DNA of 64,000 nucleotides from an uncultured virus (IMG/VR IMGVR_UViG_3300005617_000584) (IMGVR_UViG_3300005617_000584); one strand, 5' to 3'; shown: positions 1 to 64,000, counted from the first letter of the stretch. The notes: generated by a model not told the origin, from the letters alone. Program-made: numbers and translations.

Positions 1-540
1 AAAAGACCTCAGTACCGGGAATGGGAGCGGTCGGTGCTGGGCAACGCGTCGAAGGCCACCGGGGAAACAGCGAGCCCGATTGTTCGCTCGCGCTGGTTCG
101 ATGAGCGGCGGAGCGCTCTGAATGCCTCCAAAGCGTTCAGGGAGGCCGTGAGCTGGGTGGTAATGATTGGTCGAAGCAGGCCAATCGAATGCCCTAAGCG
201 GGACGTGATGGACTCACGGGCGGCGACTGTGGCACCTGAACACGGTCAGACGAGGCCCGACCCCGCTCCGTCGTGTTTTCCCGCTGCACTGTGGAAGGAC
301 ATAGAGAGGTGAGCCCAAGGCAGGCCGAAAGCACCTCCGAGGGAGCCTTGATCCGGGGATCTGGTGGACGTTCAATGTCCTCATGGGCGAGACCTTTGGC
401 TGTTGTGCATTGCGCCATCAACACTGGGATATATCATCACGGTAACGTGGTGGGCTCCAAGAGGCCCCAGTGCCGGGATTTGGATAGTAGGAAGCCAGTG
501 AAAGGATAACCGGTGGAATACGAGGCCGGTCAGCGGGATT
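1..540 (+). ncRNA. Large ornate structured ncRNA (GOLLD/ROOL-like candidate), probably 5'-truncated by the window edge
   Basis: No convincing ORF. Many nested helices: ggagcgg 24-30/ccgctcc 263-269; ccgtgag 146-152/ctcacgg 213-219; ctgaatgc/gcgttcag 118-140; tcccgctg 279-286/cagcggga 531-538; cactggg 422-428/cccagtg 466-472. Lies immediately upstream of a phage tRNA array. Family identity not verified. Confidence 0.6.
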
Positions 541-546
541 GTTGTC

Positions 547-716
547 GCGCTCGTAGCTCAGATGGGAGAGCAACAGCCTCTTAAGCTGAAGGTCGCTGGA
601 TTATTGTAGACTTCCAATTGGGAAGGGAGAAACAAATGGCACGGGCATCCAAGAAGTAACCGATCAGGTTCATCCTACATGCCATACCACCCGTCCAATA
701 CCAGCCGGGCGCACCA
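547..716 (+). tRNA. tRNA-Lys(CTT) interrupted by a ~94-nt insertion in the T-loop (~602-695)
   Basis: Acceptor gcgctcg 547-553 pairs with cgggcgc 706-712, followed by A-CCA 713-716. D arm gctc/gagc. Anticodon CTT at 580-582. T stem gctgg 595-599 pairs with ccagc 701-705. Removing 602-695 gives the 7-nt T-loop atcaata. Confidence 0.8.
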
Positions 717-728
717 AAAGATTTCCAC

Positions 729-804
729 GGACGAGTAGCTCAAATGGTAGAGCACCTGGCTGAAGCCCAGGGTGTACGCGGATCGATACCGCGCTCGTCC
801 ACCA
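729..804 (+). tRNA. tRNA-Phe(GAA)
   Basis: ggacgag/ctcgtcc acceptor, cctgg-ctGAAgc-ccagg, T-loop atcgata, encoded CCA. Confidence 0.92.
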
Positions 805-811
805 CTCGCTG

Positions 812-886
812 AGTCCCGTAGCCGATAGTAAGGCCCGGGTGCCATCAAATTCCAGATATGCGTAAGCTGGCCTGGACCTCGGGACT
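812..886 (+). ncRNA. tRNA-like element lacking a T arm
   Basis: agtcccg 812-818/cgggact 880-886 stem, then TA and a D-arm-like gcc-gatagtaa-ggc, then a ccggg/cctgg stem. No TTCG arm. Confidence 0.4.
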
Positions 887-890
887 ATTT

Positions 891-964
891 GGCCCCTTAG
901 CTCAGCTGGATAGAGCGTATGGCTACGAACCATAAGGCCGGGAGTTCGAATCTCTCAGGGGCCA
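891..964 (+). tRNA. tRNA-Arg(ACG)
   Basis: ggcccct/aggggcc acceptor, tatgg-ctACGaa-ccata, ttcgaat T-loop. Confidence 0.93.
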
Positions 965-973
965 CGAATCGCA

Positions 974-1114
974 GGCCCGGTCGTCTATAGCGGACATCTC
1001 CCGGACTGGGGGAAAATGGATGCCGTGCGAAGCGGCCTCCGGGCTCATTGTCAGTAGGCTGGATACCGGTCGCGCTCGTGTAAAGGGGTGACGACCCCTC
1101 AACCGGGCCAGCCA
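974..1114 (+). ncRNA. Expanded tRNA-like multibranch RNA
   Basis: ggcccgg 974-980/ccgggcc 1103-1109 stem followed by agcca. D-arm-like gtct/ggac, a 5-bp stem with 7-nt loop, extra hairpins and a terminal agggg/cccct hairpin. Confidence 0.45.
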
Positions 1115-1123
1115 GCTCTTTTC

Positions 1124-1198
1124 GCAGGAGTAGCTCCAAGGTAGAGCACCTGGCTTCCAACCAGGGGGTTGCGAGTTCGATCCTCGTCTCCTGCACCA
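1124..1198 (+). tRNA. tRNA-Gly(TCC)
   Basis: gcaggag/ctcctgc acceptor, cctgg-ctTCCaa-ccagg, CCA encoded. Confidence 0.93.
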
Positions 1199-1315
1199 AT
1201 TGACGCGGTGGGCAGACCCCCGAGTCTGCTGGTGGACGCGCACTGTACCGGGCAAGGACCACCCGAGAAACGCTCCAATGCTGCGCGCCTCAAAACGCGA
1301 CTCCGCGCCAAATTC

Positions 1316-1395
1316 GGGACGGTAGTCAAGCGGCGAAGACTCCAGGCTGTAAACCTGGCGGGAAACCTTCAGAGGTTCGAGTCCTCTCCGTCCCA
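1316..1395 (+). tRNA. tRNA-Tyr(GTA)
   Basis: gggacgg/ccgtccc acceptor, ccagg-ctGTAaa-cctgg, long variable arm, ttcgagt T-loop. Confidence 0.92.
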
Positions 1396-1401
1396 TGAAT
1401 C

Positions 1402-1474
1402 GCAGCGGTAGCTTAACGGTTAGAGCCGCCGCCCTTTAAGCGGTGTGGTCGGCGTTCGAATCGCCGCCGCTGCA
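1402..1474 (+). tRNA. tRNA-Lys(TTT), atypical C33
   Basis: gcagcgg/ccgctgc acceptor, gccgc-ccTTTaa-gcggt, ttcgaat T-loop. Confidence 0.8.
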
Positions 1475-1478
1475 CGAA

Positions 1479-1559
1479 TACGTGGGTCAGGTCGTCCGTG
1501 ATGTGAGACCTTTCCTCCTGTTTGGCCACGCATATTTCGGCAGCGGCCTGACTCACGTA
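1479..1559 (+). ncRNA. Long-stem hairpin RNA with pyrimidine-rich loop (Y-RNA/SRP-like architecture, unassigned)
   Basis: tacgtgggtcaggtcg pairs with cggcctgactcacgta; loop region contains cctttcctcctgttt. Confidence 0.45.
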
Positions 1560-1569
1560 GTGATAATAT

Positions 1570-1646
1570 TGCGGTGATGGAGCAAAAGTGGCTCGCGTGG
1601 CTCATAACCACGAGCTCATTGGCGGCAGTAGCCAACACCGCTACCA
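1570..1646 (+). tRNA. tRNA-Met(CAT), initiator-like, non-canonical T-loop
   Basis: gcggtg/caccgc with 1:72 mismatch, cgtgg-ctCATaa-ccacg, T arm ttggc-ggcagta-gccaa, ACCA end. Confidence 0.75.
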
Positions 1647-1885
1647 TTTGCGCTGAGTCAGGACGAGCCCGGTCGCTGGGCATGCGCAACCAGCAGAAGG
1701 GTGATTCAGGGTAAGCATCACGTGATTCCCTACAGCGCAATCAAACACTTCGTCGGGGGACAAGCTCAGCACAGAGCGGCCGCTCTAAGGCCCCCGGCGT
1801 TGGAGCCTTGAGCTCCACCGGGAGAGGAAGCCGAGCCGGTCTAGAACGTTCCTCCTCCGGCATTTTACACACGAGAGAGGGGACC

Positions 1886-2254
1886 ATGAGCGAGGACAAG
1901 AAAGAAGGGTGGGCGGAGTTCGAAGAGCAACTGGAGCGGATGCCCGGCTGGTCCCGCAAGGATCTCCGGGGGCTCCAGGACAAGATCAAGGAGTCCGCAG
2001 TATTCATCGGCCTGATCCCAGATGACCTCGGCTACTTCGAAGATGTACGAATGGTGCTCCAGATCGGCTACGCTGTCCTTCACGACAAGCCTCTCTATTT
2101 TGTGGTGAAACAGGGCGCGAAGATGCCCGAGTCGTTGCGCAGGCTGGCGAGCGGCGTCGAAGAGTTCAAGGCCCCGGATGATTTCGAGTACGCCATCAAG
2201 AAGCTGTTGAAGCCCGTCACGGAGAAGTACGAAGAAGACGACAAGCGCGGCTGA
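1886..2254 (+). CDS. Hypothetical protein
   Basis: ORF with purine-rich RBS (gagaggggacc) before ATG 1886 and phage-like codon usage. Confidence 0.75.
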   Translation: MSEDKKEGWAEFEEQLERMPGWSRKDLRGLQDKIKESAVFIGLIPDDLGYFEDVRMVLQIGYAVLHDKPLYFVVKQGAKMPESLRRLASGVEEFKAPDDFEYAIKKLLKPVTEKYEEDDKRG

Positions 2255-2261
2255 TGGGAAA

Positions 2262-2337
2262 GCGGACGTAGCTCTAATGGTAGAGCGTTTGCCTTGTAAG
2301 CAAAATGTTGGGCGTTCAAGTCGCTCCGTCCGCGCCA
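2262..2337 (+). tRNA. tRNA-Thr(TGT)
   Basis: gcggacg/cgtccgc acceptor, tttgc-ctTGTaa-gcaaa, CCA encoded. Confidence 0.92.
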
Positions 2338-2738
2338 TCTGCCGCTTCTGTGATCAGTTTATAAAGAAGGGCGCCACGCTGTACTGTTCTAATGCGTGCC
2401 AATGCGACTACCAGTACATGATGTGGATCGGGCATTGGCTCGCAGGCAATGCGAGTGGAGGTGTCAAGCAAGGCGCCTCGAGGTTGATTCGTCGCTACCT
2501 GATCGATCGTGATAGTGAGCAGTGTTCCGAATGTTGCTGGTCAAAAGTGAACGTAAAGACCGGCAAATGCCCAATTGAGCTTGAACACATTGATGGCAAT
2601 GCCGAGAACAATGCTCCATGGAACGTAAGGCTGTTGTGTCCAAACTGTCACGCTCTCACACCAACGTATCGCGCCCTAAACAAGGGCAACGGTAGGCAGT
2701 GGCGTAGAGAACGATATACTAGGGTAGCCCAGCGGTAG
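2277..2738 (+). CDS. HNH homing endonuclease with Zn-binding motifs, overlapping both flanking tRNAs
   Basis: CxxC...YCSNAC, CSEC, ELEHIDGNAENN...NVRLLCPNCH motifs; start codon uncertain. Confidence 0.8.
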   Translation: MVERLPCKQNVGRSSRSVRAICRFCDQFIKKGATLYCSNACQCDYQYMMWIGHWLAGNASGGVKQGASRLIRRYLIDRDSEQCSECCWSKVNVKTGKCPIELEHIDGNAENNAPWNVRLLCPNCHALTPTYRALNKGNGRQWRRERYTRVAQR

Positions 2739-2790
2739 AGGCGGTGCGCTGTTAACGCACATGTCGGAGGTTCGATCCCTCCCCCTAGTG
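2718..2790 (+). tRNA. tRNA-Asn(GTT)
   Basis: actaggg/ccctagt acceptor, gtgcg-ctGTTaa-cgcac, ttcgatc T-loop. Confidence 0.92.
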
Positions 2791-2799
2791 CCTTCGGAT

Positions 2800-2872
2800 A
2801 GGCGCATAGCTCAATTGGTAGAGCGCGAGATTCTGGATCTCGAGGTTCCTGGTTCGATTCCAGGTGCGCCCG
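2800..2872 (+). tRNA. tRNA-Gln(CTG)
   Basis: ggcgca/tgcgcc acceptor, cgaga-ttCTGga-tctcg, cctgg-ttcgatt-ccagg. Confidence 0.9.
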
Positions 2873-2882
2873 AAAGGAACGA

Positions 2883-4181
2883 ATGTCTGAACGCCCAATG
2901 ACAAACCCTGGCGGCTTTCTCGAGACCACCACCTCGACGACCGAACGTCCGCGCCCGCATGTTGAACTCCCGCAGCGCGGGCCGTTTCTCTTTCCGCCCC
3001 CCTACAATACGATCGGCATCCGCCTTACGAACGCCGACGACATGGGGGGCGCAGATAGACTTCGGGATTGTGGATACGCGTACTGGAATAACATCAATGC
3101 CCACCAGGGCCAGCCCACGCTGTTCGTGATGGTGAGCATCAAGGGCCTGGGCGCGTGCCTGTACGAGGTAAATAAAACCACCAATGCCGTGACCCCTCAT
3201 GGCCCGCTCTTCCCTCCCGGCCATCCGCTCGCGAACGAGACCGCCGAGGGCTGGTATTGGTCGTTCACTGATCCCGATGTGCTCTACGTGGCCAACGACA
3301 CGGAACTCTATCGCTATCACGTGGCGGGGCGGCGGCTCGAGCTCGTCGTCGACATTACCCCGATGCCCGTGATCCAGGAACGGACGGACGAGATTCTTCG
3401 GCAGTGGCACTCGAGTGCGGATGATCGCACCCACTCCGTCACCGTCCGCGCCGGGGAAAGTCGCGGGTGGCAAAATCTCGGCACCCTCGTCTACCGTGAG
3501 GGCGTCCCTGCGGATGTGACGTGGAACTATTTCAAGAAGACCGGTCCCCTCGACGAGTCCCACATCGATAAGAGCGGCAACTGGCTAGTCATCAAGGAAA
3601 ACATCGATCAGCGGAACGGCGAAGACAACCGCTTCATTCACGTGCCCACCCGCACCGAGTTTCAAGCGCTCCTCGATGAAAAGGGCGCCGGTGGGCACTC
3701 CGATCTCGGTTATGGCTACATGGTGTCCTGTGACAACTGGGACGTGTTCCCGAATTCGGTTCGACTGTGGAAGCTCGATGGATCGTCCCCGCAAGGCCTC
3801 GTCGTCTATCACGGGCTCAACTGGGATGCCCAGATCAATCACCCCGCTCACGGTAATGCGCGGCCGGGAGACTGGAACTCGCAGTATGCGATTGGCAGTG
3901 GGGCCTCGCGCGTGCATCTCCCGCGCGTGAATGAGATCCTCGCATTCCCGCTGAACGGGAGCCTGCAGGTGCTCGTGATCGCGCCCTGCATGACCGATCT
4001 CGATGCGCCCGGTGGAGGCGGTGTCGGACCGGATTACGATTACATCAAGCTGCCCAAGGCCAATGTGTGTCCGACCGGCGAGTTCGTTCTGTGGACGTCC
4101 AACTGTGGTGGCGAGCGGCTCGATGCGTTCCTGGTGCGCGTCCCTGGACAATTTCTAGGTGGCGCGGTTCCTCCGTGGTAA
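2883..4181 (+). CDS. Hypothetical protein, possible beta-propeller fold
   Basis: 432-aa ORF with aaggaa RBS; recurring beta-strand/turn motifs (WYWSFTDPDVLY, HIDKSGNWLV, VCPTGEFVLWTSN). Confidence 0.75.
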   Translation: MSERPMTNPGGFLETTTSTTERPRPHVELPQRGPFLFPPPYNTIGIRLTNADDMGGADRLRDCGYAYWNNINAHQGQPTLFVMVSIKGLGACLYEVNKTTNAVTPHGPLFPPGHPLANETAEGWYWSFTDPDVLYVANDTELYRYHVAGRRLELVVDITPMPVIQERTDEILRQWHSSADDRTHSVTVRAGESRGWQNLGTLVYREGVPADVTWNYFKKTGPLDESHIDKSGNWLVIKENIDQRNGEDNRFIHVPTRTEFQALLDEKGAGGHSDLGYGYMVSCDNWDVFPNSVRLWKLDGSSPQGLVVYHGLNWDAQINHPAHGNARPGDWNSQYAIGSGASRVHLPRVNEILAFPLNGSLQVLVIAPCMTDLDAPGGGGVGPDYDYIKLPKANVCPTGEFVLWTSNCGGERLDAFLVRVPGQFLGGAVPPW

Positions 4182-4203
4182 TATCCCTTAAGGAGATTCC
4201 CTC

Positions 4204-4380
4204 ATGACTCCAGCCGAACAGAAGGAAGCGGACGCGGCGAAGAAGAAGGCGGATGCGAAGTCTGGTCCGATCGATCCAGAGACTGGGCTACCAAAACCGC
4301 CTGATCCATCGTCGGAAGATGAGCAGCATCGCGCGGGGGTCGGCGACGATACCCCGGCTGGCACCACGCATTCTCATTAA
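4204..4380 (+). CDS. Small acidic hypothetical protein (58 aa)
   Basis: aggaga RBS, ATG 4204, MTPAEQKEADAAKKK..., TAA 4378-4380. Confidence 0.55.
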   Translation: MTPAEQKEADAAKKKADAKSGPIDPETGLPKPPDPSSEDEQHRAGVGDDTPAGTTHSH

Positions 4381-4381
4381 C

Positions 4382-4472
4382 CCCGGAGTACTGCGAATTG
4401 GCACAGAGGCCACACTCAAAATGTGGTGATAGGGTAACCTATTTGCGAGTTCGAATCTCGCCTCCGGGACCA
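4382..4472 (+). tRNA. tRNA-Leu(CAA)
   Basis: cccggag/ctccggg acceptor, ccaca-ctCAAaa-tgtgg, long variable arm, CCA. Confidence 0.92.
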
Positions 4473-4481
4473 CTCATATGT

Positions 4482-4571
4482 GCGCGGGTACTCGAATGGC
4501 ACAGAGGCTACGCTTAGAACGTAGTGGGGCTGACGAGGCCTTTGCGAGTTCAACTCTCGCCCCGTGCACCA
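4482..4571 (+). tRNA. tRNA-Leu(TAG)
   Basis: gcgcggg/cccgtgc acceptor, ctacg-ctTAGaa-cgtag, long variable arm, CCA. Confidence 0.92.
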
Positions 4572-4716
4572 ATTTTCTGACTGTGCGCGTCCTCTGCAGG
4601 GGAGTAATCACTAGGCCACGGCCTGGGGGAATAGTGCGGTGGCGTACCTAATGGCTAATACCCAGATAAAGTCGAGTCACTCACCGCGCACGCGTTTTTC
4701 AGAAACGGAGGGTGTC

Positions 4717-4980
4717 GTGAGCAAGAAGAAGAAATCCGCGAAGAAAATCCCGAAACGGACCAAGCAGTACTACGTGGATTTCTACGATGCGTTCGACGGC
4801 TGGGGTGGGTGGGGCATCTGGCCCGAGCGCCTCTTCAATGATCTCGAGGCGGCGCGAACGTGTAAGGAGGGACTAAACCGAACGCTCGCGATCGGGAATA
4901 AGTCCATGGGCGAGCACTACGGAATCATTTCACGGGTTCTGGGCCATGAGATCGACTGCAACTATCACGGTGCAGCGTGA
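4717..4980 (+). CDS. Hypothetical protein
   Basis: ggaggg RBS before GTG 4717; stop overlaps the next start. Confidence 0.65.
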   Translation: MSKKKKSAKKIPKRTKQYYVDFYDAFDGWGGWGIWPERLFNDLEAARTCKEGLNRTLAIGNKSMGEHYGIISRVLGHEIDCNYHGAA

Positions 4981-5252
4981 GTGCATTTGAGCTGCCAGAT
5001 CGTCAGACGTCATTAGCAGATCGTCGGACGCGAGTGTTCACCTTGCTTGCAGATGGGTTATGGCATTCCACCTCGACGATCGAGTCCCCTGATACCGGGG
5101 GATCCCAAGGAACGCGCCGCCTCCGTGAACTCCGCGCGCAAGGGATTGTCATCGAAAAGCGAAAGAAGGTGGGCAGCGATGAATACGAATACCGCCTAAA
5201 GAATGTGCATGGTCGAGTACCGCGTGTCGTCGCACAGCCAACGCTCTTCTAG
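4977..5252 (+). CDS. Small winged-HTH-like protein
   Basis: RVFTLLADGLWHST...RRLRELRAQGIVIE...YEYRL pattern. Confidence 0.6.
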   Translation: MSAFELPDRQTSLADRRTRVFTLLADGLWHSTSTIESPDTGGSQGTRRLRELRAQGIVIEKRKKVGSDEYEYRLKNVHGRVPRVVAQPTLF

Positions 5253-5258
5253 CGCTAC

Positions 5259-5468
5259 GTGTACATCGTGGTGTGGGGCACCGGCTGGAATATCTGCACG
5301 GAGCACGCCTCCGGCGACTTCTGCGACAACGACAACCTGGCGAGCCGCCGCTACGCCTACAAGACCCGTGACGAGGCGGAGCTCGCCGTGAGGAAATGCG
5401 AGCGGGATCATCCCCTCGTCATTCATCGGATATACTATGTGCGAGAGGTCAAACGACAACAACGGTGA
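5259..5468 (+). CDS. Small hypothetical protein (paralog of 29751-29954)
   Basis: Shared WG.G..CT.H...AV.KCERD...HRI motif. Confidence 0.65.
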   Translation: MYIVVWGTGWNICTEHASGDFCDNDNLASRRYAYKTRDEAELAVRKCERDHPLVIHRIYYVREVKRQQR

Positions 5469-5540
5469 TGTAGCGTAGCGGCCTAACGCATCTGCCTGTC
5501 ACGCAGAAGATCGCCGGTTCGAATCCGGTCATCACCGCCA
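5464..5540 (+). tRNA. tRNA-Asp(GTC)
   Basis: ggtgatg/catcacc acceptor, tctgc-ctGTCac-gcaga, CCA. Confidence 0.93.
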
Positions 5541-5554
5541 TTAGGAGTGCGGAC

Positions 5555-5968
5555 ATGGACATGCCACTGGTCTCACCAACCCCCGTCGATGTCATTAACT
5601 CCAACCACCTCTTCGAGATTGGCGAGTTTACGCTCCACAGTGGTGGAAAAACGAACTTCCGTATCGACTGCAGCGCCTTCACGGATTTCGAGCTCCAGGT
5701 GCTCGCGGCGTACGTGGCCACCAAGATCCCGTCCTACGGGCGCGTGGTGGGCATCCCTCGCGGTGGGATCCGCTTTGCCGAAGCCTTGACCGGGTGGGCG
5801 AAGCCGGGATCAGGTATGGTGCTGATCGCGGATGACGTCTATACCACCGGCACATCCATCGCGCAGACGCGGATGGAGTATCCGAATTCGATGGGCGTCG
5901 TGATCTTCGCACGGGGCGAACCGCCGTGGTGGGTCTTCGCAATGTTTCGAGCGGACCATTTGTCGTGA
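5555..5968 (+). CDS. Type I phosphoribosyltransferase (orotate PRTase-like)
   Basis: FTLHSGGKTNFRIDC and PRPP-binding VLIADDVYTTGTSI motifs. Confidence 0.8.
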   Translation: MDMPLVSPTPVDVINSNHLFEIGEFTLHSGGKTNFRIDCSAFTDFELQVLAAYVATKIPSYGRVVGIPRGGIRFAEALTGWAKPGSGMVLIADDVYTTGTSIAQTRMEYPNSMGVVIFARGEPPWWVFAMFRADHLS

Positions 5969-6204
5969 AGGCTGCTCCGAAGCTTCTGAGGGCTGCTAAC
6001 GATGTATGGACTTTCTTCGTTGGGCTGCGTGACGGATCTATTATTGAATTCGACTCCGCTGATGTCAACGAAGATTGGGTCACGTTACTCGACGTTGTAA
6101 TAAGATCTGGCCCGATGAAAGAAATAATCGATCCTCAGTACTTGACGCGGGGTCTTGATATCCCGATTGCAGATATTGCATGGGTTGTAGAACGAGATTC
6201 TTAA
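5965..6204 (+). CDS. Small hypothetical protein
   Basis: GTG overlapping the upstream stop; more AT-rich than neighbours. Confidence 0.5.
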   Translation: MKAAPKLLRAANDVWTFFVGLRDGSIIEFDSADVNEDWVTLLDVVIRSGPMKEIIDPQYLTRGLDIPIADIAWVVERDS

Positions 6205-6218
6205 AGTCGTGATATTCT

Positions 6219-6312
6219 GGAGGCGTGACCGGAACTGGCAACGGCCCTGTCCCGAAAACAGGTGAGCGGCCTAATACGTCGCATGTGGGTTCGACTCCTA
6301 CCGCCTCCGCCA
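6219..6312 (+). tRNA. tRNA-Ser(CGA), atypical C33
   Basis: ggaggcg/cgcctcc acceptor, cctgt-ccCGAaa-acagg, long variable arm, GCCA. Confidence 0.88.
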
Positions 6313-6319
6313 GTTACAC

Positions 6320-6393
6320 GGCGGGTATCGTCCAATGGCAGGACACGAGATTGTGGATCTCGGAACGTGGGTTCGATCCCCACTATTCGCCCA
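6320..6393 (+). tRNA. tRNA-His(GTG)
   Basis: G-1 plus gcgggta/tattcgc-C73, cgaga-ttGTGga-tctcg. Confidence 0.9.
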
Positions 6394-6407
6394 TCATGAT
6401 TAGGTTT

Positions 6408-6480
6408 GGCGTGAGAGCTGGCGACTCAGCTTGGACTCCAAATCCGAGCATGCGAGGTTCGATCCCTCGTCACGCCGCCA
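6408..6480 (+). tRNA. tRNA-Trp(CCA), atypical D arm
   Basis: ggcgtga/tcacgcc, ttgga-ctCCAaa-tccga, ttcgatc T-loop, CCA. Confidence 0.8.
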
Positions 6481-6487
6481 TCGCAGT

Positions 6488-6563
6488 GGGGACGTAGCTC
6501 CAATGGCAGAGCGGCTGCTTTGCACGCAGCGGGTTCCGAGTTCGAATCTCGGCGTCTCCACCA
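6488..6563 (+). tRNA. tRNA-Ala(TGC)
   Basis: ggggacg/cgtctcc with G3:U70, gctgc-ttTGCac-gcagc, CCA. Confidence 0.93.
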
Positions 6564-6739
6564 AACCTTTTCCTTCCTATAGAGGGAGCGTATGCCGACC
6601 CAGACCCAGGCCCAACCTTCCGAGCGTTTTTCCGTGATCTTTGGCCGGTGTCAGCGCTGCCACGAGGAGTATGTCAAGCACATCCCAATCCTGCCAGAAT
6701 TTCCTGACGAGCCATGCGGCTGCGGAGCGATGGCCGACT

Positions 6740-6991
6740 ATGGACGAGCTTCGCGTTCCTGATCGTTTCGGACGGCGCTGTTCAACGTGCCGCTACGCGA
6801 GCTCCAAACTTACTCACGTGATCTGTGCGCTGGATGACAAGCTCGAGCGCCCGATGCACGTCTGTGGTGCCTACGAGCGTTTCGTGGTGCCGATCCAGTC
6901 AGGGATGAGCATCATCGTACGGCCGCTCTTTGAATCGGCCCACGCCAAGGCGGAGGCGCTCGTGAAAAAGCTCGGCCCGCATGCCTATTGA
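6740..6991 (+). CDS. Small Cys-rich protein (CxxCxY...C...C)
   Basis: CSTCRY...ICALDD...VC; similar to 6981-7283. Confidence 0.65.
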   Translation: MDELRVPDRFGRRCSTCRYASSKLTHVICALDDKLERPMHVCGAYERFVVPIQSGMSIIVRPLFESAHAKAEALVKKLGPHAY

Positions 6992-7283
6992 CATGGACGT
7001 CCACATGGCGGGCGTGCTCGATTCCTACAAGTGCTGCGAAACATGTCGGTACGGTCAGGGTCAGCCTGGCTTCGAGTTGATCTGCCTGCTCGACGATACC
7101 CCGGTGCCGTGTCGGAATCTCTGTAACGCTTGGAACATCGTACGCATCTCTACTACATTCCTGAGTGGGCGCCGCGTTCGGCGGCAACAGCCGCCCTGGG
7201 ATTCCGCCCACGAAAAGGCCGAACTCTTAGCGCTCAAGCAGTCAGATCGGGGTATCGTTCAGCGGCAGGACCCGGCGCTTTGA
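6981..7283 (+). CDS. Small Cys-rich protein, paralog of the upstream gene
   Basis: CETCRY...ICLLDD...LC; 3' end overlaps tRNA-Gln. Confidence 0.65.
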   Translation: MPIDMDVHMAGVLDSYKCCETCRYGQGQPGFELICLLDDTPVPCRNLCNAWNIVRISTTFLSGRRVRRQQPPWDSAHEKAELLALKQSDRGIVQRQDPAL

Positions 7284-7318
7284 ACGCCACAACGGAGGTT
7301 CGACTCCTCCTACCCCGG
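7248..7318 (+). tRNA. tRNA-Gln(TTG)
   Basis: cggggta/taccccg acceptor, ggcg-ctTTGaa-cgcc, ggagg-ttcgact-cctcc. Confidence 0.88.
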
Positions 7319-7369
7319 CATTTCCATGAGCACGAAGTGGAAACACCGCGTTATACTAGTGTATGGGCA

Positions 7370-7651
7370 ATGACAATGAAGCAGGAACGAGAGATAACGG
7401 ACAAGGCGTGGCAGGAACTGGTGATGCGGGCGTGGGCGGATCACATCCTGAACACCTGCCAGCCAACTCCGAACACCTGCCAGCCAACTCCAACGCAGAG
7501 TCCAGCGGCGCTGGCGCTCCGGACCCGATCGCGCCGGTCGGAGCGGGCGAAGCTAGCGTGGGCGAACCGGTCGGGACACTCCAAGGCCATATCGATAGCA
7601 AACCTGAAAAGCGGAAATTCGGGTCGCGGTGGGCCAAGAAAACAGCTGTAA
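7370..7651 (+). CDS. Hypothetical basic protein sharing the RSERAKLAWANRS motif with 9453-9743
   Basis: Frame supported by mostly third-position differences against the 9651-9722 copy. Confidence 0.55.
   Translation: MTMKQEREITDKAWQELVMRAWADHILNTCQPTPNTCQPTPTQSPAALALRTRSRRSERAKLAWANRSGHSKAISIANLKSGNSGRGGPRKQL
7450..7491 (+). repeat. 21-bp perfect tandem duplication
   Basis: gaacacctgccagccaactcc x2. Confidence 0.95.
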
Positions 7652-7778
7652 CGCCGCCCCGGACCCCGAACGATCGCTCAGGATGGCTCCACGGCCCCGA
7701 TTGCCGGTGCTCCATGCTCGCATGCCGAGCCGAGCGCCGCAACCCGCCTACGTAAACGCCCGGCTCTGGTATACTCTC

Positions 7779-7988
7779 ATGAACAAATTCGACACGGCGA
7801 CGGAGTCGATCGCGGAACGCCTGTGGAAGGTGCTCGAGAGGGAGCTGGCCAATGATGCCATCACGGAGCTACAGCTTCGGCGTACCTTTACCGAGGAGCT
7901 GGCGAATGCGCTGGCGGAGATACTGGTGCAGACATTTGTGGATACAGGCGCAGTAAAATCTTTGGTCGAAGCCAATGGACAAGAATAA
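7779..7988 (+). CDS. Small hypothetical protein
   Basis: ATG directly downstream of TGgTATACT (extended -10-like; possibly leaderless). Confidence 0.55.
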   Translation: MNKFDTATESIAERLWKVLERELANDAITELQLRRTFTEELANALAEILVQTFVDTGAVKSLVEANGQE

Positions 7989-8238
7989 GCTCCAGGTGCT
8001 GCGCGGGATCGGGTACGAGGTCAAGGGGTGCTGTGGGCTCTGCCAGCACGCCGACCTGGCCCAGGATCTGTGGGGGACGTGCAAGCGGTTTGGGTACGAG
8101 CATCAGAAGCACTCAGACAGCGCCCGTGAGGTGAGCATCCATGCCTACGGCTCCTGTCCTGACTTCACGGTGGATCTGGCGCGCTCCGGCGCGCTTCGAC
8201 GCTTTATCAATCTCGTGGAAGGGAGTGCATCACCATGA
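7975..8238 (+). CDS. Small Cys-rich protein
   Basis: CCGLCQH...GTCKR...GSCPDF; coupled to the rtcB start. Confidence 0.65.
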   Translation: MDKNKLQVLRGIGYEVKGCCGLCQHADLAQDLWGTCKRFGYEHQKHSDSAREVSIHAYGSCPDFTVDLARSGALRRFINLVEGSASP

Positions 8239-9452
8239 AGGTGTTCTCGGAGCAGGGGAAGGTAGACATGAAGGTCTGGAACGGCACCATGGAGGTGGAT
8301 CACCAGGCCATGGCTCAGATCCGGAACGTGGCGAGCCTGCCGATCGTGTGGCCGCACGTGGCCGTGATGCCGGATTATCACGTGGGGATCGGGTGCACCA
8401 TCGGCACCGTCACCCCGACCGTGAAGGCGATCATCCCGTCGACCGTAGGTGTCGATCTCAACTGCGGCATGATGGCTCTTCAGACCGACATCAACGCCAA
8501 CGATCTGAAGCTCGACCGCCTCTTCAAAGAGATCGAGGAAGCCATCCCGGTTGGGGGGCCTGGCGTGAAGGGATCATGGACCGAGGAAGCCCGCCACGGG
8601 GCGCCCAAGGATGTCGAGGCCCACTGGGAACGGATCGATGCCGACTACCGCGCCCTCATCGCGCGGCATCCCAAGATCCAGGGGACGACCTACACGCAGC
8701 TCGGCACGCTCGGGACAGGCAATCACTTCATCGAGGTTACGATCGAGAAGGGCGGCACCCGTGTGTGGCTGGTCCTGCATTCCGGCAGCCGAGGCCTGGG
8801 CAACCGGATCGGTACGTATTTCATCAGCAAGGCCCGTGAAGAGTGGATGAAGGACCCGGAGCGCATCACGCTCCCGGACAAGGATCTGGCGTGGCTGAAG
8901 GAGGGCACGCCGATCTTTGATGACTACGTGGCAGGGATCAAGGTGGCGACGAAGTTCGCGGAGCTCAACCGGGTCAACATGATGTACCGGCTGCTCGGCG
9001 TCCTCGAAACGCACCTCGACAAGAAGGTGGACACCGGGGGGCACGTGATTTCGTGTCACCATAACTACGTGAGCAAGGAGCGGCACTACGGTCAGGATGT
9101 CTGGGTCACGCGCAAAGGCGCGGTGAGCGCGAAGCTGGGCGAGTACGGTATCATTCCCGGATCCATGGGCAAGGAGGCCCTCACGTACATCGTGACCGGG
9201 CGTGGTAACCCGGAATCGTTCACCACATGCTCGCATGGAGCGGGACGCAACATGAGCCGCTCCAGGGCCAAGGTGGAAATCACCCTCGACGAGCATGTAC
9301 TGGCGACGGAGGGCGTCGTATGCCGGAAGGATCTCGACGTCATCGACGAGTCCCCCAGGGCCTACAAGAACATCGAAGACGTGATGGCCGCCCAGGCGGA
9401 TCTCGTGAAGGTGGAGTATGCGCTCGAGAAAATTCTCAACATCAAGGGCTGA
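8235..9452 (+). CDS. rtcB: RNA-splicing/repair ligase RtcB
   Basis: MPDYHVGIG, GVDLNCGM, LGTLGTGNHFIE, HSGSRG, HHNY, RKGA, IPGSMG, SHGAGR, DESPRAYK motifs. Confidence 0.97.
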   Translation: MKVFSEQGKVDMKVWNGTMEVDHQAMAQIRNVASLPIVWPHVAVMPDYHVGIGCTIGTVTPTVKAIIPSTVGVDLNCGMMALQTDINANDLKLDRLFKEIEEAIPVGGPGVKGSWTEEARHGAPKDVEAHWERIDADYRALIARHPKIQGTTYTQLGTLGTGNHFIEVTIEKGGTRVWLVLHSGSRGLGNRIGTYFISKAREEWMKDPERITLPDKDLAWLKEGTPIFDDYVAGIKVATKFAELNRVNMMYRLLGVLETHLDKKVDTGGHVISCHHNYVSKERHYGQDVWVTRKGAVSAKLGEYGIIPGSMGKEALTYIVTGRGNPESFTTCSHGAGRNMSRSRAKVEITLDEHVLATEGVVCRKDLDVIDESPRAYKNIEDVMAAQADLVKVEYALEKILNIKG

Positions 9453-9743
9453 ATGAATCCCAATGAAGGAGACCGATGCCACGAGGACGTCCTCGTCAAC
9501 CCATCTGTCCGACCTGCAAAATCCGGCCAAAGGCCCCTAAGCAATCCTACTGCTCGGAGTGTACGCGCCTCCGAGCTCGAAAGGCTCCTCGAATCGATCT
9601 TGATACCGACCGCCGCTCGGTGGCCGTTGCGGATAACCCAGCAGCGGTTCCGGTCGGAGCGCGCGAAGCTAGCGTGGGCGAACCGATCAGCACATTCTAA
9701 AGCACGATCGCTGGAAAACCTCCGACCTCGTGTTGCCCAATAA
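9453..9743 (+). CDS. Hypothetical basic protein (RSERAKLAWANRS motif)
   Basis: Paralogous C-terminal segment; the overlapping CxxC ORF 9476-9700 makes the N-terminal frame uncertain. Confidence 0.45.
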   Translation: MNPNEGDRCHEDVLVNPSVRPAKSGQRPLSNPTARSVRASELERLLESILIPTAARWPLRITQQRFRSERAKLAWANRSAHSKARSLENLRPRVAQ

Positions 9744-9750
9744 AGCAGCA

Positions 9751-9787
9751 AATGGCGTAAAGGCAAAATAGCTGCCTTTACGCCATT
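9751..9787 (+). terminator. 15-bp perfect hairpin, terminator-like
   Basis: aatggcgtaaaggca-aaatagc-tgcctttacgccatt, followed by a weak U tract. Confidence 0.6.
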
Positions 9788-9949
9788 GTTGTCTCCGATA
9801 CCCTCGATATTAACGCATCGCGTGATTCCCTAAGGGGCACTATCCGTTTCCGTCACGCATCGGTAACTTGAAGAGGTGCCGATGCCGCCTGTGGGTGATC
9901 CAGTGGCTCGGAGTCTCTTGAAAGTTTTCCACCATCATCCACTGGAGAA

Positions 9950-10549
9950 GTGCTTTTGATGGAATTACGGATCGACGATACTCCATCAGAACCAGGGCGC
10001 GATCACTATCCGTCCTTCGATCATGGGCTGATGTTTCTCACCGCCCCAGAAGGCCAGCTCATTTTCGATATCGATTGCCACTCACACGCGGAGGGACGTT
10101 TAATCAATGTTTTCGGCGCTATCTACTGGGAGCCCAGCGCCCGCGCTCGCTCCCCAACGCGCCCGGCGGATCATGTTGCCTCCATGATCTATCTTGGTCG
10201 CCTGAATGCGATGCGTTTCGAGATCCCCCTACGTCTCGTCGAGGTCTACTTCGAGCTGTATCCGCCGACCTCCGCGCACGAAAAGGCGATGTGGCTTCAG
10301 GAAGCGGGCAAGGCGCGCAACATTCTGCCTTGGCTCGCGCGCGATATCGTGGGCGCGCTCGACGCTATCCTCTTGTCCAAAGACTGCAAGGAGCCGTTCT
10401 CGATGGGACGACCAAAGAAAGAAGACGAGTGTCAATCCCCCAAGGAGCTCCCCAATGGCCAGACCGTGACGTGTAAGCGGCGCATCAACCATTCTGGTCC
10501 CCATACGTGCGGACAGTACACGTGGAGGTCATACAATGAGAACCGCTGA
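9950..10549 (+). CDS. Hypothetical protein with C-terminal C..C.H.H.C motif
   Basis: 199-aa ORF; ggag RBS. Confidence 0.65.
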   Translation: MLLMELRIDDTPSEPGRDHYPSFDHGLMFLTAPEGQLIFDIDCHSHAEGRLINVFGAIYWEPSARARSPTRPADHVASMIYLGRLNAMRFEIPLRLVEVYFELYPPTSAHEKAMWLQEAGKARNILPWLARDIVGALDAILLSKDCKEPFSMGRPKKEDECQSPKELPNGQTVTCKRRINHSGPHTCGQYTWRSYNENR

Positions 10550-10838
10550 ACAGACCAAGGCGTACAATGCCAAACGTCGAGGCCCACACAAGCGCTACAA
10601 CCCCACCTCCAAGGCCACCACCCGATCCTGGCCGGTTATCTTCCGTGATGGGCGGCCACTTCCGAGCGATCAATCTGTGGATAGCGTCATCACCATCTTC
10701 GATGGGACCGGGAAACCGCGCGAATTCATCGATCCCACCACGCGTATCGCGGTCGAGGCTGTCGCCCCCTACCGGCGCCTCGGATGCCGCCGTGATGCGA
10801 AAGACATGGAACCGGAACTGGAACCGGCCGAGGTATAA
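10536..10838 (+). CDS. Hypothetical protein
   Basis: ggaggt RBS, overlaps upstream stop. Confidence 0.6.
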   Translation: MRTAEQTKAYNAKRRGPHKRYNPTSKATTRSWPVIFRDGRPLPSDQSVDSVITIFDGTGKPREFIDPTTRIAVEAVAPYRRLGCRRDAKDMEPELEPAEV

Positions 10839-10859
10839 TAGGAGTAAGGAGGGTCATCC

Positions 10860-11306
10860 ATGAAGGCTGATCTGCTGTGGCAGAAAAACCGCGACACCCT
10901 GCCCTTTACCGATGTCAAGCCCTGGGACATGTATCCGAACACCGGACCGATCTGGGACGAGGGGCGCCGGGGTGGTCGCTACATCAGCCCCTACGCCGAT
11001 TCCCCACTGCTCCCGCGCCGTCGTCGCCCGCAGCTTCCGCCCGAGCTCGAGCCGCCTGACTACGACGAACCCTTGGTGGCCTGCATCAAGTGCGGTATGA
11101 CCGTGCCGGGTGGCTTCACATACAACGGGCTCTGCGGGCCGTGCGAGGTCGTGCGCTTCAAGAAGCTCGGCGGCGGTATGCCCCCCGATGGCATCCCGTA
11201 CCCACCGTCGCGGCCCGTGGAAATTCCCACACCATCACCTGCAAAACCCGAGGTTCAGCCTTCCCCGCTCGGCAGTAAAGGAAAGCGTGTCTTCTCGGAC
11301 GACTAA
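10860..11306 (+). CDS. Pro-rich hypothetical protein with two CxxC pairs
   Basis: aaggagg RBS; TATAAT at ~10834. Confidence 0.65.
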   Translation: MKADLLWQKNRDTLPFTDVKPWDMYPNTGPIWDEGRRGGRYISPYADSPLLPRRRRPQLPPELEPPDYDEPLVACIKCGMTVPGGFTYNGLCGPCEVVRFKKLGGGMPPDGIPYPPSRPVEIPTPSPAKPEVQPSPLGSKGKRVFSDD

Positions 11307-11711
11307 GAAGCCGCGTCCAAAGGGGACCGCTCCCTACGACTACGTTGACGACCGGCGTGGATACTTCGCGACGGTCGTCAACGTGACCAAGCACGCGATC
11401 ATTCTCACGGAGTATCCCGCCACCCTGCTGTCAATCGGCCGCGCTGGACTGTTGACTGGTGAGGCCCTGAAAGAATACGAGGCGCTTGTCCATGTCCCAA
11501 TGCCTGGAGTGTCAGAAGCCGTTCCTCACGTCCCAAGCCAAGATCGGCATCACGTGGTTGACGCGGGACATCTGTGAGGCGTGCCGCGCGAAGGCCGAGC
11601 TCATCCCGGATCGGCCGTGCGTCACGAACTTGGTGGGTAACACCACCGGCCATGCCGCGTCATGAAACTGTGTGCGCGGTGCAAAGCGCGGCTACGGACT
11701 GAGTCCCATGT

Positions 11712-12269
11712 ATGGTGTTTAGAATGCCAAAACGAGGCGCGAAAAAACTCTCCAAGTTACGCCGCCGCCCGTGGCCGAGTGAAAAAAGGAAAGCGATTGC
11801 CGCTGTTGTCTACCGGCTCACAGCTCCCGCTCCCGTCCTAGCGCTCGCGCCGCCTGGCGACGTCCGAATCTGGGTGCCGGGTCCCGTGATGGCACCCAAT
11901 ACGCTCTGGGTCAAAGACCGCTACGCCCGCGCCGCGATTGTCAAGCTCTCACGCACCAAGGCGCAGATCTTTGCCCGCGCCAGTCGCCAGGCGCCGATCC
12001 CCGCCCCCGCCGCTGTAACGTTTATCATGGTGCGCCACCGACTATTGGATGAAAACTCGGTGGCGTATGCCATGAAGTCGCTCCAGGACGGCATCACGGA
12101 TATCCTCCTCCCAAATGGCGACGGCCCCTCCAGTGGCTATGCCTTCTACTATCACCAAGTGAAGGGCCAAAAGGCCGAAGAGGGGGTGTTGGTCACCATT
12201 TCCTCACGGGAACCCCTCGTGAAGTCTCCAGTTCCTCGTATTTCCCTCTCAGTTGCTCACAAAAGTTGA
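11712..12269 (+). CDS. Possible RusA-like Holliday junction resolvase/nuclease
   Basis: R..LDEN....KSLQDG...D pattern resembles the RusA catalytic motif. Confidence 0.5.
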   Translation: MVFRMPKRGAKKLSKLRRRPWPSEKRKAIAAVVYRLTAPAPVLALAPPGDVRIWVPGPVMAPNTLWVKDRYARAAIVKLSRTKAQIFARASRQAPIPAPAAVTFIMVRHRLLDENSVAYAMKSLQDGITDILLPNGDGPSSGYAFYYHQVKGQKAEEGVLVTISSREPLVKSPVPRISLSVAHKS

Positions 12270-12300
12270 TCTGGGGACTATATAGTCCCACACTTGAACT

Positions 12301-13323
12301 ATGGCAAAGCGCCGCAAGATTGATTTGGACGGCATGAAAGCGAATCCGTTTGCAAATTATTCAGGGGAGCGGCTCAGCCCGACCCCCATACGGCGCTGTG
12401 GGATGTGTGGCGTTGATGTGACCTTGACGAGCATCCAGGTGCACTTGAAAGAGGTGCATCCGGAAGTGACCCCGGAGATGTACCTCACGGAATATCCGGA
12501 CGGCATGCCGCTCGTGATCGATATGCCACCGTTGGGAATGCGGGTAGAAGATATCCCGCCCATGTCATCGCCGCCGCTGACCTTGGCGCTCGTGACGGAT
12601 GATGAAGCGGCCGCGCATCCAGGAGGCCGGGAAGCGGCGCAAATCGAAAAGACGATCGAGGAGCTCGAGCGCAAGGCCTATCACGAGGATGTCGTGGCCC
12701 TCATTGGGAACGGCTATCCCCCCTCGTTCGAAGTCGCGACGACGGCCTACAACATGCTTCAGGTGCGTCGGGTGCGCTCGACGATCGAGCAGGCCCGCTC
12801 CAACTCCGGCGAGCGCTACGTCGATACCGATTACCTGGATCTCCTGGCGGCGATGGAGAACCGGACCCGTGAGGGCATCAAGCTCCTCGAGAAGATGAAG
12901 GCGGATCAGATCAAGCTCCAACCGCAGGACGATCCGTCGAAGCTGATCGCGAACGAGCTCGGAGAAGCGGAGCGCTGGATTCAAAACCACATTGGGGAAT
13001 TTACTGAACGGTGTCCCAAGTGTGGCGATCTCGTGACGCCCCCGAACTTGCCCCACTGGGCGTTTGAGCGCCTGGAGACCTCCCACGGCCCTGCCTGGCC
13101 GGTCTGGTCTCGTGAATTGTGGGAACTCGTACTGGAAAAGTCGGTGTTCCCTTGGGAAATGGCGTACGTGCTGCGCACGTCGATCGAAGGACTCCGTCAG
13201 ACCTGTGTGCGACGGGGTGATGAATGGCCAGAGTGGATTGATATTTCTGAGCAAGAACGCATCCTGGGCCAGCGCCTACTGAGAAATGACCAGAAGACGC
13301 TTGTAGGCGACTTCATCACCTAA
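12301..13323 (+). CDS. Hypothetical protein, candidate terminase small subunit
   Basis: 340 aa with a CxxC..H..H finger and helical middle; first gene of the late block upstream of the terminase large subunit. Confidence 0.5.
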   Translation: MAKRRKIDLDGMKANPFANYSGERLSPTPIRRCGMCGVDVTLTSIQVHLKEVHPEVTPEMYLTEYPDGMPLVIDMPPLGMRVEDIPPMSSPPLTLALVTDDEAAAHPGGREAAQIEKTIEELERKAYHEDVVALIGNGYPPSFEVATTAYNMLQVRRVRSTIEQARSNSGERYVDTDYLDLLAAMENRTREGIKLLEKMKADQIKLQPQDDPSKLIANELGEAERWIQNHIGEFTERCPKCGDLVTPPNLPHWAFERLETSHGPAWPVWSRELWELVLEKSVFPWEMAYVLRTSIEGLRQTCVRRGDEWPEWIDISEQERILGQRLLRNDQKTLVGDFIT

Positions 13324-13341
13324 CTACGACGGAGAACTTCT

Positions 13342-13728
13342 ATGGCACTAGTCGTTCCAAATGTGGGCGAAGCAGTCATGCTGGCGCTGATCCTCACGCC
13401 GAATTTGACGCTGAAGCTCTACACGAACAACATCACTCCTGGGGAAACCGACACCGATTCAACGTATACCGAAGCGTCGGGCAGTGGCTATCTCGCCAAA
13501 GCCCTCGTCTTCGCCGATTGGACGATTACACCTGGCGCCCCGTCTGAAGCAGCGGCCCCGCAGCAAACATTTACCTTCTCGGGCGCCCTGGGTGCGGTCT
13601 ACGGATACTTCGTAATTCGAGCGAGCGACGGCGTCTTGTTGTGGGCGGAACGTCTCCCCACAGCCCCGTTTACGGTGGCCAATTCTGGCGACCAAATCAA
13701 GATCACGCCCAAGTTCAGCTTGGATTAA
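13342..13728 (+). CDS. Small virion structural (fibre-associated) protein
   Basis: LKLYT...TEASGSGY...TFTFSG...VYGYFV...LLWAE...DQIKIT pattern; resembles 13741-14175 and 54720-55301. Confidence 0.7.
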   Translation: MALVVPNVGEAVMLALILTPNLTLKLYTNNITPGETDTDSTYTEASGSGYLAKALVFADWTITPGAPSEAAAPQQTFTFSGALGAVYGYFVIRASDGVLLWAERLPTAPFTVANSGDQIKITPKFSLD

Positions 13729-13740
13729 GAGGAGATACCC

Positions 13741-14175
13741 ATGGCCGGATTCGTGAAGTTTGAAGCCACTGTTGAACATTTCATGACCAAGGTCCACGAC
13801 TTGCTGGGGACCGGTGGCTCGATCGATGCCATCAAGGTCTACCTCAGCAATACCGCCCCCGATGTCGCGACCGATGCCGTCAAGGCTGACATGGCGGAAT
13901 TCGCGGGTGGCACGGGCTATACCGCTGGCGGTGCCTCCGTGACGCCCGTCGGTACGCGCACGGGCGGCACCTATACGCTCGCGGGCACTGACATCGTCTG
14001 GACGGCAGGCGCCGGGGACTGGGTCGCTTTCCGCTATGCCGTCTTGTACAACGACACTCCCTCGTCGCCTGCGGATCCGCTGTTGGGCTATTGGGACTAC
14101 GGCAGTGCGCTGACGCTGGGGAACGGTGAAACGTTCACCCTCGACTTCGGCGCCAGCATCTTTACCTTGGCCTAA
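13741..14175 (+). CDS. Small virion structural (fibre-associated) protein
   Basis: GTGYTAGG...DIVWTA...RYAVLYNDT...LLGYWDYGS..TLGNGETFTLDF; aggag RBS. Confidence 0.75.
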   Translation: MAGFVKFEATVEHFMTKVHDLLGTGGSIDAIKVYLSNTAPDVATDAVKADMAEFAGGTGYTAGGASVTPVGTRTGGTYTLAGTDIVWTAGAGDWVAFRYAVLYNDTPSSPADPLLGYWDYGSALTLGNGETFTLDFGASIFTLA

Positions 14176-14179
14176 CCCC

Positions 14180-14386
14180 ATGCCCGGCCTCATCACGCAA
14201 GCGTCCCAGTTCCGGGTGGGCGGCGACGGCAAGCTGAATACCTGTTGCCAGCAACCCGAGAACATGGGGATCGAGGTCAAGACAAGCTCACGAAATCTGT
14301 ACGTCAAGCTCTGCCGGGTCTGCGATCGGCGGCATTTTCGCATGGTCGCTGAGCCTGGCCGTCTTGGTGTCACGCCCAGTCCCTAG
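14180..14386 (+). CDS. Small Cys-rich protein
   Basis: CC...CRVCDRRH. Confidence 0.55.
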   Translation: MPGLITQASQFRVGGDGKLNTCCQQPENMGIEVKTSSRNLYVKLCRVCDRRHFRMVAEPGRLGVTPSP

Positions 14387-14403
14387 ACTCGAAAGGAACG
14401 TCG

Positions 14404-16281
14404 ATGCGTCATCTGATTTGTGCGGTCTTGATTGTGATCAGCCTGGCGAGTACCGCTGCGGCACAGCTCTTTGCGGATCGCGTCCGTGAAACCACGACGA
14501 CCACGGGCACCGGCACGGTCAATCTCGGGGGCGCGGTCACGAGTTATCGCACCTTCGTCGTCGGGATCGGCACCGGGAACGAAACGTACTACTGCATTGT
14601 CCACCGCACAGCGGCGGAATGGGAATGTGGAATCGGCACGGTCACGGATGCCGCCACAGATACACTCTCCCGTGATACCGTCCTGAGCTCGAGTACCGGC
14701 TCGGCTGTCAGCTTCAGTGCTGGAACCAAAGACGCCTTCGCGTCCGTCCCCGCCGCCTTTTATACCGCTGCCGTCACCGCTGCCACCGACTTGGTCGCAA
14801 ATACCATTCCGAAAGCGGTCGATGCCCATACCGTCACAAATTCCTGTATCAGCGACAACGGCACCACGGTCACGATTGATCCCACCTGTACGGGCGGCAT
14901 CGTCGCCCCCAGCTTCAACGGCAGCGGATCGGGCATTGCTGTGTATGGCGGCGCCGAAGGAACGGTGCCCTCGCCAGCGGCCTCGGGCAACTGGTTGCTT
15001 GCCATGGACAGTACCGCGCACAAAGTCGAGCTCAGTCAGCACGGGGGCGGCTTTCTTCCGATCCTCGTCGATCCGGTGCCCTCCGGGACCGCCATCGCTG
15101 GCAGCCTCCTCGGCACCGCCATCACGGCGCCGGGCACTCCGGCCTCCGGGAAGGGCTCCATCTATCTCGACAGCACCTCCAAGAACCTAGCCGTCAAAGA
15201 TGATGCGGGCGTCGTCAAGCACGGCGCTCAGACCATCACGTGTACCTCGGGCGATTTCGTGAGTGCACTGTCCGATGCCGGGGTCTTCACGTGCGGCACG
15301 CCAGCGGGCGGCGGGGGTGGGGTCGCAGTCAACACCCAAACGTTCAGCGCCGATGGCACCTGGACTAAGCCCTCGAGCGTCTTAGCCTGTCGAGCTCTGG
15401 TCTGTGGCTCAGGCGGTGGGGGCGGTGGTGGACAAGGCGCGGCCGTTTCAACGATTCGCTCGGGCGGCGGCGGGGGCGGCGGGGGAATTTGCCGCACCGC
15501 CTTTTTCCGCGCGTCCGACCTCAGTGGGACGGAAGCCGTTACTGCGCCTGCCGGGGGCTCGGGTGGGTCAGCGGGATCCTCGGCAGCGGGCGGTGATGGC
15601 GCTAGCGGTGGCACCGCATCCTTCGGCGCCAAGCTCCAAGCATTCGGGGGCGGTGGCGGCGCCGGGCATACAGCGGGTGCTGCAGCGGGCTCCGGCGCGG
15701 GATGTACGGGAGCGGGAGTTGCGGCGACAAACGCCACTGGGACAACCGGGGGCGCCTGTTTCGTTGTCGGACTCGTCACAGGATCTACCTCGACTGATAG
15801 CAATCTCGGCGCGTCTGGGCCTGCCCCGCTGACGCCAGGTTCGCCTGGCAACGGCTCGAGCGGCGGGGGCGCATCCGGCGCCGCCAGCTCGTCGAACGGT
15901 ACCGCGTCAACGAATGGCGGCGGCACCTCCCTCATCTCAGGTGGCGGCGGTGGTGCCGGGGGTGGCGTCAATGCCGCGAACCCGGGGACCGCGCAAGCAG
16001 GCACCGATGGTGGGCAGTCAGGCGGCGCTGTATCGGCCACCTCTGGAGGCGGTGGACCAGGCGGTGCTGCAGGATCAGCGGGCACTCCAGGCGCAGCAGG
16101 CACGGGCGCCTCGGGCGGATCTGGAGGTGGCGGCGGCGGATCGAGTGCTTCGACGACCGGCGCGACCGGCGCGGTCGGTGGTGTTGGCGGCGGGGGCGGC
16201 GGAGGCGGTGGCGCAGGGACCAGCACTGGTGGAGCCGGAGGCAATGGCGGCGCCGCGTGGGTGGTCGTAACGTGCTGGTAA
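14404..16281 (+). CDS. Glycine-rich fibre-like protein with signal-peptide-like N-terminus
   Basis: MRHLICAVLIVISLASTAAA-Q; DRVRETTTTTGTGT domain; long Gly-rich C-terminal domain after TFSADGTWTKP. Confidence 0.85.
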   Translation: MRHLICAVLIVISLASTAAAQLFADRVRETTTTTGTGTVNLGGAVTSYRTFVVGIGTGNETYYCIVHRTAAEWECGIGTVTDAATDTLSRDTVLSSSTGSAVSFSAGTKDAFASVPAAFYTAAVTAATDLVANTIPKAVDAHTVTNSCISDNGTTVTIDPTCTGGIVAPSFNGSGSGIAVYGGAEGTVPSPAASGNWLLAMDSTAHKVELSQHGGGFLPILVDPVPSGTAIAGSLLGTAITAPGTPASGKGSIYLDSTSKNLAVKDDAGVVKHGAQTITCTSGDFVSALSDAGVFTCGTPAGGGGGVAVNTQTFSADGTWTKPSSVLACRALVCGSGGGGGGGQGAAVSTIRSGGGGGGGGICRTAFFRASDLSGTEAVTAPAGGSGGSAGSSAAGGDGASGGTASFGAKLQAFGGGGGAGHTAGAAAGSGAGCTGAGVAATNATGTTGGACFVVGLVTGSTSTDSNLGASGPAPLTPGSPGNGSSGGGASGAASSSNGTASTNGGGTSLISGGGGGAGGGVNAANPGTAQAGTDGGQSGGAVSATSGGGGPGGAAGSAGTPGAAGTGASGGSGGGGGGSSASTTGATGAVGGVGGGGGGGGGAGTSTGGAGGNGGAAWVVVTCW

Positions 16282-17330
16282 TACTCATCGGTCTACTCGT
16301 GATCCTGCTGTCTGGAACAGCGGACGCACAAGTAACGCTCTCCGGACCGGTCTCGCTCAATGGCGGCGCCTCGGCCATCATCGGGGTCGCCCCGCCGACC
16401 GTGAACGAATGTGATCTGCCCTTGAGCTTCGCTGGCAATCAAGGCGCCAACTGTATGCGGACCGTCTACAAGGCCAGCGTTTGGGATCGCCGCAGTGGCA
16501 TCACGTATGGCGCCGATCTCGGCCAGCAAAAACTTACGACAGACACCGATGGCACAGGCTCGGGCAATATCGTCGCCGCAATCCCTCCCGGGACGGCGGC
16601 CGCGCCCGGTTCGCACCCCTCGATGCGCCTGACGGGTAACGTGCCGCCGCAGACCGGATGGTTGGCCATGTATGACCCAGCCTCGCATCCCACGTATGGC
16701 GACGGTGAAACCTGTGTCGATTGGATGGATAGCGAAGTCAGCGGCGAAGGCTGTGGCGGCGCTGCCATCTTGATCACTGAAGGCAGCAATCAGACCACCG
16801 GCTCGTGTGGCGGCGGCAATGACGGCGCCGCGTATATCGGCATGGCCTGCGAGGCCAAAGGCACGGACACCCATCGCATTGAACGTATCAATACGTGTAC
16901 TGGCGCGCGGACCTCTCTGGCAACTGAAAGCCTCGCGGGGAAGATCGACGTCTATGGTGGATCTGTCCCTCCTGCGAACTGTGATCACAACCGGGGACAG
17001 TTGGACTGGCACATGTACTGCCAGTGGGTGCAGACGTGTTTGCGCCTCCAGACCAGCGGCGGCAACGTCACCCTCACGTTGCGCAGCTGGAGGGTTGGAA
17101 AATCTGGAGGCTGGGCCAAGGGCGATGCACAGAACAATGATCCCGGCCCGCCCTCGGGCACGACGACCTATACCCGCTACTTGATGGAAACAACGGCAGT
17201 CACCGAAGCGCGCCCGGCGAATATCGGCGCCACGGGACCGATCGGCATTGCAGGCGGGTCCCTCACGGGCTCCACCCAAGATGTCTCCGTCACGAACTTG
17301 CGATTCTCCGTAACGCCACAAGCGGACTAA
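16272..17330 (+). CDS. Cys-containing putative receptor-binding/lectin-like protein with signal-peptide-like N-terminus
   Basis: (M)LVILIGLLVILLSGTADA-Q; Gly/Thr/Cys-rich beta content. Confidence 0.7.
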   Translation: MLVILIGLLVILLSGTADAQVTLSGPVSLNGGASAIIGVAPPTVNECDLPLSFAGNQGANCMRTVYKASVWDRRSGITYGADLGQQKLTTDTDGTGSGNIVAAIPPGTAAAPGSHPSMRLTGNVPPQTGWLAMYDPASHPTYGDGETCVDWMDSEVSGEGCGGAAILITEGSNQTTGSCGGGNDGAAYIGMACEAKGTDTHRIERINTCTGARTSLATESLAGKIDVYGGSVPPANCDHNRGQLDWHMYCQWVQTCLRLQTSGGNVTLTLRSWRVGKSGGWAKGDAQNNDPGPPSGTTTYTRYLMETTAVTEARPANIGATGPIGIAGGSLTGSTQDVSVTNLRFSVTPQAD

Positions 17331-18605
17331 ATGGCTGAAACAGGACGGGGGTTTGATGTTCCCGGAGGTGGCGGCCCCGGCGAAGGGCCGATCGGCGGCA
17401 GTCCAGCCTTCTTTGAGCTCGCCGCAGACTCCGGGACCTTTGCCGTCACGGGCAGTACTGTTGCGCTGCGCCGCGCCGCCATGGCGGCGGCCGATGCAGG
17501 CACCTACGCCGTCACGGGCGCCGCCGTCACCCTCCTGCGTGCTGCGTATCTCGGTGGACTCAGCGGCGCCTTCGCCTTCACTGGCAGTGCCGTCACCTTC
17601 AGCGTCACCCCCCCAACCGCCTATGCCCTCACGGCCTCGAGTGGTAGTTTCGCCTTCACGGGTGCCGTCGCCACCCCGCGTGCCGCCCGCACCCTCCTTG
17701 CCGCATCTGGCGCCTTCGCCGTTACGGGCGCCGCCCTCAGCGCGCTCGCCACCCGACTCCTCACTGCCACCAGTGGGACATTTCTCTTTACTGGCAGCTC
17801 GGCGGGGACGGCTCATGGCGGCAGTGGACTCTTCTCGCTCTTCGGGGAAGATGGAGCGTTTACCTTCGCCGGGGTCGCCGCCGCCTTCAAGACGTCCATG
17901 GTCGCCACAGGCGGCAGCTTTGCCGTCTCCGGCGCCGACGCCAGCCTCACTGGTGGATTCCGTCTCAGTGCCGACGCGGGCACGTTCAGCGTCACTGGCA
18001 CCAGTATCACCTTTATCCATCACAGTCGCCTCAGTGCCGACTCCGATAGCTTTATCGTCACTGGCACCGACGCATCCCTGCAAACCATCAATGTATTCTC
18101 CCTCACGGCCGAGGCAGGCGTCTTTGCAGTCACGGGCACCACGACCCCGCTCAATCGAGGCATTGATGTAAGCGCCGAAGGCGGTGCCCTCACAGCAGGA
18201 GAGGCCCTCTGGAACTTCACGCTCGACTATGAAGGCCTCGGCGGCATCGGCGTGGAAGACACGTCACTCTTCTCCTTTACGGGAGGCGTCATCGCCGAAG
18301 GTGGCGCCATCGTCTCCAGCGGCGCCTTGATTGCCCGCACGGGAACATATCTCACGACGGGCGGCGGGGTTACGGCTGGCACTGCCCTCATGAGCGTCAC
18401 CCGTGGACTCACCGCCGCTGGCGGGGCTTTGAGCGGCGATGCCGCCGTGATCACACGCACTCGCCATTATCCCGCAACCGGCTTGGCGACCACAGGAGGC
18501 AGTGCAGTCTTTACCGTCCTGGATGTCTCTGGACGGGTCGCCATCCGATTCACGAGCGATACCGTCTCCGTGAGCACGCTCATTGAGCAGGAGGTCACGA
18601 TATGA
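17331..18605 (+). CDS. Repeat-rich structural/fibre protein
   Basis: Recurring A.(A/S)G.F.(V/F)TG units roughly every 20 aa. Confidence 0.8.
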   Translation: MAETGRGFDVPGGGGPGEGPIGGSPAFFELAADSGTFAVTGSTVALRRAAMAAADAGTYAVTGAAVTLLRAAYLGGLSGAFAFTGSAVTFSVTPPTAYALTASSGSFAFTGAVATPRAARTLLAASGAFAVTGAALSALATRLLTATSGTFLFTGSSAGTAHGGSGLFSLFGEDGAFTFAGVAAAFKTSMVATGGSFAVSGADASLTGGFRLSADAGTFSVTGTSITFIHHSRLSADSDSFIVTGTDASLQTINVFSLTAEAGVFAVTGTTTPLNRGIDVSAEGGALTAGEALWNFTLDYEGLGGIGVEDTSLFSFTGGVIAEGGAIVSSGALIARTGTYLTTGGGVTAGTALMSVTRGLTAAGGALSGDAAVITRTRHYPATGLATTGGSAVFTVLDVSGRVAIRFTSDTVSVSTLIEQEVTI

Positions 18606-18979
18606 GGTCCCACACCGAGGTTGATATTTTCGAAGTCCCAGAACTCTCCACCCCTGTCTACCGCTCCGCCCTCATCGATGATCTCGGCGAACCGGTGCAA
18701 GGCGCCCTACTCACCACCCTCACATTGACGGTCCTCCAAGAATATACCCTCGCCGTCGTCAATGGACGTGATGGGCAGGACGTATTGAATACCAATGGCG
18801 TGACGATCGATACCGACGGGATGTTGCGTTGGGGGCTCACTGTGGACGATACCGTGATCCTCAACGATGCCCTGAGGAAGGAGATGCACCGCGCCCTCTT
18901 CGCTTGGACGTTTGACAGTGGAACGAAATCTGGCAATAAAGAGGTGATTATCATGATCACAAATCGAGTGGGGTTGTAA
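18602..18979 (+). CDS. Small beta-rich structural protein
   Basis: aggaggt RBS; coupled to the upstream gene. Confidence 0.7.
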   Translation: MRSHTEVDIFEVPELSTPVYRSALIDDLGEPVQGALLTTLTLTVLQEYTLAVVNGRDGQDVLNTNGVTIDTDGMLRWGLTVDDTVILNDALRKEMHRALFAWTFDSGTKSGNKEVIIMITNRVGL

Positions 18980-19287
18980 TGGTGACCGAGACCTGCTGGG
19001 AAGAGACCTGTAAAGACGACGATGTCTGCGACATCGAAGAGGTGTGGTTCGACTACGGCTTCGCCTCCAACAGTCGCAGTAAGTACATTTCAGGGAAGGT
19101 AGTGTGTGATCACAACCATCCGATCTCACTGTGCCGCAAGCACGCGTCCGATGGCGCCGCGCAGATTGCCTATCAGTCACTTCAGATTGCCAACACCAAT
19201 GGGTTCTATCCCCAGCGCTGGTGGGTGCGGTTTGCCAACGGCGTGATCTTCGGCGGCTTCATCTTCCCGCCCATGTCCATGAACTAA
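18979..19287 (+). CDS. Hypothetical protein
   Basis: TAATG-coupled on both sides. Confidence 0.6.
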   Translation: MVTETCWEETCKDDDVCDIEEVWFDYGFASNSRSKYISGKVVCDHNHPISLCRKHASDGAAQIAYQSLQIANTNGFYPQRWWVRFANGVIFGGFIFPPMSMN

Positions 19288-20849
19288 TGACGGCGACTCC
19301 CAAGGGCTCGACGATCTCGCGGCGGCTGGCGCTCCGCTACGTGATGAAGCACCCCATCGGCTTTCGGGAGTACTTCGTCCCCCGCGTCCGCAAGGTGCGC
19401 TACTGGCATCGCTATTCGTTTTCTCCGATTCTCCTGGCCATGGATCAGGGCGATACGGTCTTTGCCGCTGGCCGCGCAGTCGGGAAATCCTTCACGATCA
19501 TCGAACCGGAGCTCGTGCGTCATGCCATCAGTCACCCAGGGGAAGAATCCATGGTGACCTCGCTCCGCAAAATGCACGTCTCAGACCGCATGGAACGCGT
19601 CATCGATTACTTCGAACATCCAATCCTGGCCATGTTCGTTCGGCACGTTGGAAAAGCTCCGACCTATCACATCACCCTCCATCACGGCCACATGCTGTAT
19701 GGAATTAGTGTCGGTGACGATGCCGAAGCGCGCATGGTCCAGGGTAAACACGTGGGCCTCCTCGTCATTGAGGAGGCCCACCAGTACCCCATGCGGGGCT
19801 GGATCAAGCTGCAGGGCGCCAAGGACGCGAAGGGCTGTCGGACCCTGATGGCGGGAGTCCCCGATGGGCGCATTGATACACCATTTCGCTATGCGGACTC
19901 CAAGTACGACACCTTCATCGGCCGTCGCTTCCATCTCAGCCGCCGCACGGATCCTTATTTCAACGAACCCTTTCGGAAATCCATGGCCGAAGTCTTCGGC
20001 GGCGAGAACAGCGATCGGTTCCTCCAGGAGATGGAAGCCGAATGGGGCTCGCCGAGCTGGTCCGCGTGGGACCTCGAGGCCATTCAGCGGTGCATGAGCC
20101 GGGAGCTGCTCAAGATCCACATCACCGCGAGCGCCAAGATGTTCACGGATCACGGGCTCACGGCCTCCGTGATCCTCGATGCGCTCCCGGGGCCGGTCCG
20201 CAAGGGCGGCGCCGTCATCATCGCCGCCGATATCGGCTACTCGCAGCCCTCGGAAGCGGCCGCGTTCCAGGATTTCGATGGCATCTGGCACATGATCGCC
20301 CGCGTCTCGCTGGTCGATCGCATGGAGCACGACGACCAGGCGCTGATCATCGGGGAATTCGCCCGCCGCTATGGCGCGGCCCTGATCGGTCTAGATGCGA
20401 CAGAAGGCGAAGGTCGCGCCATCGCGACCGAGCTCGAGCGTCTGCCGGAGTTCAAGGGGCTCGTGCGCAAGGTCAGCTTCGTCGAGAAGTACCTCACGGG
20501 CTGGACCGAGAACAAGGAAACCGGCGTGATGGAGGAAGACGAAGAGTTCGTCAAGCCCCTGTCGACCCGCAAGCTCCGTGAACTGTGGGCGCGCCAGGAA
20601 CTGATCATCCCCGTGGATGACGGCTTCCTCGCCGACTTCAACAAAGAAGTGGAATACCGCTCTCCGTCCACGGGCAAGAGCCTGGTGAAGACGCCGGAAG
20701 ATGTCCACGTGACGGATATGTGTCGCGTGTTTGCAATGGTGCTGTTCATTGAGCATCCGCCTGAGCCGGAGGAACGCGATGAATTTAATCTGCCTGAATT
20801 TGGCGAACCCGACTACGCGCGGATCAATCCGCAGCACGTGATCATTTAA
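19287..20849 (+). CDS. terL: Terminase large subunit
   Basis: Walker A AGRAVGKS, Walker B LLVIEEA, RNase H-like nuclease AADIG and D(A)TEGEG motifs. Confidence 0.9.
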   Translation: MTATPKGSTISRRLALRYVMKHPIGFREYFVPRVRKVRYWHRYSFSPILLAMDQGDTVFAAGRAVGKSFTIIEPELVRHAISHPGEESMVTSLRKMHVSDRMERVIDYFEHPILAMFVRHVGKAPTYHITLHHGHMLYGISVGDDAEARMVQGKHVGLLVIEEAHQYPMRGWIKLQGAKDAKGCRTLMAGVPDGRIDTPFRYADSKYDTFIGRRFHLSRRTDPYFNEPFRKSMAEVFGGENSDRFLQEMEAEWGSPSWSAWDLEAIQRCMSRELLKIHITASAKMFTDHGLTASVILDALPGPVRKGGAVIIAADIGYSQPSEAAAFQDFDGIWHMIARVSLVDRMEHDDQALIIGEFARRYGAALIGLDATEGEGRAIATELERLPEFKGLVRKVSFVEKYLTGWTENKETGVMEEDEEFVKPLSTRKLRELWARQELIIPVDDGFLADFNKEVEYRSPSTGKSLVKTPEDVHVTDMCRVFAMVLFIEHPPEPEERDEFNLPEFGEPDYARINPQHVII

Positions 20850-20861
20850 GGAGATCCTACC

Positions 20862-22574
20862 ATGCCCCGAGCCCCAGCCAGCCCCATGCAACTGTACGGT
20901 GGAATGACCGAGCGGGCTGTGGCCCCTGCCGACGACGACTTCAGCAAGCTGGTAGCGTCGACGCGTGGGGATATGGCGGGGGCACCCGTCTCCCAGTTGC
21001 GGCATCCGGTCTCGTATCAGCAGCGCGTCATCCGAATGTGGGAAGCCTATGCCACGGACCCACTCTTCCGGAAGCTCATCGATCGCGTGGTCGATATGGT
21101 CGCCAACGGCTTCACCTGGGAGGTTCAGGGCGAAGAGTCTAATGGCCCGCAGTCCTGGCTCGATCGGCTGGAGAACTGGATCACCCACAAAGAGTCCAAG
21201 ATCGACCGTGAGGAAGACGTCTGGAACGCGTGGAGTGAAGAGATCAACTTGGACGTCCCGAACACCCCTCAGGGCCTCATTCATGTCATTCGGTGGGCAG
21301 CCCGCCATCTGCTCCTCAGTGGGATGTTCGTGCCCCATTGGGAGTACGGGACCTTCAAATTCGGCAAGCAGCTCTTCCGATTTCCGATGCAGTTGACGTG
21401 CTACCCGAGCAGCGCCATCACGTTGAACCGGACCGCCTCCCTCTTCATGGAAGAGCAAGTCCTCTTGATGATGCCGAAGGGCCAGCATATGACGGAGAAC
21501 ATTCCGATTGAAGCCCCGCAAATCGGCATGGCCAGCGATAACCTCCGGCCCCTGCCCTTGATCGGGGAAAGCGACGACACTGAAGCCTTCTGCCTGAAGT
21601 ATAACTGGTCCCCGGGCGATCTCACGACGACCCGCATCGGCCAGTACGTCCAGACCACGTGGGGCACGTATCCCTCGCCCCCGTTCGTGACGTTGCTACC
21701 TCAGTTTTCGCTCCGTCAGAAGCTCTTCGCGGCTGACAACGCCCTGACGGACGGCATCATGAACTTTATCAAGGTCTACAAGATCGGCGACAAGGACCAC
21801 CCGCCGCGCCCCGCGAAGAAGAACGCTGCAGGCGCCATCCTCGAACCCGGCACCATCGCCCAGATCAAGGAGCTCATCGAATCCGGCCAGGCGGGACCGG
21901 CCATGAGTCTGTATCTGCCGTACTACGTCGAGCTCGAGATTAAGATGCCCGACGCCCAGGTCTTGATGAACGAGGAGAAGTACGTGGCCTCAACGCTCGA
22001 AATCATGCAGGCCTTCGGGATCATCACGTCCCGCACGGCCGCTGGCCGGAACGAAAAGATGGAGCGCCTCAATACGGCTGGCTTCGAGGACATGCTCACA
22101 GGCATCCGCCAGCACATCGGCGCCTTCCTGCAGCGCATGGCCCGGCGCACCCTCGAGCTCAATCGGGGGCTGACCCAGCTGCCCACGTGGGTCCCGAACC
22201 CCCTGAATACCAAGAGCGAGGAATTCATCAAGGAGATCCACGAGCTCATGAAGGTCGGGCGAGTATCCTCCAAGACGCTGTTGCGGTATCATCAGATGGA
22301 TGAGCAAGTCGAAAAGCGTCGGATCGCCCAAGATTTGGCGACGGATTCTGACGATATGTTTGACCTCAATGTGCCGACGAGCTTCATCCAGCAGACCGTG
22401 CAACAGGATGTGGGTCAACCTGGGACGCAAGAGGTGCCAAATGTCAACCCTGATCCGACCAAACAGCCGCCTGGACGGCCTGGCAAAACCACTGCGTTGC
22501 CACCAACTATGCAACGAGGTCGACCGAAGGGTGGGGCGAAACCCAAATCGGGGAAGTCGAAGAGCGCAAACTAA
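20862..22574 (+). CDS. Portal protein
   Basis: 570 aa directly after terL; YATDPLFRKLID, helical core, low-complexity tail. Confidence 0.8.
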   Translation: MPRAPASPMQLYGGMTERAVAPADDDFSKLVASTRGDMAGAPVSQLRHPVSYQQRVIRMWEAYATDPLFRKLIDRVVDMVANGFTWEVQGEESNGPQSWLDRLENWITHKESKIDREEDVWNAWSEEINLDVPNTPQGLIHVIRWAARHLLLSGMFVPHWEYGTFKFGKQLFRFPMQLTCYPSSAITLNRTASLFMEEQVLLMMPKGQHMTENIPIEAPQIGMASDNLRPLPLIGESDDTEAFCLKYNWSPGDLTTTRIGQYVQTTWGTYPSPPFVTLLPQFSLRQKLFAADNALTDGIMNFIKVYKIGDKDHPPRPAKKNAAGAILEPGTIAQIKELIESGQAGPAMSLYLPYYVELEIKMPDAQVLMNEEKYVASTLEIMQAFGIITSRTAAGRNEKMERLNTAGFEDMLTGIRQHIGAFLQRMARRTLELNRGLTQLPTWVPNPLNTKSEEFIKEIHELMKVGRVSSKTLLRYHQMDEQVEKRRIAQDLATDSDDMFDLNVPTSFIQQTVQQDVGQPGTQEVPNVNPDPTKQPPGRPGKTTALPPTMQRGRPKGGAKPKSGKSKSAN

Positions 22575-22769
22575 CATCTACGTCATCCGCCGCCTGAAAA
22601 TCATGCGGGCGGTCTGGTGGCGGAGTTATGATATGGCACCGGGACGACTCCGCAAGGGTACCGGCCACTGGGGTTGTAATCACTGCCGGGACCGCGACTA
22701 CAAGGAGTATCGCTATTATCGGCCGCTCTACAAATTCATCTACAAACTGAATCTGCGCGAGGAGTATGC

Positions 22770-23411
22770 ATGGCCCCCCTCATCTCCGTAGTCATCCCGA
22801 CTCGGCGTCACGAGTCGTTTGCCGTGACAGCGGCGTCCTTGATGGATCAGACCTTCCAGGACTTCGAAGTCATCACGATCGTGGACACCGAGCTCAAGGG
22901 CCAATCCTGGGCACGGAATCAGGGGATTTCCATGGCGCGTGGGCAATACACTCTCTTTTCCGATAGCGATATCGAGTGGCGAGCAAACGCCATCGAAACC
23001 CTCCTCCGCACTCTCACGTATGCCGTGCCTGCGCCACTTTTCAAGGTGGGCTACGCCTACGGCGGTTACGAGCTCTACCAGCGGGTCTTTGGAGCATTTG
23101 GCGCACCGCACCGGGAAATCCTCGATACCGTCTGCATGCGCCCCTGGCAATGGGATGATCTCCTCCACTATCCCTACATTTCCACGATGTCGTTGGTACA
23201 AACCGACCTATGTAGACGGTACCCATTCCGTGAGGAGCTCCGGCGCCTGGAAGACTGGGCGTTGTGGATCGAATTGGGTCTGGCGGGCTTTTGTGGCGCC
23301 TGGTGCGAGGAGGTCATCTTTTCCACTCGCCTCCGCTCCGGGATCTCCCATGATGGTCCGATCGACCACGCCACCGCTGAACAGTATATGCGCAGCCTCC
23401 TGAAGCTATGA
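22770..23411 (+). CDS. Glycosyltransferase family 2
   Basis: ISVVIPT, ARNQG, FSDSD, EDW motifs. Confidence 0.92.
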   Translation: MAPLISVVIPTRRHESFAVTAASLMDQTFQDFEVITIVDTELKGQSWARNQGISMARGQYTLFSDSDIEWRANAIETLLRTLTYAVPAPLFKVGYAYGGYELYQRVFGAFGAPHREILDTVCMRPWQWDDLLHYPYISTMSLVQTDLCRRYPFREELRRLEDWALWIELGLAGFCGAWCEEVIFSTRLRSGISHDGPIDHATAEQYMRSLLKL

Positions 23412-24112
23412 AACAATTGTTCAATGACATCGACGTAGCCCTCCTGATTCCCTGGCGGCCCAGCACCCCGGAACGTCAGAAAATCTTCACCTGGGTGGCA
23501 TTGCGCTGGACAAGCATCTTCCCCCGCATCCGCCACTACATCGGCCACGGGCCGTTTGGTGGAGAATTCAATCGGAGCGCCGCGCGCAACCACGCGGCGA
23601 ATCTGGCCGATGGCGCCAAAATCTTCATCCTCGCCGATGCGGACACCGTGCCCCAGCCTGATGTCTTAATCAGCGCGATCTACGACGCCATGGCCGAACA
23701 GCGGTGCGTCCTACCCTATACCACCTACTACAATCTCAGGCCCGAAGAGACCCGGGCCATCCTGAAGAAGAAGGTCGACGCGCCGCTGCCCGAGCCCACC
23801 AAGTGGATCTACAAGCTGGACGATTCGATCAGCGGGTGTGTCGTCATCCCGAGCCGGATTTTCTACATGGTCGGGGGATTCGACGAGCGGTTCCAGGCGT
23901 GGGGCGAAGAGGATCGCGCCTTCATTGAGGCCGTCGAGGTGATCCACCAACCCATCCATCGCCTCCCCGGGTACGTGCTACATCTCTATCACGACGCCCC
24001 CGAGAGCGTCCGCTTCGAAAACCCGCATTACGCCGCGAATCAAGCGCTGTATCACCGCTATCGTGCCTGCACCACCAAGGAAGACATGCTCCGCGTGAGG
24101 TTCGGCTCGTGA
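23408..24112 (+). CDS. Glycosyltransferase (GT2/GT7-C-like)
   Basis: FNRSAARN, DAD, GGFDERFQAWGEED, HLYH. Confidence 0.9.
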   Translation: MKQLFNDIDVALLIPWRPSTPERQKIFTWVALRWTSIFPRIRHYIGHGPFGGEFNRSAARNHAANLADGAKIFILADADTVPQPDVLISAIYDAMAEQRCVLPYTTYYNLRPEETRAILKKKVDAPLPEPTKWIYKLDDSISGCVVIPSRIFYMVGGFDERFQAWGEEDRAFIEAVEVIHQPIHRLPGYVLHLYHDAPESVRFENPHYAANQALYHRYRACTTKEDMLRVRFGS

Positions 24113-25284
24113 GGCTCGCGATCGTGGGGCTCGGCAAGCTCGGCGCCCCGATGGCGGCCGTCGCCGCGTCGAACCTCCATACCGTGGTCGGCGTGGATGC
24201 CGACTCTCGTACCGTCGCCGCCATCAACCAACGCATAGCCCCAGTTCAGGAGACTGGGCTGCAGGAGCTCATCTCGAGCCTGCCAGCAGGCCAGCTTACC
24301 GCGACCACCAGCATCCGGGAGGCCGTTGAAGTCTCCGATGTGGTGATCGTCATGGTGCCGACGCCCTCGCTCCCCAGCGGCGCCTTCGATCCTACCCTGG
24401 TGGTGAACGTGGCCACCGCGATCGCGCGCTCCGTCCACCACTTCACCACCGTCGTCGTGGGCAGCACGGTCTCTCCTGGCACCACGAACGGGGTCGTCAA
24501 AACCGCGCTGCAGTCCACGGGCTTGCGGGTCGGCCATACGTGTGGCCTGGTCTACTCCCCGGAGTTCATCGCCCTGGGCAGCGTCATCCGGGATCTCCGT
24601 CATCCCGACATGATCCTCGTTGGCGCGGATGATCCGCTCTCACGGACGCTCTACGCGGATGTGGTCGCCGGTCCCGTGATGCCGACGCATCTAACGATCG
24701 TCGAAGCTGAGATCGCCAAGCTGGCCCTGAACTGCTACATCACCACCAAAATCTCGTTTGCGAACATGATCGCCGATGTCTGTACCGCCTACAACGCGAA
24801 CCCCCACCAAGTCCTTCATGCCATTGGGAAGGACTCACGGATCGGCAACAAGTACTTCAAGGCGGGCGGTCCGTTCGGGGGTCCCTGCTTCCCCCGAGAT
24901 GGGAGCGCGATGATTGCAGCGGCCCATGCCGTCAACAGAAAGGCGCTTATCGTGGATGCCACAGTCAGCGTGAATACCGATGTCATCACGTCCATTTTCC
25001 GTGAGGCAGTGCCCTTCAAATCGATTGCGATCCTGGGGATGACCTACAAGACCGAGACGCACGTGACGGAACAGTCCCTCGGCACGCGCTTGCTCGCGAT
25101 GTTCACCGAGTGGCCGTTCCCCCGGCATGTCTATACCCATGATCCTCAGCTCAATGGTGGCGACCCCCAGGGGTTCGTGCGCGCCGTCGATTGCGTGATT
25201 CTTGCCACGCAATGGCCAGAATACACGCAACTGGACTACAGTGGCAAACATGTCATCGATCCATGGGGGATGCTGCGGAAATGA
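24109..25284 (+). CDS. UDP-glucose/GDP-mannose dehydrogenase family protein
   Basis: GLGKLG Rossmann motif, VPTP, STV.PG, PEF, GGPCFPRD. Confidence 0.93.
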   Translation: MRLAIVGLGKLGAPMAAVAASNLHTVVGVDADSRTVAAINQRIAPVQETGLQELISSLPAGQLTATTSIREAVEVSDVVIVMVPTPSLPSGAFDPTLVVNVATAIARSVHHFTTVVVGSTVSPGTTNGVVKTALQSTGLRVGHTCGLVYSPEFIALGSVIRDLRHPDMILVGADDPLSRTLYADVVAGPVMPTHLTIVEAEIAKLALNCYITTKISFANMIADVCTAYNANPHQVLHAIGKDSRIGNKYFKAGGPFGGPCFPRDGSAMIAAAHAVNRKALIVDATVSVNTDVITSIFREAVPFKSIAILGMTYKTETHVTEQSLGTRLLAMFTEWPFPRHVYTHDPQLNGGDPQGFVRAVDCVILATQWPEYTQLDYSGKHVIDPWGMLRK

Positions 25285-26087
25285 ATGTTACCTTTCGAGG
25301 GCTCGGCAATGTTGGGCGCCTAGGCAATCAACTCCATCAGATCGCCGCGACGATCGGGATCGCGAGTCGGAATACGGCGATGCGAGCCTGCTTGCCGACC
25401 AACTGGAAATACCGTCCCTACTTTTCCATCCCAGACACGTACTTCTCGGACGACATCGGCTTCCCCGCTGAGAATTTTAATACTGGCGCGGACGAGCGGC
25501 ATCGGATCTACCTCCAGGACGTGCGACTGTGGGATAATGTACGGGATGAGATTCGGGAGATCTTCAAGCCCTCACGAACGGCTCGTGAGATCATCGCCAA
25601 GACCCAATTTTGGTATACAGATCTACCCTACAAGACCGCCCTGCATGTGCGGCGCACGGATGCGGTCGGGATCCCGAAGCTCTTTCCGCTCCCGGATCTC
25701 GAGACGTACTATCGCCCTGCGCTGGCGCTTGTCAAGGATCCCGTGGTGGTGTTCTCGGACGACATCGATTGGTGCGCGGAACAATTCCCGATTGCCTTCC
25801 CGGATCGGACCTTCGAATTCTTTGGCGGCATTCCGCATCCTAAGGAAGGGGAACCTGGGTACGAGAACCACGAGGCGCTTGATTGGATCGATCTGTTCAT
25901 GATGACCCAGGCCAACGCCCATATCATCGCCAATTCGAGCTACTCCTGGTGGGGCGCCTGGTTGTCAGAGGACGAGACCCTGATCTACCCCTCGGCCTGG
26001 TGGGGACCGGACATCCTTGCGTTCGCCGATCCCCGGCTTCTCTTTCTCGATCCACGATGGAGGGTGATCGATGTTCAGCAAGGTTAA
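25281..26087 (+). CDS. GT11 alpha-1,2-fucosyltransferase-like protein
   Basis: GRLGNQL, HVRRTD, FSDD..WC, IANSSYSWWGAWL. Confidence 0.92.
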   Translation: MNVTFRGLGNVGRLGNQLHQIAATIGIASRNTAMRACLPTNWKYRPYFSIPDTYFSDDIGFPAENFNTGADERHRIYLQDVRLWDNVRDEIREIFKPSRTAREIIAKTQFWYTDLPYKTALHVRRTDAVGIPKLFPLPDLETYYRPALALVKDPVVVFSDDIDWCAEQFPIAFPDRTFEFFGGIPHPKEGEPGYENHEALDWIDLFMMTQANAHIIANSSYSWWGAWLSEDETLIYPSAWWGPDILAFADPRLLFLDPRWRVIDVQQG

Positions 26088-26367
26088 GGAGCTCATCGCG
26101 GTATTCCGCACCAAGATCCAACCACCAGAGACCGACAAACAACGAATCACGAAATGGGTCATGAAAAACATCTGTCCCGACTGCGGAGGAAAGGGATTTC
26201 ACGAGGGACCATCAGGCGGTATATCGCAGAACATTTTGTGCGGCAATGCCGACTGTGGAAGCCGCTTCAACTTCATGGGTGAGCTCGGGGTGGAACGCAT
26301 CTCCGATCCAAGCCCAAACGCCGACTCGGCCCACGCCAAAGCTCAGAACCTGGCCAACCACCCATGA
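26071..26367 (+). CDS. Small Zn-ribbon-like protein
   Basis: CPDC...C...C; C-terminal SAHAKA motif. Confidence 0.6.
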   Translation: MFSKVKELIAVFRTKIQPPETDKQRITKWVMKNICPDCGGKGFHEGPSGGISQNILCGNADCGSRFNFMGELGVERISDPSPNADSAHAKAQNLANHP

Positions 26368-26978
26368 TGCTCGATCTGCCGACGCTGCTCAATAAATACA
26401 AGATGCAGGTCCACGGCATTCTGCACGTGGGCGCCCACTTCGCCGAAGAGGCCCAAACCTACGTGGACTATGGGCTTGAGCCGGTCACCTGGGTCGAGGC
26501 GAACCCGAAGCTGATCGGCCGCATCAAGAACAACACCTATCCCTTTGGCCATCGTGTGATCGAAGCCTTGGTCTACAGTGCGGACGACGTGGAGCTCGAC
26601 TTCCACGTCACCAATCAAGACGGCATGTCTTCCTCGCTCCTCGACCTGGGCACGCACAAGCAGTTCTCGCCCGAGACGGTCTACATCGAGCACGTCCCCA
26701 TGCGGACAGTGACGATCGATACACTCGTGGCCCGCCACAACATCGACGCCAACTTCCTCGTGATGGACATCCAGGGCGCGGAACTCCACGCGCTCCAGGG
26801 TGCCACCAAGCTCGTCAAGGATTTGCAGTACGTGATGATGGAAGTTAACACGGCTGACGTGTACGTGGGCTGTGCCCAGCTGGCCGAACTCGATACGTTC
26901 CTGAGTGAGTTCCGCCGTGTGGAAACCTATATGGTCCCGAACCAGGGTTGGGGAGACGCGTTATGGATTCGCCTGTAG
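26364..26978 (+). CDS. FkbM family methyltransferase
   Basis: HVGAH, VEANP, SSSLL, MDIQGAEL, WGDAL. Confidence 0.92.
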   Translation: MMLDLPTLLNKYKMQVHGILHVGAHFAEEAQTYVDYGLEPVTWVEANPKLIGRIKNNTYPFGHRVIEALVYSADDVELDFHVTNQDGMSSSLLDLGTHKQFSPETVYIEHVPMRTVTIDTLVARHNIDANFLVMDIQGAELHALQGATKLVKDLQYVMMEVNTADVYVGCAQLAELDTFLSEFRRVETYMVPNQGWGDALWIRL

Positions 26979-27709
26979 AGATCGATGTGCTCATCACGAG
27001 CCGGAACTGTCAGCCTTGGATTCAGCGCTGTATCGATAGTGTGACGTCCCAGGAGCACCAGCCACGCACGGTCTTCTTGGTGGATGATGCGACTCCGGAC
27101 CGAGAATACCTCGATCGTCTCATTGACATCACGGTCCCGCTGGCCAACTTCGCGCTCCTCCTCAACAACACGCGCCAGGGGAAGGGCAAGAACCTATGGG
27201 ATGGTATCCAGATCATCGATACCCCACCTGAAGGCGTGATCTTCATCCTGGACGGCGACGACTTCCTGCCACCTGGCGCCCTGAAGCGGATCGCGGAGGT
27301 CTACGCCGATCCCGAGGTGTGGCTCACCTACGGCAACTACGAGCCCTATCCTCATAATACCGGACAGACGAAGGCGTCGGCCTACCCTCCGGAAATTCTC
27401 ACCGCCCGCAGTTTCCGTGCGGAGCGCATGGTCAAATTCAACCATCCCCTGACGTTCCGGCGGCACCTTTGGGATCATCTTGAACCGGCGGATTTGCAGG
27501 ACGATCACGGGAAATGGTTCCTGGTAGGGTCGGACTTCGTGATCATGATGCCGTTGTTGGAGATGGCGGCGCCCACCCATCTCAGATTCCTTGATGAGAC
27601 GCTCTACCGGTACAACGCTGTGAATCCGCTCAGTGATGTCTTCACCGAGCTTCCCGCCGTCGAGGAGTCCCGTGTCATCCTCAACCGGCCGAAGAAAGCC
27701 GCCTTATGA
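26948..27709 (+). CDS. Glycosyltransferase family 2
   Basis: VDDAT, LDGDDFL, LYRYN; start uncertain. Confidence 0.88.
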   Translation: MGRRVMDSPVEIDVLITSRNCQPWIQRCIDSVTSQEHQPRTVFLVDDATPDREYLDRLIDITVPLANFALLLNNTRQGKGKNLWDGIQIIDTPPEGVIFILDGDDFLPPGALKRIAEVYADPEVWLTYGNYEPYPHNTGQTKASAYPPEILTARSFRAERMVKFNHPLTFRRHLWDHLEPADLQDDHGKWFLVGSDFVIMMPLLEMAAPTHLRFLDETLYRYNAVNPLSDVFTELPAVEESRVILNRPKKAAL

Positions 27710-28497
27710 ATGACGATGTTGCAATGCGCCGTCCGCCTGTGATCGATCGCGTCCGGGAGTACTGGGATCGCCGTCCCTGCAACATCCGCCACAGCACCGC
27801 GCCCGTCATGAGCTTGCAATATTCCCAAGAGGTGACGGCGCGCAAATACACGATCGAACCGCATATCCCGGAATTCGCCCAGTTCTGGCGCTGGACCGGT
27901 AAGCATGTGCTCGAGATCGGCTGCGGGATCGGCACGGATACGCTCGAGTTCGCCCGCTCCGGCGCGAACGTAACTGCCGTCGATCTCTCGCGCCCATCGC
28001 TGGACATCTGCCAGCATCGCCTCAATGCCGAAGGCCTGACCGCCACCCTCGTTCTCGGTGATATCGAACATCTCCCGCCCTTGGGCCGCCCGCAGTTCGA
28101 CCTCATCTATGCGTTCGGGGTGCTGCACCATACCCCCAATCCCGCCCTCGCGCTCCGTAACTTTCTCCACTACATGACGCCCACCACCGAGCTTCGGATC
28201 ATGATGTATGCGAAATACTCGTGGAAGAACTTGATGATCCACCTGAACAAGGATCAGTACGAGGCCCAGGCGGCGTGTCCCATCGCCAACACCTACAGCG
28301 CGGATGCGCTGACGAAGCTGCTGTATCCGCTCCGCATCCAGTCTATCGAAAAGGCCCATATCTTTCCGTGGAAGATCGACAAGTACGTGAAGTACGAGTA
28401 CGAGAAGGTCTGGTACTTCCGCTGGATGCCCGCCGCCATGTTTGCGTTCTTGGAGCGGCAGCTCGGGTGGCATCAACTGGTGGTCGCGACCCGGTGA
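27706..28497 (+). CDS. Class I SAM-dependent methyltransferase
   Basis: VLEIGCGIG, VDLS, FDLIYAFGVLHH. Confidence 0.92.
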   Translation: MNDDVAMRRPPVIDRVREYWDRRPCNIRHSTAPVMSLQYSQEVTARKYTIEPHIPEFAQFWRWTGKHVLEIGCGIGTDTLEFARSGANVTAVDLSRPSLDICQHRLNAEGLTATLVLGDIEHLPPLGRPQFDLIYAFGVLHHTPNPALALRNFLHYMTPTTELRIMMYAKYSWKNLMIHLNKDQYEAQAACPIANTYSADALTKLLYPLRIQSIEKAHIFPWKIDKYVKYEYEKVWYFRWMPAAMFAFLERQLGWHQLVVATR

Positions 28498-29219
28498 GCT
28501 GGATCGGGGAACGGTATCCCGGGTACTTCGAGATCTGCAAACTCGCGGTGGAGTACGCCTCGATCTACCGGCACTTCAAGAGCCACCCGGAATATCGCTG
28601 GATCCTCGAGCACTGTTCGTTCGAAGACGGCCAACGCTACCTCGAGCGCATCAACACCGAATTCCCTAGCGCCATTTCGGGCCGTGAGCGCAGCTACTAC
28701 CTCACGAACGATCAGATCGGGGGTCCCATTACCTTCGACTATGGCAACCCGATCGGGTGGATCTCACCGTCGACGTTGCGCTACATCATGCTGGGCGCGG
28801 ACATCCTGCGACGGTTTACACCTACGCTGCCGCTCTGGACCGCGAATATCCTGGAGATCGGACCGGGGTACGGTGGGCAGTGCAAGATCCTCCATGATAT
28901 GACGCCCTGGAAATCGTACGCGATCATCGATGATCCCCGCGTCGAACCCCTCACGTTCAAGTACCTCCAGGAGTTCAACATCCAGGCCCACAGCCATCGC
29001 CACATGGGCCACGCCTACGATCTGGTCATTTCCAATTACGCGTTCTCGGAATTCGATGATGCGCTCCAGCGCTGGTATTACGAGAACTGCCTGGAGACCG
29101 CTGCTCATGCGTTCCTGCTGTGCACGGCCCCCGTGATCCCTGAAGTGCTGGCCAAGGCCACGGCGCGGGAGCCCGAGAATCCGCTGCGCAATCCCGACAA
29201 CTACCTGTTGACGTGGTAA
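28494..29219 (+). CDS. Putative sugar O-methyltransferase
   Basis: SPSTLRY, ILEIGPGYGGQC, DLVISNYAFSE. Confidence 0.85.
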   Translation: MSWIGERYPGYFEICKLAVEYASIYRHFKSHPEYRWILEHCSFEDGQRYLERINTEFPSAISGRERSYYLTNDQIGGPITFDYGNPIGWISPSTLRYIMLGADILRRFTPTLPLWTANILEIGPGYGGQCKILHDMTPWKSYAIIDDPRVEPLTFKYLQEFNIQAHSHRHMGHAYDLVISNYAFSEFDDALQRWYYENCLETAAHAFLLCTAPVIPEVLAKATAREPENPLRNPDNYLLTW

Positions 29220-29749
29220 TCCACGAGAATGGCCTCAAGGTCGACGATCGGGTTGGGCATCCTTGTAAGTGCGGCTGCGGCGAGCTAACGTTCGGCGAGT
29301 ACCGCCGAGGTCATAACCCCCGCAATACCACCACCCTCGAAGAGAAGAAGCAGCGCGCCCTCGACCATTTCTGGGAGAAGGTGCGGAAAACGCCGACGTG
29401 CTGGGAGTTCACCGGCAGCCTCACCCAGGACGGCTACGGCCAGGTGCACAACGGGGAGAAGCTGATCGGCGCCCATGTGTTCGCCTGGGAGCTCCTGCAC
29501 GGCAAGCTGCCGAAGGGCTTGGAGCTCGATCACGTGAAGTGTGGCAACCGGAAGTGCGTGCGGCCGCTGCATCTCGAGGCGATTCCGCACGATGAGAACG
29601 CGGCCCGCGTGGCAGGCCGCTCGAGCTCGCTCGGCCGTTTCTGCCCGAAAGGCCATGAATACCCTCCAGGACCAGCGCTAATGACTGGGGGCCGCCGACG
29701 CTGCTGGACATGCGCTGGCGGTAAATCGCGCAAGATAATGAGGTTCTAA
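29213..29749 (+). CDS. HNH homing endonuclease
   Basis: CKCGCG, CWEFTG...GYG, LDHVKCGNRKCVRPLHL...EN, CPKGH. Confidence 0.88.
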   Translation: MVIHENGLKVDDRVGHPCKCGCGELTFGEYRRGHNPRNTTTLEEKKQRALDHFWEKVRKTPTCWEFTGSLTQDGYGQVHNGEKLIGAHVFAWELLHGKLPKGLELDHVKCGNRKCVRPLHLEAIPHDENAARVAGRSSSLGRFCPKGHEYPPGPALMTGGRRRCWTCAGGKSRKIMRF

Positions 29750-29750
29750 T

Positions 29751-29954
29751 ATGCCAGCACCAACGCTGTTCGTAACCTTCTGGGGCGAAGGCTATGCCGT
29801 CTGCACCACTCACAGGACCCTCGCGGCCGCGCAGCGCGCCGTCGCCAAGTGCGAGCGGGATCCCCGCGCCGCGAAGCATCGGATCTTCCAACTCACGGAA
29901 TATCCCAAGAAGCCGCTGCTACGGGTCACGAATGTCCGCCGCCAACTCATCTAA
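29751..29954 (+). CDS. Small hypothetical protein (paralog of 5259-5468)
   Basis: WGEG..CTTH...AVAKCERD...HRI. Confidence 0.65.
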   Translation: MPAPTLFVTFWGEGYAVCTTHRTLAAAQRAVAKCERDPRAAKHRIFQLTEYPKKPLLRVTNVRRQLI

Positions 29955-30663
29955 GGTTGCCGTGGCTGAAACCAGGGTCGCGGTGTGCGTGCCGGTGTTG
30001 AATTGTTTGCGCTATACGTGTGAGTTCTTTTCGAGCCTCTCATTCGGGAATCATGAAGAGGTGGTCGTGGACAATGCCTCGACCGATACGACCCAATCCT
30101 TCTTTAAGGAGAAGATGGCCTCAGTAACGTATCTGCGAAATTCGACTCCACGGTGCGTGGCAGCAAGCTGGAATCAGCTGCTCACGCATGCATTCGCCAA
30201 TGGCGCCACCCATGCGGCGGTCTTCAATAACGATGTGGTCTTGATGCCTGATACCATCGCGGCGCTCCTAAGATGGCATGAGCGTGGGCTCGAGGTGCCG
30301 ACCGTGGTAGCTGTCCCTGGTGCTACGCCAACATGCTTGAAGGGCTACATACCTAGGCTCGAAACGAACAAGCCGGGTGATTTTTGTGGATTTATGCTAA
30401 CTAAATTTACATTCGACAGGGTTGGCCCTTTCGATGAAGAGTTCGAGGTTGCTTACTGCGAGGATCTAGATTGGGCTTTGAGAGCCCGACAGAAGGGCTG
30501 CGTAGTTGCCAGTTGTCTAGATGCCGGTGTTTTTCACTGGGGTAGTCGAACAATTCGTGAGGGCGGAGTAGACAATGGCCCCTCTTTTTTAAGAAATGCA
30601 GCGTATTTCAAGAAAAAACACGGTATGCATTACGAAGAAGCCCGGCAACTGCTTACGATGTAA
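29932..30663 (+). CDS. Glycosyltransferase family 2
   Basis: VVDNASTD, NNDV, GPFDEEF...EDLDW, HWGS. Confidence 0.9.
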   Translation: MSAANSSKVAVAETRVAVCVPVLNCLRYTCEFFSSLSFGNHEEVVVDNASTDTTQSFFKEKMASVTYLRNSTPRCVAASWNQLLTHAFANGATHAAVFNNDVVLMPDTIAALLRWHERGLEVPTVVAVPGATPTCLKGYIPRLETNKPGDFCGFMLTKFTFDRVGPFDEEFEVAYCEDLDWALRARQKGCVVASCLDAGVFHWGSRTIREGGVDNGPSFLRNAAYFKKKHGMHYEEARQLLTM

Positions 30664-31126
30664 GTGACATGATCTCTCCACGGATGATGGCACGGCTTGC
30701 GAGCTCATCAGCCCGGTCATTCATTATGTGGCCAGAGTGTCCCTTGACCTTGTTCCATGAAATCTTGTGCCGCTGGTTCTCGACCAGGAGCGCTTCCCAG
30801 AGATCGCGATTTGCGACTGGTCGTTTCTTCGTCTTTTTCCCGAGCATCCAGTCATTCTTCGCCCAACTCACGTACCATTTTTGGACGAAGAAGTTGATGA
30901 CGTAGGCACTGTCACTATAGACGTAGACCCGGCACGGTACCTTGAGAGCCTGCAACCCGTAGAGCACGGCACTCATCTCCATGCGCTGGTTGGTCGTATT
31001 GGGATGCGATCCGCTCACTTCGCGCTCGCGCCCCTTGTATTGCAGAATCGCGCCCCAGCCACCAGATCCAGGATTTGGCTCGCATGCTCCATCGGTGTAC
31101 ATATGTACCAGTGGGAGCTCATCCAT
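30653..31126 (-). CDS. rnhA: Ribonuclease HI
   Basis: YTDGACEPNPG.GGWG, TTNQRME, SDS.YV, NRDLW, VKGHSG..NDRADELA. Confidence 0.96.
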   Translation of the reverse strand: MDELPLVHMYTDGACEPNPGSGGWGAILQYKGREREVSGSHPNTTNQRMEMSAVLYGLQALKVPCRVYVYSDSAYVINFFVQKWYVSWAKNDWMLGKKTKKRPVANRDLWEALLVENQRHKISWNKVKGHSGHIMNDRADELASRAIIRGEIMSLTS

Positions 31127-31221
31127 GAAAGCACCTCGCTGATTTTCAATTACGAGTTCTGGAAATCACGTGATACGTAGTCTAGCATGACAAAAAGAAC
31201 GAAGACGGTGGTATATTTTAT

Positions 31222-31735
31222 ACATGGGCTGGAGTAGGAATGGGGGCGGGAGCCCTATCGATTCGACCGCCAGTAGCACTGCCACTGAGCTCCGGAGACA
31301 CCGGAGGGAACCCAATCAGGGCCGCGAAACCTCAGCCGGGAGAGGCGCATCCCAGCTAACCGAGCGTAACGAATTTAGGGAGCCCATTATCCGTGATGTA
31401 GCTCACGGATCGACTCTCCCACCTCGCCCTGAGCCGCGCCAGGTTGTTACTGACGTGTATACCGAGAACCGAGGGTTCGTACGTCACGAGGGAGCTACTT
31501 CGGTGAACAGACTGCGAAACGCCCCAAAACTGTGAAAAAAGTCTCAGAAACCTAGCCAGGGGCCGAACAGCAGTCATCTCCGCTCCAGAGTGTACTGAGC
31601 CGGTGATCTCAGTGCATTTCAGCAATCCGGCGTTTTTGGTTATTCTCTCTCTTAGAGCTACATAAGGCAGAGAGAGGACCAAGGGGATTGCTGTACACCC
31701 TTTTCACTGCTAGGGTTCTCGGTCTGCCTACATGT
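31222..31735 (+). ncRNA. Large structured intergenic RNA candidate with group I intron-like core motifs
   Basis: Pairings tcagggc 31316-22/gccctga 31426-32, gggagag 31338-44/ctctccc 31414-20, gactg 31510-14/cagtc 31571-75, gcccc 31521-25/ggggc 31559-63, cagcaatcc 31620-28/ggattgctg 31685-93. No convincing ORF. Confidence 0.5.
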
Positions 31736-31811
31736 CAAGTTTTTCGTCTAAGTTGCCAAAAAAGTCACGAATAGTTGATTTGAGAAAATTTTGGCCCCAA
31801 AATTGAATTAG

Positions 31812-31994
31812 ATGGAAAAAGAACTGATCACTGGCTACAGTCCCTCTGTCTCGGGAACAGTCCCGCGCCATGGCCTGAGTGCCTCCATTTCGCTGGCATT
31901 AGCGAAGCGAGATCTGCCAATTCGGCTCATCTTCGAAGGTACGACTTTTGTGGTCGAGGCCCATGGCCAAGATCTGGTCTTGAAAAGGCTCTAA
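31812..31994 (+). CDS. Small hypothetical protein
   Basis: 60-aa ORF directly before the protease gene, after AT-rich promoter-like DNA. Confidence 0.5.
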   Translation: MEKELITGYSPSVSGTVPRHGLSASISLALAKRDLPIRLIFEGTTFVVEAHGQDLVLKRL

Positions 31995-31996
31995 AC

Positions 31997-33340
31997 GTGG
32001 AAACTGGAACCCTCAGTCTAGAAGCATCCAACGTCGTGGCGGGTGAAGAAGCCAAGGCGTTGATCTCGGAACTGAAGGCGACCAATGCGCTCTTCGCCGC
32101 GATTGACGGCACCACGAATACCCATTTCGTCGTGTTTGATTTGACGACCATCGGCCGGGCCTCCCAGCACGCTGGAGCCACCAAATACGTGCTCGCTGAA
32201 TCCGGCCTTGACGCTGCGCTCCCCACCCTGATCTCCAAGCCGCTGCACGTGACCGCGAAGTATGACGCCCACTTTGATGCGCGGAAGGCTCCCAAGCCGA
32301 TTGGGGTGTTCCTGGGGAGTGCGGTCATCAAGAACGCGGACGGCACCTCGACGGTGCGTGCGGTCGCCTCGCTCTGGAAGAGCGACTTCCCGGACGAGAT
32401 CAAGGAGATCCAGGCCAACATCGCATCCCTGGGGGCGTCCTATGAAGTGGCCTATCCGATGTTGGCGGCATCGAAGGATGGCGACATCGTCACAATTTCG
32501 CAATATGAATTCTCTGGCGGCGCGATTCTCACGAAGGCAACAGCGGCGCACCCAGAGACGCAACTTCTAGTCGCGGACGCGATAGCGGAAAAGGTCATCA
32601 AGGAAGTCGGGGAACAGATTACACGCGAGCTCGGCGGCGGAGATAAGAACAAGAAGCTCATCAAGGCAGCTCATCAAGGAGGCAACACTATGCCGAAGTA
32701 CGCAGGCATTCCTGAAGAGCTGGAGACCGTCGTCGACGCGTATGTGGCTACCGCTTGCTCGTCAGCGACCAAGGATCTCCAGAACGAAAAGTCGGCTGTA
32801 ACGACCGCGATGGAAGACATGAAGAAGGAAAAGATGAAGTGCGAGGCGACGATCGACTCGCTGACCAAGGCTCAGGCTGAGGATGTCGATGCCAGTGCCA
32901 AGCTGGCCGAGGAACTGACGGCGGCCAAGAACAAGCTGGTCGAGGCGACCACGAAGGTGGAGAAGCTCGAGGCAGATCTCGCGGCATCCAGCAAGACGCT
33001 GGGTGAGTACGCCGAGGCGGCTGCCGTGATCGCCGACAAGGCGAAGGTCGACGCGACCTGGACCACGCTCAAGGCCGATTGGGGCCTGAATGACACGCAG
33101 CGCGACAAGCGCGAATCGCTCCTGTCGAAGCTGGCACACGCCAAGGAGCCTCTGACACCGGAAGAGTTCCGTGAACTCGTTGCTGGTGGAGCGAAGGCTG
33201 CTGCAGCAGAGAAGGCTGGCGCGAAGTTTCCGCTGATGGCTGGAAATGGCGAACAGAAGGAAGCCGATGAAAAGGCGATCGCTGAATTCATGCCTGCGGC
33301 GTTCTGGAAGCTCAACGCTAACCGCGCTCTTTACCGGTAA
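31997..33340 (+). CDS. Prohead protease fused to scaffolding domain
   Basis: N-terminal protease-like region (KPLH...H, GASYE, FSGGAIL...A), C-terminal coiled coil; precedes the capsid genes. Confidence 0.8.
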   Translation: METGTLSLEASNVVAGEEAKALISELKATNALFAAIDGTTNTHFVVFDLTTIGRASQHAGATKYVLAESGLDAALPTLISKPLHVTAKYDAHFDARKAPKPIGVFLGSAVIKNADGTSTVRAVASLWKSDFPDEIKEIQANIASLGASYEVAYPMLAASKDGDIVTISQYEFSGGAILTKATAAHPETQLLVADAIAEKVIKEVGEQITRELGGGDKNKKLIKAAHQGGNTMPKYAGIPEELETVVDAYVATACSSATKDLQNEKSAVTTAMEDMKKEKMKCEATIDSLTKAQAEDVDASAKLAEELTAAKNKLVEATTKVEKLEADLAASSKTLGEYAEAAAVIADKAKVDATWTTLKADWGLNDTQRDKRESLLSKLAHAKEPLTPEEFRELVAGGAKAAAAEKAGAKFPLMAGNGEQKEADEKAIAEFMPAAFWKLNANRALYR

Positions 33341-33354
33341 GAGGAGACACTCAC

Positions 33355-33780
33355 ATGGCTGCCAAGATCATCGCATACAACACCAATTCGGTGTACGGAG
33401 GGCCGCCTCGTCCGGGGTCCATCGCGCTCCTGATTGAAGGAATTGTCGTGGGCCTCAACACGGGTGGGGAAATCTGCCCGGGGGACTGTCGTTCCGCGAC
33501 CAAGGTCGTGGCTCGGGGCTTCTTGCTCCAGAGCTCAGGTCTTACCGACACACTGGGGAACACGCTTCAGCGTATCCGCCGGATGTCGTACACACACGAA
33601 GGCAAGGTCGGCAACCTCTCGGGTCTTACCCCGGGCGCAACGTATTACTTGACCTCTGGGGGTGCTCTCCAGACCGCGAAGCCTGCAGGAGCCACTGGTG
33701 ATATCGACCAGGAAGTTGGCTATGCCGAGTCGGCGACGGTTCTGGTGATCAAGATCGGCCCCCAGGTTGTTCACGCTTAA
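33355..33780 (+). CDS. Capsid decoration/cement-like protein
   Basis: GLTPGATYYL...G...Q.VGYA.SAT motif; between scaffold and major capsid genes. Confidence 0.75.
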   Translation: MAAKIIAYNTNSVYGGPPRPGSIALLIEGIVVGLNTGGEICPGDCRSATKVVARGFLLQSSGLTDTLGNTLQRIRRMSYTHEGKVGNLSGLTPGATYYLTSGGALQTAKPAGATGDIDQEVGYAESATVLVIKIGPQVVHA

Positions 33781-33796
33781 CCCGAGGTAGCAAACT

Positions 33797-34801
33797 ATGC
33801 CTGGTGGGTACGTAACACTCGACGCGATTGACCTGAACGAAATCTGGTACGGCTGTATCGTCCCAGCGGTAGACGGCTACCGGCGTGTGGATCTGCCGAT
33901 GATCACTTCGCTCGCAATGACCTGGCCGGAACAGATCATGAAGTATGGTCTGACAGCGGCCAACGGGTTCCAGCTGCTGGCTCCTGGGGAGCGCCCGACT
34001 CGGAAGTTCGTGGAAGTTGCGACCGCCTATCCGTTTGTCGATAAGTACGGCTACGGTGTAGGTAGCGATCTGGATACGATCCAGCGCAGCACGGGCCGCG
34101 AAGTCGCCATGGCCTTCAACCGCCCGATGATGGAAGACCCTGAGAACGTTCTGGTGCGCTTTCTCGAGCGCATGATGATCGACCCGGGGACGGCCAATGT
34201 CGGTGGCGGGTTCTACAATGGGGAATTTGCGACCGCCGAGCGAATCACGGCACCGCCGCGCTACGGGCAGCAGATCTTCAACGCGAACCACACCCACTAC
34301 ATCGCGTCCAATACATCGGCCACGTTGGACCTGGACGATTTCACTGAGATGAAGCAGACAATCCTCCATCACGGCCACCGTGGTCAGCTGATGGCCTTCA
34401 TCAACTCCAATGGCGCGCAAGCGCTTGAGGACCTGGCGTCCTGGAATAGCGCCACGATCACCCGCTCGCCGATCTCCGATATGGTCTCGGTGGACGGGTT
34501 CGGTCAGACCTTCCAGCTCTTGGGCATTACGTTCCACGTCACCGAAATGATGCCGACGGGATACGTGCTCATGGTGGAAGGCAACAACGCGCAGAGCGAG
34601 CGCGCCCTGATCATGTTTGAGCCTGCGAATATTCGCGGTCTCCGCATGCACCCGGGTCCGATGAACGATTATCCGTTGGTGGAAGCGTTCTTCGACCGCT
34701 GGTTCGGCGTGAAGGTGTGGCAGCGCGGCGCTGGTGTGTGCCTGTACTACGGGACGCACTCCGGTTCCTATGTCGACCCCACGTTCACCACTGTTCCTTA
34801 A
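33797..34801 (+). CDS. Major capsid protein
   Basis: 334 aa; position after protease/decoration genes; followed by a strong hairpin. Confidence 0.8.
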   Translation: MPGGYVTLDAIDLNEIWYGCIVPAVDGYRRVDLPMITSLAMTWPEQIMKYGLTAANGFQLLAPGERPTRKFVEVATAYPFVDKYGYGVGSDLDTIQRSTGREVAMAFNRPMMEDPENVLVRFLERMMIDPGTANVGGGFYNGEFATAERITAPPRYGQQIFNANHTHYIASNTSATLDLDDFTEMKQTILHHGHRGQLMAFINSNGAQALEDLASWNSATITRSPISDMVSVDGFGQTFQLLGITFHVTEMMPTGYVLMVEGNNAQSERALIMFEPANIRGLRMHPGPMNDYPLVEAFFDRWFGVKVWQRGAGVCLYYGTHSGSYVDPTFTTVP

Positions 34802-34807
34802 ATAGCC

Positions 34808-34842
34808 TTAGTGGTGCTGGTCTTCTCGGCCAGCACCACTAA
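34808..34842 (+). terminator. 15-bp hairpin after the capsid gene
   Basis: ttagtggtgctggtc-ttctc-ggccagcaccactaa; no U tract. Confidence 0.55.
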
Positions 34843-34858
34843 GTAGCAAGGAGATCAA

Positions 34859-35302
34859 ATGGCAAGAGAGCGAGTCACCCCCGAAAAGCCCCCCGTTGCT
34901 TCCGCGAAGTCCAAGACGGCTCCCATCGATCCGACGCAGTACATCATCAAGCGTGGATTTACGCATGACGGCATTGTCTTTGGCCGGGGTGAGCCCGTGC
35001 CTGCGATGACGACCCGCTCCGCTGAAACGCTTCGAGCGGAAGGTAAGATTGCCCTGCTCACGGAAGAAGGTGTCGTCGAGACACGATTTGCCCGCGTGCC
35101 CGAGAACGTGAATGACTACATGCGCGGCAATGATCTCACGGTCATGCAGCGGATCCGTGCCAATCCCCCGTCCATCGCGGACCTCGAGGAAATTGTCGAG
35201 CGGGCCAAGCGCGGCCGCACCCAGTTGTTTCGGGAGGCGCTTGCCGTGGTCCTTGATCTTGCGCGTGCTCAGGAGAAGCCACCGAAGAAGGACAAGCCCT
35301 AA
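34859..35302 (+). CDS. Hypothetical head-associated protein
   Basis: aaggag RBS; position after the major capsid gene. Confidence 0.7.
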   Translation: MARERVTPEKPPVASAKSKTAPIDPTQYIIKRGFTHDGIVFGRGEPVPAMTTRSAETLRAEGKIALLTEEGVVETRFARVPENVNDYMRGNDLTVMQRIRANPPSIADLEEIVERAKRGRTQLFREALAVVLDLARAQEKPPKKDKP

Positions 35303-35718
35303 TGCCCGGCTGGCATCTTACGATCTACGGTGGTGCCCATCTGGTGAGCGCCATGGGAGCGGAACCGATCGTGGTCGAAGGTGATGGTCCGATGCCGATC
35401 CTGCTGTCTGTGCCGTTGCCGCCCCCCGTGGTCTTCGTGCCGCCTGAACCTCCGCCGACTGGCCTGCCCTTCGTATGGCCCCCGCAGCCTGGATTTACTC
35501 CTGAGGATCCCGCTGAGCGTTATTTCGGATTGGGCCAAGGCTTCTACGCTGCGCTGCCTACCTATCAGAATCCGCTCCCAGCGTCCAATATGTATGCGGG
35601 TGAGGTCGCGCCGGGCGTGACGTTTGAGGGCCGTGCGATCGGTGGATTGCGGCTCTGGGCGCCTCACGATGCGCCGGGCGATACTATCCGGAGAGTGCTC
35701 GCTATCGGTCGTCCGTAA
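35302..35718 (+). CDS. Pro-rich hypothetical protein
   Basis: TAATG-coupled. Confidence 0.6.
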   Translation: MPGWHLTIYGGAHLVSAMGAEPIVVEGDGPMPILLSVPLPPPVVFVPPEPPPTGLPFVWPPQPGFTPEDPAERYFGLGQGFYAALPTYQNPLPASNMYAGEVAPGVTFEGRAIGGLRLWAPHDAPGDTIRRVLAIGRP

Positions 35719-35829
35719 TGCTCTGGAAGAGCCGTGAAGTGACATGTGTGATGTGTGGAGAACGGCGTTGGACGATCCAGCCGGTGCCTTATACGTGCCA
35801 GCGATGTATCGAGACGAAAGCGAGGCCGC

Positions 35830-37926
35830 ATGCAAAAGCTTCTGATAGTCAGTGACGCTCCGTCGTTATTCAGTGGGCAAGCGAGAGTTGTGAGGGAATT
35901 TGCTCGGCGGTTTCTTGATTTTGGTGTTCAAGTCGTCGTTGCTGGATGGTTTTTAGACGCCGCTGAAGAGCCTGATGTTCCGTTCCCCTATCCCGTGGTC
36001 CTCGCGCATAAGCTCCACCCTGAAACGCTCGAAGCGACCATCAAGGACTTCCAGCCGGATACCGTGCTTGCGATCGGGGATCCCTGGGACTTTACGTGGC
36101 TGTCGGCGTATCGGTCTCAGAACCCGAGGTTTCGGCTCTTCGGCCATCTGAACATTGAGGCCGAGCTCCCCACGTCCATGGAGCGGGTCCTGGACGGATT
36201 TGACGGTATCGTGACCACCAGCGAATACGGTCGCCAACAGGTAGGGAGATCGCGTGCGATTGCGATCCACTACGGCGTCGATATGAAGGTGTTCCGACCC
36301 CTCGATCCCCCAGAAGTGTTCCTGGGCAAGCCCAAGGCCGAGACGTTTGTGGTCTTAATCAATTCCCAGAATACGCACCGGAAAAATCTGCCGGTGGCCG
36401 TGCAGGCATTTACGACGTTCGCCAAGGGTAAATCCAACGTGCTCTGTTACATGAATTGCACGATCAAGCCTGAAAACGGGTTTGACCTGTACGACCAGAT
36501 CGTCAGGGCGGAGGCGGAGCGGCTCTTCTTCTTTAATCCTGGCAATCACGGCCCGCATGCGACGGTGAATGACGAGTCCATGAATCAGATCTACTCCGCC
36601 GCCGATTGCCTGTTGATTACCTCCTGTGCCGAAGGCTTCGGGTTGCCAGTGCTGGAAGCAATGGCGACCCGGACGCTCGTCATTGCTCCAGACGCGTATT
36701 CGATGTCCGAGCTCGTTTCGACGAATCGAGGTGTGCTTTATCCGGTAGCTGCTGGCTTCATGGGGGCCGCAGGAGCGATGGTGGTGATGCCAGGGCACGA
36801 GGAGATTACCGAGGCCCTCGAAGGCGCCTACAGGGCCTGGGAGACACGCACAGAGCCCTCCTGGTGGTTCAAGTACATCAACCTGGCTCAAGCATTTGCC
36901 ATGAGCAAGACCTGGGACGTGAGCTTCAAGAAGCTCCAGATCTTCATGGAGACCTCGGCCAAGCCTCAGCGCTCTCTCGAATCCGGAGCGCCGATCGATG
37001 GGCTGTCCCGGATCCGGGCGCGAAAGCTCGCCAGCCGCCATAAGGCGACGGGCGTGCTCAAGATGGGCGGCCTGGGCGATATGCTCCAGGCGACCCGCGT
37101 GCTGCGGACGTGCCATGAGAAGACCGGCGAGCGTTTCGTGGTCTTCTGCAACAACCATCCGGATGTCTTCCGGCAACTCCCCGAAGTGGACGAAGTAGTG
37201 ATCGTGGCAGGCGGCGCCCAGGATCAAGCGGTCCGGAGCGTGGCTCCGGCGTTTGAGCGCTTCATCGACATCCGTTATGTATCAATGCGATACGAGGCAT
37301 TTGGCAATCCCCAGCCTTCGGCGTATGCCCTCCGCTACCGGGCCTACTACGATTTTTGGACCCAGGTGAACTCGAGGATCGCGGTTTTGGGACATCACAC
37401 CACCAAAATCATGTTGTCCAGTCTCGAGCTGAATTCAGAGACCATCACGCCGGTCTATACGCTCCGAGAAGACCCACCCCCGCTCCCCCAGAACTACGTG
37501 GTGATCGCCACCGGCCCCCGGGAGTCCCTGAAATCCTGGCCGGGCCTGCGGTGGCGGGAGTTTGTGGCGACGATCGATCGGCCTGCCGTCCAGGTGGGCG
37601 CCAAGACTGATCCCTGGGTCGAGGGCGCGGTCGATATGCGCGGCCTCTCGATCCCGGTGACGGCCTCGATTTTGGAGCTTGCCAATGGGATGCTCGCCGT
37701 GGAAGGCGGCATCGTGCACCTGGCGGCCGCCGTGGGACTCCGCTCGAGCGTGATCTTTGGGCCAACGCCGATTGTGAGCTTTGGGTATCCCACCAACCAG
37801 AATTTCGGCTCCCAGAACTGCCCGCCGTGCTTCTGGCATGAAGGCTGGGCGCACGCCATCTGTTCGATGGGCGCCGGGTCTTGTATGAATTTCCCCGAAG
37901 TCCAGGAGACGCTCAAATGGGCATGA
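35830..37926 (+). CDS. GT4 glycosyltransferase fused to a GT9 (heptosyltransferase-like) domain
   Basis: RKNL, EGFGLPVLEAMA (GT4); KMGGLGDML, EGGIVHLAAAVG, IFGPT (GT9). Confidence 0.9.
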   Translation: MQKLLIVSDAPSLFSGQARVVREFARRFLDFGVQVVVAGWFLDAAEEPDVPFPYPVVLAHKLHPETLEATIKDFQPDTVLAIGDPWDFTWLSAYRSQNPRFRLFGHLNIEAELPTSMERVLDGFDGIVTTSEYGRQQVGRSRAIAIHYGVDMKVFRPLDPPEVFLGKPKAETFVVLINSQNTHRKNLPVAVQAFTTFAKGKSNVLCYMNCTIKPENGFDLYDQIVRAEAERLFFFNPGNHGPHATVNDESMNQIYSAADCLLITSCAEGFGLPVLEAMATRTLVIAPDAYSMSELVSTNRGVLYPVAAGFMGAAGAMVVMPGHEEITEALEGAYRAWETRTEPSWWFKYINLAQAFAMSKTWDVSFKKLQIFMETSAKPQRSLESGAPIDGLSRIRARKLASRHKATGVLKMGGLGDMLQATRVLRTCHEKTGERFVVFCNNHPDVFRQLPEVDEVVIVAGGAQDQAVRSVAPAFERFIDIRYVSMRYEAFGNPQPSAYALRYRAYYDFWTQVNSRIAVLGHHTTKIMLSSLELNSETITPVYTLREDPPPLPQNYVVIATGPRESLKSWPGLRWREFVATIDRPAVQVGAKTDPWVEGAVDMRGLSIPVTASILELANGMLAVEGGIVHLAAAVGLRSSVIFGPTPIVSFGYPTNQNFGSQNCPPCFWHEGWAHAICSMGAGSCMNFPEVQETLKWA

Positions 37927-38987
37927 TCGGCTTCAGTGGCTTCTTCATGGACGCAAGCGGCTATGGCATGGCCGCCATGCGGATGGTGCGGGCGATTGAG
38001 GCGGCGGGAGAGAAGGTGAAGCCCCTGTTCAGCGTGACGGATGGTGAGCACGCGATGGATGGTCCTGGGGCTGTCTGGGCGGCCGAGGACGTGGCGCAGC
38101 ACTGGGATCACCATCTGATCTTCTGTATCGCGGATCAGTTTCACCACATGACGATGATCCCTGGCCCCCATATTGGGATGACGACCTGGGAGACGTCCAC
38201 ACTGCACGAGGACATGGTGGCGGGCTGCCAGAACGTCGATATGGTGATCGTCCCGTCGCAGCACAATGTCGACGTGTTCGAAGAGGCCGGGATCCCGGTG
38301 AGTCTTGTGCCTTATCCGGTCGCATTGCCGGTTGCATTGCCGGTTGTGCCGGTAGAGTTGGCAGCCATCACGGAGGACACGTTCGTCTTCTACACCGTCG
38401 CGACCTGGCAGGAACGGAAGAATATTCTCGGATTGATCACTGCGTTTTTGACTTCACATACTGGAAATGAGACAGTTGAATTAGTCATTAAGACCCATGG
38501 CAATGCTCTGTCGATTGCCAGTGAAATAAACCGCCATCGAACGACCCTGAATTTGCGCGGTCCCGGGCCGAAGATCACTGTGATCACCCGGCCTCTGAGT
38601 GAAGATGAGCTCTGGGGACTGCACCAGCGCGGCGATTGCTTTGTGAGCCTAACCCGAGGTGAAGCATATGGGCTCCCGATCTTGGATGCGGCGGTCGCGG
38701 AAAATCCTCTCATTGTGTCTGGCTATGGCGGGCACCTTGATTATCTCGATAATCAGCCAGGCGTTGCACTCGTGGATGGTCGGATGGCTCCTGTAGTCCA
38801 GCCGTATGCGCTCTATAGCGCCGACCAGGAGTGGTTCGACCCTGATTTGCTGGATGCCTCAGCGAAAATGCGAGAGGTCGCCGTCCTGGGACGCTCCCAG
38901 CGGTACATTCGCACTTTCTCGAATCTGAAGTACGAGATAGTTGGAACTCGGCTTCTGGAGTGTCTAAATGGCAACCGATCTGGGTAA
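37923..38987 (+). CDS. Glycosyltransferase family 4
   Basis: SGYG, TTWET, ERKN, RGEAYGLPILDA. Confidence 0.88.
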   Translation: MIGFSGFFMDASGYGMAAMRMVRAIEAAGEKVKPLFSVTDGEHAMDGPGAVWAAEDVAQHWDHHLIFCIADQFHHMTMIPGPHIGMTTWETSTLHEDMVAGCQNVDMVIVPSQHNVDVFEEAGIPVSLVPYPVALPVALPVVPVELAAITEDTFVFYTVATWQERKNILGLITAFLTSHTGNETVELVIKTHGNALSIASEINRHRTTLNLRGPGPKITVITRPLSEDELWGLHQRGDCFVSLTRGEAYGLPILDAAVAENPLIVSGYGGHLDYLDNQPGVALVDGRMAPVVQPYALYSADQEWFDPDLLDASAKMREVAVLGRSQRYIRTFSNLKYEIVGTRLLECLNGNRSG

Positions 38988-39450
38988 CCTCGCCGATCAG
39001 CTTGACCTGGAGCTGGCTCATGAAGTGGACTATCCCGGCATCATCGAGTTGTTGCAGGGCGCCGTGACGTACGTCAATGCCTCGGGCGCGACCTCCTTCA
39101 CGTTGACCGGAACCACCCTCGACCGCGATGCCACATCCCTTGAGCAGGCCCTCCTCATACTGTACGGCATGTTGATCCATCTGCGCTCAGAATCGATCCG
39201 CTGGTCCAAGGTGGCGATCGTCCACAGCAACGTGGCGGGCCGCACCAAGATCGACGGTGTGGAATTCGCGCTCTCGAAGCGCGCCAACGATATCCGTGCG
39301 GAAATTGCGAATCTGGTTGCCCAGCTGGGCCTCAGCGACGTGATCGCGGACGTGGCAGCGGAAGAGCTCGGCGAGACCCTGCCGTACACCTGGCCGTATG
39401 GACGCTATGCGCGCAATCCTCTGCAGTATCCCTACCCTGGCTATGTCTAA
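38968..39450 (+). CDS. Putative head-tail adaptor
   Basis: Size, helical character and position at the start of the neck block. Confidence 0.6.
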   Translation: MATDLGNLADQLDLELAHEVDYPGIIELLQGAVTYVNASGATSFTLTGTTLDRDATSLEQALLILYGMLIHLRSESIRWSKVAIVHSNVAGRTKIDGVEFALSKRANDIRAEIANLVAQLGLSDVIADVAAEELGETLPYTWPYGRYARNPLQYPYPGYV

Positions 39451-39914
39451 TGCCTCTTAAGGATCGAGCGGCCTATAACGCCTATCGCCGGAAATGGCGA
39501 GCGGCTAATCCTGATCTGTATAGATCTGCCTGTAAGCGCCAGGCTGTTTCTCCAGTAAGTGGGGCTTCTAGGCGTGAATGGTATTCGGCTAATAGAAAAG
39601 ATCTTGTCGCTCAGTCGGTTGAGTGGGGTAAGAACAATAGAGCTCGACGGCTCGAGATAGTACGTAAGTATAAATACGGTATCACGGCTCAGCAATACGA
39701 GGAGTTATTCGTATTCCAGGGGGGTGTGTGCTGGATTTGTCAAGAGTCAGGAGAGCTCCACGTTGACCATGATCATGCTACTGGTCAGGTCCGTGGCCTG
39801 TTGTGTAGGACTTGCAATACCGGATTTATAGCGGCTATTGAGAGGAAGGGCTTCAATCTTGAAGCTATGCAGCGAGCTCTGGATTACCTGAAGAATCCTC
39901 CATTCACGTCATGA
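39450..39914 (+). CDS. Endonuclease VII-like homing endonuclease
   Basis: KYGIT...QGGVCWIC...LHVDHDH.TG.VRGLLCRTCN; AT-richer than flanks. Confidence 0.9.
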   Translation: MPLKDRAAYNAYRRKWRAANPDLYRSACKRQAVSPVSGASRREWYSANRKDLVAQSVEWGKNNRARRLEIVRKYKYGITAQQYEELFVFQGGVCWICQESGELHVDHDHATGQVRGLLCRTCNTGFIAAIERKGFNLEAMQRALDYLKNPPFTS

Positions 39915-40288
39915 GCATCCTAAACGCTTCGCAGAAGGCTGCGATAAAGCGCATCAGAGCTCTTGCGTGGAACAGGCCTTTCACTGTTGAGCAAGTTGTT
40001 AGGACTGTTGGTACGGAATTCTACGATAGTCCTACTGATGTTGTAACTTCTATTCCGTTATTTGCCGACTGGACGTGGAATCCGCAGCTGCGGGTCAAGG
40101 GCTCCCAGGGTGGCGAGTTCACCGAATCGGACTTGCTCCTGGCCTGCGACATTCTGAATTCCGGGGCCATGGTGTTCTCGGGCTCGAGGTTGTTGGTGGA
40201 CGGGATCCGTTTGGCGATCTTGAGCGTGAATCCCTTTGAGGATAGCGGCGAGATCGTTGTCTCAGCGAGGCGGATCGAAACGAGTTAA
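39911..40288 (+). CDS. Putative head closure protein
   Basis: 125-aa beta-rich protein at the neck position. Confidence 0.6.
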   Translation: MSILNASQKAAIKRIRALAWNRPFTVEQVVRTVGTEFYDSPTDVVTSIPLFADWTWNPQLRVKGSQGGEFTESDLLLACDILNSGAMVFSGSRLLVDGIRLAILSVNPFEDSGEIVVSARRIETS

Positions 40289-40341
40289 GCGAGGTCTGGC
40301 GTGGAGCACTAAGAGCACGTTGTATTGGCGAGGTGTACGCA

Positions 40342-40632
40342 ATGGCTGAACCCGAAACACGACTAGATATCGAGTTGAATCGCGCTGTGAAGAATTCCGT
40401 GCGACACGCAAAGCGCTCTCTCCTGGACTTCGTGGATCTTCAGATGGCCTTGCACGGGGAAAATGCCCACGAAATCTTCTGGCAAAGTTTTAAGAGACGT
40501 ATCCACAATGACCTGAGTTTGGTCGGGGATCAAGTATTGGCGTCCCTGCAGATCTACAAGAACGGGGGCACGATTCCGGCTTTTGGCCGTACTCCGGAAG
40601 AGCTCGCGGCGGTGGGGCGTACTGACGGGTAA
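40342..40632 (+). CDS. Hypothetical protein
   Basis: gaggtg RBS; coupled to the next gene. Confidence 0.6.
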   Translation: MAEPETRLDIELNRAVKNSVRHAKRSLLDFVDLQMALHGENAHEIFWQSFKRRIHNDLSLVGDQVLASLQIYKNGGTIPAFGRTPEELAAVGRTDG

Positions 40633-41414
40633 TGCCTAAATACTTAGGTCGCCCGGGCTGGGACGAGCCCATGCCTAGCCTTGGCGGAAGCGGCAGCAGC
40701 CGTGGCGGCATCACGGTCACCGCGCATCTCACCCCTGCAGGCCGCGCACGGTTGAAGAATGTGGTCAAGCAGGTACAGATCAATATGAATACGGAGCTGC
40801 GCAAGGCGATGCAGCGGCTGAAGCAAGAGGCCGCATCGCTGGCACCGGGGCCAAACGAAGAAGCGTTAATCTTGTCGAAGGGTGTTGCTGCGGATGGTGT
40901 TCGAGCAGGTCAGGAAGTCGGCGTTCCGACTGGGGGTCGCTTCTTTCGTGATGGCTCGATGATTCCGCTCCGTGAAGCCATTCTGCGGTCTCCGATTACG
41001 GAGCGTACGGTCAAGGGGATGGTCGTTCTGGATGGCGTCAGTGCGGCGTGGATCAACGCGCGCACGGGCTTCTCCTGGCATACGAAGCGGCGTGGCCTGC
41101 AGGGGCCGACGTTGCCGTTCAACCGGGCTTATGTTCAAACCCTCGAAAATGGGGGCGCGGTCTGGACCGTGACTCCTCGGGAGCGGGACTACGATTCAGC
41201 CAATCTGGCCGCTATTTTCGGTAGTGGTGGCGCTGGGAAGCGAAGCTTTACCACGGTCAAGAAGGGGCTGAACCCGGAACCTGGAAATTACACCTCCGAG
41301 ATGATCAAGACGCTGGAGCCGCGTGGCATGTTTCGGCAGGCCCGTGCTTTTGGGCTGCCTGTGGTGGATAAGAGCCTTAGAACGGCATGTCGCCAAGCGG
41401 GACGGGCAAGGTGA
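40632..41414 (+). CDS. Putative neck/tail completion protein
   Basis: Basic protein; A..LAP, Y...LE.G and PR.MFR.A patterns; position. Confidence 0.65.
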   Translation: MPKYLGRPGWDEPMPSLGGSGSSRGGITVTAHLTPAGRARLKNVVKQVQINMNTELRKAMQRLKQEAASLAPGPNEEALILSKGVAADGVRAGQEVGVPTGGRFFRDGSMIPLREAILRSPITERTVKGMVVLDGVSAAWINARTGFSWHTKRRGLQGPTLPFNRAYVQTLENGGAVWTVTPRERDYDSANLAAIFGSGGAGKRSFTTVKKGLNPEPGNYTSEMIKTLEPRGMFRQARAFGLPVVDKSLRTACRQAGRAR

Positions 41415-41932
41415 CGATCACGATCGACCGGCGCTGGCTGGATATCCCGTTTTCGATGTTCCGGTGGCTCAAGACGTATGCGTATACCATCGACGCCACG
41501 ACTGGGACCCTGGCTCAGCATCACCAGGCCCTGACGATCATGCATGCCTATCCGGATGACCTCACGGTCCTGCGGACCCCGACTGTGGCCCTGACGGCGC
41601 CCATGCAGGGCCAGCCCGATCAGGACTTCTTTGGGGAGGCTCCGGGAACTGAGATCTACGCAATGGAAATCTACGGGTTCGTGGTGGGCCGGGCGGATGA
41701 TCACGCCAGTAAGACCTACAGAGATCGACTGTTAAATGATTTGTATCGTTTACTCGTAGATGTTGCTAGAATAGAAGGAGTAGCACTGTTTAGCCAGGCC
41801 GCGCCCTCCGACCCCGCCTACGGGCGTCTGGAAGTGATAAACGCTCGAGGACGCAAGCTCCCCGCAAATACGTTCGACGTGCCTGCGGAGCGCTATAAGT
41901 TCATCCTCGAGTTTGAAATTGGGTTCAATTAG
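41411..41932 (+). CDS. Putative tail terminator protein
   Basis: YP....P.V motif; precedes the tail tube gene. Confidence 0.6.
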   Translation: MTITIDRRWLDIPFSMFRWLKTYAYTIDATTGTLAQHHQALTIMHAYPDDLTVLRTPTVALTAPMQGQPDQDFFGEAPGTEIYAMEIYGFVVGRADDHASKTYRDRLLNDLYRLLVDVARIEGVALFSQAAPSDPAYGRLEVINARGRKLPANTFDVPAERYKFILEFEIGFN

Positions 41933-41944
41933 CCAGGAGGAACA

Positions 41945-42346
41945 ATGCGAGCCAATTCAAGAGAACATCATTGGGCCTGGAAGGGTGGACATACTAAATC
42001 CCCGGAGGGCTATATGGTGCGGACACTACCAAGGGATCATCCATTGATCTCGATGGCTCATAAGGGTCGAAATGCTTGGCAGACTACAGTCCTAGAACAC
42101 AGGCTAGTTATGGCCGAGCATCTTGGTAGGGTGCTGGAGAGATACGAGACCGTGCATCACATCAACGGTCAACGTGATGACAACAGGATAGAAAACCTTC
42201 AACTGCGAGTTGGCAGGCATGGTAAGGGCGTAATTGCACGATGCCGTGACTGCAAATCTCGGAGTGTTGAATACGTGCCGCTCGATGATGTAGGGCCAGG
42301 TGAGCAAGAATTTTCCCTAACGAGTTTACTCAGAGGTATTTACTAG
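41945..42346 (+). CDS. HNH homing endonuclease
   Basis: WKGG, EHRLVMAEHLGR.L...E.VHHING.RDDNRIENL. Confidence 0.92.
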   Translation: MRANSREHHWAWKGGHTKSPEGYMVRTLPRDHPLISMAHKGRNAWQTTVLEHRLVMAEHLGRVLERYETVHHINGQRDDNRIENLQLRVGRHGKGVIARCRDCKSRSVEYVPLDDVGPGEQEFSLTSLLRGIY

Positions 42347-42371
42347 CATCAACTAAGAAGGGGACTCACCT

Positions 42372-43157
42372 ATGGCTCTATCAGGTCGTCGGTTTCGACG
42401 TAGAAAAAAGGAAGACATTTTCGTTGACGGGTATTTCATCGATCACGCCAACGACGTAGTTCCCGGTCTCGACCGGGCCGATGAAACGTTCCACCTGTTC
42501 GGTAAGGACTCGCCGGAAACGGACGTCCAGAGCAACTACGGCACGTTGCAGCTCGCCGTGCTGGACAAGTATACGAACAACGCGCTGCTCGACTTGGTCA
42601 CGTCGCACGATCCGACCTCGACTGCGGCACGTGAGTACAACGTCAACGACCTGACCGGCGTCACGGTGTTTGCGAATGTGAAGAACACCGACAATTCGGC
42701 GTACGTGAAGTCGTGGATGATCGCGCAGTGGGTGCCGGGTATGCCGATGCCGTCCGGGGGACCGAACGACAAGGCGTCGTATTCGGTGACAGGAAACGGA
42801 AATCTGCCGCGTCAGTTCCACGGCGCGTGGATCAATGCCAAGAAGATCGCATCTGGTTCGAACTTGGGCGTGACGCCGGTGCAGGTTCCGGCAACGGGCC
42901 TGACGGGTGCGGCGACCGGGATTTACGCTGTGGAAGTCCGCGCACTTTATACCACTGGCGGAGTATTCCAACAGACGGTTGTGGTGCCGTCGACCACGCT
43001 GGTGACATCTGCTGGCGTGATTTCGTGGTCAGAGTTGACCACGCTGGCCGGAACGGAACTGACTGGAACTCCGACCCACGCGTGGATCGCGTATCTGCAA
43101 AGTGGCACCGGGGTCTATCCGACCACGGCGAATACGCCACAGGGTACCCACGCTTAA
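42372..43157 (+). CDS. Major tail (tube) protein
   Basis: 261 aa; position before chaperone and tape measure genes; followed by a hairpin. Confidence 0.75.
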   Translation: MALSGRRFRRRKKEDIFVDGYFIDHANDVVPGLDRADETFHLFGKDSPETDVQSNYGTLQLAVLDKYTNNALLDLVTSHDPTSTAAREYNVNDLTGVTVFANVKNTDNSAYVKSWMIAQWVPGMPMPSGGPNDKASYSVTGNGNLPRQFHGAWINAKKIASGSNLGVTPVQVPATGLTGAATGIYAVEVRALYTTGGVFQQTVVVPSTTLVTSAGVISWSELTTLAGTELTGTPTHAWIAYLQSGTGVYPTTANTPQGTHA

Positions 43158-43208
43158 GACTGCGTAGCTGCCGCGCAAAGCGGCCTGAATTAAGCCAGCG
43201 CTATCCCC

Positions 43209-43232
43209 GAGGGGGGCCTCACGGCCCCCCTC
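43209..43232 (+). terminator. GC-rich hairpin after the tail tube gene
   Basis: gaggggggcc-tcac-ggcccccctc. Confidence 0.55.
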
Positions 43233-43268
43233 ACCCATCGAAACGCTAGCCAGGAGTAAGGAGATACT

Positions 43269-44000
43269 ATGAGTCTGTCTCTGTTTGACCTCAATAAGGA
43301 ATTCAAGTCGTACACAATCACTGCCACGGATGGACAAACGATGGAAGTGTGTGTGCGCGCCGTTGACCACGCCTCCAACATGAAGCTTCTTCAGCTGATG
43401 GATGAGAAGCGCGCTGAAATTACGATCGAGATGAGCGAAGAGAAGAGTCGGTCGGGTCTGCGGGAGCGTATTGCCGAACAGTCTATCCAGTCGTTGATCG
43501 ATGGCGTGATGCAGCTTGAGCGCCCCACCGTAGAAGCCAATGCTGACCTGGCCCCGGGCGAAGATGAACTGACGCCAGAACAACAAGAGGCGGCCGCCTT
43601 GGCGAGGTGGGATACCAAGCGCAGGCAGGAACTCGCCGAAATCACCCGTGAAGCCCTCCAAGATCTGCTTTTCCTGCGCCAGACCACCCTCATGAGTCAA
43701 GCCAAGCTGGTCGATGCCTTCACGGATATTCAGCTCGAGCAGATGATCGTGGATCCCAAGACCTTTGCGCCGATGCTGAGCTCCGACCGAAAAGCTGTGA
43801 ACTATGTGGGCAAGCTGATGCCAGCGACCCGCAAGGCGCTGATGGATGTCCGTCAGGAATTTCTGGACGGCCTCGATGAAAAGAGTATTCGGCGTCTTGC
43901 GGATGATGGGCATTTTTTGTCCTCTGGCGAGTCGCAGCCAAGGTTGGAAAGTGGCCCGCCTACAACGATCGAGAGCCCCTCAGAATCCCAAGCTGGGTAA
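43269..44000 (+). CDS. Tail assembly chaperone (G-like)
   Basis: aaggag RBS; between tube and tape measure genes; slippery T TTT TTG at 43913-43919. Confidence 0.8.
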   Translation: MSLSLFDLNKEFKSYTITATDGQTMEVCVRAVDHASNMKLLQLMDEKRAEITIEMSEEKSRSGLRERIAEQSIQSLIDGVMQLERPTVEANADLAPGEDELTPEQQEAAALARWDTKRRQELAEITREALQDLLFLRQTTLMSQAKLVDAFTDIQLEQMIVDPKTFAPMLSSDRKAVNYVGKLMPATRKALMDVRQEFLDGLDEKSIRRLADDGHFLSSGESQPRLESGPPTTIESPSESQAG

Positions 44001-44302
44001 TCGCGGTCTACGCCAAGCGCAATTGGCTTGATGGGGTCGAAGAAGTAGCGGCTCGGTTCTCGGAATATGGGACGCCGACCAAGCTTGAGCGATATATCCC
44101 CCAGTATTTTAACGGCTGGGCGGAGCAAATGCGCTCACTGGAGAAAGAAAAACAGCAGCACCGCTCTGACTCCGAGGATGACATTACAACATTCAAGGGG
44201 TTTGGGAAGAAGCCGGGTGAGGATGGGAAGGAAGAGGACGATGAAGCCATGGCGCAATTCTATGACTACATCGAGTGGACGCTAGCGGGACATGTCGAAT
44301 AA
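43913..44302 (+). CDS. Tail assembly chaperone frameshift extension (GT-like), reached by -1 frameshift
   Basis: The -1 frame is open from the slippery site (FVLWRVAAKVGKWP...WTLAGHVE) to TAA 44300-44302, filling the gap to the tape measure gene. Confidence 0.8.
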   Translation, partial: FFVLWRVAAKVGKWPAYNDREPLRIPSWVIAVYAKRNWLDGVEEVAARFSEYGTPTKLERYIPQYFNGWAEQMRSLEKEKQQHRSDSEDDITTFKGFGKKPGEDGKEEDDEAMAQFYDYIEWTLAGHVE

Positions 44303-44328
44303 TGTAATACAGTGACTTAGGAGCCCAC

Positions 44329-47300
44329 ATGGCGGACACGAATAGTAACCCGGATATTCTCCTCAGTATTGGTGGAGATCCCGGCCCGCTCTTCAAGCAG
44401 ATCGAGGCCCTCCAGGCTGAGATCAGCAAGCTTGGAACGAATTCGTCTGTCGGTGAAGTGTCTAATGCTCTGGCGGCTACTGGACGGACGGCCGATGTTA
44501 CGAAGGAAAAGGTCAAAGGGCTTAATGCTACCTTCGCCGATATGGCCACCGCGACGAAGAAGGCAGTTGGTGAATCCGAAACAGCCCTCCTGAAGCTGAG
44601 TCGACTTGTAGTTTCCCTCCAGTCTGAACTGAATAAAGGTGGCATTTCTGAAGGGCTCCAGTCACAAATCCAAGCCAAGATTAATGAAGTAAAGCTTCTG
44701 ATTGAGCAGTTGCGTAGTGTTGGCGCAGGCGGAATTACGTTCGATATCTCTGAATTGAAGAATACATCGAATGAATTCCGGAAATTGACAGCGTCGATGG
44801 GGTTGTTTGCTAAGGGTTTCACAGATATGGATGCAGCGATCGCCGCTTCGATGGGCAAGATAGCCCAGGCTGTCGGGGCTGGCGTTGCGGAGTCGCAAGC
44901 TGAATTCGTCGGATTGACGGCGGCGATGGGGGTGTTTGCCAAGGGCTTCGTCGACATGGATGTTCAGATTGGCCTGTCGATGCAGAAGATGGCCCAGGCG
45001 ATCGGGGCTGGCGTAACGGAGTCGCGAACGGAATTTATTGCCCTGACGGCGGCGATGGGGGTCTTCGCCAAGGGCTTTACGGATATGGATGCACAGATTG
45101 GCCTGTCGATGCAGAAGATGGCGGAGTCGATCGGCGTAGGTGTGACTGCATCGCAGACGGAATTCGTTGCCCTGACGGCGGCGATGGGGGTGTTTGCCAA
45201 GGGCTTCGTCGACATGGATGCACAGATTGGTGTGTCCATGCAGCAGATGGCTCAGTCGATCGGGCGTGGTGTCGCGACTGCTGAGACGGAGTTCATCGGA
45301 TTGACAGCGTCGATGGGGCTGTTCGCCAAGGGCTTCGTCGACATGGATGCGAAGATCGGTCTGTCGATGAATCAGATGGCCGCGTCGATTCGGAAAAACC
45401 TAGCGGATATTGCGCTCGCCGAGCGAACGCTCCTGGCGGAACAGTCCGCAGCGGAAGTAAAGCGCCTCCGACAAATTGAGACGCTGATTGCGGCGAATGA
45501 GCGGCTGAAGAGATCTGGATTGGCAAGTGATCCTGCATTCAGGGCGAATAGTAGCGCAATCGCTGATTTGGGGCCAGTGGTTGGTGGAACTGGCATTGCT
45601 AAGACCACTGAAGAAATGTTGCGACTGAAGATTGCTTCGGATGCCGCCGCCAATTCCGCGACCGTCCTTCATGGTGTCATGGGATCGCTGGGCACCCGCT
45701 TTATTAGGACGGCGGTGATCGTTGGCGGAATGGTATTGGCGTTCCAGGCATTGGCGGCAATTAAGGCGATCATCCAGAACGTAATCGACCTTGACGCAGC
45801 CATGACGAAGATGGCGACGACGATGTCGACAGTTGATGAAAAAGCCGCCTTGTTGCCGCAGTTATTCGAGTTGACCCAGCAGGCGATGCGCGAGACGGGG
45901 AAGTCGGCCTCCGAGGCTGGGAAGATCGTCTTCGAACTGCAGAAGGCCATCGGAAATAACGCTGCAGAAATTAAGGGAGCCCTGCTCCCCGCATTGGCAT
46001 TGCTGGTTAGCGGTGAAGCGGATACCGCGCAGGTCGTTCGTGCTCTGGTTGGTGTGTTCAATCTGTATGGAGAGACCCTGGAAGGGGCGACCACGAGCTC
46101 CCAGAAGTATGCGCGGATCGCCGACATCATCACGGTCGTTTCGAGGAATACGGTCGCATCCGCGTCGTCCTTGACGGAAGCGCTCCAAAATTCCGCCGCG
46201 CGTGCTCGCCTCGCTGGATTTGGTCTCGAAGAGCTGACTACGATCCTCGGCCTCCTGCAGAATGCGCTCCAGGCGTCTGGTCGATCAGGCGTTGAAGTCG
46301 CGCGCGTCCTGGAAGCTCTCATTAAGCATACAGCGGATGTACGTGAAATCTTCCAGCTTGATATTAAGCCTGGTGCTACCTCCTACGATGTCCTGCTGGC
46401 ACTTCTTGAGAAGCTCAGTAAGGAGATAGCGAGGTTCGGAACGCTGACGCCGCAAACCCTCCGTGATGTAGAAAAAGCGTTCGCTAATGAAATTCCTGGC
46501 CGCGCCATTGAAGCGTTGGTACTGCAGTTCCCGAAGTTGGCTGGATTGCTGGACAAGACCAAGGTTAGCTGGGGGGCCGCGACTGAGGTCATCACTGAAA
46601 ATCGCCTCTCATTAAGTAATGCGGCCAGTGTCATGGTGAATGAGTATCTGCTAGCCTTGGATAAGGTATTTGCCAAGATTGGTGGAGATGAGGCGACTGG
46701 CAGGTTTGAAACTATTAGTAAGCTGTTTTTGAAGATCGGTGAAAATGTTCGTCAGACTACTCGCGATCTTGAGAATTACGGCATTGCTTATACCGCGTGG
46801 TTGAAGTTAAAGCACCTGGGCGAGGATACCGGATTGACGGGCCGGACAGTCGGGTCGCTTTTCGAAGACCCTTGGGCAAATCAGCGTGTGAAGCCAGGTA
46901 GTGCAGAGGATCCAGTCGTGCAGCAACGCCGACGGGTTGCCCGAGAAACAGCTGAGCTCGATCAAGTAACGCAAGACTATACGATTACGTTGAGTGCGGA
47001 GCAGCAAGCTTATCAGCGCGCGGAAGTGGCTGCGCTTCGCATGAAGGAAGCTCAGGCTGCCGTTGCGGTGGCGACGAAGAAGGTGAATGATGAGCTCCAG
47101 CGTGCCAATCCAAATCTGACGCTCGTCGAGCGCTTGGCGTTTGCGACGGAAGATGTGGCTCGAGCGGAGAAGGAGTATGCCGAAGCGATCGGAAAGGCAA
47201 ATCGCGCGGCCCAGTTCGGAGACAAAAGCCCTGCGGATATCCAGAAAGATCTCGAGGCGGCCGGTCAGAAGCGTAATTCCGCAAAAGCGGCTGAACTTAA

Positions 47301-50300
47301 TCTCATTAAGCAGTTGTCTGACGAGGAATACGCTCAGTTTAAGGCGCAGGCGGATCAGGATAAAGAACGCCAGGCGCTTGCAGAGGTGCGTAAGAAACAA
47401 CTGTTGGAGATCCGCGACCTTGATCTGGCGATCCATAACCAGAAGGCGGCGTTTTCTGATTCAGAGTTTGAGGCGCTCGTTAAGCAAATTGATAAGCAGA
47501 AAGAACTTGCCCTTATTCAGGTGCGTGAGAAATTTACGGCAATATCGAAAGATGGCGGTCCGAAACTCACAGGAGACCAAGAAGACCTTCAGCGTCGACT
47601 CGAAACAACGGTAAAGGAAAACGCCGAACTCCAGAAGACCGAAGCGGCGATGAAGGCGATTCGTGCTATTTTCAGCGAGACCAACACGTCGGCTGAAGCC
47701 CTGGGTCAAGCTATTGAAGTATTCAGTAAGAATCTTGAGAAGAATTCTCGGGCTGGTCTTGTTGGTGATGTGATTGCGCCACAAGCTGCGGAGCAGTTAC
47801 AGAAATTCATTGATCAAAGGAGTGGACTGCAGGCACTGAATGCGGAGCTGGAAAAGATCAATGCAACGACCGGGAAATTTGAACCGGAGGCGACTCAGGC
47901 GGCGACTGCGGCGAAGTCCTTGTATGGAGATATCGCCTCCATTATCGTAGCAGCCGAGCAGGGTGATGTTGTTGCGATTGCGTGGTTGAAGACGATTCAA
48001 GGCATTGGTGTTGCGGTTGGAAAAGTGACCGTCAAGAAGCTGGAGCAAGAACTCAAGGATCTCGACAATGCGATGAAGGTGGCCACGGTTACATTTGGCC
48101 AGTCTGGAGTCGAGCTTGAGCGTAATACGATGGCAATCAACGCTACCGGCAAGAGTTTCACTGAACTTAGTACCTCGTTGGTGGCATCCGACCAGGAATG
48201 GGCGAAGTGGATTGACAAGGTCGCTGCTGCTAGGGTTGAAGCCAAGCTCCTCACTGATGTGTTGGCGCTCCAGGCGATTGGCCTTGATAAAGTCACCGCG
48301 TCTCAGATTGCGCAGGAGAATGCGGCAAACCGCGTGAAGCTGACGGATATTCAGAGTGCCACGGCTGCCCTGAGAGAGAACAACGAAGCCTCTACAAAGT
48401 TCTATCTAGCCCAGATCGATAATGCGCGAGAGCTGGCTCGACGGAACGGTGATGTGTGGACGTTCTTTAGTAAGGGGCTCGAGGGCGCATCGGCGGAGGC
48501 GGGAGATTTTTGGAAGAATCTCGATACCCTGGCCAAGAATACCGCCGAGAGCATGAGTACGAATCTGAGCGATTTCTTCTTCAACGTCCTCCAGGGCAAT
48601 ATCAAAAGCGCTCAAGACGCCTTCAAGAATTTCTTCACGAGCTTGCTCCGTGAGGTGACGAACTTCTTGGCGAAGTCGGTCGTGAAGCAGTTCCTCGGAT
48701 TCTTTCTTGGTGGTGATAGTGGTGCTTCTGCTGTTGGAGCTATTTCTGCCGCCGCGATTGCATCTGGCAGCAATGCCAGTGGGAATACCAGTGGTATTAC
48801 TGGCAGTGAACACATCCGTGATATCTCGGTCAGGGGTGATGTCAATGTGACGTCGGCGACGACGACGCTTGGAACTGGCGGCGGCGGCGGGTTCCTTAAT
48901 AATATCCTAAGTGGTATTCAAGGGATTGGTAGCGTTAGCAAGTTAGCTGCTTCTTTTACTGGGCCTGGTGGTGTTCTGGAAGCATTAACGTTCGCGGCGA
49001 CGGAGTTTGCGAATACTGGAAGTATTTTTGGAGCCCTTGAGTCTGGATTTACGACATTCTTCGATCTTAGTGCGGCGCCAGCTGCACTAGGTGGTCTAGG
49101 TAGTGCCGCAGGCGCGCTCACGGGAGTGCTCTCCGCTGCTGCTATTGCGTTGAATTTGTATACAGCGGCACTGCAGTTGGGTAGTGAGGATGTGCGTACA
49201 TTTGCGTCGGGCGCGGCAACGTTCGCCGGAACAGCTGGCGGCGCTATTGTTGGGGCTATCGTTGGCACCATTGTCCCGGGTATTGGGAATATTCTGGGTG
49301 CGTTGATTGGCGGCGCTCTTGGTGGAACAATTGGCGGCGCTGGTGGTGCGTTTGGGTTCTTTGACGACGAGACAAAAGGCGGCGCTATTGCGCGTATCCT
49401 GACTGGACAGTTAAATCTCGAAGCGGCCCTTGGGAATACGTTCGGTGGTATCGGAAGCTTCATTACTGGTGCGGTGTTTGATCAGCAAGATACTGGCACT
49501 GCGATTGCCTCTGGGCTTCTGAACCCTGGTGGGGCTCTTGTATCGTTGCTCACGCGCGGTATTGGGGCGCTGTTTGACCTGTTCGGATTCTCGGCGGGTC
49601 AGTACCAGCCCAAGCGCGATGCCGCGAATACAACAGCGCTTTCTGCCCTTCAGGGCGTGTCTAAAGGGTACACGGATGTCGCCCGTGAGGGGGATACCGC
49701 GAAGCTGCTGAAAGCCCTCCAGAACCGCGAAGGCCAAATTGGATCGGATCCGAATACGCGTGGGGTCTTCTCGATCGCGATGTTGACTCCGGATCAAGTC
49801 AGTCGTCTCGGCTTCGATCAGAGCCAGCTCGGTGGGTTGAATGACGTGAATGGGACGCAGCGCTTCGAGGTGGGATTTGATCAGTTCACCCTGAATCAGT
49901 TCGAAGAACTCTTGCGGATGTTGGCACTCGATAAAGATCAGATCCCGGATACGATTGCAGGCCGGGCCAGCGTCGGGTACCTCACCCAGGATAAGGTTGA
50001 TGCCGTTCAGAAGTCGATAGCGGAAGCTGCAGCGAACGTCCTGAAAGCATTTACCATCTTTGCAGAGATCCGCGATAAGGTCAAGAACCTCTTCAAGGAC
50101 ATCAAAGATGCGATCGTCGATTTCCTTCCTGAAGATGTGCGGACCTCGTTTGAGCAGAATATTTTAGGGCCGTTGCAGCAGAGCATCGTCGATATCGTGT
50201 CGAACAAGGACTTTGATCTCGAAGAGATCACGGCGCGCATGACGGTGCTTCAAAACACCCTGACGGCGTATATGGGAATCGTGGTGTTGTATGGGCAGGT

Positions 50301-53160
50301 CAGCCAGGATCTTGCGACGGGCGCCGGGGATGTTGGCGCGGCCTTGCGGTCGAGTACGGCGGCGATTATTCGCGGAATCCGTACGCAACAGAAGGAAATC
50401 GATAAGACCTATATGGATCTTGGTCTTACGCAACAGCAGGCCAATACGATCAGTGGAAAGGGGGAAGGGTCAGGGCAGTCGATTGAGGAGATCATCAAAG
50501 ATGCGATGGGGACGCTTGATCTAAGCCCTGAGCGCGTCTTTGAAAAACTCACAAAGCTTCGGGAACTTGTGCTGGCGCGGTACGAGACGGAGAAGAAGGC
50601 GGTTCTTGAAATTGAAGGAATGATCAAGGCCCTGTATGAGGGTCTTGGGAATCAAATCCTAAAGCTGGAGGTCCAGATTGGCGGACTCGAGCTCAAGTCG
50701 CTCGGGACGGTGGACCGATTCAGGGATTTGGTGGTGGGTCTTCAGGACCTTGCGAATACCTCGAAATCGGTGTCTGAGGCCCTGTTTGCCATCAATGCAG
50801 GCTTTGCGCTGTTGGATTCGATTCTGCCTGCGTTGGTGAAAGACCTCGTCGACCGCTCAGTCTATCAGGGTACGCCGGGCGAAGGTGGTGGATTTGTGCG
50901 ACCCCCGGGGTCGGGCGGCGGGATTCAGAATCCTCTGAATGCGGTGGGCGATATCCTCACCGTTGTCCAAGGGGTCATCAATCCGCTCATCATGTCGACG
51001 GTGGCAGCGGTCGCAGCGGCGCAGGCGGCGGGGGATACAGCCGGGGCCACTACGTTAATCGCGGCGGCGGGCGCGAATATTCAAGCGGCGTTCAGTGCTG
51101 CGATGGCGGCCATCGATCAGTGGGAAGCGGCGACTGTGGCGGCGATCCAAGCGCAGCAAGCGGCGGCCGTCAAGAGCATTGAAGAACAACGGGATGCGGC
51201 CCTAAAGCCCCTACAGGAAGAGCGTCAAGCGAATCAGGAAAAGCTGGATGCGCTCGCCGACCAGCGCTATGCAATTAGCTTGCTGAAGCAGCCCCTCCAG
51301 GACGCGCTCAAGGCGATCGATGATGCGATTAAGCCGCTCTCGCGTCAGCTGAAAGACATCGATAAGGTGATCAAGGGCTACGAGCATGAGATCACCGCCC
51401 TGAATCGGGCGATTAATGAAATCTCCAAGGCCCAGGCGGTCTACCAGAAGCAGATCACGCACATCAATCGGCAGATTGCGCTCCTCGATGATGAAATCCG
51501 GCCGATCCAGGACGCCATCGATGCGATTGCGCGTCACAAGGATGCGCTTCAGCGGATTGCGGACGACAAGCTCTGGAATATCAAGATCCAACTGCATGCG
51601 CTGAACGAGCAGCGGAAGGTCATTGAAGAGCAGATTGCCCTGGTGGAGAAGTGGGCATCGGCGATCGACTCCGTCCGTAGTTACCTGTTGGATCTGGCGT
51701 TGGGCAATCAGGCGCCGCCCGATGCCCAGGGTCAGTATGACCTCGCCAAACAGAAATTTGATGAATCGAAAGCGAATTACCTGGCGGGTCCTACCCCCGA
51801 AGGCTTGGCGGCAATGCAGGAAGCCGCCGCGAAATTGCTGACGGCGTCAGAGCCGCTGTTTGCTCGTGCGTCACTGGACTATGAACAGCTGTATAATCAG
51901 ATTGTCGCGGCACTGGAAGAAGCGGCGACAATCGGGGCGGGCATCGGTGGTGATCCAGCAACCCTGAAGGATCTGCAGGATCAGTTGAAGCTGGTCACGG
52001 ATGAGATCGATCGTCTGAACGCGAAGGCGGAGCGGATCAGTTATAACCTGGAGCTAGCGCTCCACGTTCTTGAATTGCAGCAGCGCGCCCTCGAAGATCA
52101 GAAAGAGCCACTGGAAGACCAGATCAAGGTTCTGGAGCGGCAAGCGGACCTGCTGCAGCGTCAAGTGGATCTTCTCGAGGATCAGAAGGCGCCGTACCAG
52201 GAGCAGATCGATGCGCTCCAGGAACTGATCGATCACCAGAACGACCTCAAGGAACCAATTGAGGACGCGATCGATGTACTGGAAGACAGCAAGGAAATCT
52301 ACCAGGACCAGCTGGATGCCCTTGGGCGTCAAGAAGAAGCCATTGGCCGTCAGGAAGAGCTCCTGAATCGTGCGAATACGATCCTCGATCGCCAGATGAA
52401 CGATATCAATACGAAGGCGCAAACGATCATCAACGACATTAACCGCTTGGCGGGGGTCGCGATTGAGCAGACACACAAGGAGGCGGCGGCGGCCCGGACG
52501 GCGACCGAACAGTTCTTCGGGCCGCTCTTGGTTGCGGTGTCGCAGGCCCTAGGGGTCGGCTTCCAGCAAAATCGCGACTGGCTCCTGCAGTCCCTGATGG
52601 ACCTTACGGGCGGCGTGAATACAGGGGCCTGGCTCCGGGAGAAGTGGGGTGAGACTGTACGAGATTTGGATTTCATCGCGTGGTACATCCGCGACTACCT
52701 GGCCGGAGATATCGCGAACGCGATCAATGCAACGAAACCCGAGAAGGATTTGCTGATCCTGACATTGGAAAACGTCGGGATCACGATGACGAACTTGGAT
52801 TCCACGATCAAAGCTATCGATGCCAGGTTGGGTGGTGTTCCCTATCAGGAACCCGATCGCGGTCAAAATGCGCAGGGTGGCATGTTGCGGGTGCCCAATA
52901 CCGGCACGATCTTGGTCCATAAGGATGAAGTCGTGGTCCCGATGCCGTTTGCGGAAGGCTATCGCCAGCGCGGCGGATGGATGGGGTCGAATGCAGAAAT
53001 AAGTGGGGAAACACACGTCACGATTGCTCCGGGAGCCATCCAGGTGAATGGGGTGAACGATCCCGTGGCCGTGTCGAATGCGGTCGTTAAGGGCCTTGAG
53101 CGTGAGCTCCGTACTGGTGGACGGTTCCGCCAGATCATTCAGAAGATCCCGAGGGGGTAG
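44329..53160 (+). CDS. Tape measure protein (2943 aa)
   Basis: Very long Ala/Leu-rich helical protein with a Gly-rich hydrophobic middle, coiled coils and C-terminal GG...VHKDEVVVP motif. Confidence 0.93.
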   Translation: MADTNSNPDILLSIGGDPGPLFKQIEALQAEISKLGTNSSVGEVSNALAATGRTADVTKEKVKGLNATFADMATATKKAVGESETALLKLSRLVVSLQSELNKGGISEGLQSQIQAKINEVKLLIEQLRSVGAGGITFDISELKNTSNEFRKLTASMGLFAKGFTDMDAAIAASMGKIAQAVGAGVAESQAEFVGLTAAMGVFAKGFVDMDVQIGLSMQKMAQAIGAGVTESRTEFIALTAAMGVFAKGFTDMDAQIGLSMQKMAESIGVGVTASQTEFVALTAAMGVFAKGFVDMDAQIGVSMQQMAQSIGRGVATAETEFIGLTASMGLFAKGFVDMDAKIGLSMNQMAASIRKNLADIALAERTLLAEQSAAEVKRLRQIETLIAANERLKRSGLASDPAFRANSSAIADLGPVVGGTGIAKTTEEMLRLKIASDAAANSATVLHGVMGSLGTRFIRTAVIVGGMVLAFQALAAIKAIIQNVIDLDAAMTKMATTMSTVDEKAALLPQLFELTQQAMRETGKSASEAGKIVFELQKAIGNNAAEIKGALLPALALLVSGEADTAQVVRALVGVFNLYGETLEGATTSSQKYARIADIITVVSRNTVASASSLTEALQNSAARARLAGFGLEELTTILGLLQNALQASGRSGVEVARVLEALIKHTADVREIFQLDIKPGATSYDVLLALLEKLSKEIARFGTLTPQTLRDVEKAFANEIPGRAIEALVLQFPKLAGLLDKTKVSWGAATEVITENRLSLSNAASVMVNEYLLALDKVFAKIGGDEATGRFETISKLFLKIGENVRQTTRDLENYGIAYTAWLKLKHLGEDTGLTGRTVGSLFEDPWANQRVKPGSAEDPVVQQRRRVARETAELDQVTQDYTITLSAEQQAYQRAEVAALRMKEAQAAVAVATKKVNDELQRANPNLTLVERLAFATEDVARAEKEYAEAIGKANRAAQFGDKSPADIQKDLEAAGQKRNSAKAAELNLIKQLSDEEYAQFKAQADQDKERQALAEVRKKQLLEIRDLDLAIHNQKAAFSDSEFEALVKQIDKQKELALIQVREKFTAISKDGGPKLTGDQEDLQRRLETTVKENAELQKTEAAMKAIRAIFSETNTSAEALGQAIEVFSKNLEKNSRAGLVGDVIAPQAAEQLQKFIDQRSGLQALNAELEKINATTGKFEPEATQAATAAKSLYGDIASIIVAAEQGDVVAIAWLKTIQGIGVAVGKVTVKKLEQELKDLDNAMKVATVTFGQSGVELERNTMAINATGKSFTELSTSLVASDQEWAKWIDKVAAARVEAKLLTDVLALQAIGLDKVTASQIAQENAANRVKLTDIQSATAALRENNEASTKFYLAQIDNARELARRNGDVWTFFSKGLEGASAEAGDFWKNLDTLAKNTAESMSTNLSDFFFNVLQGNIKSAQDAFKNFFTSLLREVTNFLAKSVVKQFLGFFLGGDSGASAVGAISAAAIASGSNASGNTSGITGSEHIRDISVRGDVNVTSATTTLGTGGGGGFLNNILSGIQGIGSVSKLAASFTGPGGVLEALTFAATEFANTGSIFGALESGFTTFFDLSAAPAALGGLGSAAGALTGVLSAAAIALNLYTAALQLGSEDVRTFASGAATFAGTAGGAIVGAIVGTIVPGIGNILGALIGGALGGTIGGAGGAFGFFDDETKGGAIARILTGQLNLEAALGNTFGGIGSFITGAVFDQQDTGTAIASGLLNPGGALVSLLTRGIGALFDLFGFSAGQYQPKRDAANTTALSALQGVSKGYTDVAREGDTAKLLKALQNREGQIGSDPNTRGVFSIAMLTPDQVSRLGFDQSQLGGLNDVNGTQRFEVGFDQFTLNQFEELLRMLALDKDQIPDTIAGRASVGYLTQDKVDAVQKSIAEAAANVLKAFTIFAEIRDKVKNLFKDIKDAIVDFLPEDVRTSFEQNILGPLQQSIVDIVSNKDFDLEEITARMTVLQNTLTAYMGIVVLYGQVSQDLATGAGDVGAALRSSTAAIIRGIRTQQKEIDKTYMDLGLTQQQANTISGKGEGSGQSIEEIIKDAMGTLDLSPERVFEKLTKLRELVLARYETEKKAVLEIEGMIKALYEGLGNQILKLEVQIGGLELKSLGTVDRFRDLVVGLQDLANTSKSVSEALFAINAGFALLDSILPALVKDLVDRSVYQGTPGEGGGFVRPPGSGGGIQNPLNAVGDILTVVQGVINPLIMSTVAAVAAAQAAGDTAGATTLIAAAGANIQAAFSAAMAAIDQWEAATVAAIQAQQAAAVKSIEEQRDAALKPLQEERQANQEKLDALADQRYAISLLKQPLQDALKAIDDAIKPLSRQLKDIDKVIKGYEHEITALNRAINEISKAQAVYQKQITHINRQIALLDDEIRPIQDAIDAIARHKDALQRIADDKLWNIKIQLHALNEQRKVIEEQIALVEKWASAIDSVRSYLLDLALGNQAPPDAQGQYDLAKQKFDESKANYLAGPTPEGLAAMQEAAAKLLTASEPLFARASLDYEQLYNQIVAALEEAATIGAGIGGDPATLKDLQDQLKLVTDEIDRLNAKAERISYNLELALHVLELQQRALEDQKEPLEDQIKVLERQADLLQRQVDLLEDQKAPYQEQIDALQELIDHQNDLKEPIEDAIDVLEDSKEIYQDQLDALGRQEEAIGRQEELLNRANTILDRQMNDINTKAQTIINDINRLAGVAIEQTHKEAAAARTATEQFFGPLLVAVSQALGVGFQQNRDWLLQSLMDLTGGVNTGAWLREKWGETVRDLDFIAWYIRDYLAGDIANAINATKPEKDLLILTLENVGITMTNLDSTIKAIDARLGGVPYQEPDRGQNAQGGMLRVPNTGTILVHKDEVVVPMPFAEGYRQRGGWMGSNAEISGETHVTIAPGAIQVNGVNDPVAVSNAVVKGLERELRTGGRFRQIIQKIPRG
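44785..45385 (+). repeat. 129-bp (43-aa) tandem repeats, ~4.7 copies, in the tape measure N-terminus
   Basis: Units start at 44785, 44914, 45043, 45172 and 45301 (LTA.MG.FAKGF.DMD..I..SM..MA). Confidence 0.92.
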
Positions 53161-53163
53161 CGC

Positions 53164-53640
53164 ATGGCAACGTCAACGTTAATGGGTTGGACGATCCCGA
53201 CTGAGACATCGGATCCGTGGTACACGGCCTTTGTGGCACTCGTGAATGAGATCGATGCGGCGGCAGCGGCCCAGCGGGCCATCATGCAGTTCTGGAATGG
53301 GTCTGTCGTCGTTCCCGTAAATACGAGTACGTTCCTCGGGCGTGGACATGGAGCGGAATTCAGCGTGCGCTTCATGAGCCCGGTGGCGGGGACGATTACG
53401 CGAATGATGACGGTCTCAGATGCAGCGCCGGGCGGCGCGCAAACATATGTCTATTCGGTGAGGCTGTCGGGGGTGGATACCGCCTTAACCTCGACTGTTT
53501 CTGCGGCACAGTCGGCATCGAACGTGACGGGGAGTATTGCGTTGGCGGTAGGCAATCAAGTGACGATCCATCTAGTGACGTCGTTGACGGCCGTTGCGGC
53601 GAATCACATGGTGACGCTGGCGATTCAGGTAACAGGCTAA
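53164..53640 (+). CDS. Tail-associated protein
   Basis: Follows the tape measure gene; beta-rich. Confidence 0.7.
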   Translation: MATSTLMGWTIPTETSDPWYTAFVALVNEIDAAAAAQRAIMQFWNGSVVVPVNTSTFLGRGHGAEFSVRFMSPVAGTITRMMTVSDAAPGGAQTYVYSVRLSGVDTALTSTVSAAQSASNVTGSIALAVGNQVTIHLVTSLTAVAANHMVTLAIQVTG

Positions 53641-54443
53641 TGGCGTCCAGGGTCTCGGTTTTCTCGGTCACAAATCTCGCGGAGGTGGCGACGATTACCG
53701 CGTCGTCGCAGGCCACGGGATTTGAGGCGACGAATGTGGTCCCGGCAGGCCGCCCATTCTATGGATGGCGCTCGACGAGTGTGACTGGAGAATTTCTCAA
53801 GGTCCAGCGTACGGCGACCCCTGGGGATATATTGGCGCTCTACGTGGGAAACGTGAACTTCTCGACGCTCCGGGTCCAAGCGTCGGCTACCGATGACTAC
53901 ACCACACTCGGAGTCACGTACTACCAATACCAGGTCACTATGAGGCGCAATATCTTCAACTGGCGGTATCAGGGTGCGTTTATCCTTCCAGAAGAAATGA
54001 ATAAGGCGTTCCTGAGGATACGAGTGGTGACCGCGATTGATCCGGCCGCGACGTATTTAACGATTGGGGACCTCTGGCTCGGATTGGCGACCAAAGTGGA
54101 CCTCCTGCATGACATTAGTTTCCAAACGATCACGCCCCGTACACTGATCGATGCTGACAGTGGGGCCTTCACGGAGGAGCTCATCATGGGCGAGCCTCGG
54201 GCGCGGCTTTCAGTGAATCGCCGGGCACGCACGGATCGGCTGACGCCGGGCATGGCTGATGATCTGACGAGATGGACGGAGATTGACCGACAGATGTATA
54301 GCACGGGTGGGTTGTTCATTCCCACGATCAACGATCCAACGAATGCATTCATCGTGCGCCAGGTAGGTCAATACGGATGGACTCGGCAACGGCTGAATTT
54401 TATGGATTCACACATGGACCTCGACGAGATCGTCGGGCCGTAA
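53640..54443 (+). CDS. Putative distal tail protein
   Basis: Position and size; TAATG-coupled. Confidence 0.65.
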   Translation: MASRVSVFSVTNLAEVATITASSQATGFEATNVVPAGRPFYGWRSTSVTGEFLKVQRTATPGDILALYVGNVNFSTLRVQASATDDYTTLGVTYYQYQVTMRRNIFNWRYQGAFILPEEMNKAFLRIRVVTAIDPAATYLTIGDLWLGLATKVDLLHDISFQTITPRTLIDADSGAFTEELIMGEPRARLSVNRRARTDRLTPGMADDLTRWTEIDRQMYSTGGLFIPTINDPTNAFIVRQVGQYGWTRQRLNFMDSHMDLDEIVGP

Positions 54444-54453
54444 GGAGAATACG

Positions 54454-54720
54454 ATGACAGGCAAACAAAAAGCACTGCTGGCCGTGATAGGGCTCTTCAC
54501 GGCAGCGGGGGCGGGCGGGTACGCCTACAAGAGTCAGGTGTTGGATGTGATTGATGCGAACTGTGGGCATAAGATCGAGCGAGTCGGCGCGAATATCAAG
54601 ATTACACCCAAGGAAGCGTTGGTCTTGATTCAGGAAGGATGTAAAACCGAAGGCCCCGTGAATGCGGCGGGGGCGAGTGACACAGTGGAAATCATACTCA
54701 CGAAAGGGGGTATACGCTAA
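54454..54720 (+). CDS. Small protein with N-terminal hydrophobic/signal segment
   Basis: MTGKQKALLAVIGLFTAAGAGGYA; aaggag RBS. Confidence 0.7.
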   Translation: MTGKQKALLAVIGLFTAAGAGGYAYKSQVLDVIDANCGHKIERVGANIKITPKEALVLIQEGCKTEGPVNAAGASDTVEIILTKGGIR

Positions 54721-55301
54721 TGAAGTGGATGAAGTGGACCGCAATCGGCTCGATCGTGCTGATGTCGCTGGGCGTGGGCACGTATTTCAATGGGTTCCAT
54801 AGCCCGCCGCAGGATGGTGGGCTCACGATCAATAGTGCTGAGATTCCGGTGACGGTGAAGGTAGAGCTGCGCGGGCCGGATGGGATCCTCAAAGAGGTGC
54901 GCGAATCCCATAACCGTATTACGAACGTGGGGCTCCAGGATGGGCTCAACCGCATGTTGTCGACCGGGACATTGGTTGCCAACTATATTGCGCTCGAGAC
55001 GGGGAACTGCACGATCGGCTCAACGGCATTCACGGATACTGCGCTCACCACGGAGGTGGGGACGCGTCAGCAGGACACCAGCGTCACGATCTCATCGCCG
55101 ACAGGTGGCCAACGAACGGGGCAATTGTCGGTGACGTTTGCGGCAGGAAATCCCGCGACCTCGGCGGCGGTGTGCGGAGTAGGGCTCTTCACGGCGCTCA
55201 CGGGGCCGGATATGTTCCTCAGGACCACGTTTGCGGTGGTCAATAAGGGCACTGGTGATGCGCTCACGGTTACGATCAACGTGAATCTGACTGCGTCGTA
55301 A
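54720..55301 (+). CDS. Tail structural protein with N-terminal hydrophobic segment
   Basis: N.IT..G, DTALTTE, GLFTA, V.K.TGD.LTVT motifs. Confidence 0.75.
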   Translation: MKWMKWTAIGSIVLMSLGVGTYFNGFHSPPQDGGLTINSAEIPVTVKVELRGPDGILKEVRESHNRITNVGLQDGLNRMLSTGTLVANYIALETGNCTIGSTAFTDTALTTEVGTRQQDTSVTISSPTGGQRTGQLSVTFAAGNPATSAAVCGVGLFTALTGPDMFLRTTFAVVNKGTGDALTVTINVNLTAS

Positions 55302-55304
55302 CGT

Positions 55305-57830
55305 ATGGCTGGGCTAGCATTGTGTGGGTTCGAGACGGGGTCCACCCTCGAGGTGGTCTCCCCGTCTGGGCTCACGATCGATTCGACGATCAAGCGGAGC
55401 GGCAACTACTCCGGCAAGATGGCGGTCGCGGGGAGTTGCCGTGTGTATACCGCGCCCGCCCCGATCACCACGTCCTATACCCGGGTGTGTGTGTACGTGA
55501 CGGCGCTCCCATCGGCGAATTCGGTGATCGCGCAATGGTTGGATGTGGGGGCGGTCCTTGTCTGTAATCTGACCTTGCTCCCTGCGGGGACATTACGCAT
55601 CGGGGGGGTGTTGAATGGCACTACGGTCCTGACGGTCAATACATGGCATGTGATAGAGCTGTTTGTGGACACCGTAGCCGATCTCGTCGAGATCCGGCTG
55701 AACGGACGCCGAGAAGTCGCGGGCGCTTTGGTGATGGCGAATCCGATGAACGCATTGAATCTGTTGTGGTCAGGTGGGGCGGTGGGGAGCTTTTGTTATT
55801 TCGATGATGTCGCGGTGAACAGTACGACCTGGCCCGGTCCTGGTCACGTGATTGCCCGTCAAGGTATTTCAGGAACGCCGACCTATGATGTGTGGTCAAA
55901 GACGGGCGGCACCATTGATGTGGTGTGGTCAGATTTCCCCTTCAATGCTGCCACCAATGCTCAGACGACGGCGGCGTCTCAGAAGCAGACGATGGTGGTC
56001 GCGAGCCCTGCGACACTTCGGATTGGACTCGTGCTCTCTCAGACGTATGGGCAGGAGTTCATCTCACCCCTGGATACGATCAATGGCTGTAAATCGGTGA
56101 TGATTGGCAAGCGCGCCTCGGGCGCTGCGAATATCAATCTGCTTCGGATCGTGGGCGGCGTGGAGACGGCGACGGCCATCAACCCTACCACGGTGGATGC
56201 GTATTTTGATGATGGTGTGTGGACCACAACCTACGCCAATCTGCTTACGGTCGAAGTGGGAGCCGAGCGGGGCGCGACGGGCACCGGGAACATGATCGTG
56301 GAAGATATGTGGCTCATGATCGACTATACCCCGGCCGTGAAGGGCTACGTGGGTTTTACGGGTTTCGAGATTGGCAGCTTTGGCGAAGTCCAGGCGATCA
56401 CGAATACCGTGGCGATTGAAACGACGACGATCCGGACGGGGGGATATTCCGCCAAGATCACCCATCACGCCTCCGAGAGCACGATCGATGTGCTCCCTCC
56501 AGGACGCCCGATGGAGCAGTATGGGGATCTTTATCTGCGGTTCTATTTCCGCGTATCGGCGCTGCCGGGCTCGTTGACCACGGTGGCACGCTTCAAGCCT
56601 CCAGTGGGCCTGGGCGTGGAGCTGAAGTTGCGGACGACGGGTATCCTCGAGGCGTTCGGAAATGGGGTGTCGATTGGCGTGGGAGTGGCTACGGCGTTGT
56701 CGATTAACACGTGGTACCGCGTTGAGCTCCGAGGGGCGGTCTCCCCGACTGGTTCGACCTCGCCGACGGGTGTAGTGCAGCTTCGCGTCAATGGGGTGGA
56801 TTTTGCCAGCACCACTGCGATTGATGTTGGAGGCATGTTCGAAAAGGCCCACCTCATGTATCACGGGACGGCCACGAATTTTTGTTTTGTGGACGATGTC
56901 GCCATTAGTGATGTCGGCTTCGTGGGCACCGGACAGGTGATCTCGCGATCTCCGGTCGCTGGGACGCCCACCAATGACGGATGGGTGAAAACAGGTGGCG
57001 CCACGATTGATCTCGTGTGGGCGGATACACCCACGAACGCGGCGACTTATGCCACTGCGAATAGTGCGAGCGGGCAACAGACGGCCATCATCGGTCCCTT
57101 CACGTCGACCCAGGCGGGCAAGGGAACCGATGTGCTGCCCGCCGACGCAGGCATCTTGGCCGTGCGGGAGGCGGTGTATGGCCGGGTGGCCCCGGCGCCG
57201 TCTGGGATGAATACCCATGCACTGCAGCGCCGGGTGGGCGGTGTCGTGACGCGGACCAATGTCATCATGCCATTGACGTCGGGGCCGGTCGTGGAGCCAG
57301 TTCCATGGACGACCACTGTGGCCTTGATGGATAGCTTGGAAGCGGGCGGGCGCCAGCAGGACGGTATCACGTATCCGATGCGGATCGAAGATGTGTGGGT
57401 GACGGCGCTGTTCAATACCCCGATTGCGCAACTAATCGATGAGCTCACGGCTACGCTGTCGGATACGATCGTGTTGCTGGTGGAGAAGATCGAGAACAAC
57501 GATGCGAGTGTGTCGGATACGATTACCCTGGTTCTGAGCTTGGTCGCCCTGACGGACACGATCTTTTTGGATGATGTGGTGACGTTGTTGGCCAGCTTGT
57601 TGGTCTCGGACGATGCCACGATTGTCGATACCACTGCGCTGTTGTTGATCCTCGGCGCCGTCGCAGATGAGACGCTCGCGATCGAGGATGTCGTGGCGTT
57701 CCTGCTGGCGATCGTCCAGGACGGCGGCACTATCACGGTGAGCGATGTGGTGGCAACATTCCAGCTCGGCGTGACGACGCGCCAGGCTGTCTATGCGCCG
57801 CGCTGGTTGATCGAGATCGAGGACGCCTAA
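55305..57830 (+). CDS. Tail fibre/receptor-binding protein with a duplicated LamG/ConA-like module
   Basis: Two ~340-aa internal repeats (GFE.GS...NTW..(I/V)EL...DDVA...GTPT.D.W.KTGG); acidic/hydrophobic C-terminal repeats. Confidence 0.8.
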   Translation: MAGLALCGFETGSTLEVVSPSGLTIDSTIKRSGNYSGKMAVAGSCRVYTAPAPITTSYTRVCVYVTALPSANSVIAQWLDVGAVLVCNLTLLPAGTLRIGGVLNGTTVLTVNTWHVIELFVDTVADLVEIRLNGRREVAGALVMANPMNALNLLWSGGAVGSFCYFDDVAVNSTTWPGPGHVIARQGISGTPTYDVWSKTGGTIDVVWSDFPFNAATNAQTTAASQKQTMVVASPATLRIGLVLSQTYGQEFISPLDTINGCKSVMIGKRASGAANINLLRIVGGVETATAINPTTVDAYFDDGVWTTTYANLLTVEVGAERGATGTGNMIVEDMWLMIDYTPAVKGYVGFTGFEIGSFGEVQAITNTVAIETTTIRTGGYSAKITHHASESTIDVLPPGRPMEQYGDLYLRFYFRVSALPGSLTTVARFKPPVGLGVELKLRTTGILEAFGNGVSIGVGVATALSINTWYRVELRGAVSPTGSTSPTGVVQLRVNGVDFASTTAIDVGGMFEKAHLMYHGTATNFCFVDDVAISDVGFVGTGQVISRSPVAGTPTNDGWVKTGGATIDLVWADTPTNAATYATANSASGQQTAIIGPFTSTQAGKGTDVLPADAGILAVREAVYGRVAPAPSGMNTHALQRRVGGVVTRTNVIMPLTSGPVVEPVPWTTTVALMDSLEAGGRQQDGITYPMRIEDVWVTALFNTPIAQLIDELTATLSDTIVLLVEKIENNDASVSDTITLVLSLVALTDTIFLDDVVTLLASLLVSDDATIVDTTALLLILGAVADETLAIEDVVAFLLAIVQDGGTITVSDVVATFQLGVTTRQAVYAPRWLIEIEDA

Positions 57831-59680
57831 TGCGCTTTTCTGAAACGACGATCAGGATTGCGGGATCGGGATTTGGTTACGGGTCGTTTGGGCACGGCCC
57901 GTTTGGGGGCTCCGGTGTATATCTGGGGGTGATCTCCCATTCGCCGACGATTTCCCGTGAGCTCTCGGATCCGTTCTGGGGAACGGTCGCTGTCCAGGAT
58001 ATTAGCTTCACGGTGGCGAATGCGAATGGCGCGTATCTTCATCTCTATCAGAACAACATCATCGGTCGCGCCGTGGTCGTGCGGCGCTATGATGCGTTGT
58101 CCGAGTACAGCTCTGAGGAATTCACGGGGATTGTGAGTTCCGTCAGTATTACGGATGAGGGCGTGGTAATTGGATGCAGTAATCGGGCATCCGTTCTCGA
58201 GGAAGAGATCCCGAAGCTCAAGGTCGATACCAGTTGGCCTGCTGCAGTTTTGGGGAATCCTGCCGAATCGGGTACGGGGTTGTCGGTGGGGGGCGGCGTG
58301 GCACAAGATGCGCTTAACCGGCCCGTGCCGATCTGGTTTGGCGATATGCCGAAAGTGCAGACGCTGTACGTGAATGAGAATATCCCGGCGAACAAGTATG
58401 ACTATCTCGTCGGCCATGGTCCCATTACGGTAGTGAATGTGTATCGGACGGGCGCCAATAATCGTCTGTTCCTGGTGAATACGGCCGAGTACACCGTGAG
58501 CACCTCGCTCTATCCGGGGTATACAGTTGTGCGATTTGTGCGCCGTCAGGTCAATACCTCGAATACGCTCACCGATATTTTTGTGGATGGGCAGGGTCCA
58601 GCCACCCGGAAGAACTTTGTGACCGCGATCCGCCATCTCCTCACGAAGTCGTGGGGATTAAATCAGGTCGTAGATGCGGTGAATTTCAATGCAGCGGCCG
58701 CGTTGGTGGGTGCGATGACGGAGCTCGAGTGCGATGGAGTCTTGACGGATTCGACCCCGGCGATGGATGTGCTCAAGCATCTTCTGATGGTACGGGGAAT
58801 GCGGTTGTCGCTCGGTCCCGATGGGTGGCGGATTGCTGTGGATGCCGCCTCCACCGCGACGATTCGCATGGTCTTGAATGAAGGCCGGGCTCCAGAGAGT
58901 TCGCCGAATATCCTCAGTGTGGGCGCCCGCGATCGAACGGTTATGGACAACGTGGTGACGAATGCCATTATCAGCTACCGCTTTGATCGGCCCACAAGTA
59001 AGTATCTATTCCAGCAATCCCAGGTTGTGAATGCCACAACGTACGGGGCCGAGCGGGTGTTCGAAAATCTCTTTATCCGTGAGCACGCCTGTGCGGATCG
59101 GGTATTGGCGTACCTCAAGGGACGTTTGAAATACGGCAGCGAACAGGTGGGCGTTGGGCTACCCCAAGAGGCCCGGGTCCTGAGTGAGGGGGATTTAGTG
59201 ATGATTACCTCTCCCCGTCGCGGGCTGTTTGCTCAAGTGATGGAGGTTACTCAGGTCGAAAAGAGCCTGGAAGCGGTCAATACAGTGTTGGTGTCGTGGG
59301 ACACCTTGATTTATGCGTATACCGCTGCCACGCCCCCCGCTGATGATGTAGCGGGCACGTTTGAGGATTTTTCGAATGTGCCGCCTAATCCTGTTGCGAA
59401 CCTGACGTTCCCCACGGGGGCCGCCTTCCGAGGCACCTACAATGTGGTGGGCGTTGGCTTGCGGGCGTTCGTCACGGTGCGGTTTACGACGCCCACTGAT
59501 GGAAATTACGACCACGCGAATGTACGGTTCCGCAAGAACCTCTCCACGATTTGGCAGGCCTCAAGTGTGACGTATGCGACAGGGACGGTCGATGTGCGTA
59601 TTGAAAATCTCGACCCGGAGGTCACATATGAGTATTCGGTGCAAACCGTAAACAAGTTCGGCTTGCTTTCTGGTGGCTAG
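57830..59680 (+). CDS. Baseplate hub/central tail tip protein with C-terminal FN3-like domain
   Basis: PVPIWFG, L.EGDLV.I, ENLDPEVTYEYSVQTVN. Confidence 0.8.
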   Translation: MRFSETTIRIAGSGFGYGSFGHGPFGGSGVYLGVISHSPTISRELSDPFWGTVAVQDISFTVANANGAYLHLYQNNIIGRAVVVRRYDALSEYSSEEFTGIVSSVSITDEGVVIGCSNRASVLEEEIPKLKVDTSWPAAVLGNPAESGTGLSVGGGVAQDALNRPVPIWFGDMPKVQTLYVNENIPANKYDYLVGHGPITVVNVYRTGANNRLFLVNTAEYTVSTSLYPGYTVVRFVRRQVNTSNTLTDIFVDGQGPATRKNFVTAIRHLLTKSWGLNQVVDAVNFNAAAALVGAMTELECDGVLTDSTPAMDVLKHLLMVRGMRLSLGPDGWRIAVDAASTATIRMVLNEGRAPESSPNILSVGARDRTVMDNVVTNAIISYRFDRPTSKYLFQQSQVVNATTYGAERVFENLFIREHACADRVLAYLKGRLKYGSEQVGVGLPQEARVLSEGDLVMITSPRRGLFAQVMEVTQVEKSLEAVNTVLVSWDTLIYAYTAATPPADDVAGTFEDFSNVPPNPVANLTFPTGAAFRGTYNVVGVGLRAFVTVRFTTPTDGNYDHANVRFRKNLSTIWQASSVTYATGTVDVRIENLDPEVTYEYSVQTVNKFGLLSGG

Positions 59681-59718
59681 ATCTGGAAAAGTGCGGTTAT
59701 ACTTGATGAGGAGGAGTA

Positions 59719-60582
59719 ATGGCGAACCCTGAGATAGACACCACTGATGGCGATGTGACTCCACCACCCGCCCCGATGAGTATCATTGTGACTGCGTATG
59801 GTAAGGGATTGATGGTGTCGGTGCTCTTGGTCGAGGGGCTCGATTTCCTTGAATACGAATTCTGGAAGAAAGTAGGCGCAGGCGGCACGTATGCCATGTT
59901 CGCCCATGGACGGATCAGCAGCATGGTGGATCTGGATACCGCTTATGGGACGACCTACTTCTACAAGGCGCGCGGGGTGGATACGAGTGGCAACGTGGGC
60001 GCGTTCGGTACGGCGGAAGCGTCTGGCACGCCCGCTCAGATGGCGACGGGTGATATTGGGTCTGGCGCGGTGCAGACGATCAATATTGCCGCTGGGTCTG
60101 TTGTCACTCTAAATATCGCGGCGGGCGCGGTCGTGACTTCGAATATTGCAGCAAATGCTGTGAGTTCTGTTGCGGCTTCGTCGGCGATTTCCGTTGCTGG
60201 TCCGATATTCACCCCAACGTTTACGTCGGTTATCCCAAATCTCACTGTAGGGATTACCACGCAAGGTGGTCCAGTGTTGGTCGTGTATTCTCTAGAAATC
60301 ATCAAGACCAATACTGATGCGTCTGTCCAGGTTGTGGGCGCTTTGTTCACGGTTCGGCGCGATGGTGCTACATTGGGTGGTGGGATCAATTCGAAATCGG
60401 CTCAGGCCGGTCTCCCGGCGCCGTTGAATACGACGAATGAGATTCAATCGTATACGTTGGTTGATATTCCGCCCGCCGGATTCCATACGTATGATGTGAC
60501 TTGGTGGCCAAGTACATCAGGGGTGAATGCGACTTTCTATGCGGGCACGAGATTCATTGAAGCGATCGAATTTAAGAGGTGA
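59719..60582 (+). CDS. Tail tip protein (FN3-like plus IAAG repeats)
   Basis: DVTPPPAP, TYFYKARGVDTSGN, NIAAG.V repeats. Confidence 0.8.
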   Translation: MANPEIDTTDGDVTPPPAPMSIIVTAYGKGLMVSVLLVEGLDFLEYEFWKKVGAGGTYAMFAHGRISSMVDLDTAYGTTYFYKARGVDTSGNVGAFGTAEASGTPAQMATGDIGSGAVQTINIAAGSVVTLNIAAGAVVTSNIAANAVSSVAASSAISVAGPIFTPTFTSVIPNLTVGITTQGGPVLVVYSLEIIKTNTDASVQVVGALFTVRRDGATLGGGINSKSAQAGLPAPLNTTNEIQSYTLVDIPPAGFHTYDVTWWPSTSGVNATFYAGTRFIEAIEFKR

Positions 60583-60589
60583 GGTCTCT

Positions 60590-60799
60590 ATGAGACAAGG
60601 TTTGACGTTAGATGCGAATGGAAATATCACTGGGATGGTTATCGTGACTAATGATAGCGATATTTATCTGCAGACTCACGATAATCTCTTGATTGTCCCA
60701 GCGGATCATAAAGTGTTTCAAGACAAGCATGGATGGACCGTGGAGCAGTTACCGGAACCGGAACTTAAACAGGAGGCTCATGATGGAGATGCTGAATGA
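60590..60799 (+). CDS. Small hypothetical protein
   Basis: gaggt RBS. Confidence 0.55.
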   Translation: MRQGLTLDANGNITGMVIVTNDSDIYLQTHDNLLIVPADHKVFQDKHGWTVEQLPEPELKQEAHDGDAE

Positions 60800-61037
60800 A
60801 GCGCGAGCGGCGATCAGCGGATACAAGACTTATGGGGCAGCACTTCTCACGGGCATCTATGCCGTGGGGGCGTGGCTTGTGTTCGGGCAGCCCGTTAATG
60901 TCGACTTGATCGCACTGGCGGTCTTGAGCTCAACCCTGCGGGCGGCGATCGCCAAGGGACCGACTCCACCGCCGTTGACGGTGATAAATGGCGAGCTCAC
61001 CTATCCCGAAGGACGTTCTTCCCGGCGTGGTCTCTGA
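60780..61037 (+). CDS. Holin-like membrane protein
   Basis: GYKTY motif, two hydrophobic segments, LRAAI; aggagg RBS. Confidence 0.65.
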   Translation: MMEMLNEARAAISGYKTYGAALLTGIYAVGAWLVFGQPVNVDLIALAVLSSTLRAAIAKGPTPPPLTVINGELTYPEGRSSRRGL

Positions 61038-61068
61038 TGCGCTGTCACCCTTACCCGAGGAGGTTTCT

Positions 61069-61482
61069 ATGAAGCTCAATCGATTTTCCTACGTGCTGAT
61101 GGCGATTCTCATCCTCGTCAGCCTTCAGGCGTGTGCGTCGTTCAACACGCGTGATAAGCAGCTATTGATTTCCGGGACTGCGATGGAAGCGGCCTCGGAT
61201 CAGTTCGTCCAGGTCGGCAATATGTTCAATGCCACCTATACCGCGAAACAGATTACCGCTGATCAGTATCGCCCATGGGCCGTGTTCGCCACGCATTTCA
61301 AGACGGCGTATCCGCTCGCGGTAGATTCCTGGAAGTCAGTCCATGCGTCGGGTGACGTCGCGTCCCAGAGCAAGCTTGAAGTGGTGATCCGGGATATGCT
61401 GACCGGGCTGTCGAAATTCTCGGCCTTCATTATCCCGTACCTCGCACCACCCCCAACTGCCGTGCCGTTGGCGGCGAAGTAA
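61069..61482 (+). CDS. Putative lipoprotein (spanin-like?)
   Basis: Signal peptide with lipobox LQAC. Confidence 0.7.
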   Translation: MKLNRFSYVLMAILILVSLQACASFNTRDKQLLISGTAMEAASDQFVQVGNMFNATYTAKQITADQYRPWAVFATHFKTAYPLAVDSWKSVHASGDVASQSKLEVVIRDMLTGLSKFSAFIIPYLAPPPTAVPLAAK

Positions 61483-61494
61483 GAGGAGGCCATC

Positions 61495-61695
61495 ATGCCA
61501 GCTCTACTCGCAATGCTGATCCCGCTGATTCCCGGCCTCATCGATTCTGCGTTCAAGATGGTGGCGGCGATCCGCTCGGCCGCTGGGGATAGCCCCGAAG
61601 TGACGGCGGAAGTCAAGGCGAAGCTCTTGGCCCTTGAGCAGTCGCTTGAGGCCTCCAAGAAGGCTGTCGCTGATCTGGTCGTGTACAAGGTTTAG
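61495..61695 (+). CDS. Small membrane/coiled-coil protein
   Basis: Hydrophobic N-terminus; gaggagg RBS. Confidence 0.65.
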   Translation: MPALLAMLIPLIPGLIDSAFKMVAAIRSAAGDSPEVTAEVKAKLLALEQSLEASKKAVADLVVYKV

Positions 61696-62006
61696 TGAAG
61701 CTCGCCGCTTTCCGGATCCCGCCGCGCATTCACCTTCCTGGCGTCGTGATTCATGTAAAGCAAGTTGACTCCGACGAGATCGAAGGTCAAAGCGCACAGT
61801 GGGACTACGATGCGACCACTGGGGAAGCGCGCATCCGTATCGACCAGCATATGCCGTTGGCCGTGAAGCGCTATCTGCTCTATCACGAGCTACAGCATGT
61901 GCTGGTCGACCTCATCGACATTGCCCTCGAATATCACAGTGATCTCATTCGCAACGCCCGCATGGGCAAGCAGCAGCGCCGCAAACGCAAAGCTAGTCAC
62001 CCTTAA
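61695..62006 (+). CDS. HExxH metallopeptidase-like protein
   Basis: IRID...LLYHELQH. Confidence 0.7.
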   Translation: MKLAAFRIPPRIHLPGVVIHVKQVDSDEIEGQSAQWDYDATTGEARIRIDQHMPLAVKRYLLYHELQHVLVDLIDIALEYHSDLIRNARMGKQQRRKRKASHP

Positions 62007-62023
62007 ACCTGCGAGGTTCTCTA

Positions 62024-62818
62024 TTGAGTGTAAAGCCGCGAGCTCGAGTCTACTGTGGTGTAAAGCACGGCGTCATCCCCGATACCCAGGTCAAGCCCGG
62101 CGTTCCGATCGATCACTTCGACTGGATCGCCCAGTACTTCTGTGAGAAGCGCCCTAACGTGATTATCCATTTGGGCGACTGGTACGACATGAATAGCCTC
62201 TGTTCCTACGATAAGGTGGACAACCCCGGGGACTACCATCAGCGCCTCTACGAAGATGATCTCGAGGCGGGCGATCGGTCGTTGGAGCTGTTCGAGAACC
62301 GCCTGGCCAAAACCAAGGACTACAAGCCCCGGAAGGTCTATCTGTTAGGCAATCACGAAAATCGCTACGAGCGGCTGATCCGTGCAGAGCCGGTGCTGGC
62401 GCGGTCGCTGACGAAGCCCTGGAAGGCAGCGGAGGCTCGGGGCTGGGAGGTGCAGCCGTTCCTGAAGCCGATTGTCATTCATGGCGTGGCCTACTGCCAC
62501 TATTTCTGCCGAGGGCCGAATGGCACCGTCGGCAACTCACGTCGAGGGGCGCCGTCGGCGCGGGCGCAGGTCACGCGGGAGATGCGGTCTTGTACGGCTG
62601 GCCACAAACAGGGCCTTGATGTGCACATCCAGCCGACCGAAGACGGCATGAAGCGCGGCATCATCGCTGGGTCCTGTTATCAACACGAAGAGGAGTATCT
62701 CTCCCCCCAGGGGACGACCTACTGGCGCGGCATCCTCATGAAGCACGAGGTGCACGAGGGCGACTTTAATCTTATGGAGGTGTCCTTGAATTTTCTCCAG
62801 CGGCGGTTTGGACGATGA
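62024..62818 (+). CDS. Calcineurin-like metallophosphoesterase
   Basis: PDTQ, HLGDWYD, LGNHE, GH motifs. Confidence 0.88.
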   Translation: MSVKPRARVYCGVKHGVIPDTQVKPGVPIDHFDWIAQYFCEKRPNVIIHLGDWYDMNSLCSYDKVDNPGDYHQRLYEDDLEAGDRSLELFENRLAKTKDYKPRKVYLLGNHENRYERLIRAEPVLARSLTKPWKAAEARGWEVQPFLKPIVIHGVAYCHYFCRGPNGTVGNSRRGAPSARAQVTREMRSCTAGHKQGLDVHIQPTEDGMKRGIIAGSCYQHEEEYLSPQGTTYWRGILMKHEVHEGDFNLMEVSLNFLQRRFGR

Positions 62819-63330
62819 GTTTGGAACCCGAAGGTGATTGCATAGGATTTCAGCTTCAGCATGATGAGGTGCTCTGTCCGCTCCACGAGTTCCCTGGTAT
62901 GAAGATGATGCCCCGGCGTCATCCCGCCTCCGAGCGGCTCCATGAGCTCCTGCAAGAGATGGGTGCCCTCCACGACCGGAAGCAGAAGGATTACGGGACC
63001 GCGACGGATCCGTTTGCGAATGTGCGCGGTTCCCTCGAGTTTGGCGTTCGTCCCTGGGTGGGGGCGATGATCCGCCTCAATGATAAGGTCAAGCGCCTGC
63101 AGTCCCACGCCCAGGGCTCGCCCCTGGCGAACGAGGGCGCGCTCGACTCCATGATGGATATCGCGGTCTATGCGCTGATTGCGTATGTCCTGTACGAGCA
63201 GGACGCCCTCGCCACCCCTCGGCCGGAGGGAGGGTTTTGCATTGAGCAAGTGGCGCATGTAGGATCGAAACCTGATGGCAACGCGACCCCGTCTTCCAAC
63301 GGACAGGAAACTGGGCTTTCAACCCGGTAA
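62815..63330 (+). CDS. DUF1599/nucleotide-modification-associated domain protein
   Basis: KQKDYG...FAN...IRLNDKVKRL...DS.MDIAVYA. Confidence 0.75.
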   Translation: MSLEPEGDCIGFQLQHDEVLCPLHEFPGMKMMPRRHPASERLHELLQEMGALHDRKQKDYGTATDPFANVRGSLEFGVRPWVGAMIRLNDKVKRLQSHAQGSPLANEGALDSMMDIAVYALIAYVLYEQDALATPRPEGGFCIEQVAHVGSKPDGNATPSSNGQETGLSTR

Positions 63331-63373
63331 CGCGAGATCAACACTCGCCGGGGTCATTTCCAATTAACGCTGC

Positions 63374-63844
63374 GTGGAAATCAAGGAGTTCATCATGCAA
63401 ACCGAAATAGATGAGCGCCAACAGCTTCGGCGGGAGCGGATGTTCGCTGATCTGGACAACCTCAAGAAGCATGTGGACGGCCTCGCCTCACGGCATGAAG
63501 GCGCGCATCGTAAATCGTTGGAGGCGACTCGGGCGGTGCGCGATCTAGAAGAAGCCGTGAAGATGAAGGAATCCATGGTGTTGGCCCTTGTGTCGGGGGA
63601 GCTTGATCCAGGCACGAACAAGCCTCGCTATACCAGTGTCGAGACACGCAAGGCAGCGGCGCAGACGCAGTTGGCGAGTGATAGTGAGTACCAGGGGCTC
63701 AAAGACAAGCTGTTTGATACCCAGGGCACCAAGATGAATGCCGATCTTGAATTGGGTGGGATCGAGCAGCAGTGGAAGAGCGCGGGTGTCGTGCGAGACA
63801 TCCTCGTAGCCCAGACGCGGCTGTTGACCGCTGATTTCCAGTAA
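63374..63844 (+). CDS. Coiled-coil hypothetical protein
   Basis: Helical, charged; probable start at the downstream ATG with aaggag RBS. Confidence 0.7.
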   Translation: MEIKEFIMQTEIDERQQLRRERMFADLDNLKKHVDGLASRHEGAHRKSLEATRAVRDLEEAVKMKESMVLALVSGELDPGTNKPRYTSVETRKAAAQTQLASDSEYQGLKDKLFDTQGTKMNADLELGGIEQQWKSAGVVRDILVAQTRLLTADFQ

Positions 63845-63865
63845 CCCTTCCCCAAAGGAGTTTCC

Positions 63866-64000
63866 ATGGCGAACATCGCTGTCCCTGATCGTAATCTGAC
63901 CACCCGTGATATGGAATTGAAGGCGGCGGCGGATATGGTGCCGAAGAATCTACCCTTCACTCAGGAAGAGTGGGCGGAGATGCCCAAGGAAGAGCGCTTT
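63866..64000 (+). CDS. Partial ORF running off the window
   Basis: aaggag RBS, ATG 63866, open to the end. Confidence 0.55.
   Translation, partial: MANIAVPDRNLTTRDMELKAAADMVPKNLPFTQEEWAEMPKEERF

Follow-up and report, generated by a model that had tools for sequence, protein, structure and literature searches.

Stem-closed units of differing kind within a dense tRNA array of an uncultured soil phage

Results

The 64,000-nucleotide stretch of DNA analysed here (the window) comes from an uncultured soil phage and carries a dense same-strand tRNA array, with 16 ARAGORN tRNAs within 6.6 kb. The array may extend past the window start; one further ARAGORN tRNA lies outside it, at 63285. For Val, Ile, Met, Pro and Cys, ARAGORN detected no tRNA in the window. 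The HNH and rtcB genes and the units and elements described below are on the + strand. Within the array lies an HNH homing-endonuclease-like ORF (2340..2738; PHROG HNH endonuclease families, best E 8e-14), together with a 432-aa ORF whose homologues carry the names Vicinamibacterales and Acidobacteria, and the setting of the array is likely acidobacterial. The RtcB RNA ligase gene named in the initial annotation is indeed present (8235..9452; Pfam PF01139, E 8e-105, 352 bits) and starts about 0.9 kb past the last tRNA of the array.

Among 60 loci scanned (of 80 retrieved), only two, L012 and L013, carry the array, and covariation is based on two to three sequences because each of them spans only part of it. 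Strain variants were compared using contigs of near-identical strains from runs X4 and X10, plus L012. When window positions 1-8000 were compared by blastn with 50,697 phage records, the sole matches were true tRNAs and the HNH gene.

Seven units are interposed among the tRNAs, and in all of them the ends, as read from the sequence, are able to pair: 812-886 (AGTCCCG/CGGGACT, 7 bp), 974-1114 (GGCCCGGT/ACCGGGCC, 8 bp), 1202-1310 (CGCGG/CCGCG, merely 5 bp), 1479-1559 (17 bp, G-U pairs included), 1648-1740 (8 bp), 1751-1799 (7-9 bp) and 4583-4691 (7 bp). No Rfam family was matched by any of the seven, even at E up to 10, comparison of the units with each other revealed no sequence similarity, and no promoter-like or terminator-like sites were found on the + strand within the spacers.

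Terminal pairing of whole spacers was scored for helices beginning at most 15 nt from each spacer end and compared with 2000 dinucleotide shuffles and 3000 length-matched native coding segments. The score of spacer 1476-1565 was reached by none of either control, that of 966-1123 by 41 shuffles and 60 native segments, that of 805-890 by 79 and 168, that of 4572-4716 by 91 and 143, and that of 1199-1315 by 611 and 1089. In both comparisons the score of 4572-4716 belongs to its outer pair, 4574-4580/4699-4705, and not to the 4583-4589/4685-4691 stem. Four of the five whole spacers are closed by a terminal helix of 7 bp or more, and none of 3000 five-segment native sets had at least four segments that reached score 7; the overall pairing pattern is therefore above chance. 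The single exception is 1202-1310, with a closure no better than chance. Whole-unit folding energies were less uniform. Compared with 200 shuffles, z-scores were -5.7 for 1479-1559 (0/200 shuffles), -2.1 for 1751-1799, -2.0 for 974-1114, -1.3 for 1648-1740, -0.6 for 812-886, -0.3 for 4583-4691 and +0.2 for 1202-1310. The description of the spacers as stem-closed units thus holds in part, with 1202-1310 at chance level; in folding energy 1479-1559 alone is clearly better than shuffled sequences, five of the seven units folding no better than shuffles.

R1, a tRNA covariance model derived from 16 tRNAs in this phage group, gave full-length alignments, with ends at the closing stems, for 1571-1642 (20.9 bits), 974-1046 (10.0 bits) and 812-887 (9.3 bits). 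Over the 8.6 kb searched, E-values for the latter two are weak and possibly about five-fold off (0.09 and 0.15, respectively); true tRNAs of the window score 46-82 bits, far above the 10 bits of 974-1046. In a 110-kb control, made up of both strands of 55 kb of coding sequence, just three matches reached at least 9.3 bits, and one control match scored 12.5 bits. Four of the seven units gave no R1 match, and the 4.8 bits of 1751-1799 are not significant. Relaxed ARAGORN was uninformative, giving 5.9 matches per kb in coding sequence. The earlier suggestion that the units are tRNA mimics gains ground at 974-1045 and 812-887, which align with R1 over their full length, and loses it at the four units without a match; the idea that they form one set or family fails, since they share no mutual similarity and three are absent from close strains.

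The higher-scoring of the two full-length matches among the seven units corresponds to an irregular tRNA-shaped RNA of 72 nt (974..1045). Its acceptor-like stem of 7 bp (974-980 with 1039-1045) is followed by a D-like arm, a second arm with the loop CGGACUG, which lacks U33 and in which positions 32 and 38 are pairable, and a T-like arm (loop UGCGAAG). The whole of R1 is aligned with zero non-standard pairs flagged. The counterpart in L013 (L013:74-146, 21.2 bits on R1) is a clean cloverleaf with an ensemble frequency of 0.47, and over 24 pairs the two show four double changes, four single changes that still pair and one broken pair. A second tRNA-like core, with a short loop and UGCGAUU as its T loop, lies in L012 (L012:4076-4134, 25.2 bits). 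In all three, the normal anticodon loop is replaced by a common short loop with purine-G-A-pyrimidine, and the triplet at the anticodon position reads GAC in some and GAU in others among 974-1045 and its close relatives.

The sequence that follows (1046..1114) is a fast-changing trailer with an independent fold at 1057-1113 (z -2.6). The 3' strand recurs in it at 1102-1109, which gives rise to the 8-bp outer stem of 974-1114. The trailer is missing in L013; in the X10 variant it differs by at least nine substitutions and at least four deleted letters (1048-1105), and the core 974-1045 by at least five substitutions and at least one deleted letter (position 974). The unit first delimited as 974-1114 is better divided into 974-1045 and a trailer.

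The run of modules also includes, outside the seven units, an irregular tRNA with anticodon CAT (1571..1642), undetected by ARAGORN defaults and by Rfam. It has a normal 7-nt anticodon loop (CUCAUAA), the T loop GGCAGUA, the D loop AAAAGUG and the 3' end ACCA. In three sequences of 1566-1647, all 20 pairs are 100% paired and six are double-changed, a level equalled by two of 500 shuffles. Over 41-43 nt, its 5' half shares 81-85% identity with tRNA-Met genes from three tRNA arrays of cyanobacteria.

A second conserved element spans 1751-1860. It begins with a three-way junction (1751..1799) shared by the window, L012 and L013, in which 1751-1757 pairs with 1793-1799 as the closing stem, next to a D-arm-like hairpin (GCUC..GAGC) and another hairpin whose 7-nt loop reads GCUCUAA; the T arm is missing. 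These three helices are 93-100% paired, with two double-changed pairs in the closing stem. Two conserved hairpins follow 3' of the junction (1801..1860), one at 1803-1815 and one in which 1818-1829 and 1849-1860 form a 12-bp stem. The loop of the latter contains the conserved GGUCUAGAAC, and the 12 pairs of its stem (helix 5) include five double-changed ones. Across 1745-1870, 97.2% of cells are paired over 36 pairs, nine of them double-changed, a level equalled neither by any of 500 shuffles nor by any slid control. In L013 the element lies directly 5' of tRNA-Thr, with no ORF following.

The remaining units are of other kinds. The long hairpin at 1479..1559 has an outer stem of 17 bp including G-U, and its L012 version also folds well (z -4.2). 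L012, X4 and X10 show three stem changes, of which two yield G-U pairs (+ strand) and the third an A.G mismatch; in L013, tRNA-Gly(TCC) occupies the slot. The spacer between tRNA-Gly and tRNA-Tyr (1202..1310) is unsupported as a structured unit, with no signal in fold z, terminal stem or R1, and its 3' end is almost unchanged in L012 and in the X10 variant. Aligned to R1, the unit with a 7-bp closing stem at 812..886 retains its acceptor stem and some of the D arm, its anticodon stem contains mismatches and its T arm is replaced; it probably represents a decayed tRNA gene. The unit varies even within X10, where one contig joins 811 to 891 and another (775-936) retains the unit. For both 812-886 and 1202-1310, usable homologues are confined to near-identical strains.

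Presence/absence indels were observed at 812-890, 1310-1397 (tRNA-Tyr), 1645-1741 and 4587-4701, so that units 812-886, 1648-1740 and 4583-4691 are missing in near-identical strains, as is a true tRNA-Tyr. Unit 1648-1740 lies within a strain-specific 97-nt insert (1645..1741) that is bounded by an 8-bp terminal inverted repeat and flanked on each side by CA; a terminal stem this good, at most 8 nt from the indel ends, was matched by 24 of 3000 native segments. The insert is missing in L012 and L013, X4 and X10 contigs join 1644 to 1742 with two letters shared, and it has neither an R1 match nor a second copy in the window. The strain-specific unit 4583..4691, 3' of two tRNA-Leu genes, combines an inner 7-bp stem with the outer pair TTTCTGA/TCAGAAA and matches neither R1 nor Rfam. 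The indel here (4587-4701, 115 nt) is missing in L012 with near-identical flanks; relative to its own ends it has no terminal stem (score equalled by 2253 of 3000 native segments), and it is out of register with the 4583/4691 stem, a point on which the original boundary of this unit needs correcting. The T loop of tRNA-Lys(CTT) also holds an insert (602-695, 94 nt), in which a terminal stem was not found; one variant carries this tRNA uninterrupted.

A single RNA-library contig of 287 nt, an exact match but possibly carried-over DNA, covers 802-1088. It crosses a unit, a tRNA and a second unit and therefore, if RNA at all, indicates co-transcription and not discrete products.

Discussion

On balance we lean towards a dense, mobile tRNA array of the 'L-array' type, in which the interposed units are cassettes of differing age and kind. 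For some we propose descent from tRNA genes, the acceptor-like stem being an inherited acceptor stem: 974-1045, the more decayed 812-886, and also 1571-1642. The helices of 974-1045 and 1751-1860 are kept by compensatory change, which argues that both are selected as folded RNAs; they have no normal anticodon loop (no U33) and are therefore probably non-decoding. Judged from sequence, 1479-1559 is a long hairpin retained among close strains only, and the strain comparison presents 1648-1740, 4583-4691 and 812-886 as dispensable filler, gained or lost as whole cassettes like the true tRNA-Tyr. In our reading the units are tRNA-derived cassettes and self-folding spacers excised as by-products, and two or three of them are under selection for shape. 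The array would be transcribed as a long precursor from which host RNase P and 3' nucleases would excise the tRNAs and release the units; closing stems would hold each spacer self-folded, sparing its neighbours, and the HNH endonuclease may drive cassette exchange among co-infecting relatives. A decoy or RNA-repair role is possible.

That the units as a whole are purposeful tRNA mimics or decoys, soaking up anticodon nucleases or other tRNA-targeting defences while the phage RtcB reseals cuts, seems to us unlikely. RtcB does adjoin the array, a tRNA shape is maintained by compensatory changes, and 974-1045, its L013 counterpart, L012:4076-4134 and also the X10 variant are tRNA-shaped with the common purine-G-A-pyrimidine loop; yet this shape occurs in at most two or three of the seven units, no sequence is common to them, three are absent from close strains, and the loop motif has no match among the nuclease targets tested. 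Neutral filler, in which chance stems of GC-rich spacers and a free choice of boundaries create units that merely separate tRNAs, would explain why five of seven fold no better than shuffles, why three are dispensable in close strains, the zero Rfam matches and the single-spacer p-values (0.02-0.06 for three spacers, 0.3 for one). We consider it improbable in view of the joint pairing test (0/3000), the z of -5.7 for 1479-1559, the covariation in 1745-1870 and 974-1045, and two R1 matches falling exactly on unit boundaries, where about 0.03 would be expected from the control rate.

It is very doubtful that the tRNA-shaped units are working irregular tRNAs (Val/Ile at 974-1045, Met/Ile at 1571-1642) filling gaps in the set. 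The five amino acids without an ARAGORN tRNA, the GAC or GAU at the anticodon position, and the normal loop, ACCA end and tRNA-Met likeness of 1571-1642 all fit such a role, as does precedent in two reports, on an Anabaena array in which 23 of 26 tRNAs are charged in vivo (PMC8421152) and on irregular tRNAs of acidobacteria (PMC5389517). However, 974-1045 and its relatives carry a purine for the universal U33, pairing of 32 with 38 leaves a 5-nt loop, the 'anticodon' switches between GAC and GAU among close relatives, 1751-1799 has no T arm, and a score of 10 bits compares with 46-82 for true tRNAs; the proposal is plausible for 1571-1642 alone, which is outside the seven units. We regard it as highly improbable that 1648-1740, 4583-4691, 812-886 and the 94-nt tRNA-Lys(CTT) insert are small mobile or intervening sequences, akin to those closed by stems in bacterial 23S rRNA genes, that inserted into the array and are excised from the transcript at the closing helix. 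Clean-junction polymorphism, the insert within a T loop of a tRNA intact in a variant, and 1645-1741 are what suggest it, the last through its inverted repeat (24/3000), its flanking CA and its absence not only from L012 but also from L013, the more distant of the two, a pattern in favour of insertion. But the inserts lack mutual similarity, common termini and a second copy in the window or any retrieved locus, the 4587-4701 indel cuts its own stem, 602-695 has no terminal stem, and a true tRNA (Tyr) is equally polymorphic, so that ordinary deletion or recombination accounts for the pattern.

Modules of related appearance exist elsewhere. The tRNA-like 't-elements' of plant mitochondria mark RNA ends, and bacterial 23S rRNA genes contain stem-closed intervening sequences; both are tRNA-shaped or stem-closed modules that signal where long transcripts are cut and that differ from strain to strain, and the likeness of the window units to them would be a mechanistic analogy only. 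The small RNAs of phage T4 are stable, processed with tRNAs and of unknown function. The T4-type cluster is described with small non-tRNA RNA genes among its tRNA genes and a homing-endonuclease gene inside, and its content varies between related phages (PMC2330249); non-tRNA units, an internal endonuclease gene and variable content recur in the window. Unlike T4, the window has an HNH-type and not a GIY-YIG endonuclease, its units are heterogeneous and partly strain-specific, and there is no sequence similarity by blastn against the 50,697 phage records.

L-arrays are described as dense same-strand tRNA genes that spread horizontally, with a homing-endonuclease gene and rtcB nearby; 3 of 26 array genes are reported to be pseudogenes, and a 'sponge' idea has been floated (PMC8421152). 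The window resembles them in its dense same-strand tRNAs, HNH gene, rtcB and probably decayed members, and resembles cyanobacterial arrays in the 5' half that 1571-1642 shares with three tRNA-Met genes. Its 16 tRNAs in 6.6 kb fall slightly below the 20 genes that define a tRNA array in the abstract of Tran et al. 2016 (PMC4758250), and conserved anticodon-less cloverleaves or stem-closed spacers are not described in the available portions of these two reports (PMC8421152, PMC4758250). From soil sequences, Mukai et al. 2017 (PMC5389517) report polycistrons of irregular tRNA sequences and allo-tRNAs, probably of acidobacteria; some of the tandem irregular tRNA-like sequences are charged yet unused in translation, and regulatory non-coding roles are suggested. 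The window shares with them a soil origin and a likely acidobacterial setting. By description, those RNAs have 8/4 or 9/3 acceptor/T-stems, long variable arms or an extra loop, whereas the window units have a 7-bp stem, a short substitute for the anticodon loop and G55 in the T loop.

The phage and its tRNA array

PHROG matches to a major head protein (33797-34801), tail-related proteins and an HNH endonuclease (ORF at 2340-2738) identify the window as phage DNA; its G+C is about 0.59, and its ORFs include one of 2943 aa at 44329-53160. ARAGORN finds 17 tRNAs, of which 16 lie on the + strand within 729-7319 (2.4 per kb), a lower bound for the array because it reaches the window start. The array additionally contains a split tRNA-Lys, an irregular tRNA(CAU) and tRNA-like units, and an RtcB gene follows at 8235-9452 (Pfam PF01139, E 8e-105). 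The pre-array stretch 1-548, described initially as a 'giant RNA', runs off the window start and has no Rfam match with E up to 5.

Between the tRNA genes lies a 432-aa ORF (2883-4181) without a Pfam or PHROG family. Its homologues number in the hundreds, at 43-57% identity; many are longer proteins with Ig-like or fibronectin domains, and some carry the names Vicinamibacterales or Acidobacteria. The gene is probably host-derived and hints at a host of the Acidobacteria/Vicinamibacterales type. The stretch itself is present in public runs labelled soil and rhizosphere metagenomes.

No close relative emerged from IMG/VR in scans with protein patterns from the 432-aa ORF, a 122-aa ORF and the major head protein, tblastn of two ORFs against phage records likewise returned none, and blastn of window 1-8000 against a phage collection gave matches limited to tRNAs and the HNH gene. 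One metagenome scan, with the 432-aa ORF as anchor, yielded 80 loci; 60 were scanned for tRNAs, and two of these carry the array. They are L012, a 5.5 kb contig with 98% protein identity in the 432-aa ORF, and L013, a 2.9 kb contig with 73%. For strain variants, contigs from four public runs were placed on window 500-4800. IMG/VR loci anchored on RtcB (n=11, 45-62% identity) belonged to other, mostly jumbo phages and were set aside as not comparable.

Terminal pairing and folding of the inter-tRNA units

The initial annotation described seven stretches between tRNA genes (812-886, 974-1114, 1202-1310, 1479-1559, 1648-1740, 1751-1799 and 4583-4691) as units whose ends pair, and sequence and predicted folds confirm this for all seven. 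In a terminal-helix test, whole spacers were scored for a helix starting no more than 15 nt from each end and compared with 2000 dinucleotide shuffles and 3000 native coding segments length-matched to each spacer. The score of spacer 1476-1565 was reached by none of either control. The corresponding numbers of shuffles and coding segments were 41 and 60 for spacer 966-1123, 79 and 168 for 805-890, and 91 and 143 for 4572-4716, where the scored helix is the outer pair 4574-4580/4699-4705 and not the inner stem 4583-4589/4685-4691 noticed initially. For spacer 1199-1315 they were 611 and 1089; taken alone, the terminal pairing of 1202-1310 is not beyond chance. As a whole, terminal pairing exceeds chance, since none of 3000 native sets of five had four or more segments reaching a score of 7.

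Folding energy relative to shuffled sequences, the yardstick proposed in the initial annotation, clearly sets 1479-1559 apart (z -5.7); the other six units do not stand out clearly, with z near -2 for 974-1114 and 1751-1799 and between +0.2 and -1.3 for the four remaining. The units do not form one family. Rfam has no family matching any of the seven, whether at its gathering threshold or with E up to 10. They are not repeats of each other, nor of other sequence in the window: blastn-short searches of the window and all loci with each unit returned only the unit itself and orthologous positions in L012 and L013.

A tRNA-shaped core in 974-1114

Rfam E-values carry a factor of 4227 for the number of families, and relaxed ARAGORN does not discriminate in this sequence. 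Sixteen ordinary tRNAs from the window, L012 and L013 were therefore used to make a covariance model, R1, which we ran on 500-4800 with filters off. ARAGORN at 70% thresholds was rejected as having no evidential value, with 5.9 hits/kb in coding sequence and 2.9/kb in shuffled spacers. R1 recovers all true tRNAs of the region at 28-82 bits. Below them come 1571-1642 (20.9 bits), 974-1046 (10.0 bits) and 812-887 (9.3 bits, a weak match with E 0.15), all full-length and with ends on the closing stems. Both strands of 55 kb of coding sequence served as control and produced three hits scoring at least 9.3 bits, the best with 12.5 bits; at this rate, the 916 nt of spacers should contain about 0.03. 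A match at 1755-1796, inside 1751-1799, is not significant (4.8 bits, E 3.3), and no + strand match was obtained for 1202-1310, 1479-1559, 1648-1740 or 4583-4691. The proposal that the units are tRNA mimics survives in part: it gains from the cloverleaf shape of 974-1045 and its covariation with L013, but not from the four units that R1 does not match. Unit 812-886 retains an acceptor stem and part of a D arm, with the remaining arms degraded, and in the model alignment it looks like a decaying tRNA gene.

Unit 974-1114 consists of two parts. Its 5′ strand GGCCCGG is able to pair with CCGGGCU at 1039-1045, closing a 72-nt cloverleaf, and the rest is a trailer. The counterpart in L013 is compact, with the same closure and no trailer, and folds into a clean cloverleaf as both MFE and centroid structure. 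The D-like stem is GUCU/GGAC in the window and GCUC/GAGC in L013; the stem after it is CUCCC/GGGGG versus CCCUU/AAGGG. Since a MAFFT alignment with L013 misplaces the D arm, pairs were compared by hand and via model alignments: in the core, four pairs are altered on both sides, another four on one side with pairing retained, and one is broken. Among the changes listed for a variant from public run X10, the core has five substitutions (three in the loop, one in a bulge, one where the T-like helix is extended) and one deleted letter, 974, from the G.U pair that ends the acceptor stem; none falls in the D-like, second or T-like stems. The trailer (1046-1114) has nine substitutions and four deleted letters among those listed.

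In the R1 alignment 974-1045 adopts a four-helix cloverleaf with a 7-bp acceptor stem stacked directly on the T arm, and no non-standard pairs are flagged in the four helices. Against RF00005 it gives no match at the gathering threshold (29 bits) or with E up to 10, and its 10.0 bits with R1 compare with 46-82 bits for true tRNAs. Canonical tRNAs carry U33 and a purine at 37 in an anticodon loop of 7 nt, and U54-U55-C56 in the T loop. The core and its counterparts depart from this, with a purine at position 33: the would-be anticodon loops read CGGACUG in the window, UGGAUGA in L013 and CAGAUCG in the X10 variant, and the T loop of 974-1045 is UGCGAAG, with G at position 55. R1 scores the L013 counterpart (L013:74-146) at 21.2 bits and reveals another tRNA-like core, one that lacks the acceptor stem, in the Asp-His spacer of L012 (4076-4134; 25.2 bits). 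Common to these cores are G-A-pyrimidine after the purine at position 33 and a T loop of UGCGAAG or UGCGAUU; positions 32 and 38 can pair, leaving a 5-nt loop.

Motif scans added little. An exact-motif scan of IMG/VR with the 15-mer TGGCGGCAGTAGCCA gave at least 119 matches; the 12 that aligned best lay in coding sequence or arose by chance, none resembling the tRNA-like gene; all six matches of the 17-mer TGCCGTGCGAAGCGGCC were chance, without tRNAs nearby. A motif for 1751-1799 gave no match. A D-arm plus T-loop motif found two loci, one of which has tRNA fragments that show no clear relationship to the window. On this IMG/VR contig of about 100 kb (L220) the cluster spans 2780-3070 and holds isolated T arm plus acceptor 3′ ends and one 5′ half; the fragments are weak R1 matches (11-16 bits), and ARAGORN calls no tRNA in the 6 kb.

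A covarying element at 1745-1870

The element at 1745-1870 joins the junction 1751-1799 to two hairpins, a small one and one of 12 bp whose loop is conserved, and is present in all three sequences (window, L012, L013). Of its 36 pairs, 97.2% of cells are paired, and nine pairs changed on both sides, a level attained in none of 500 shuffles and in no slid control. Several changes produce G-U pairs, which points to an RNA of the + strand. In L013 the element directly precedes tRNA-Thr with no ORF downstream; it is thus more than a leader for the 122-aa ORF. Interpreting 1751-1861 as a single giant tRNA that has an extended variable arm was discarded, the outer stem being unpaired in L013.

tRNAs missed by standard finders

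The stretch 1571-1642 forms a cloverleaf whose loop CUCAUAA gives the anticodon CAT; it terminates in ACCA and was detected neither by ARAGORN at default settings nor by Rfam. All 20 pairs are kept in the three sequences (window, L012:206-277, L013:315-386), six of them changed on both sides. A search of a genome collection with its D arm plus anticodon loop found three cyanobacterial tRNA arrays (L217-L219, near position 4000), whose tRNA-Met genes have a 5′ half in common with 1571-1642 (81-85% identity over 41-43 nt). This match ties the phage array to the long bacterial arrays (L-arrays), and the sequence similarity suggests a common origin of phage and bacterial arrays.

In tRNA-Lys(CTT), at 547-722, the T loop is interrupted by a 94-nt insert (602-695). 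A contig of X10 lacks the insert, running from 601 directly into 696, and is identical elsewhere. Once the insert is taken out, default ARAGORN recognizes a tRNA-Lys(CTT) of 76 nt. The opening 5 nt of the insert could pair with those of the 3′ exon, and there is no terminal stem; a bulge-helix-bulge reading fails at the 3′ junction, which has no bulge. Standard finders thus missed at least one probable tRNA (1571-1642) and the insert-split tRNA-Lys(CTT), so gaps in arrays of this kind are not to be taken as empty, or as meaningful throughout.

Turnover of cassettes among strains

A 97-nt stretch, 1645-1741, holding unit 1648-1740, is missing in L012, L013 and contigs of public runs X4 and X10. 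A 115-nt stretch, 4587-4701, overlapping unit 4583-4691, is missing in L012 between almost identical flanks. Unit 812-886 is lost in one X10 contig (811 joined to 891) and retained in another. Judging by these alignments, the three units are dispensable. A true tRNA-Tyr cassette (1310-1397) is missing in L012 and X10, as units are, and in L013 a tRNA-Gly occupies the slot of hairpin 1479-1559. Strain indels thus hit both tRNAs and units, and the array evolves as entire cassettes of either kind are gained and lost.

Other intervals vary as well. An X10 contig omits 111 nt at 2131-2243, from the 3′ end of the 122-aa ORF to just before tRNA-Thr, and this ORF is wholly absent in L013. Between tRNA-Asp and tRNA-His, L012 has a 192-nt non-coding spacer (3997-4187) where the window (5541-6218) has two ORFs and tRNA-Ser(CGA); with content differing in this way, a whole segment was swapped between near-identical strains. 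The tRNA-Ala(TGC) alleles (window 6488-6563, L012:4343-4418) differ at many positions between near-identical flanks, which looks like allele replacement through recombination. The tRNA-Trp (window 6403-6480, L012:4266-4335) is irregular: Rfam gives only a sub-threshold tRNA-Sec match of 30 bits, and ARAGORN calls it in the window and not in near-identical L012.

Evidence for transcription

No promoter-like or terminator-like sites were found on the + strand within the spacers. A 287-nt contig from a rhizosphere metatranscriptome matches exactly 802-1088 with 0 mismatches, covering 812-886, tRNA-Arg and most of 974-1114. If it derives from RNA, a unit, a tRNA and a second unit are co-transcribed; DNA carry-over is possible, and the contig does not show the ends of the RNA. 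In RNA run X22, exact cover of window 500-4800 is confined to 802-1088, and lack of cover elsewhere does not mean silence.

Interpretation

On balance, we lean towards the units being heterogeneous cassettes in a mobile phage tRNA array: tRNA-derived sequences, folded RNAs, a long hairpin and filler. Some units would derive from tRNA genes, their closing stem being the old acceptor stem; 974-1045 and 1751-1860 would be kept as folded RNAs, probably non-decoding; one unit would be the long hairpin, and the remainder replaceable, self-folding filler. Processing of the tRNAs would release the units, closing stems could insulate them, and an endonuclease may drive their exchange.

That all units are neutral filler with stems arising by chance would suit 1202-1310 and the unremarkable folding energies of several units; set beside the joint terminal pairing and the covariation in 1745-1870, it seems unlikely. 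Small mobile or intervening sequences could give similar insertions and deletions among strains; the units lack the several copies with common termini of MITE-like elements, and we regard this origin as highly improbable. Working irregular tRNAs are plausible mainly for 1571-1642, with its anticodon and ACCA end; given the would-be anticodon loops of the tRNA-like cores, this is a quite improbable account of the units. A dedicated decoy and repair system, favoured initially, would find its ligase in RtcB, and the units comprise three dispensable members and no single family; it too seems unlikely.

A narrower version concerns the tRNA-shaped RNAs. Here 974-1045, its L013 counterpart and L012:4076-4134 would form a small non-decoding family, marked by a tightened loop, a conserved purine-G-A-pyrimidine at the anticodon-loop site and a T loop with G55. 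Together with the T-armless junction (1751-1860), the endonuclease and RtcB, they would be dedicated mimics binding or absorbing a host tRNA-directed factor (nuclease, modification enzyme or sensor) during infection, a reading to which we give a low probability. Phage tRNA arrays are increasingly viewed as weapons against tRNA-cutting host defences. If non-decoding tRNA shapes are kept by selection, array members become candidate RNA mimics and not translation aids; if true, this would offer a testable handle on the role of long-unexplained small RNAs in phage tRNA clusters.

Comparison with known systems

The heterogeneous cassettes resemble the T4 species I/II small stable RNAs in being non-tRNA modules among phage tRNA genes on the same strand. 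The T4 RNAs are discrete and stable, processed from a tRNA precursor; for the units, the RNA evidence consists of the 287-nt library contig over 802-1088. A blastn comparison of window 1-8000 against the phage collection found no sequence homology between the two.

An L-array is defined by at least 20 tRNA genes in the same orientation at about 2 per kb or more (PMC4758250); the window has 16 in 729-7319, all on the + strand, and the full count could be higher as the array touches the window start. According to Santamaria-Gomez et al., L-arrays spread horizontally, adjoin a homing-endonuclease gene, have rtcB nearby and include pseudogenes (PMC8421152); the window likewise has an HNH homing-endonuclease gene and rtcB in the neighbourhood. 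The same authors speculate on a role of array tRNAs as sponges for toxin RNases (PMC8421152). Another close parallel is provided by the polycistrons of irregular tRNAs that stem from acidobacteria (PMC5389517). Relative to the sections of the array literature compared here, covariation-kept anticodon-less cloverleaves and a T-armless junction inside a tRNA array are apparently new.
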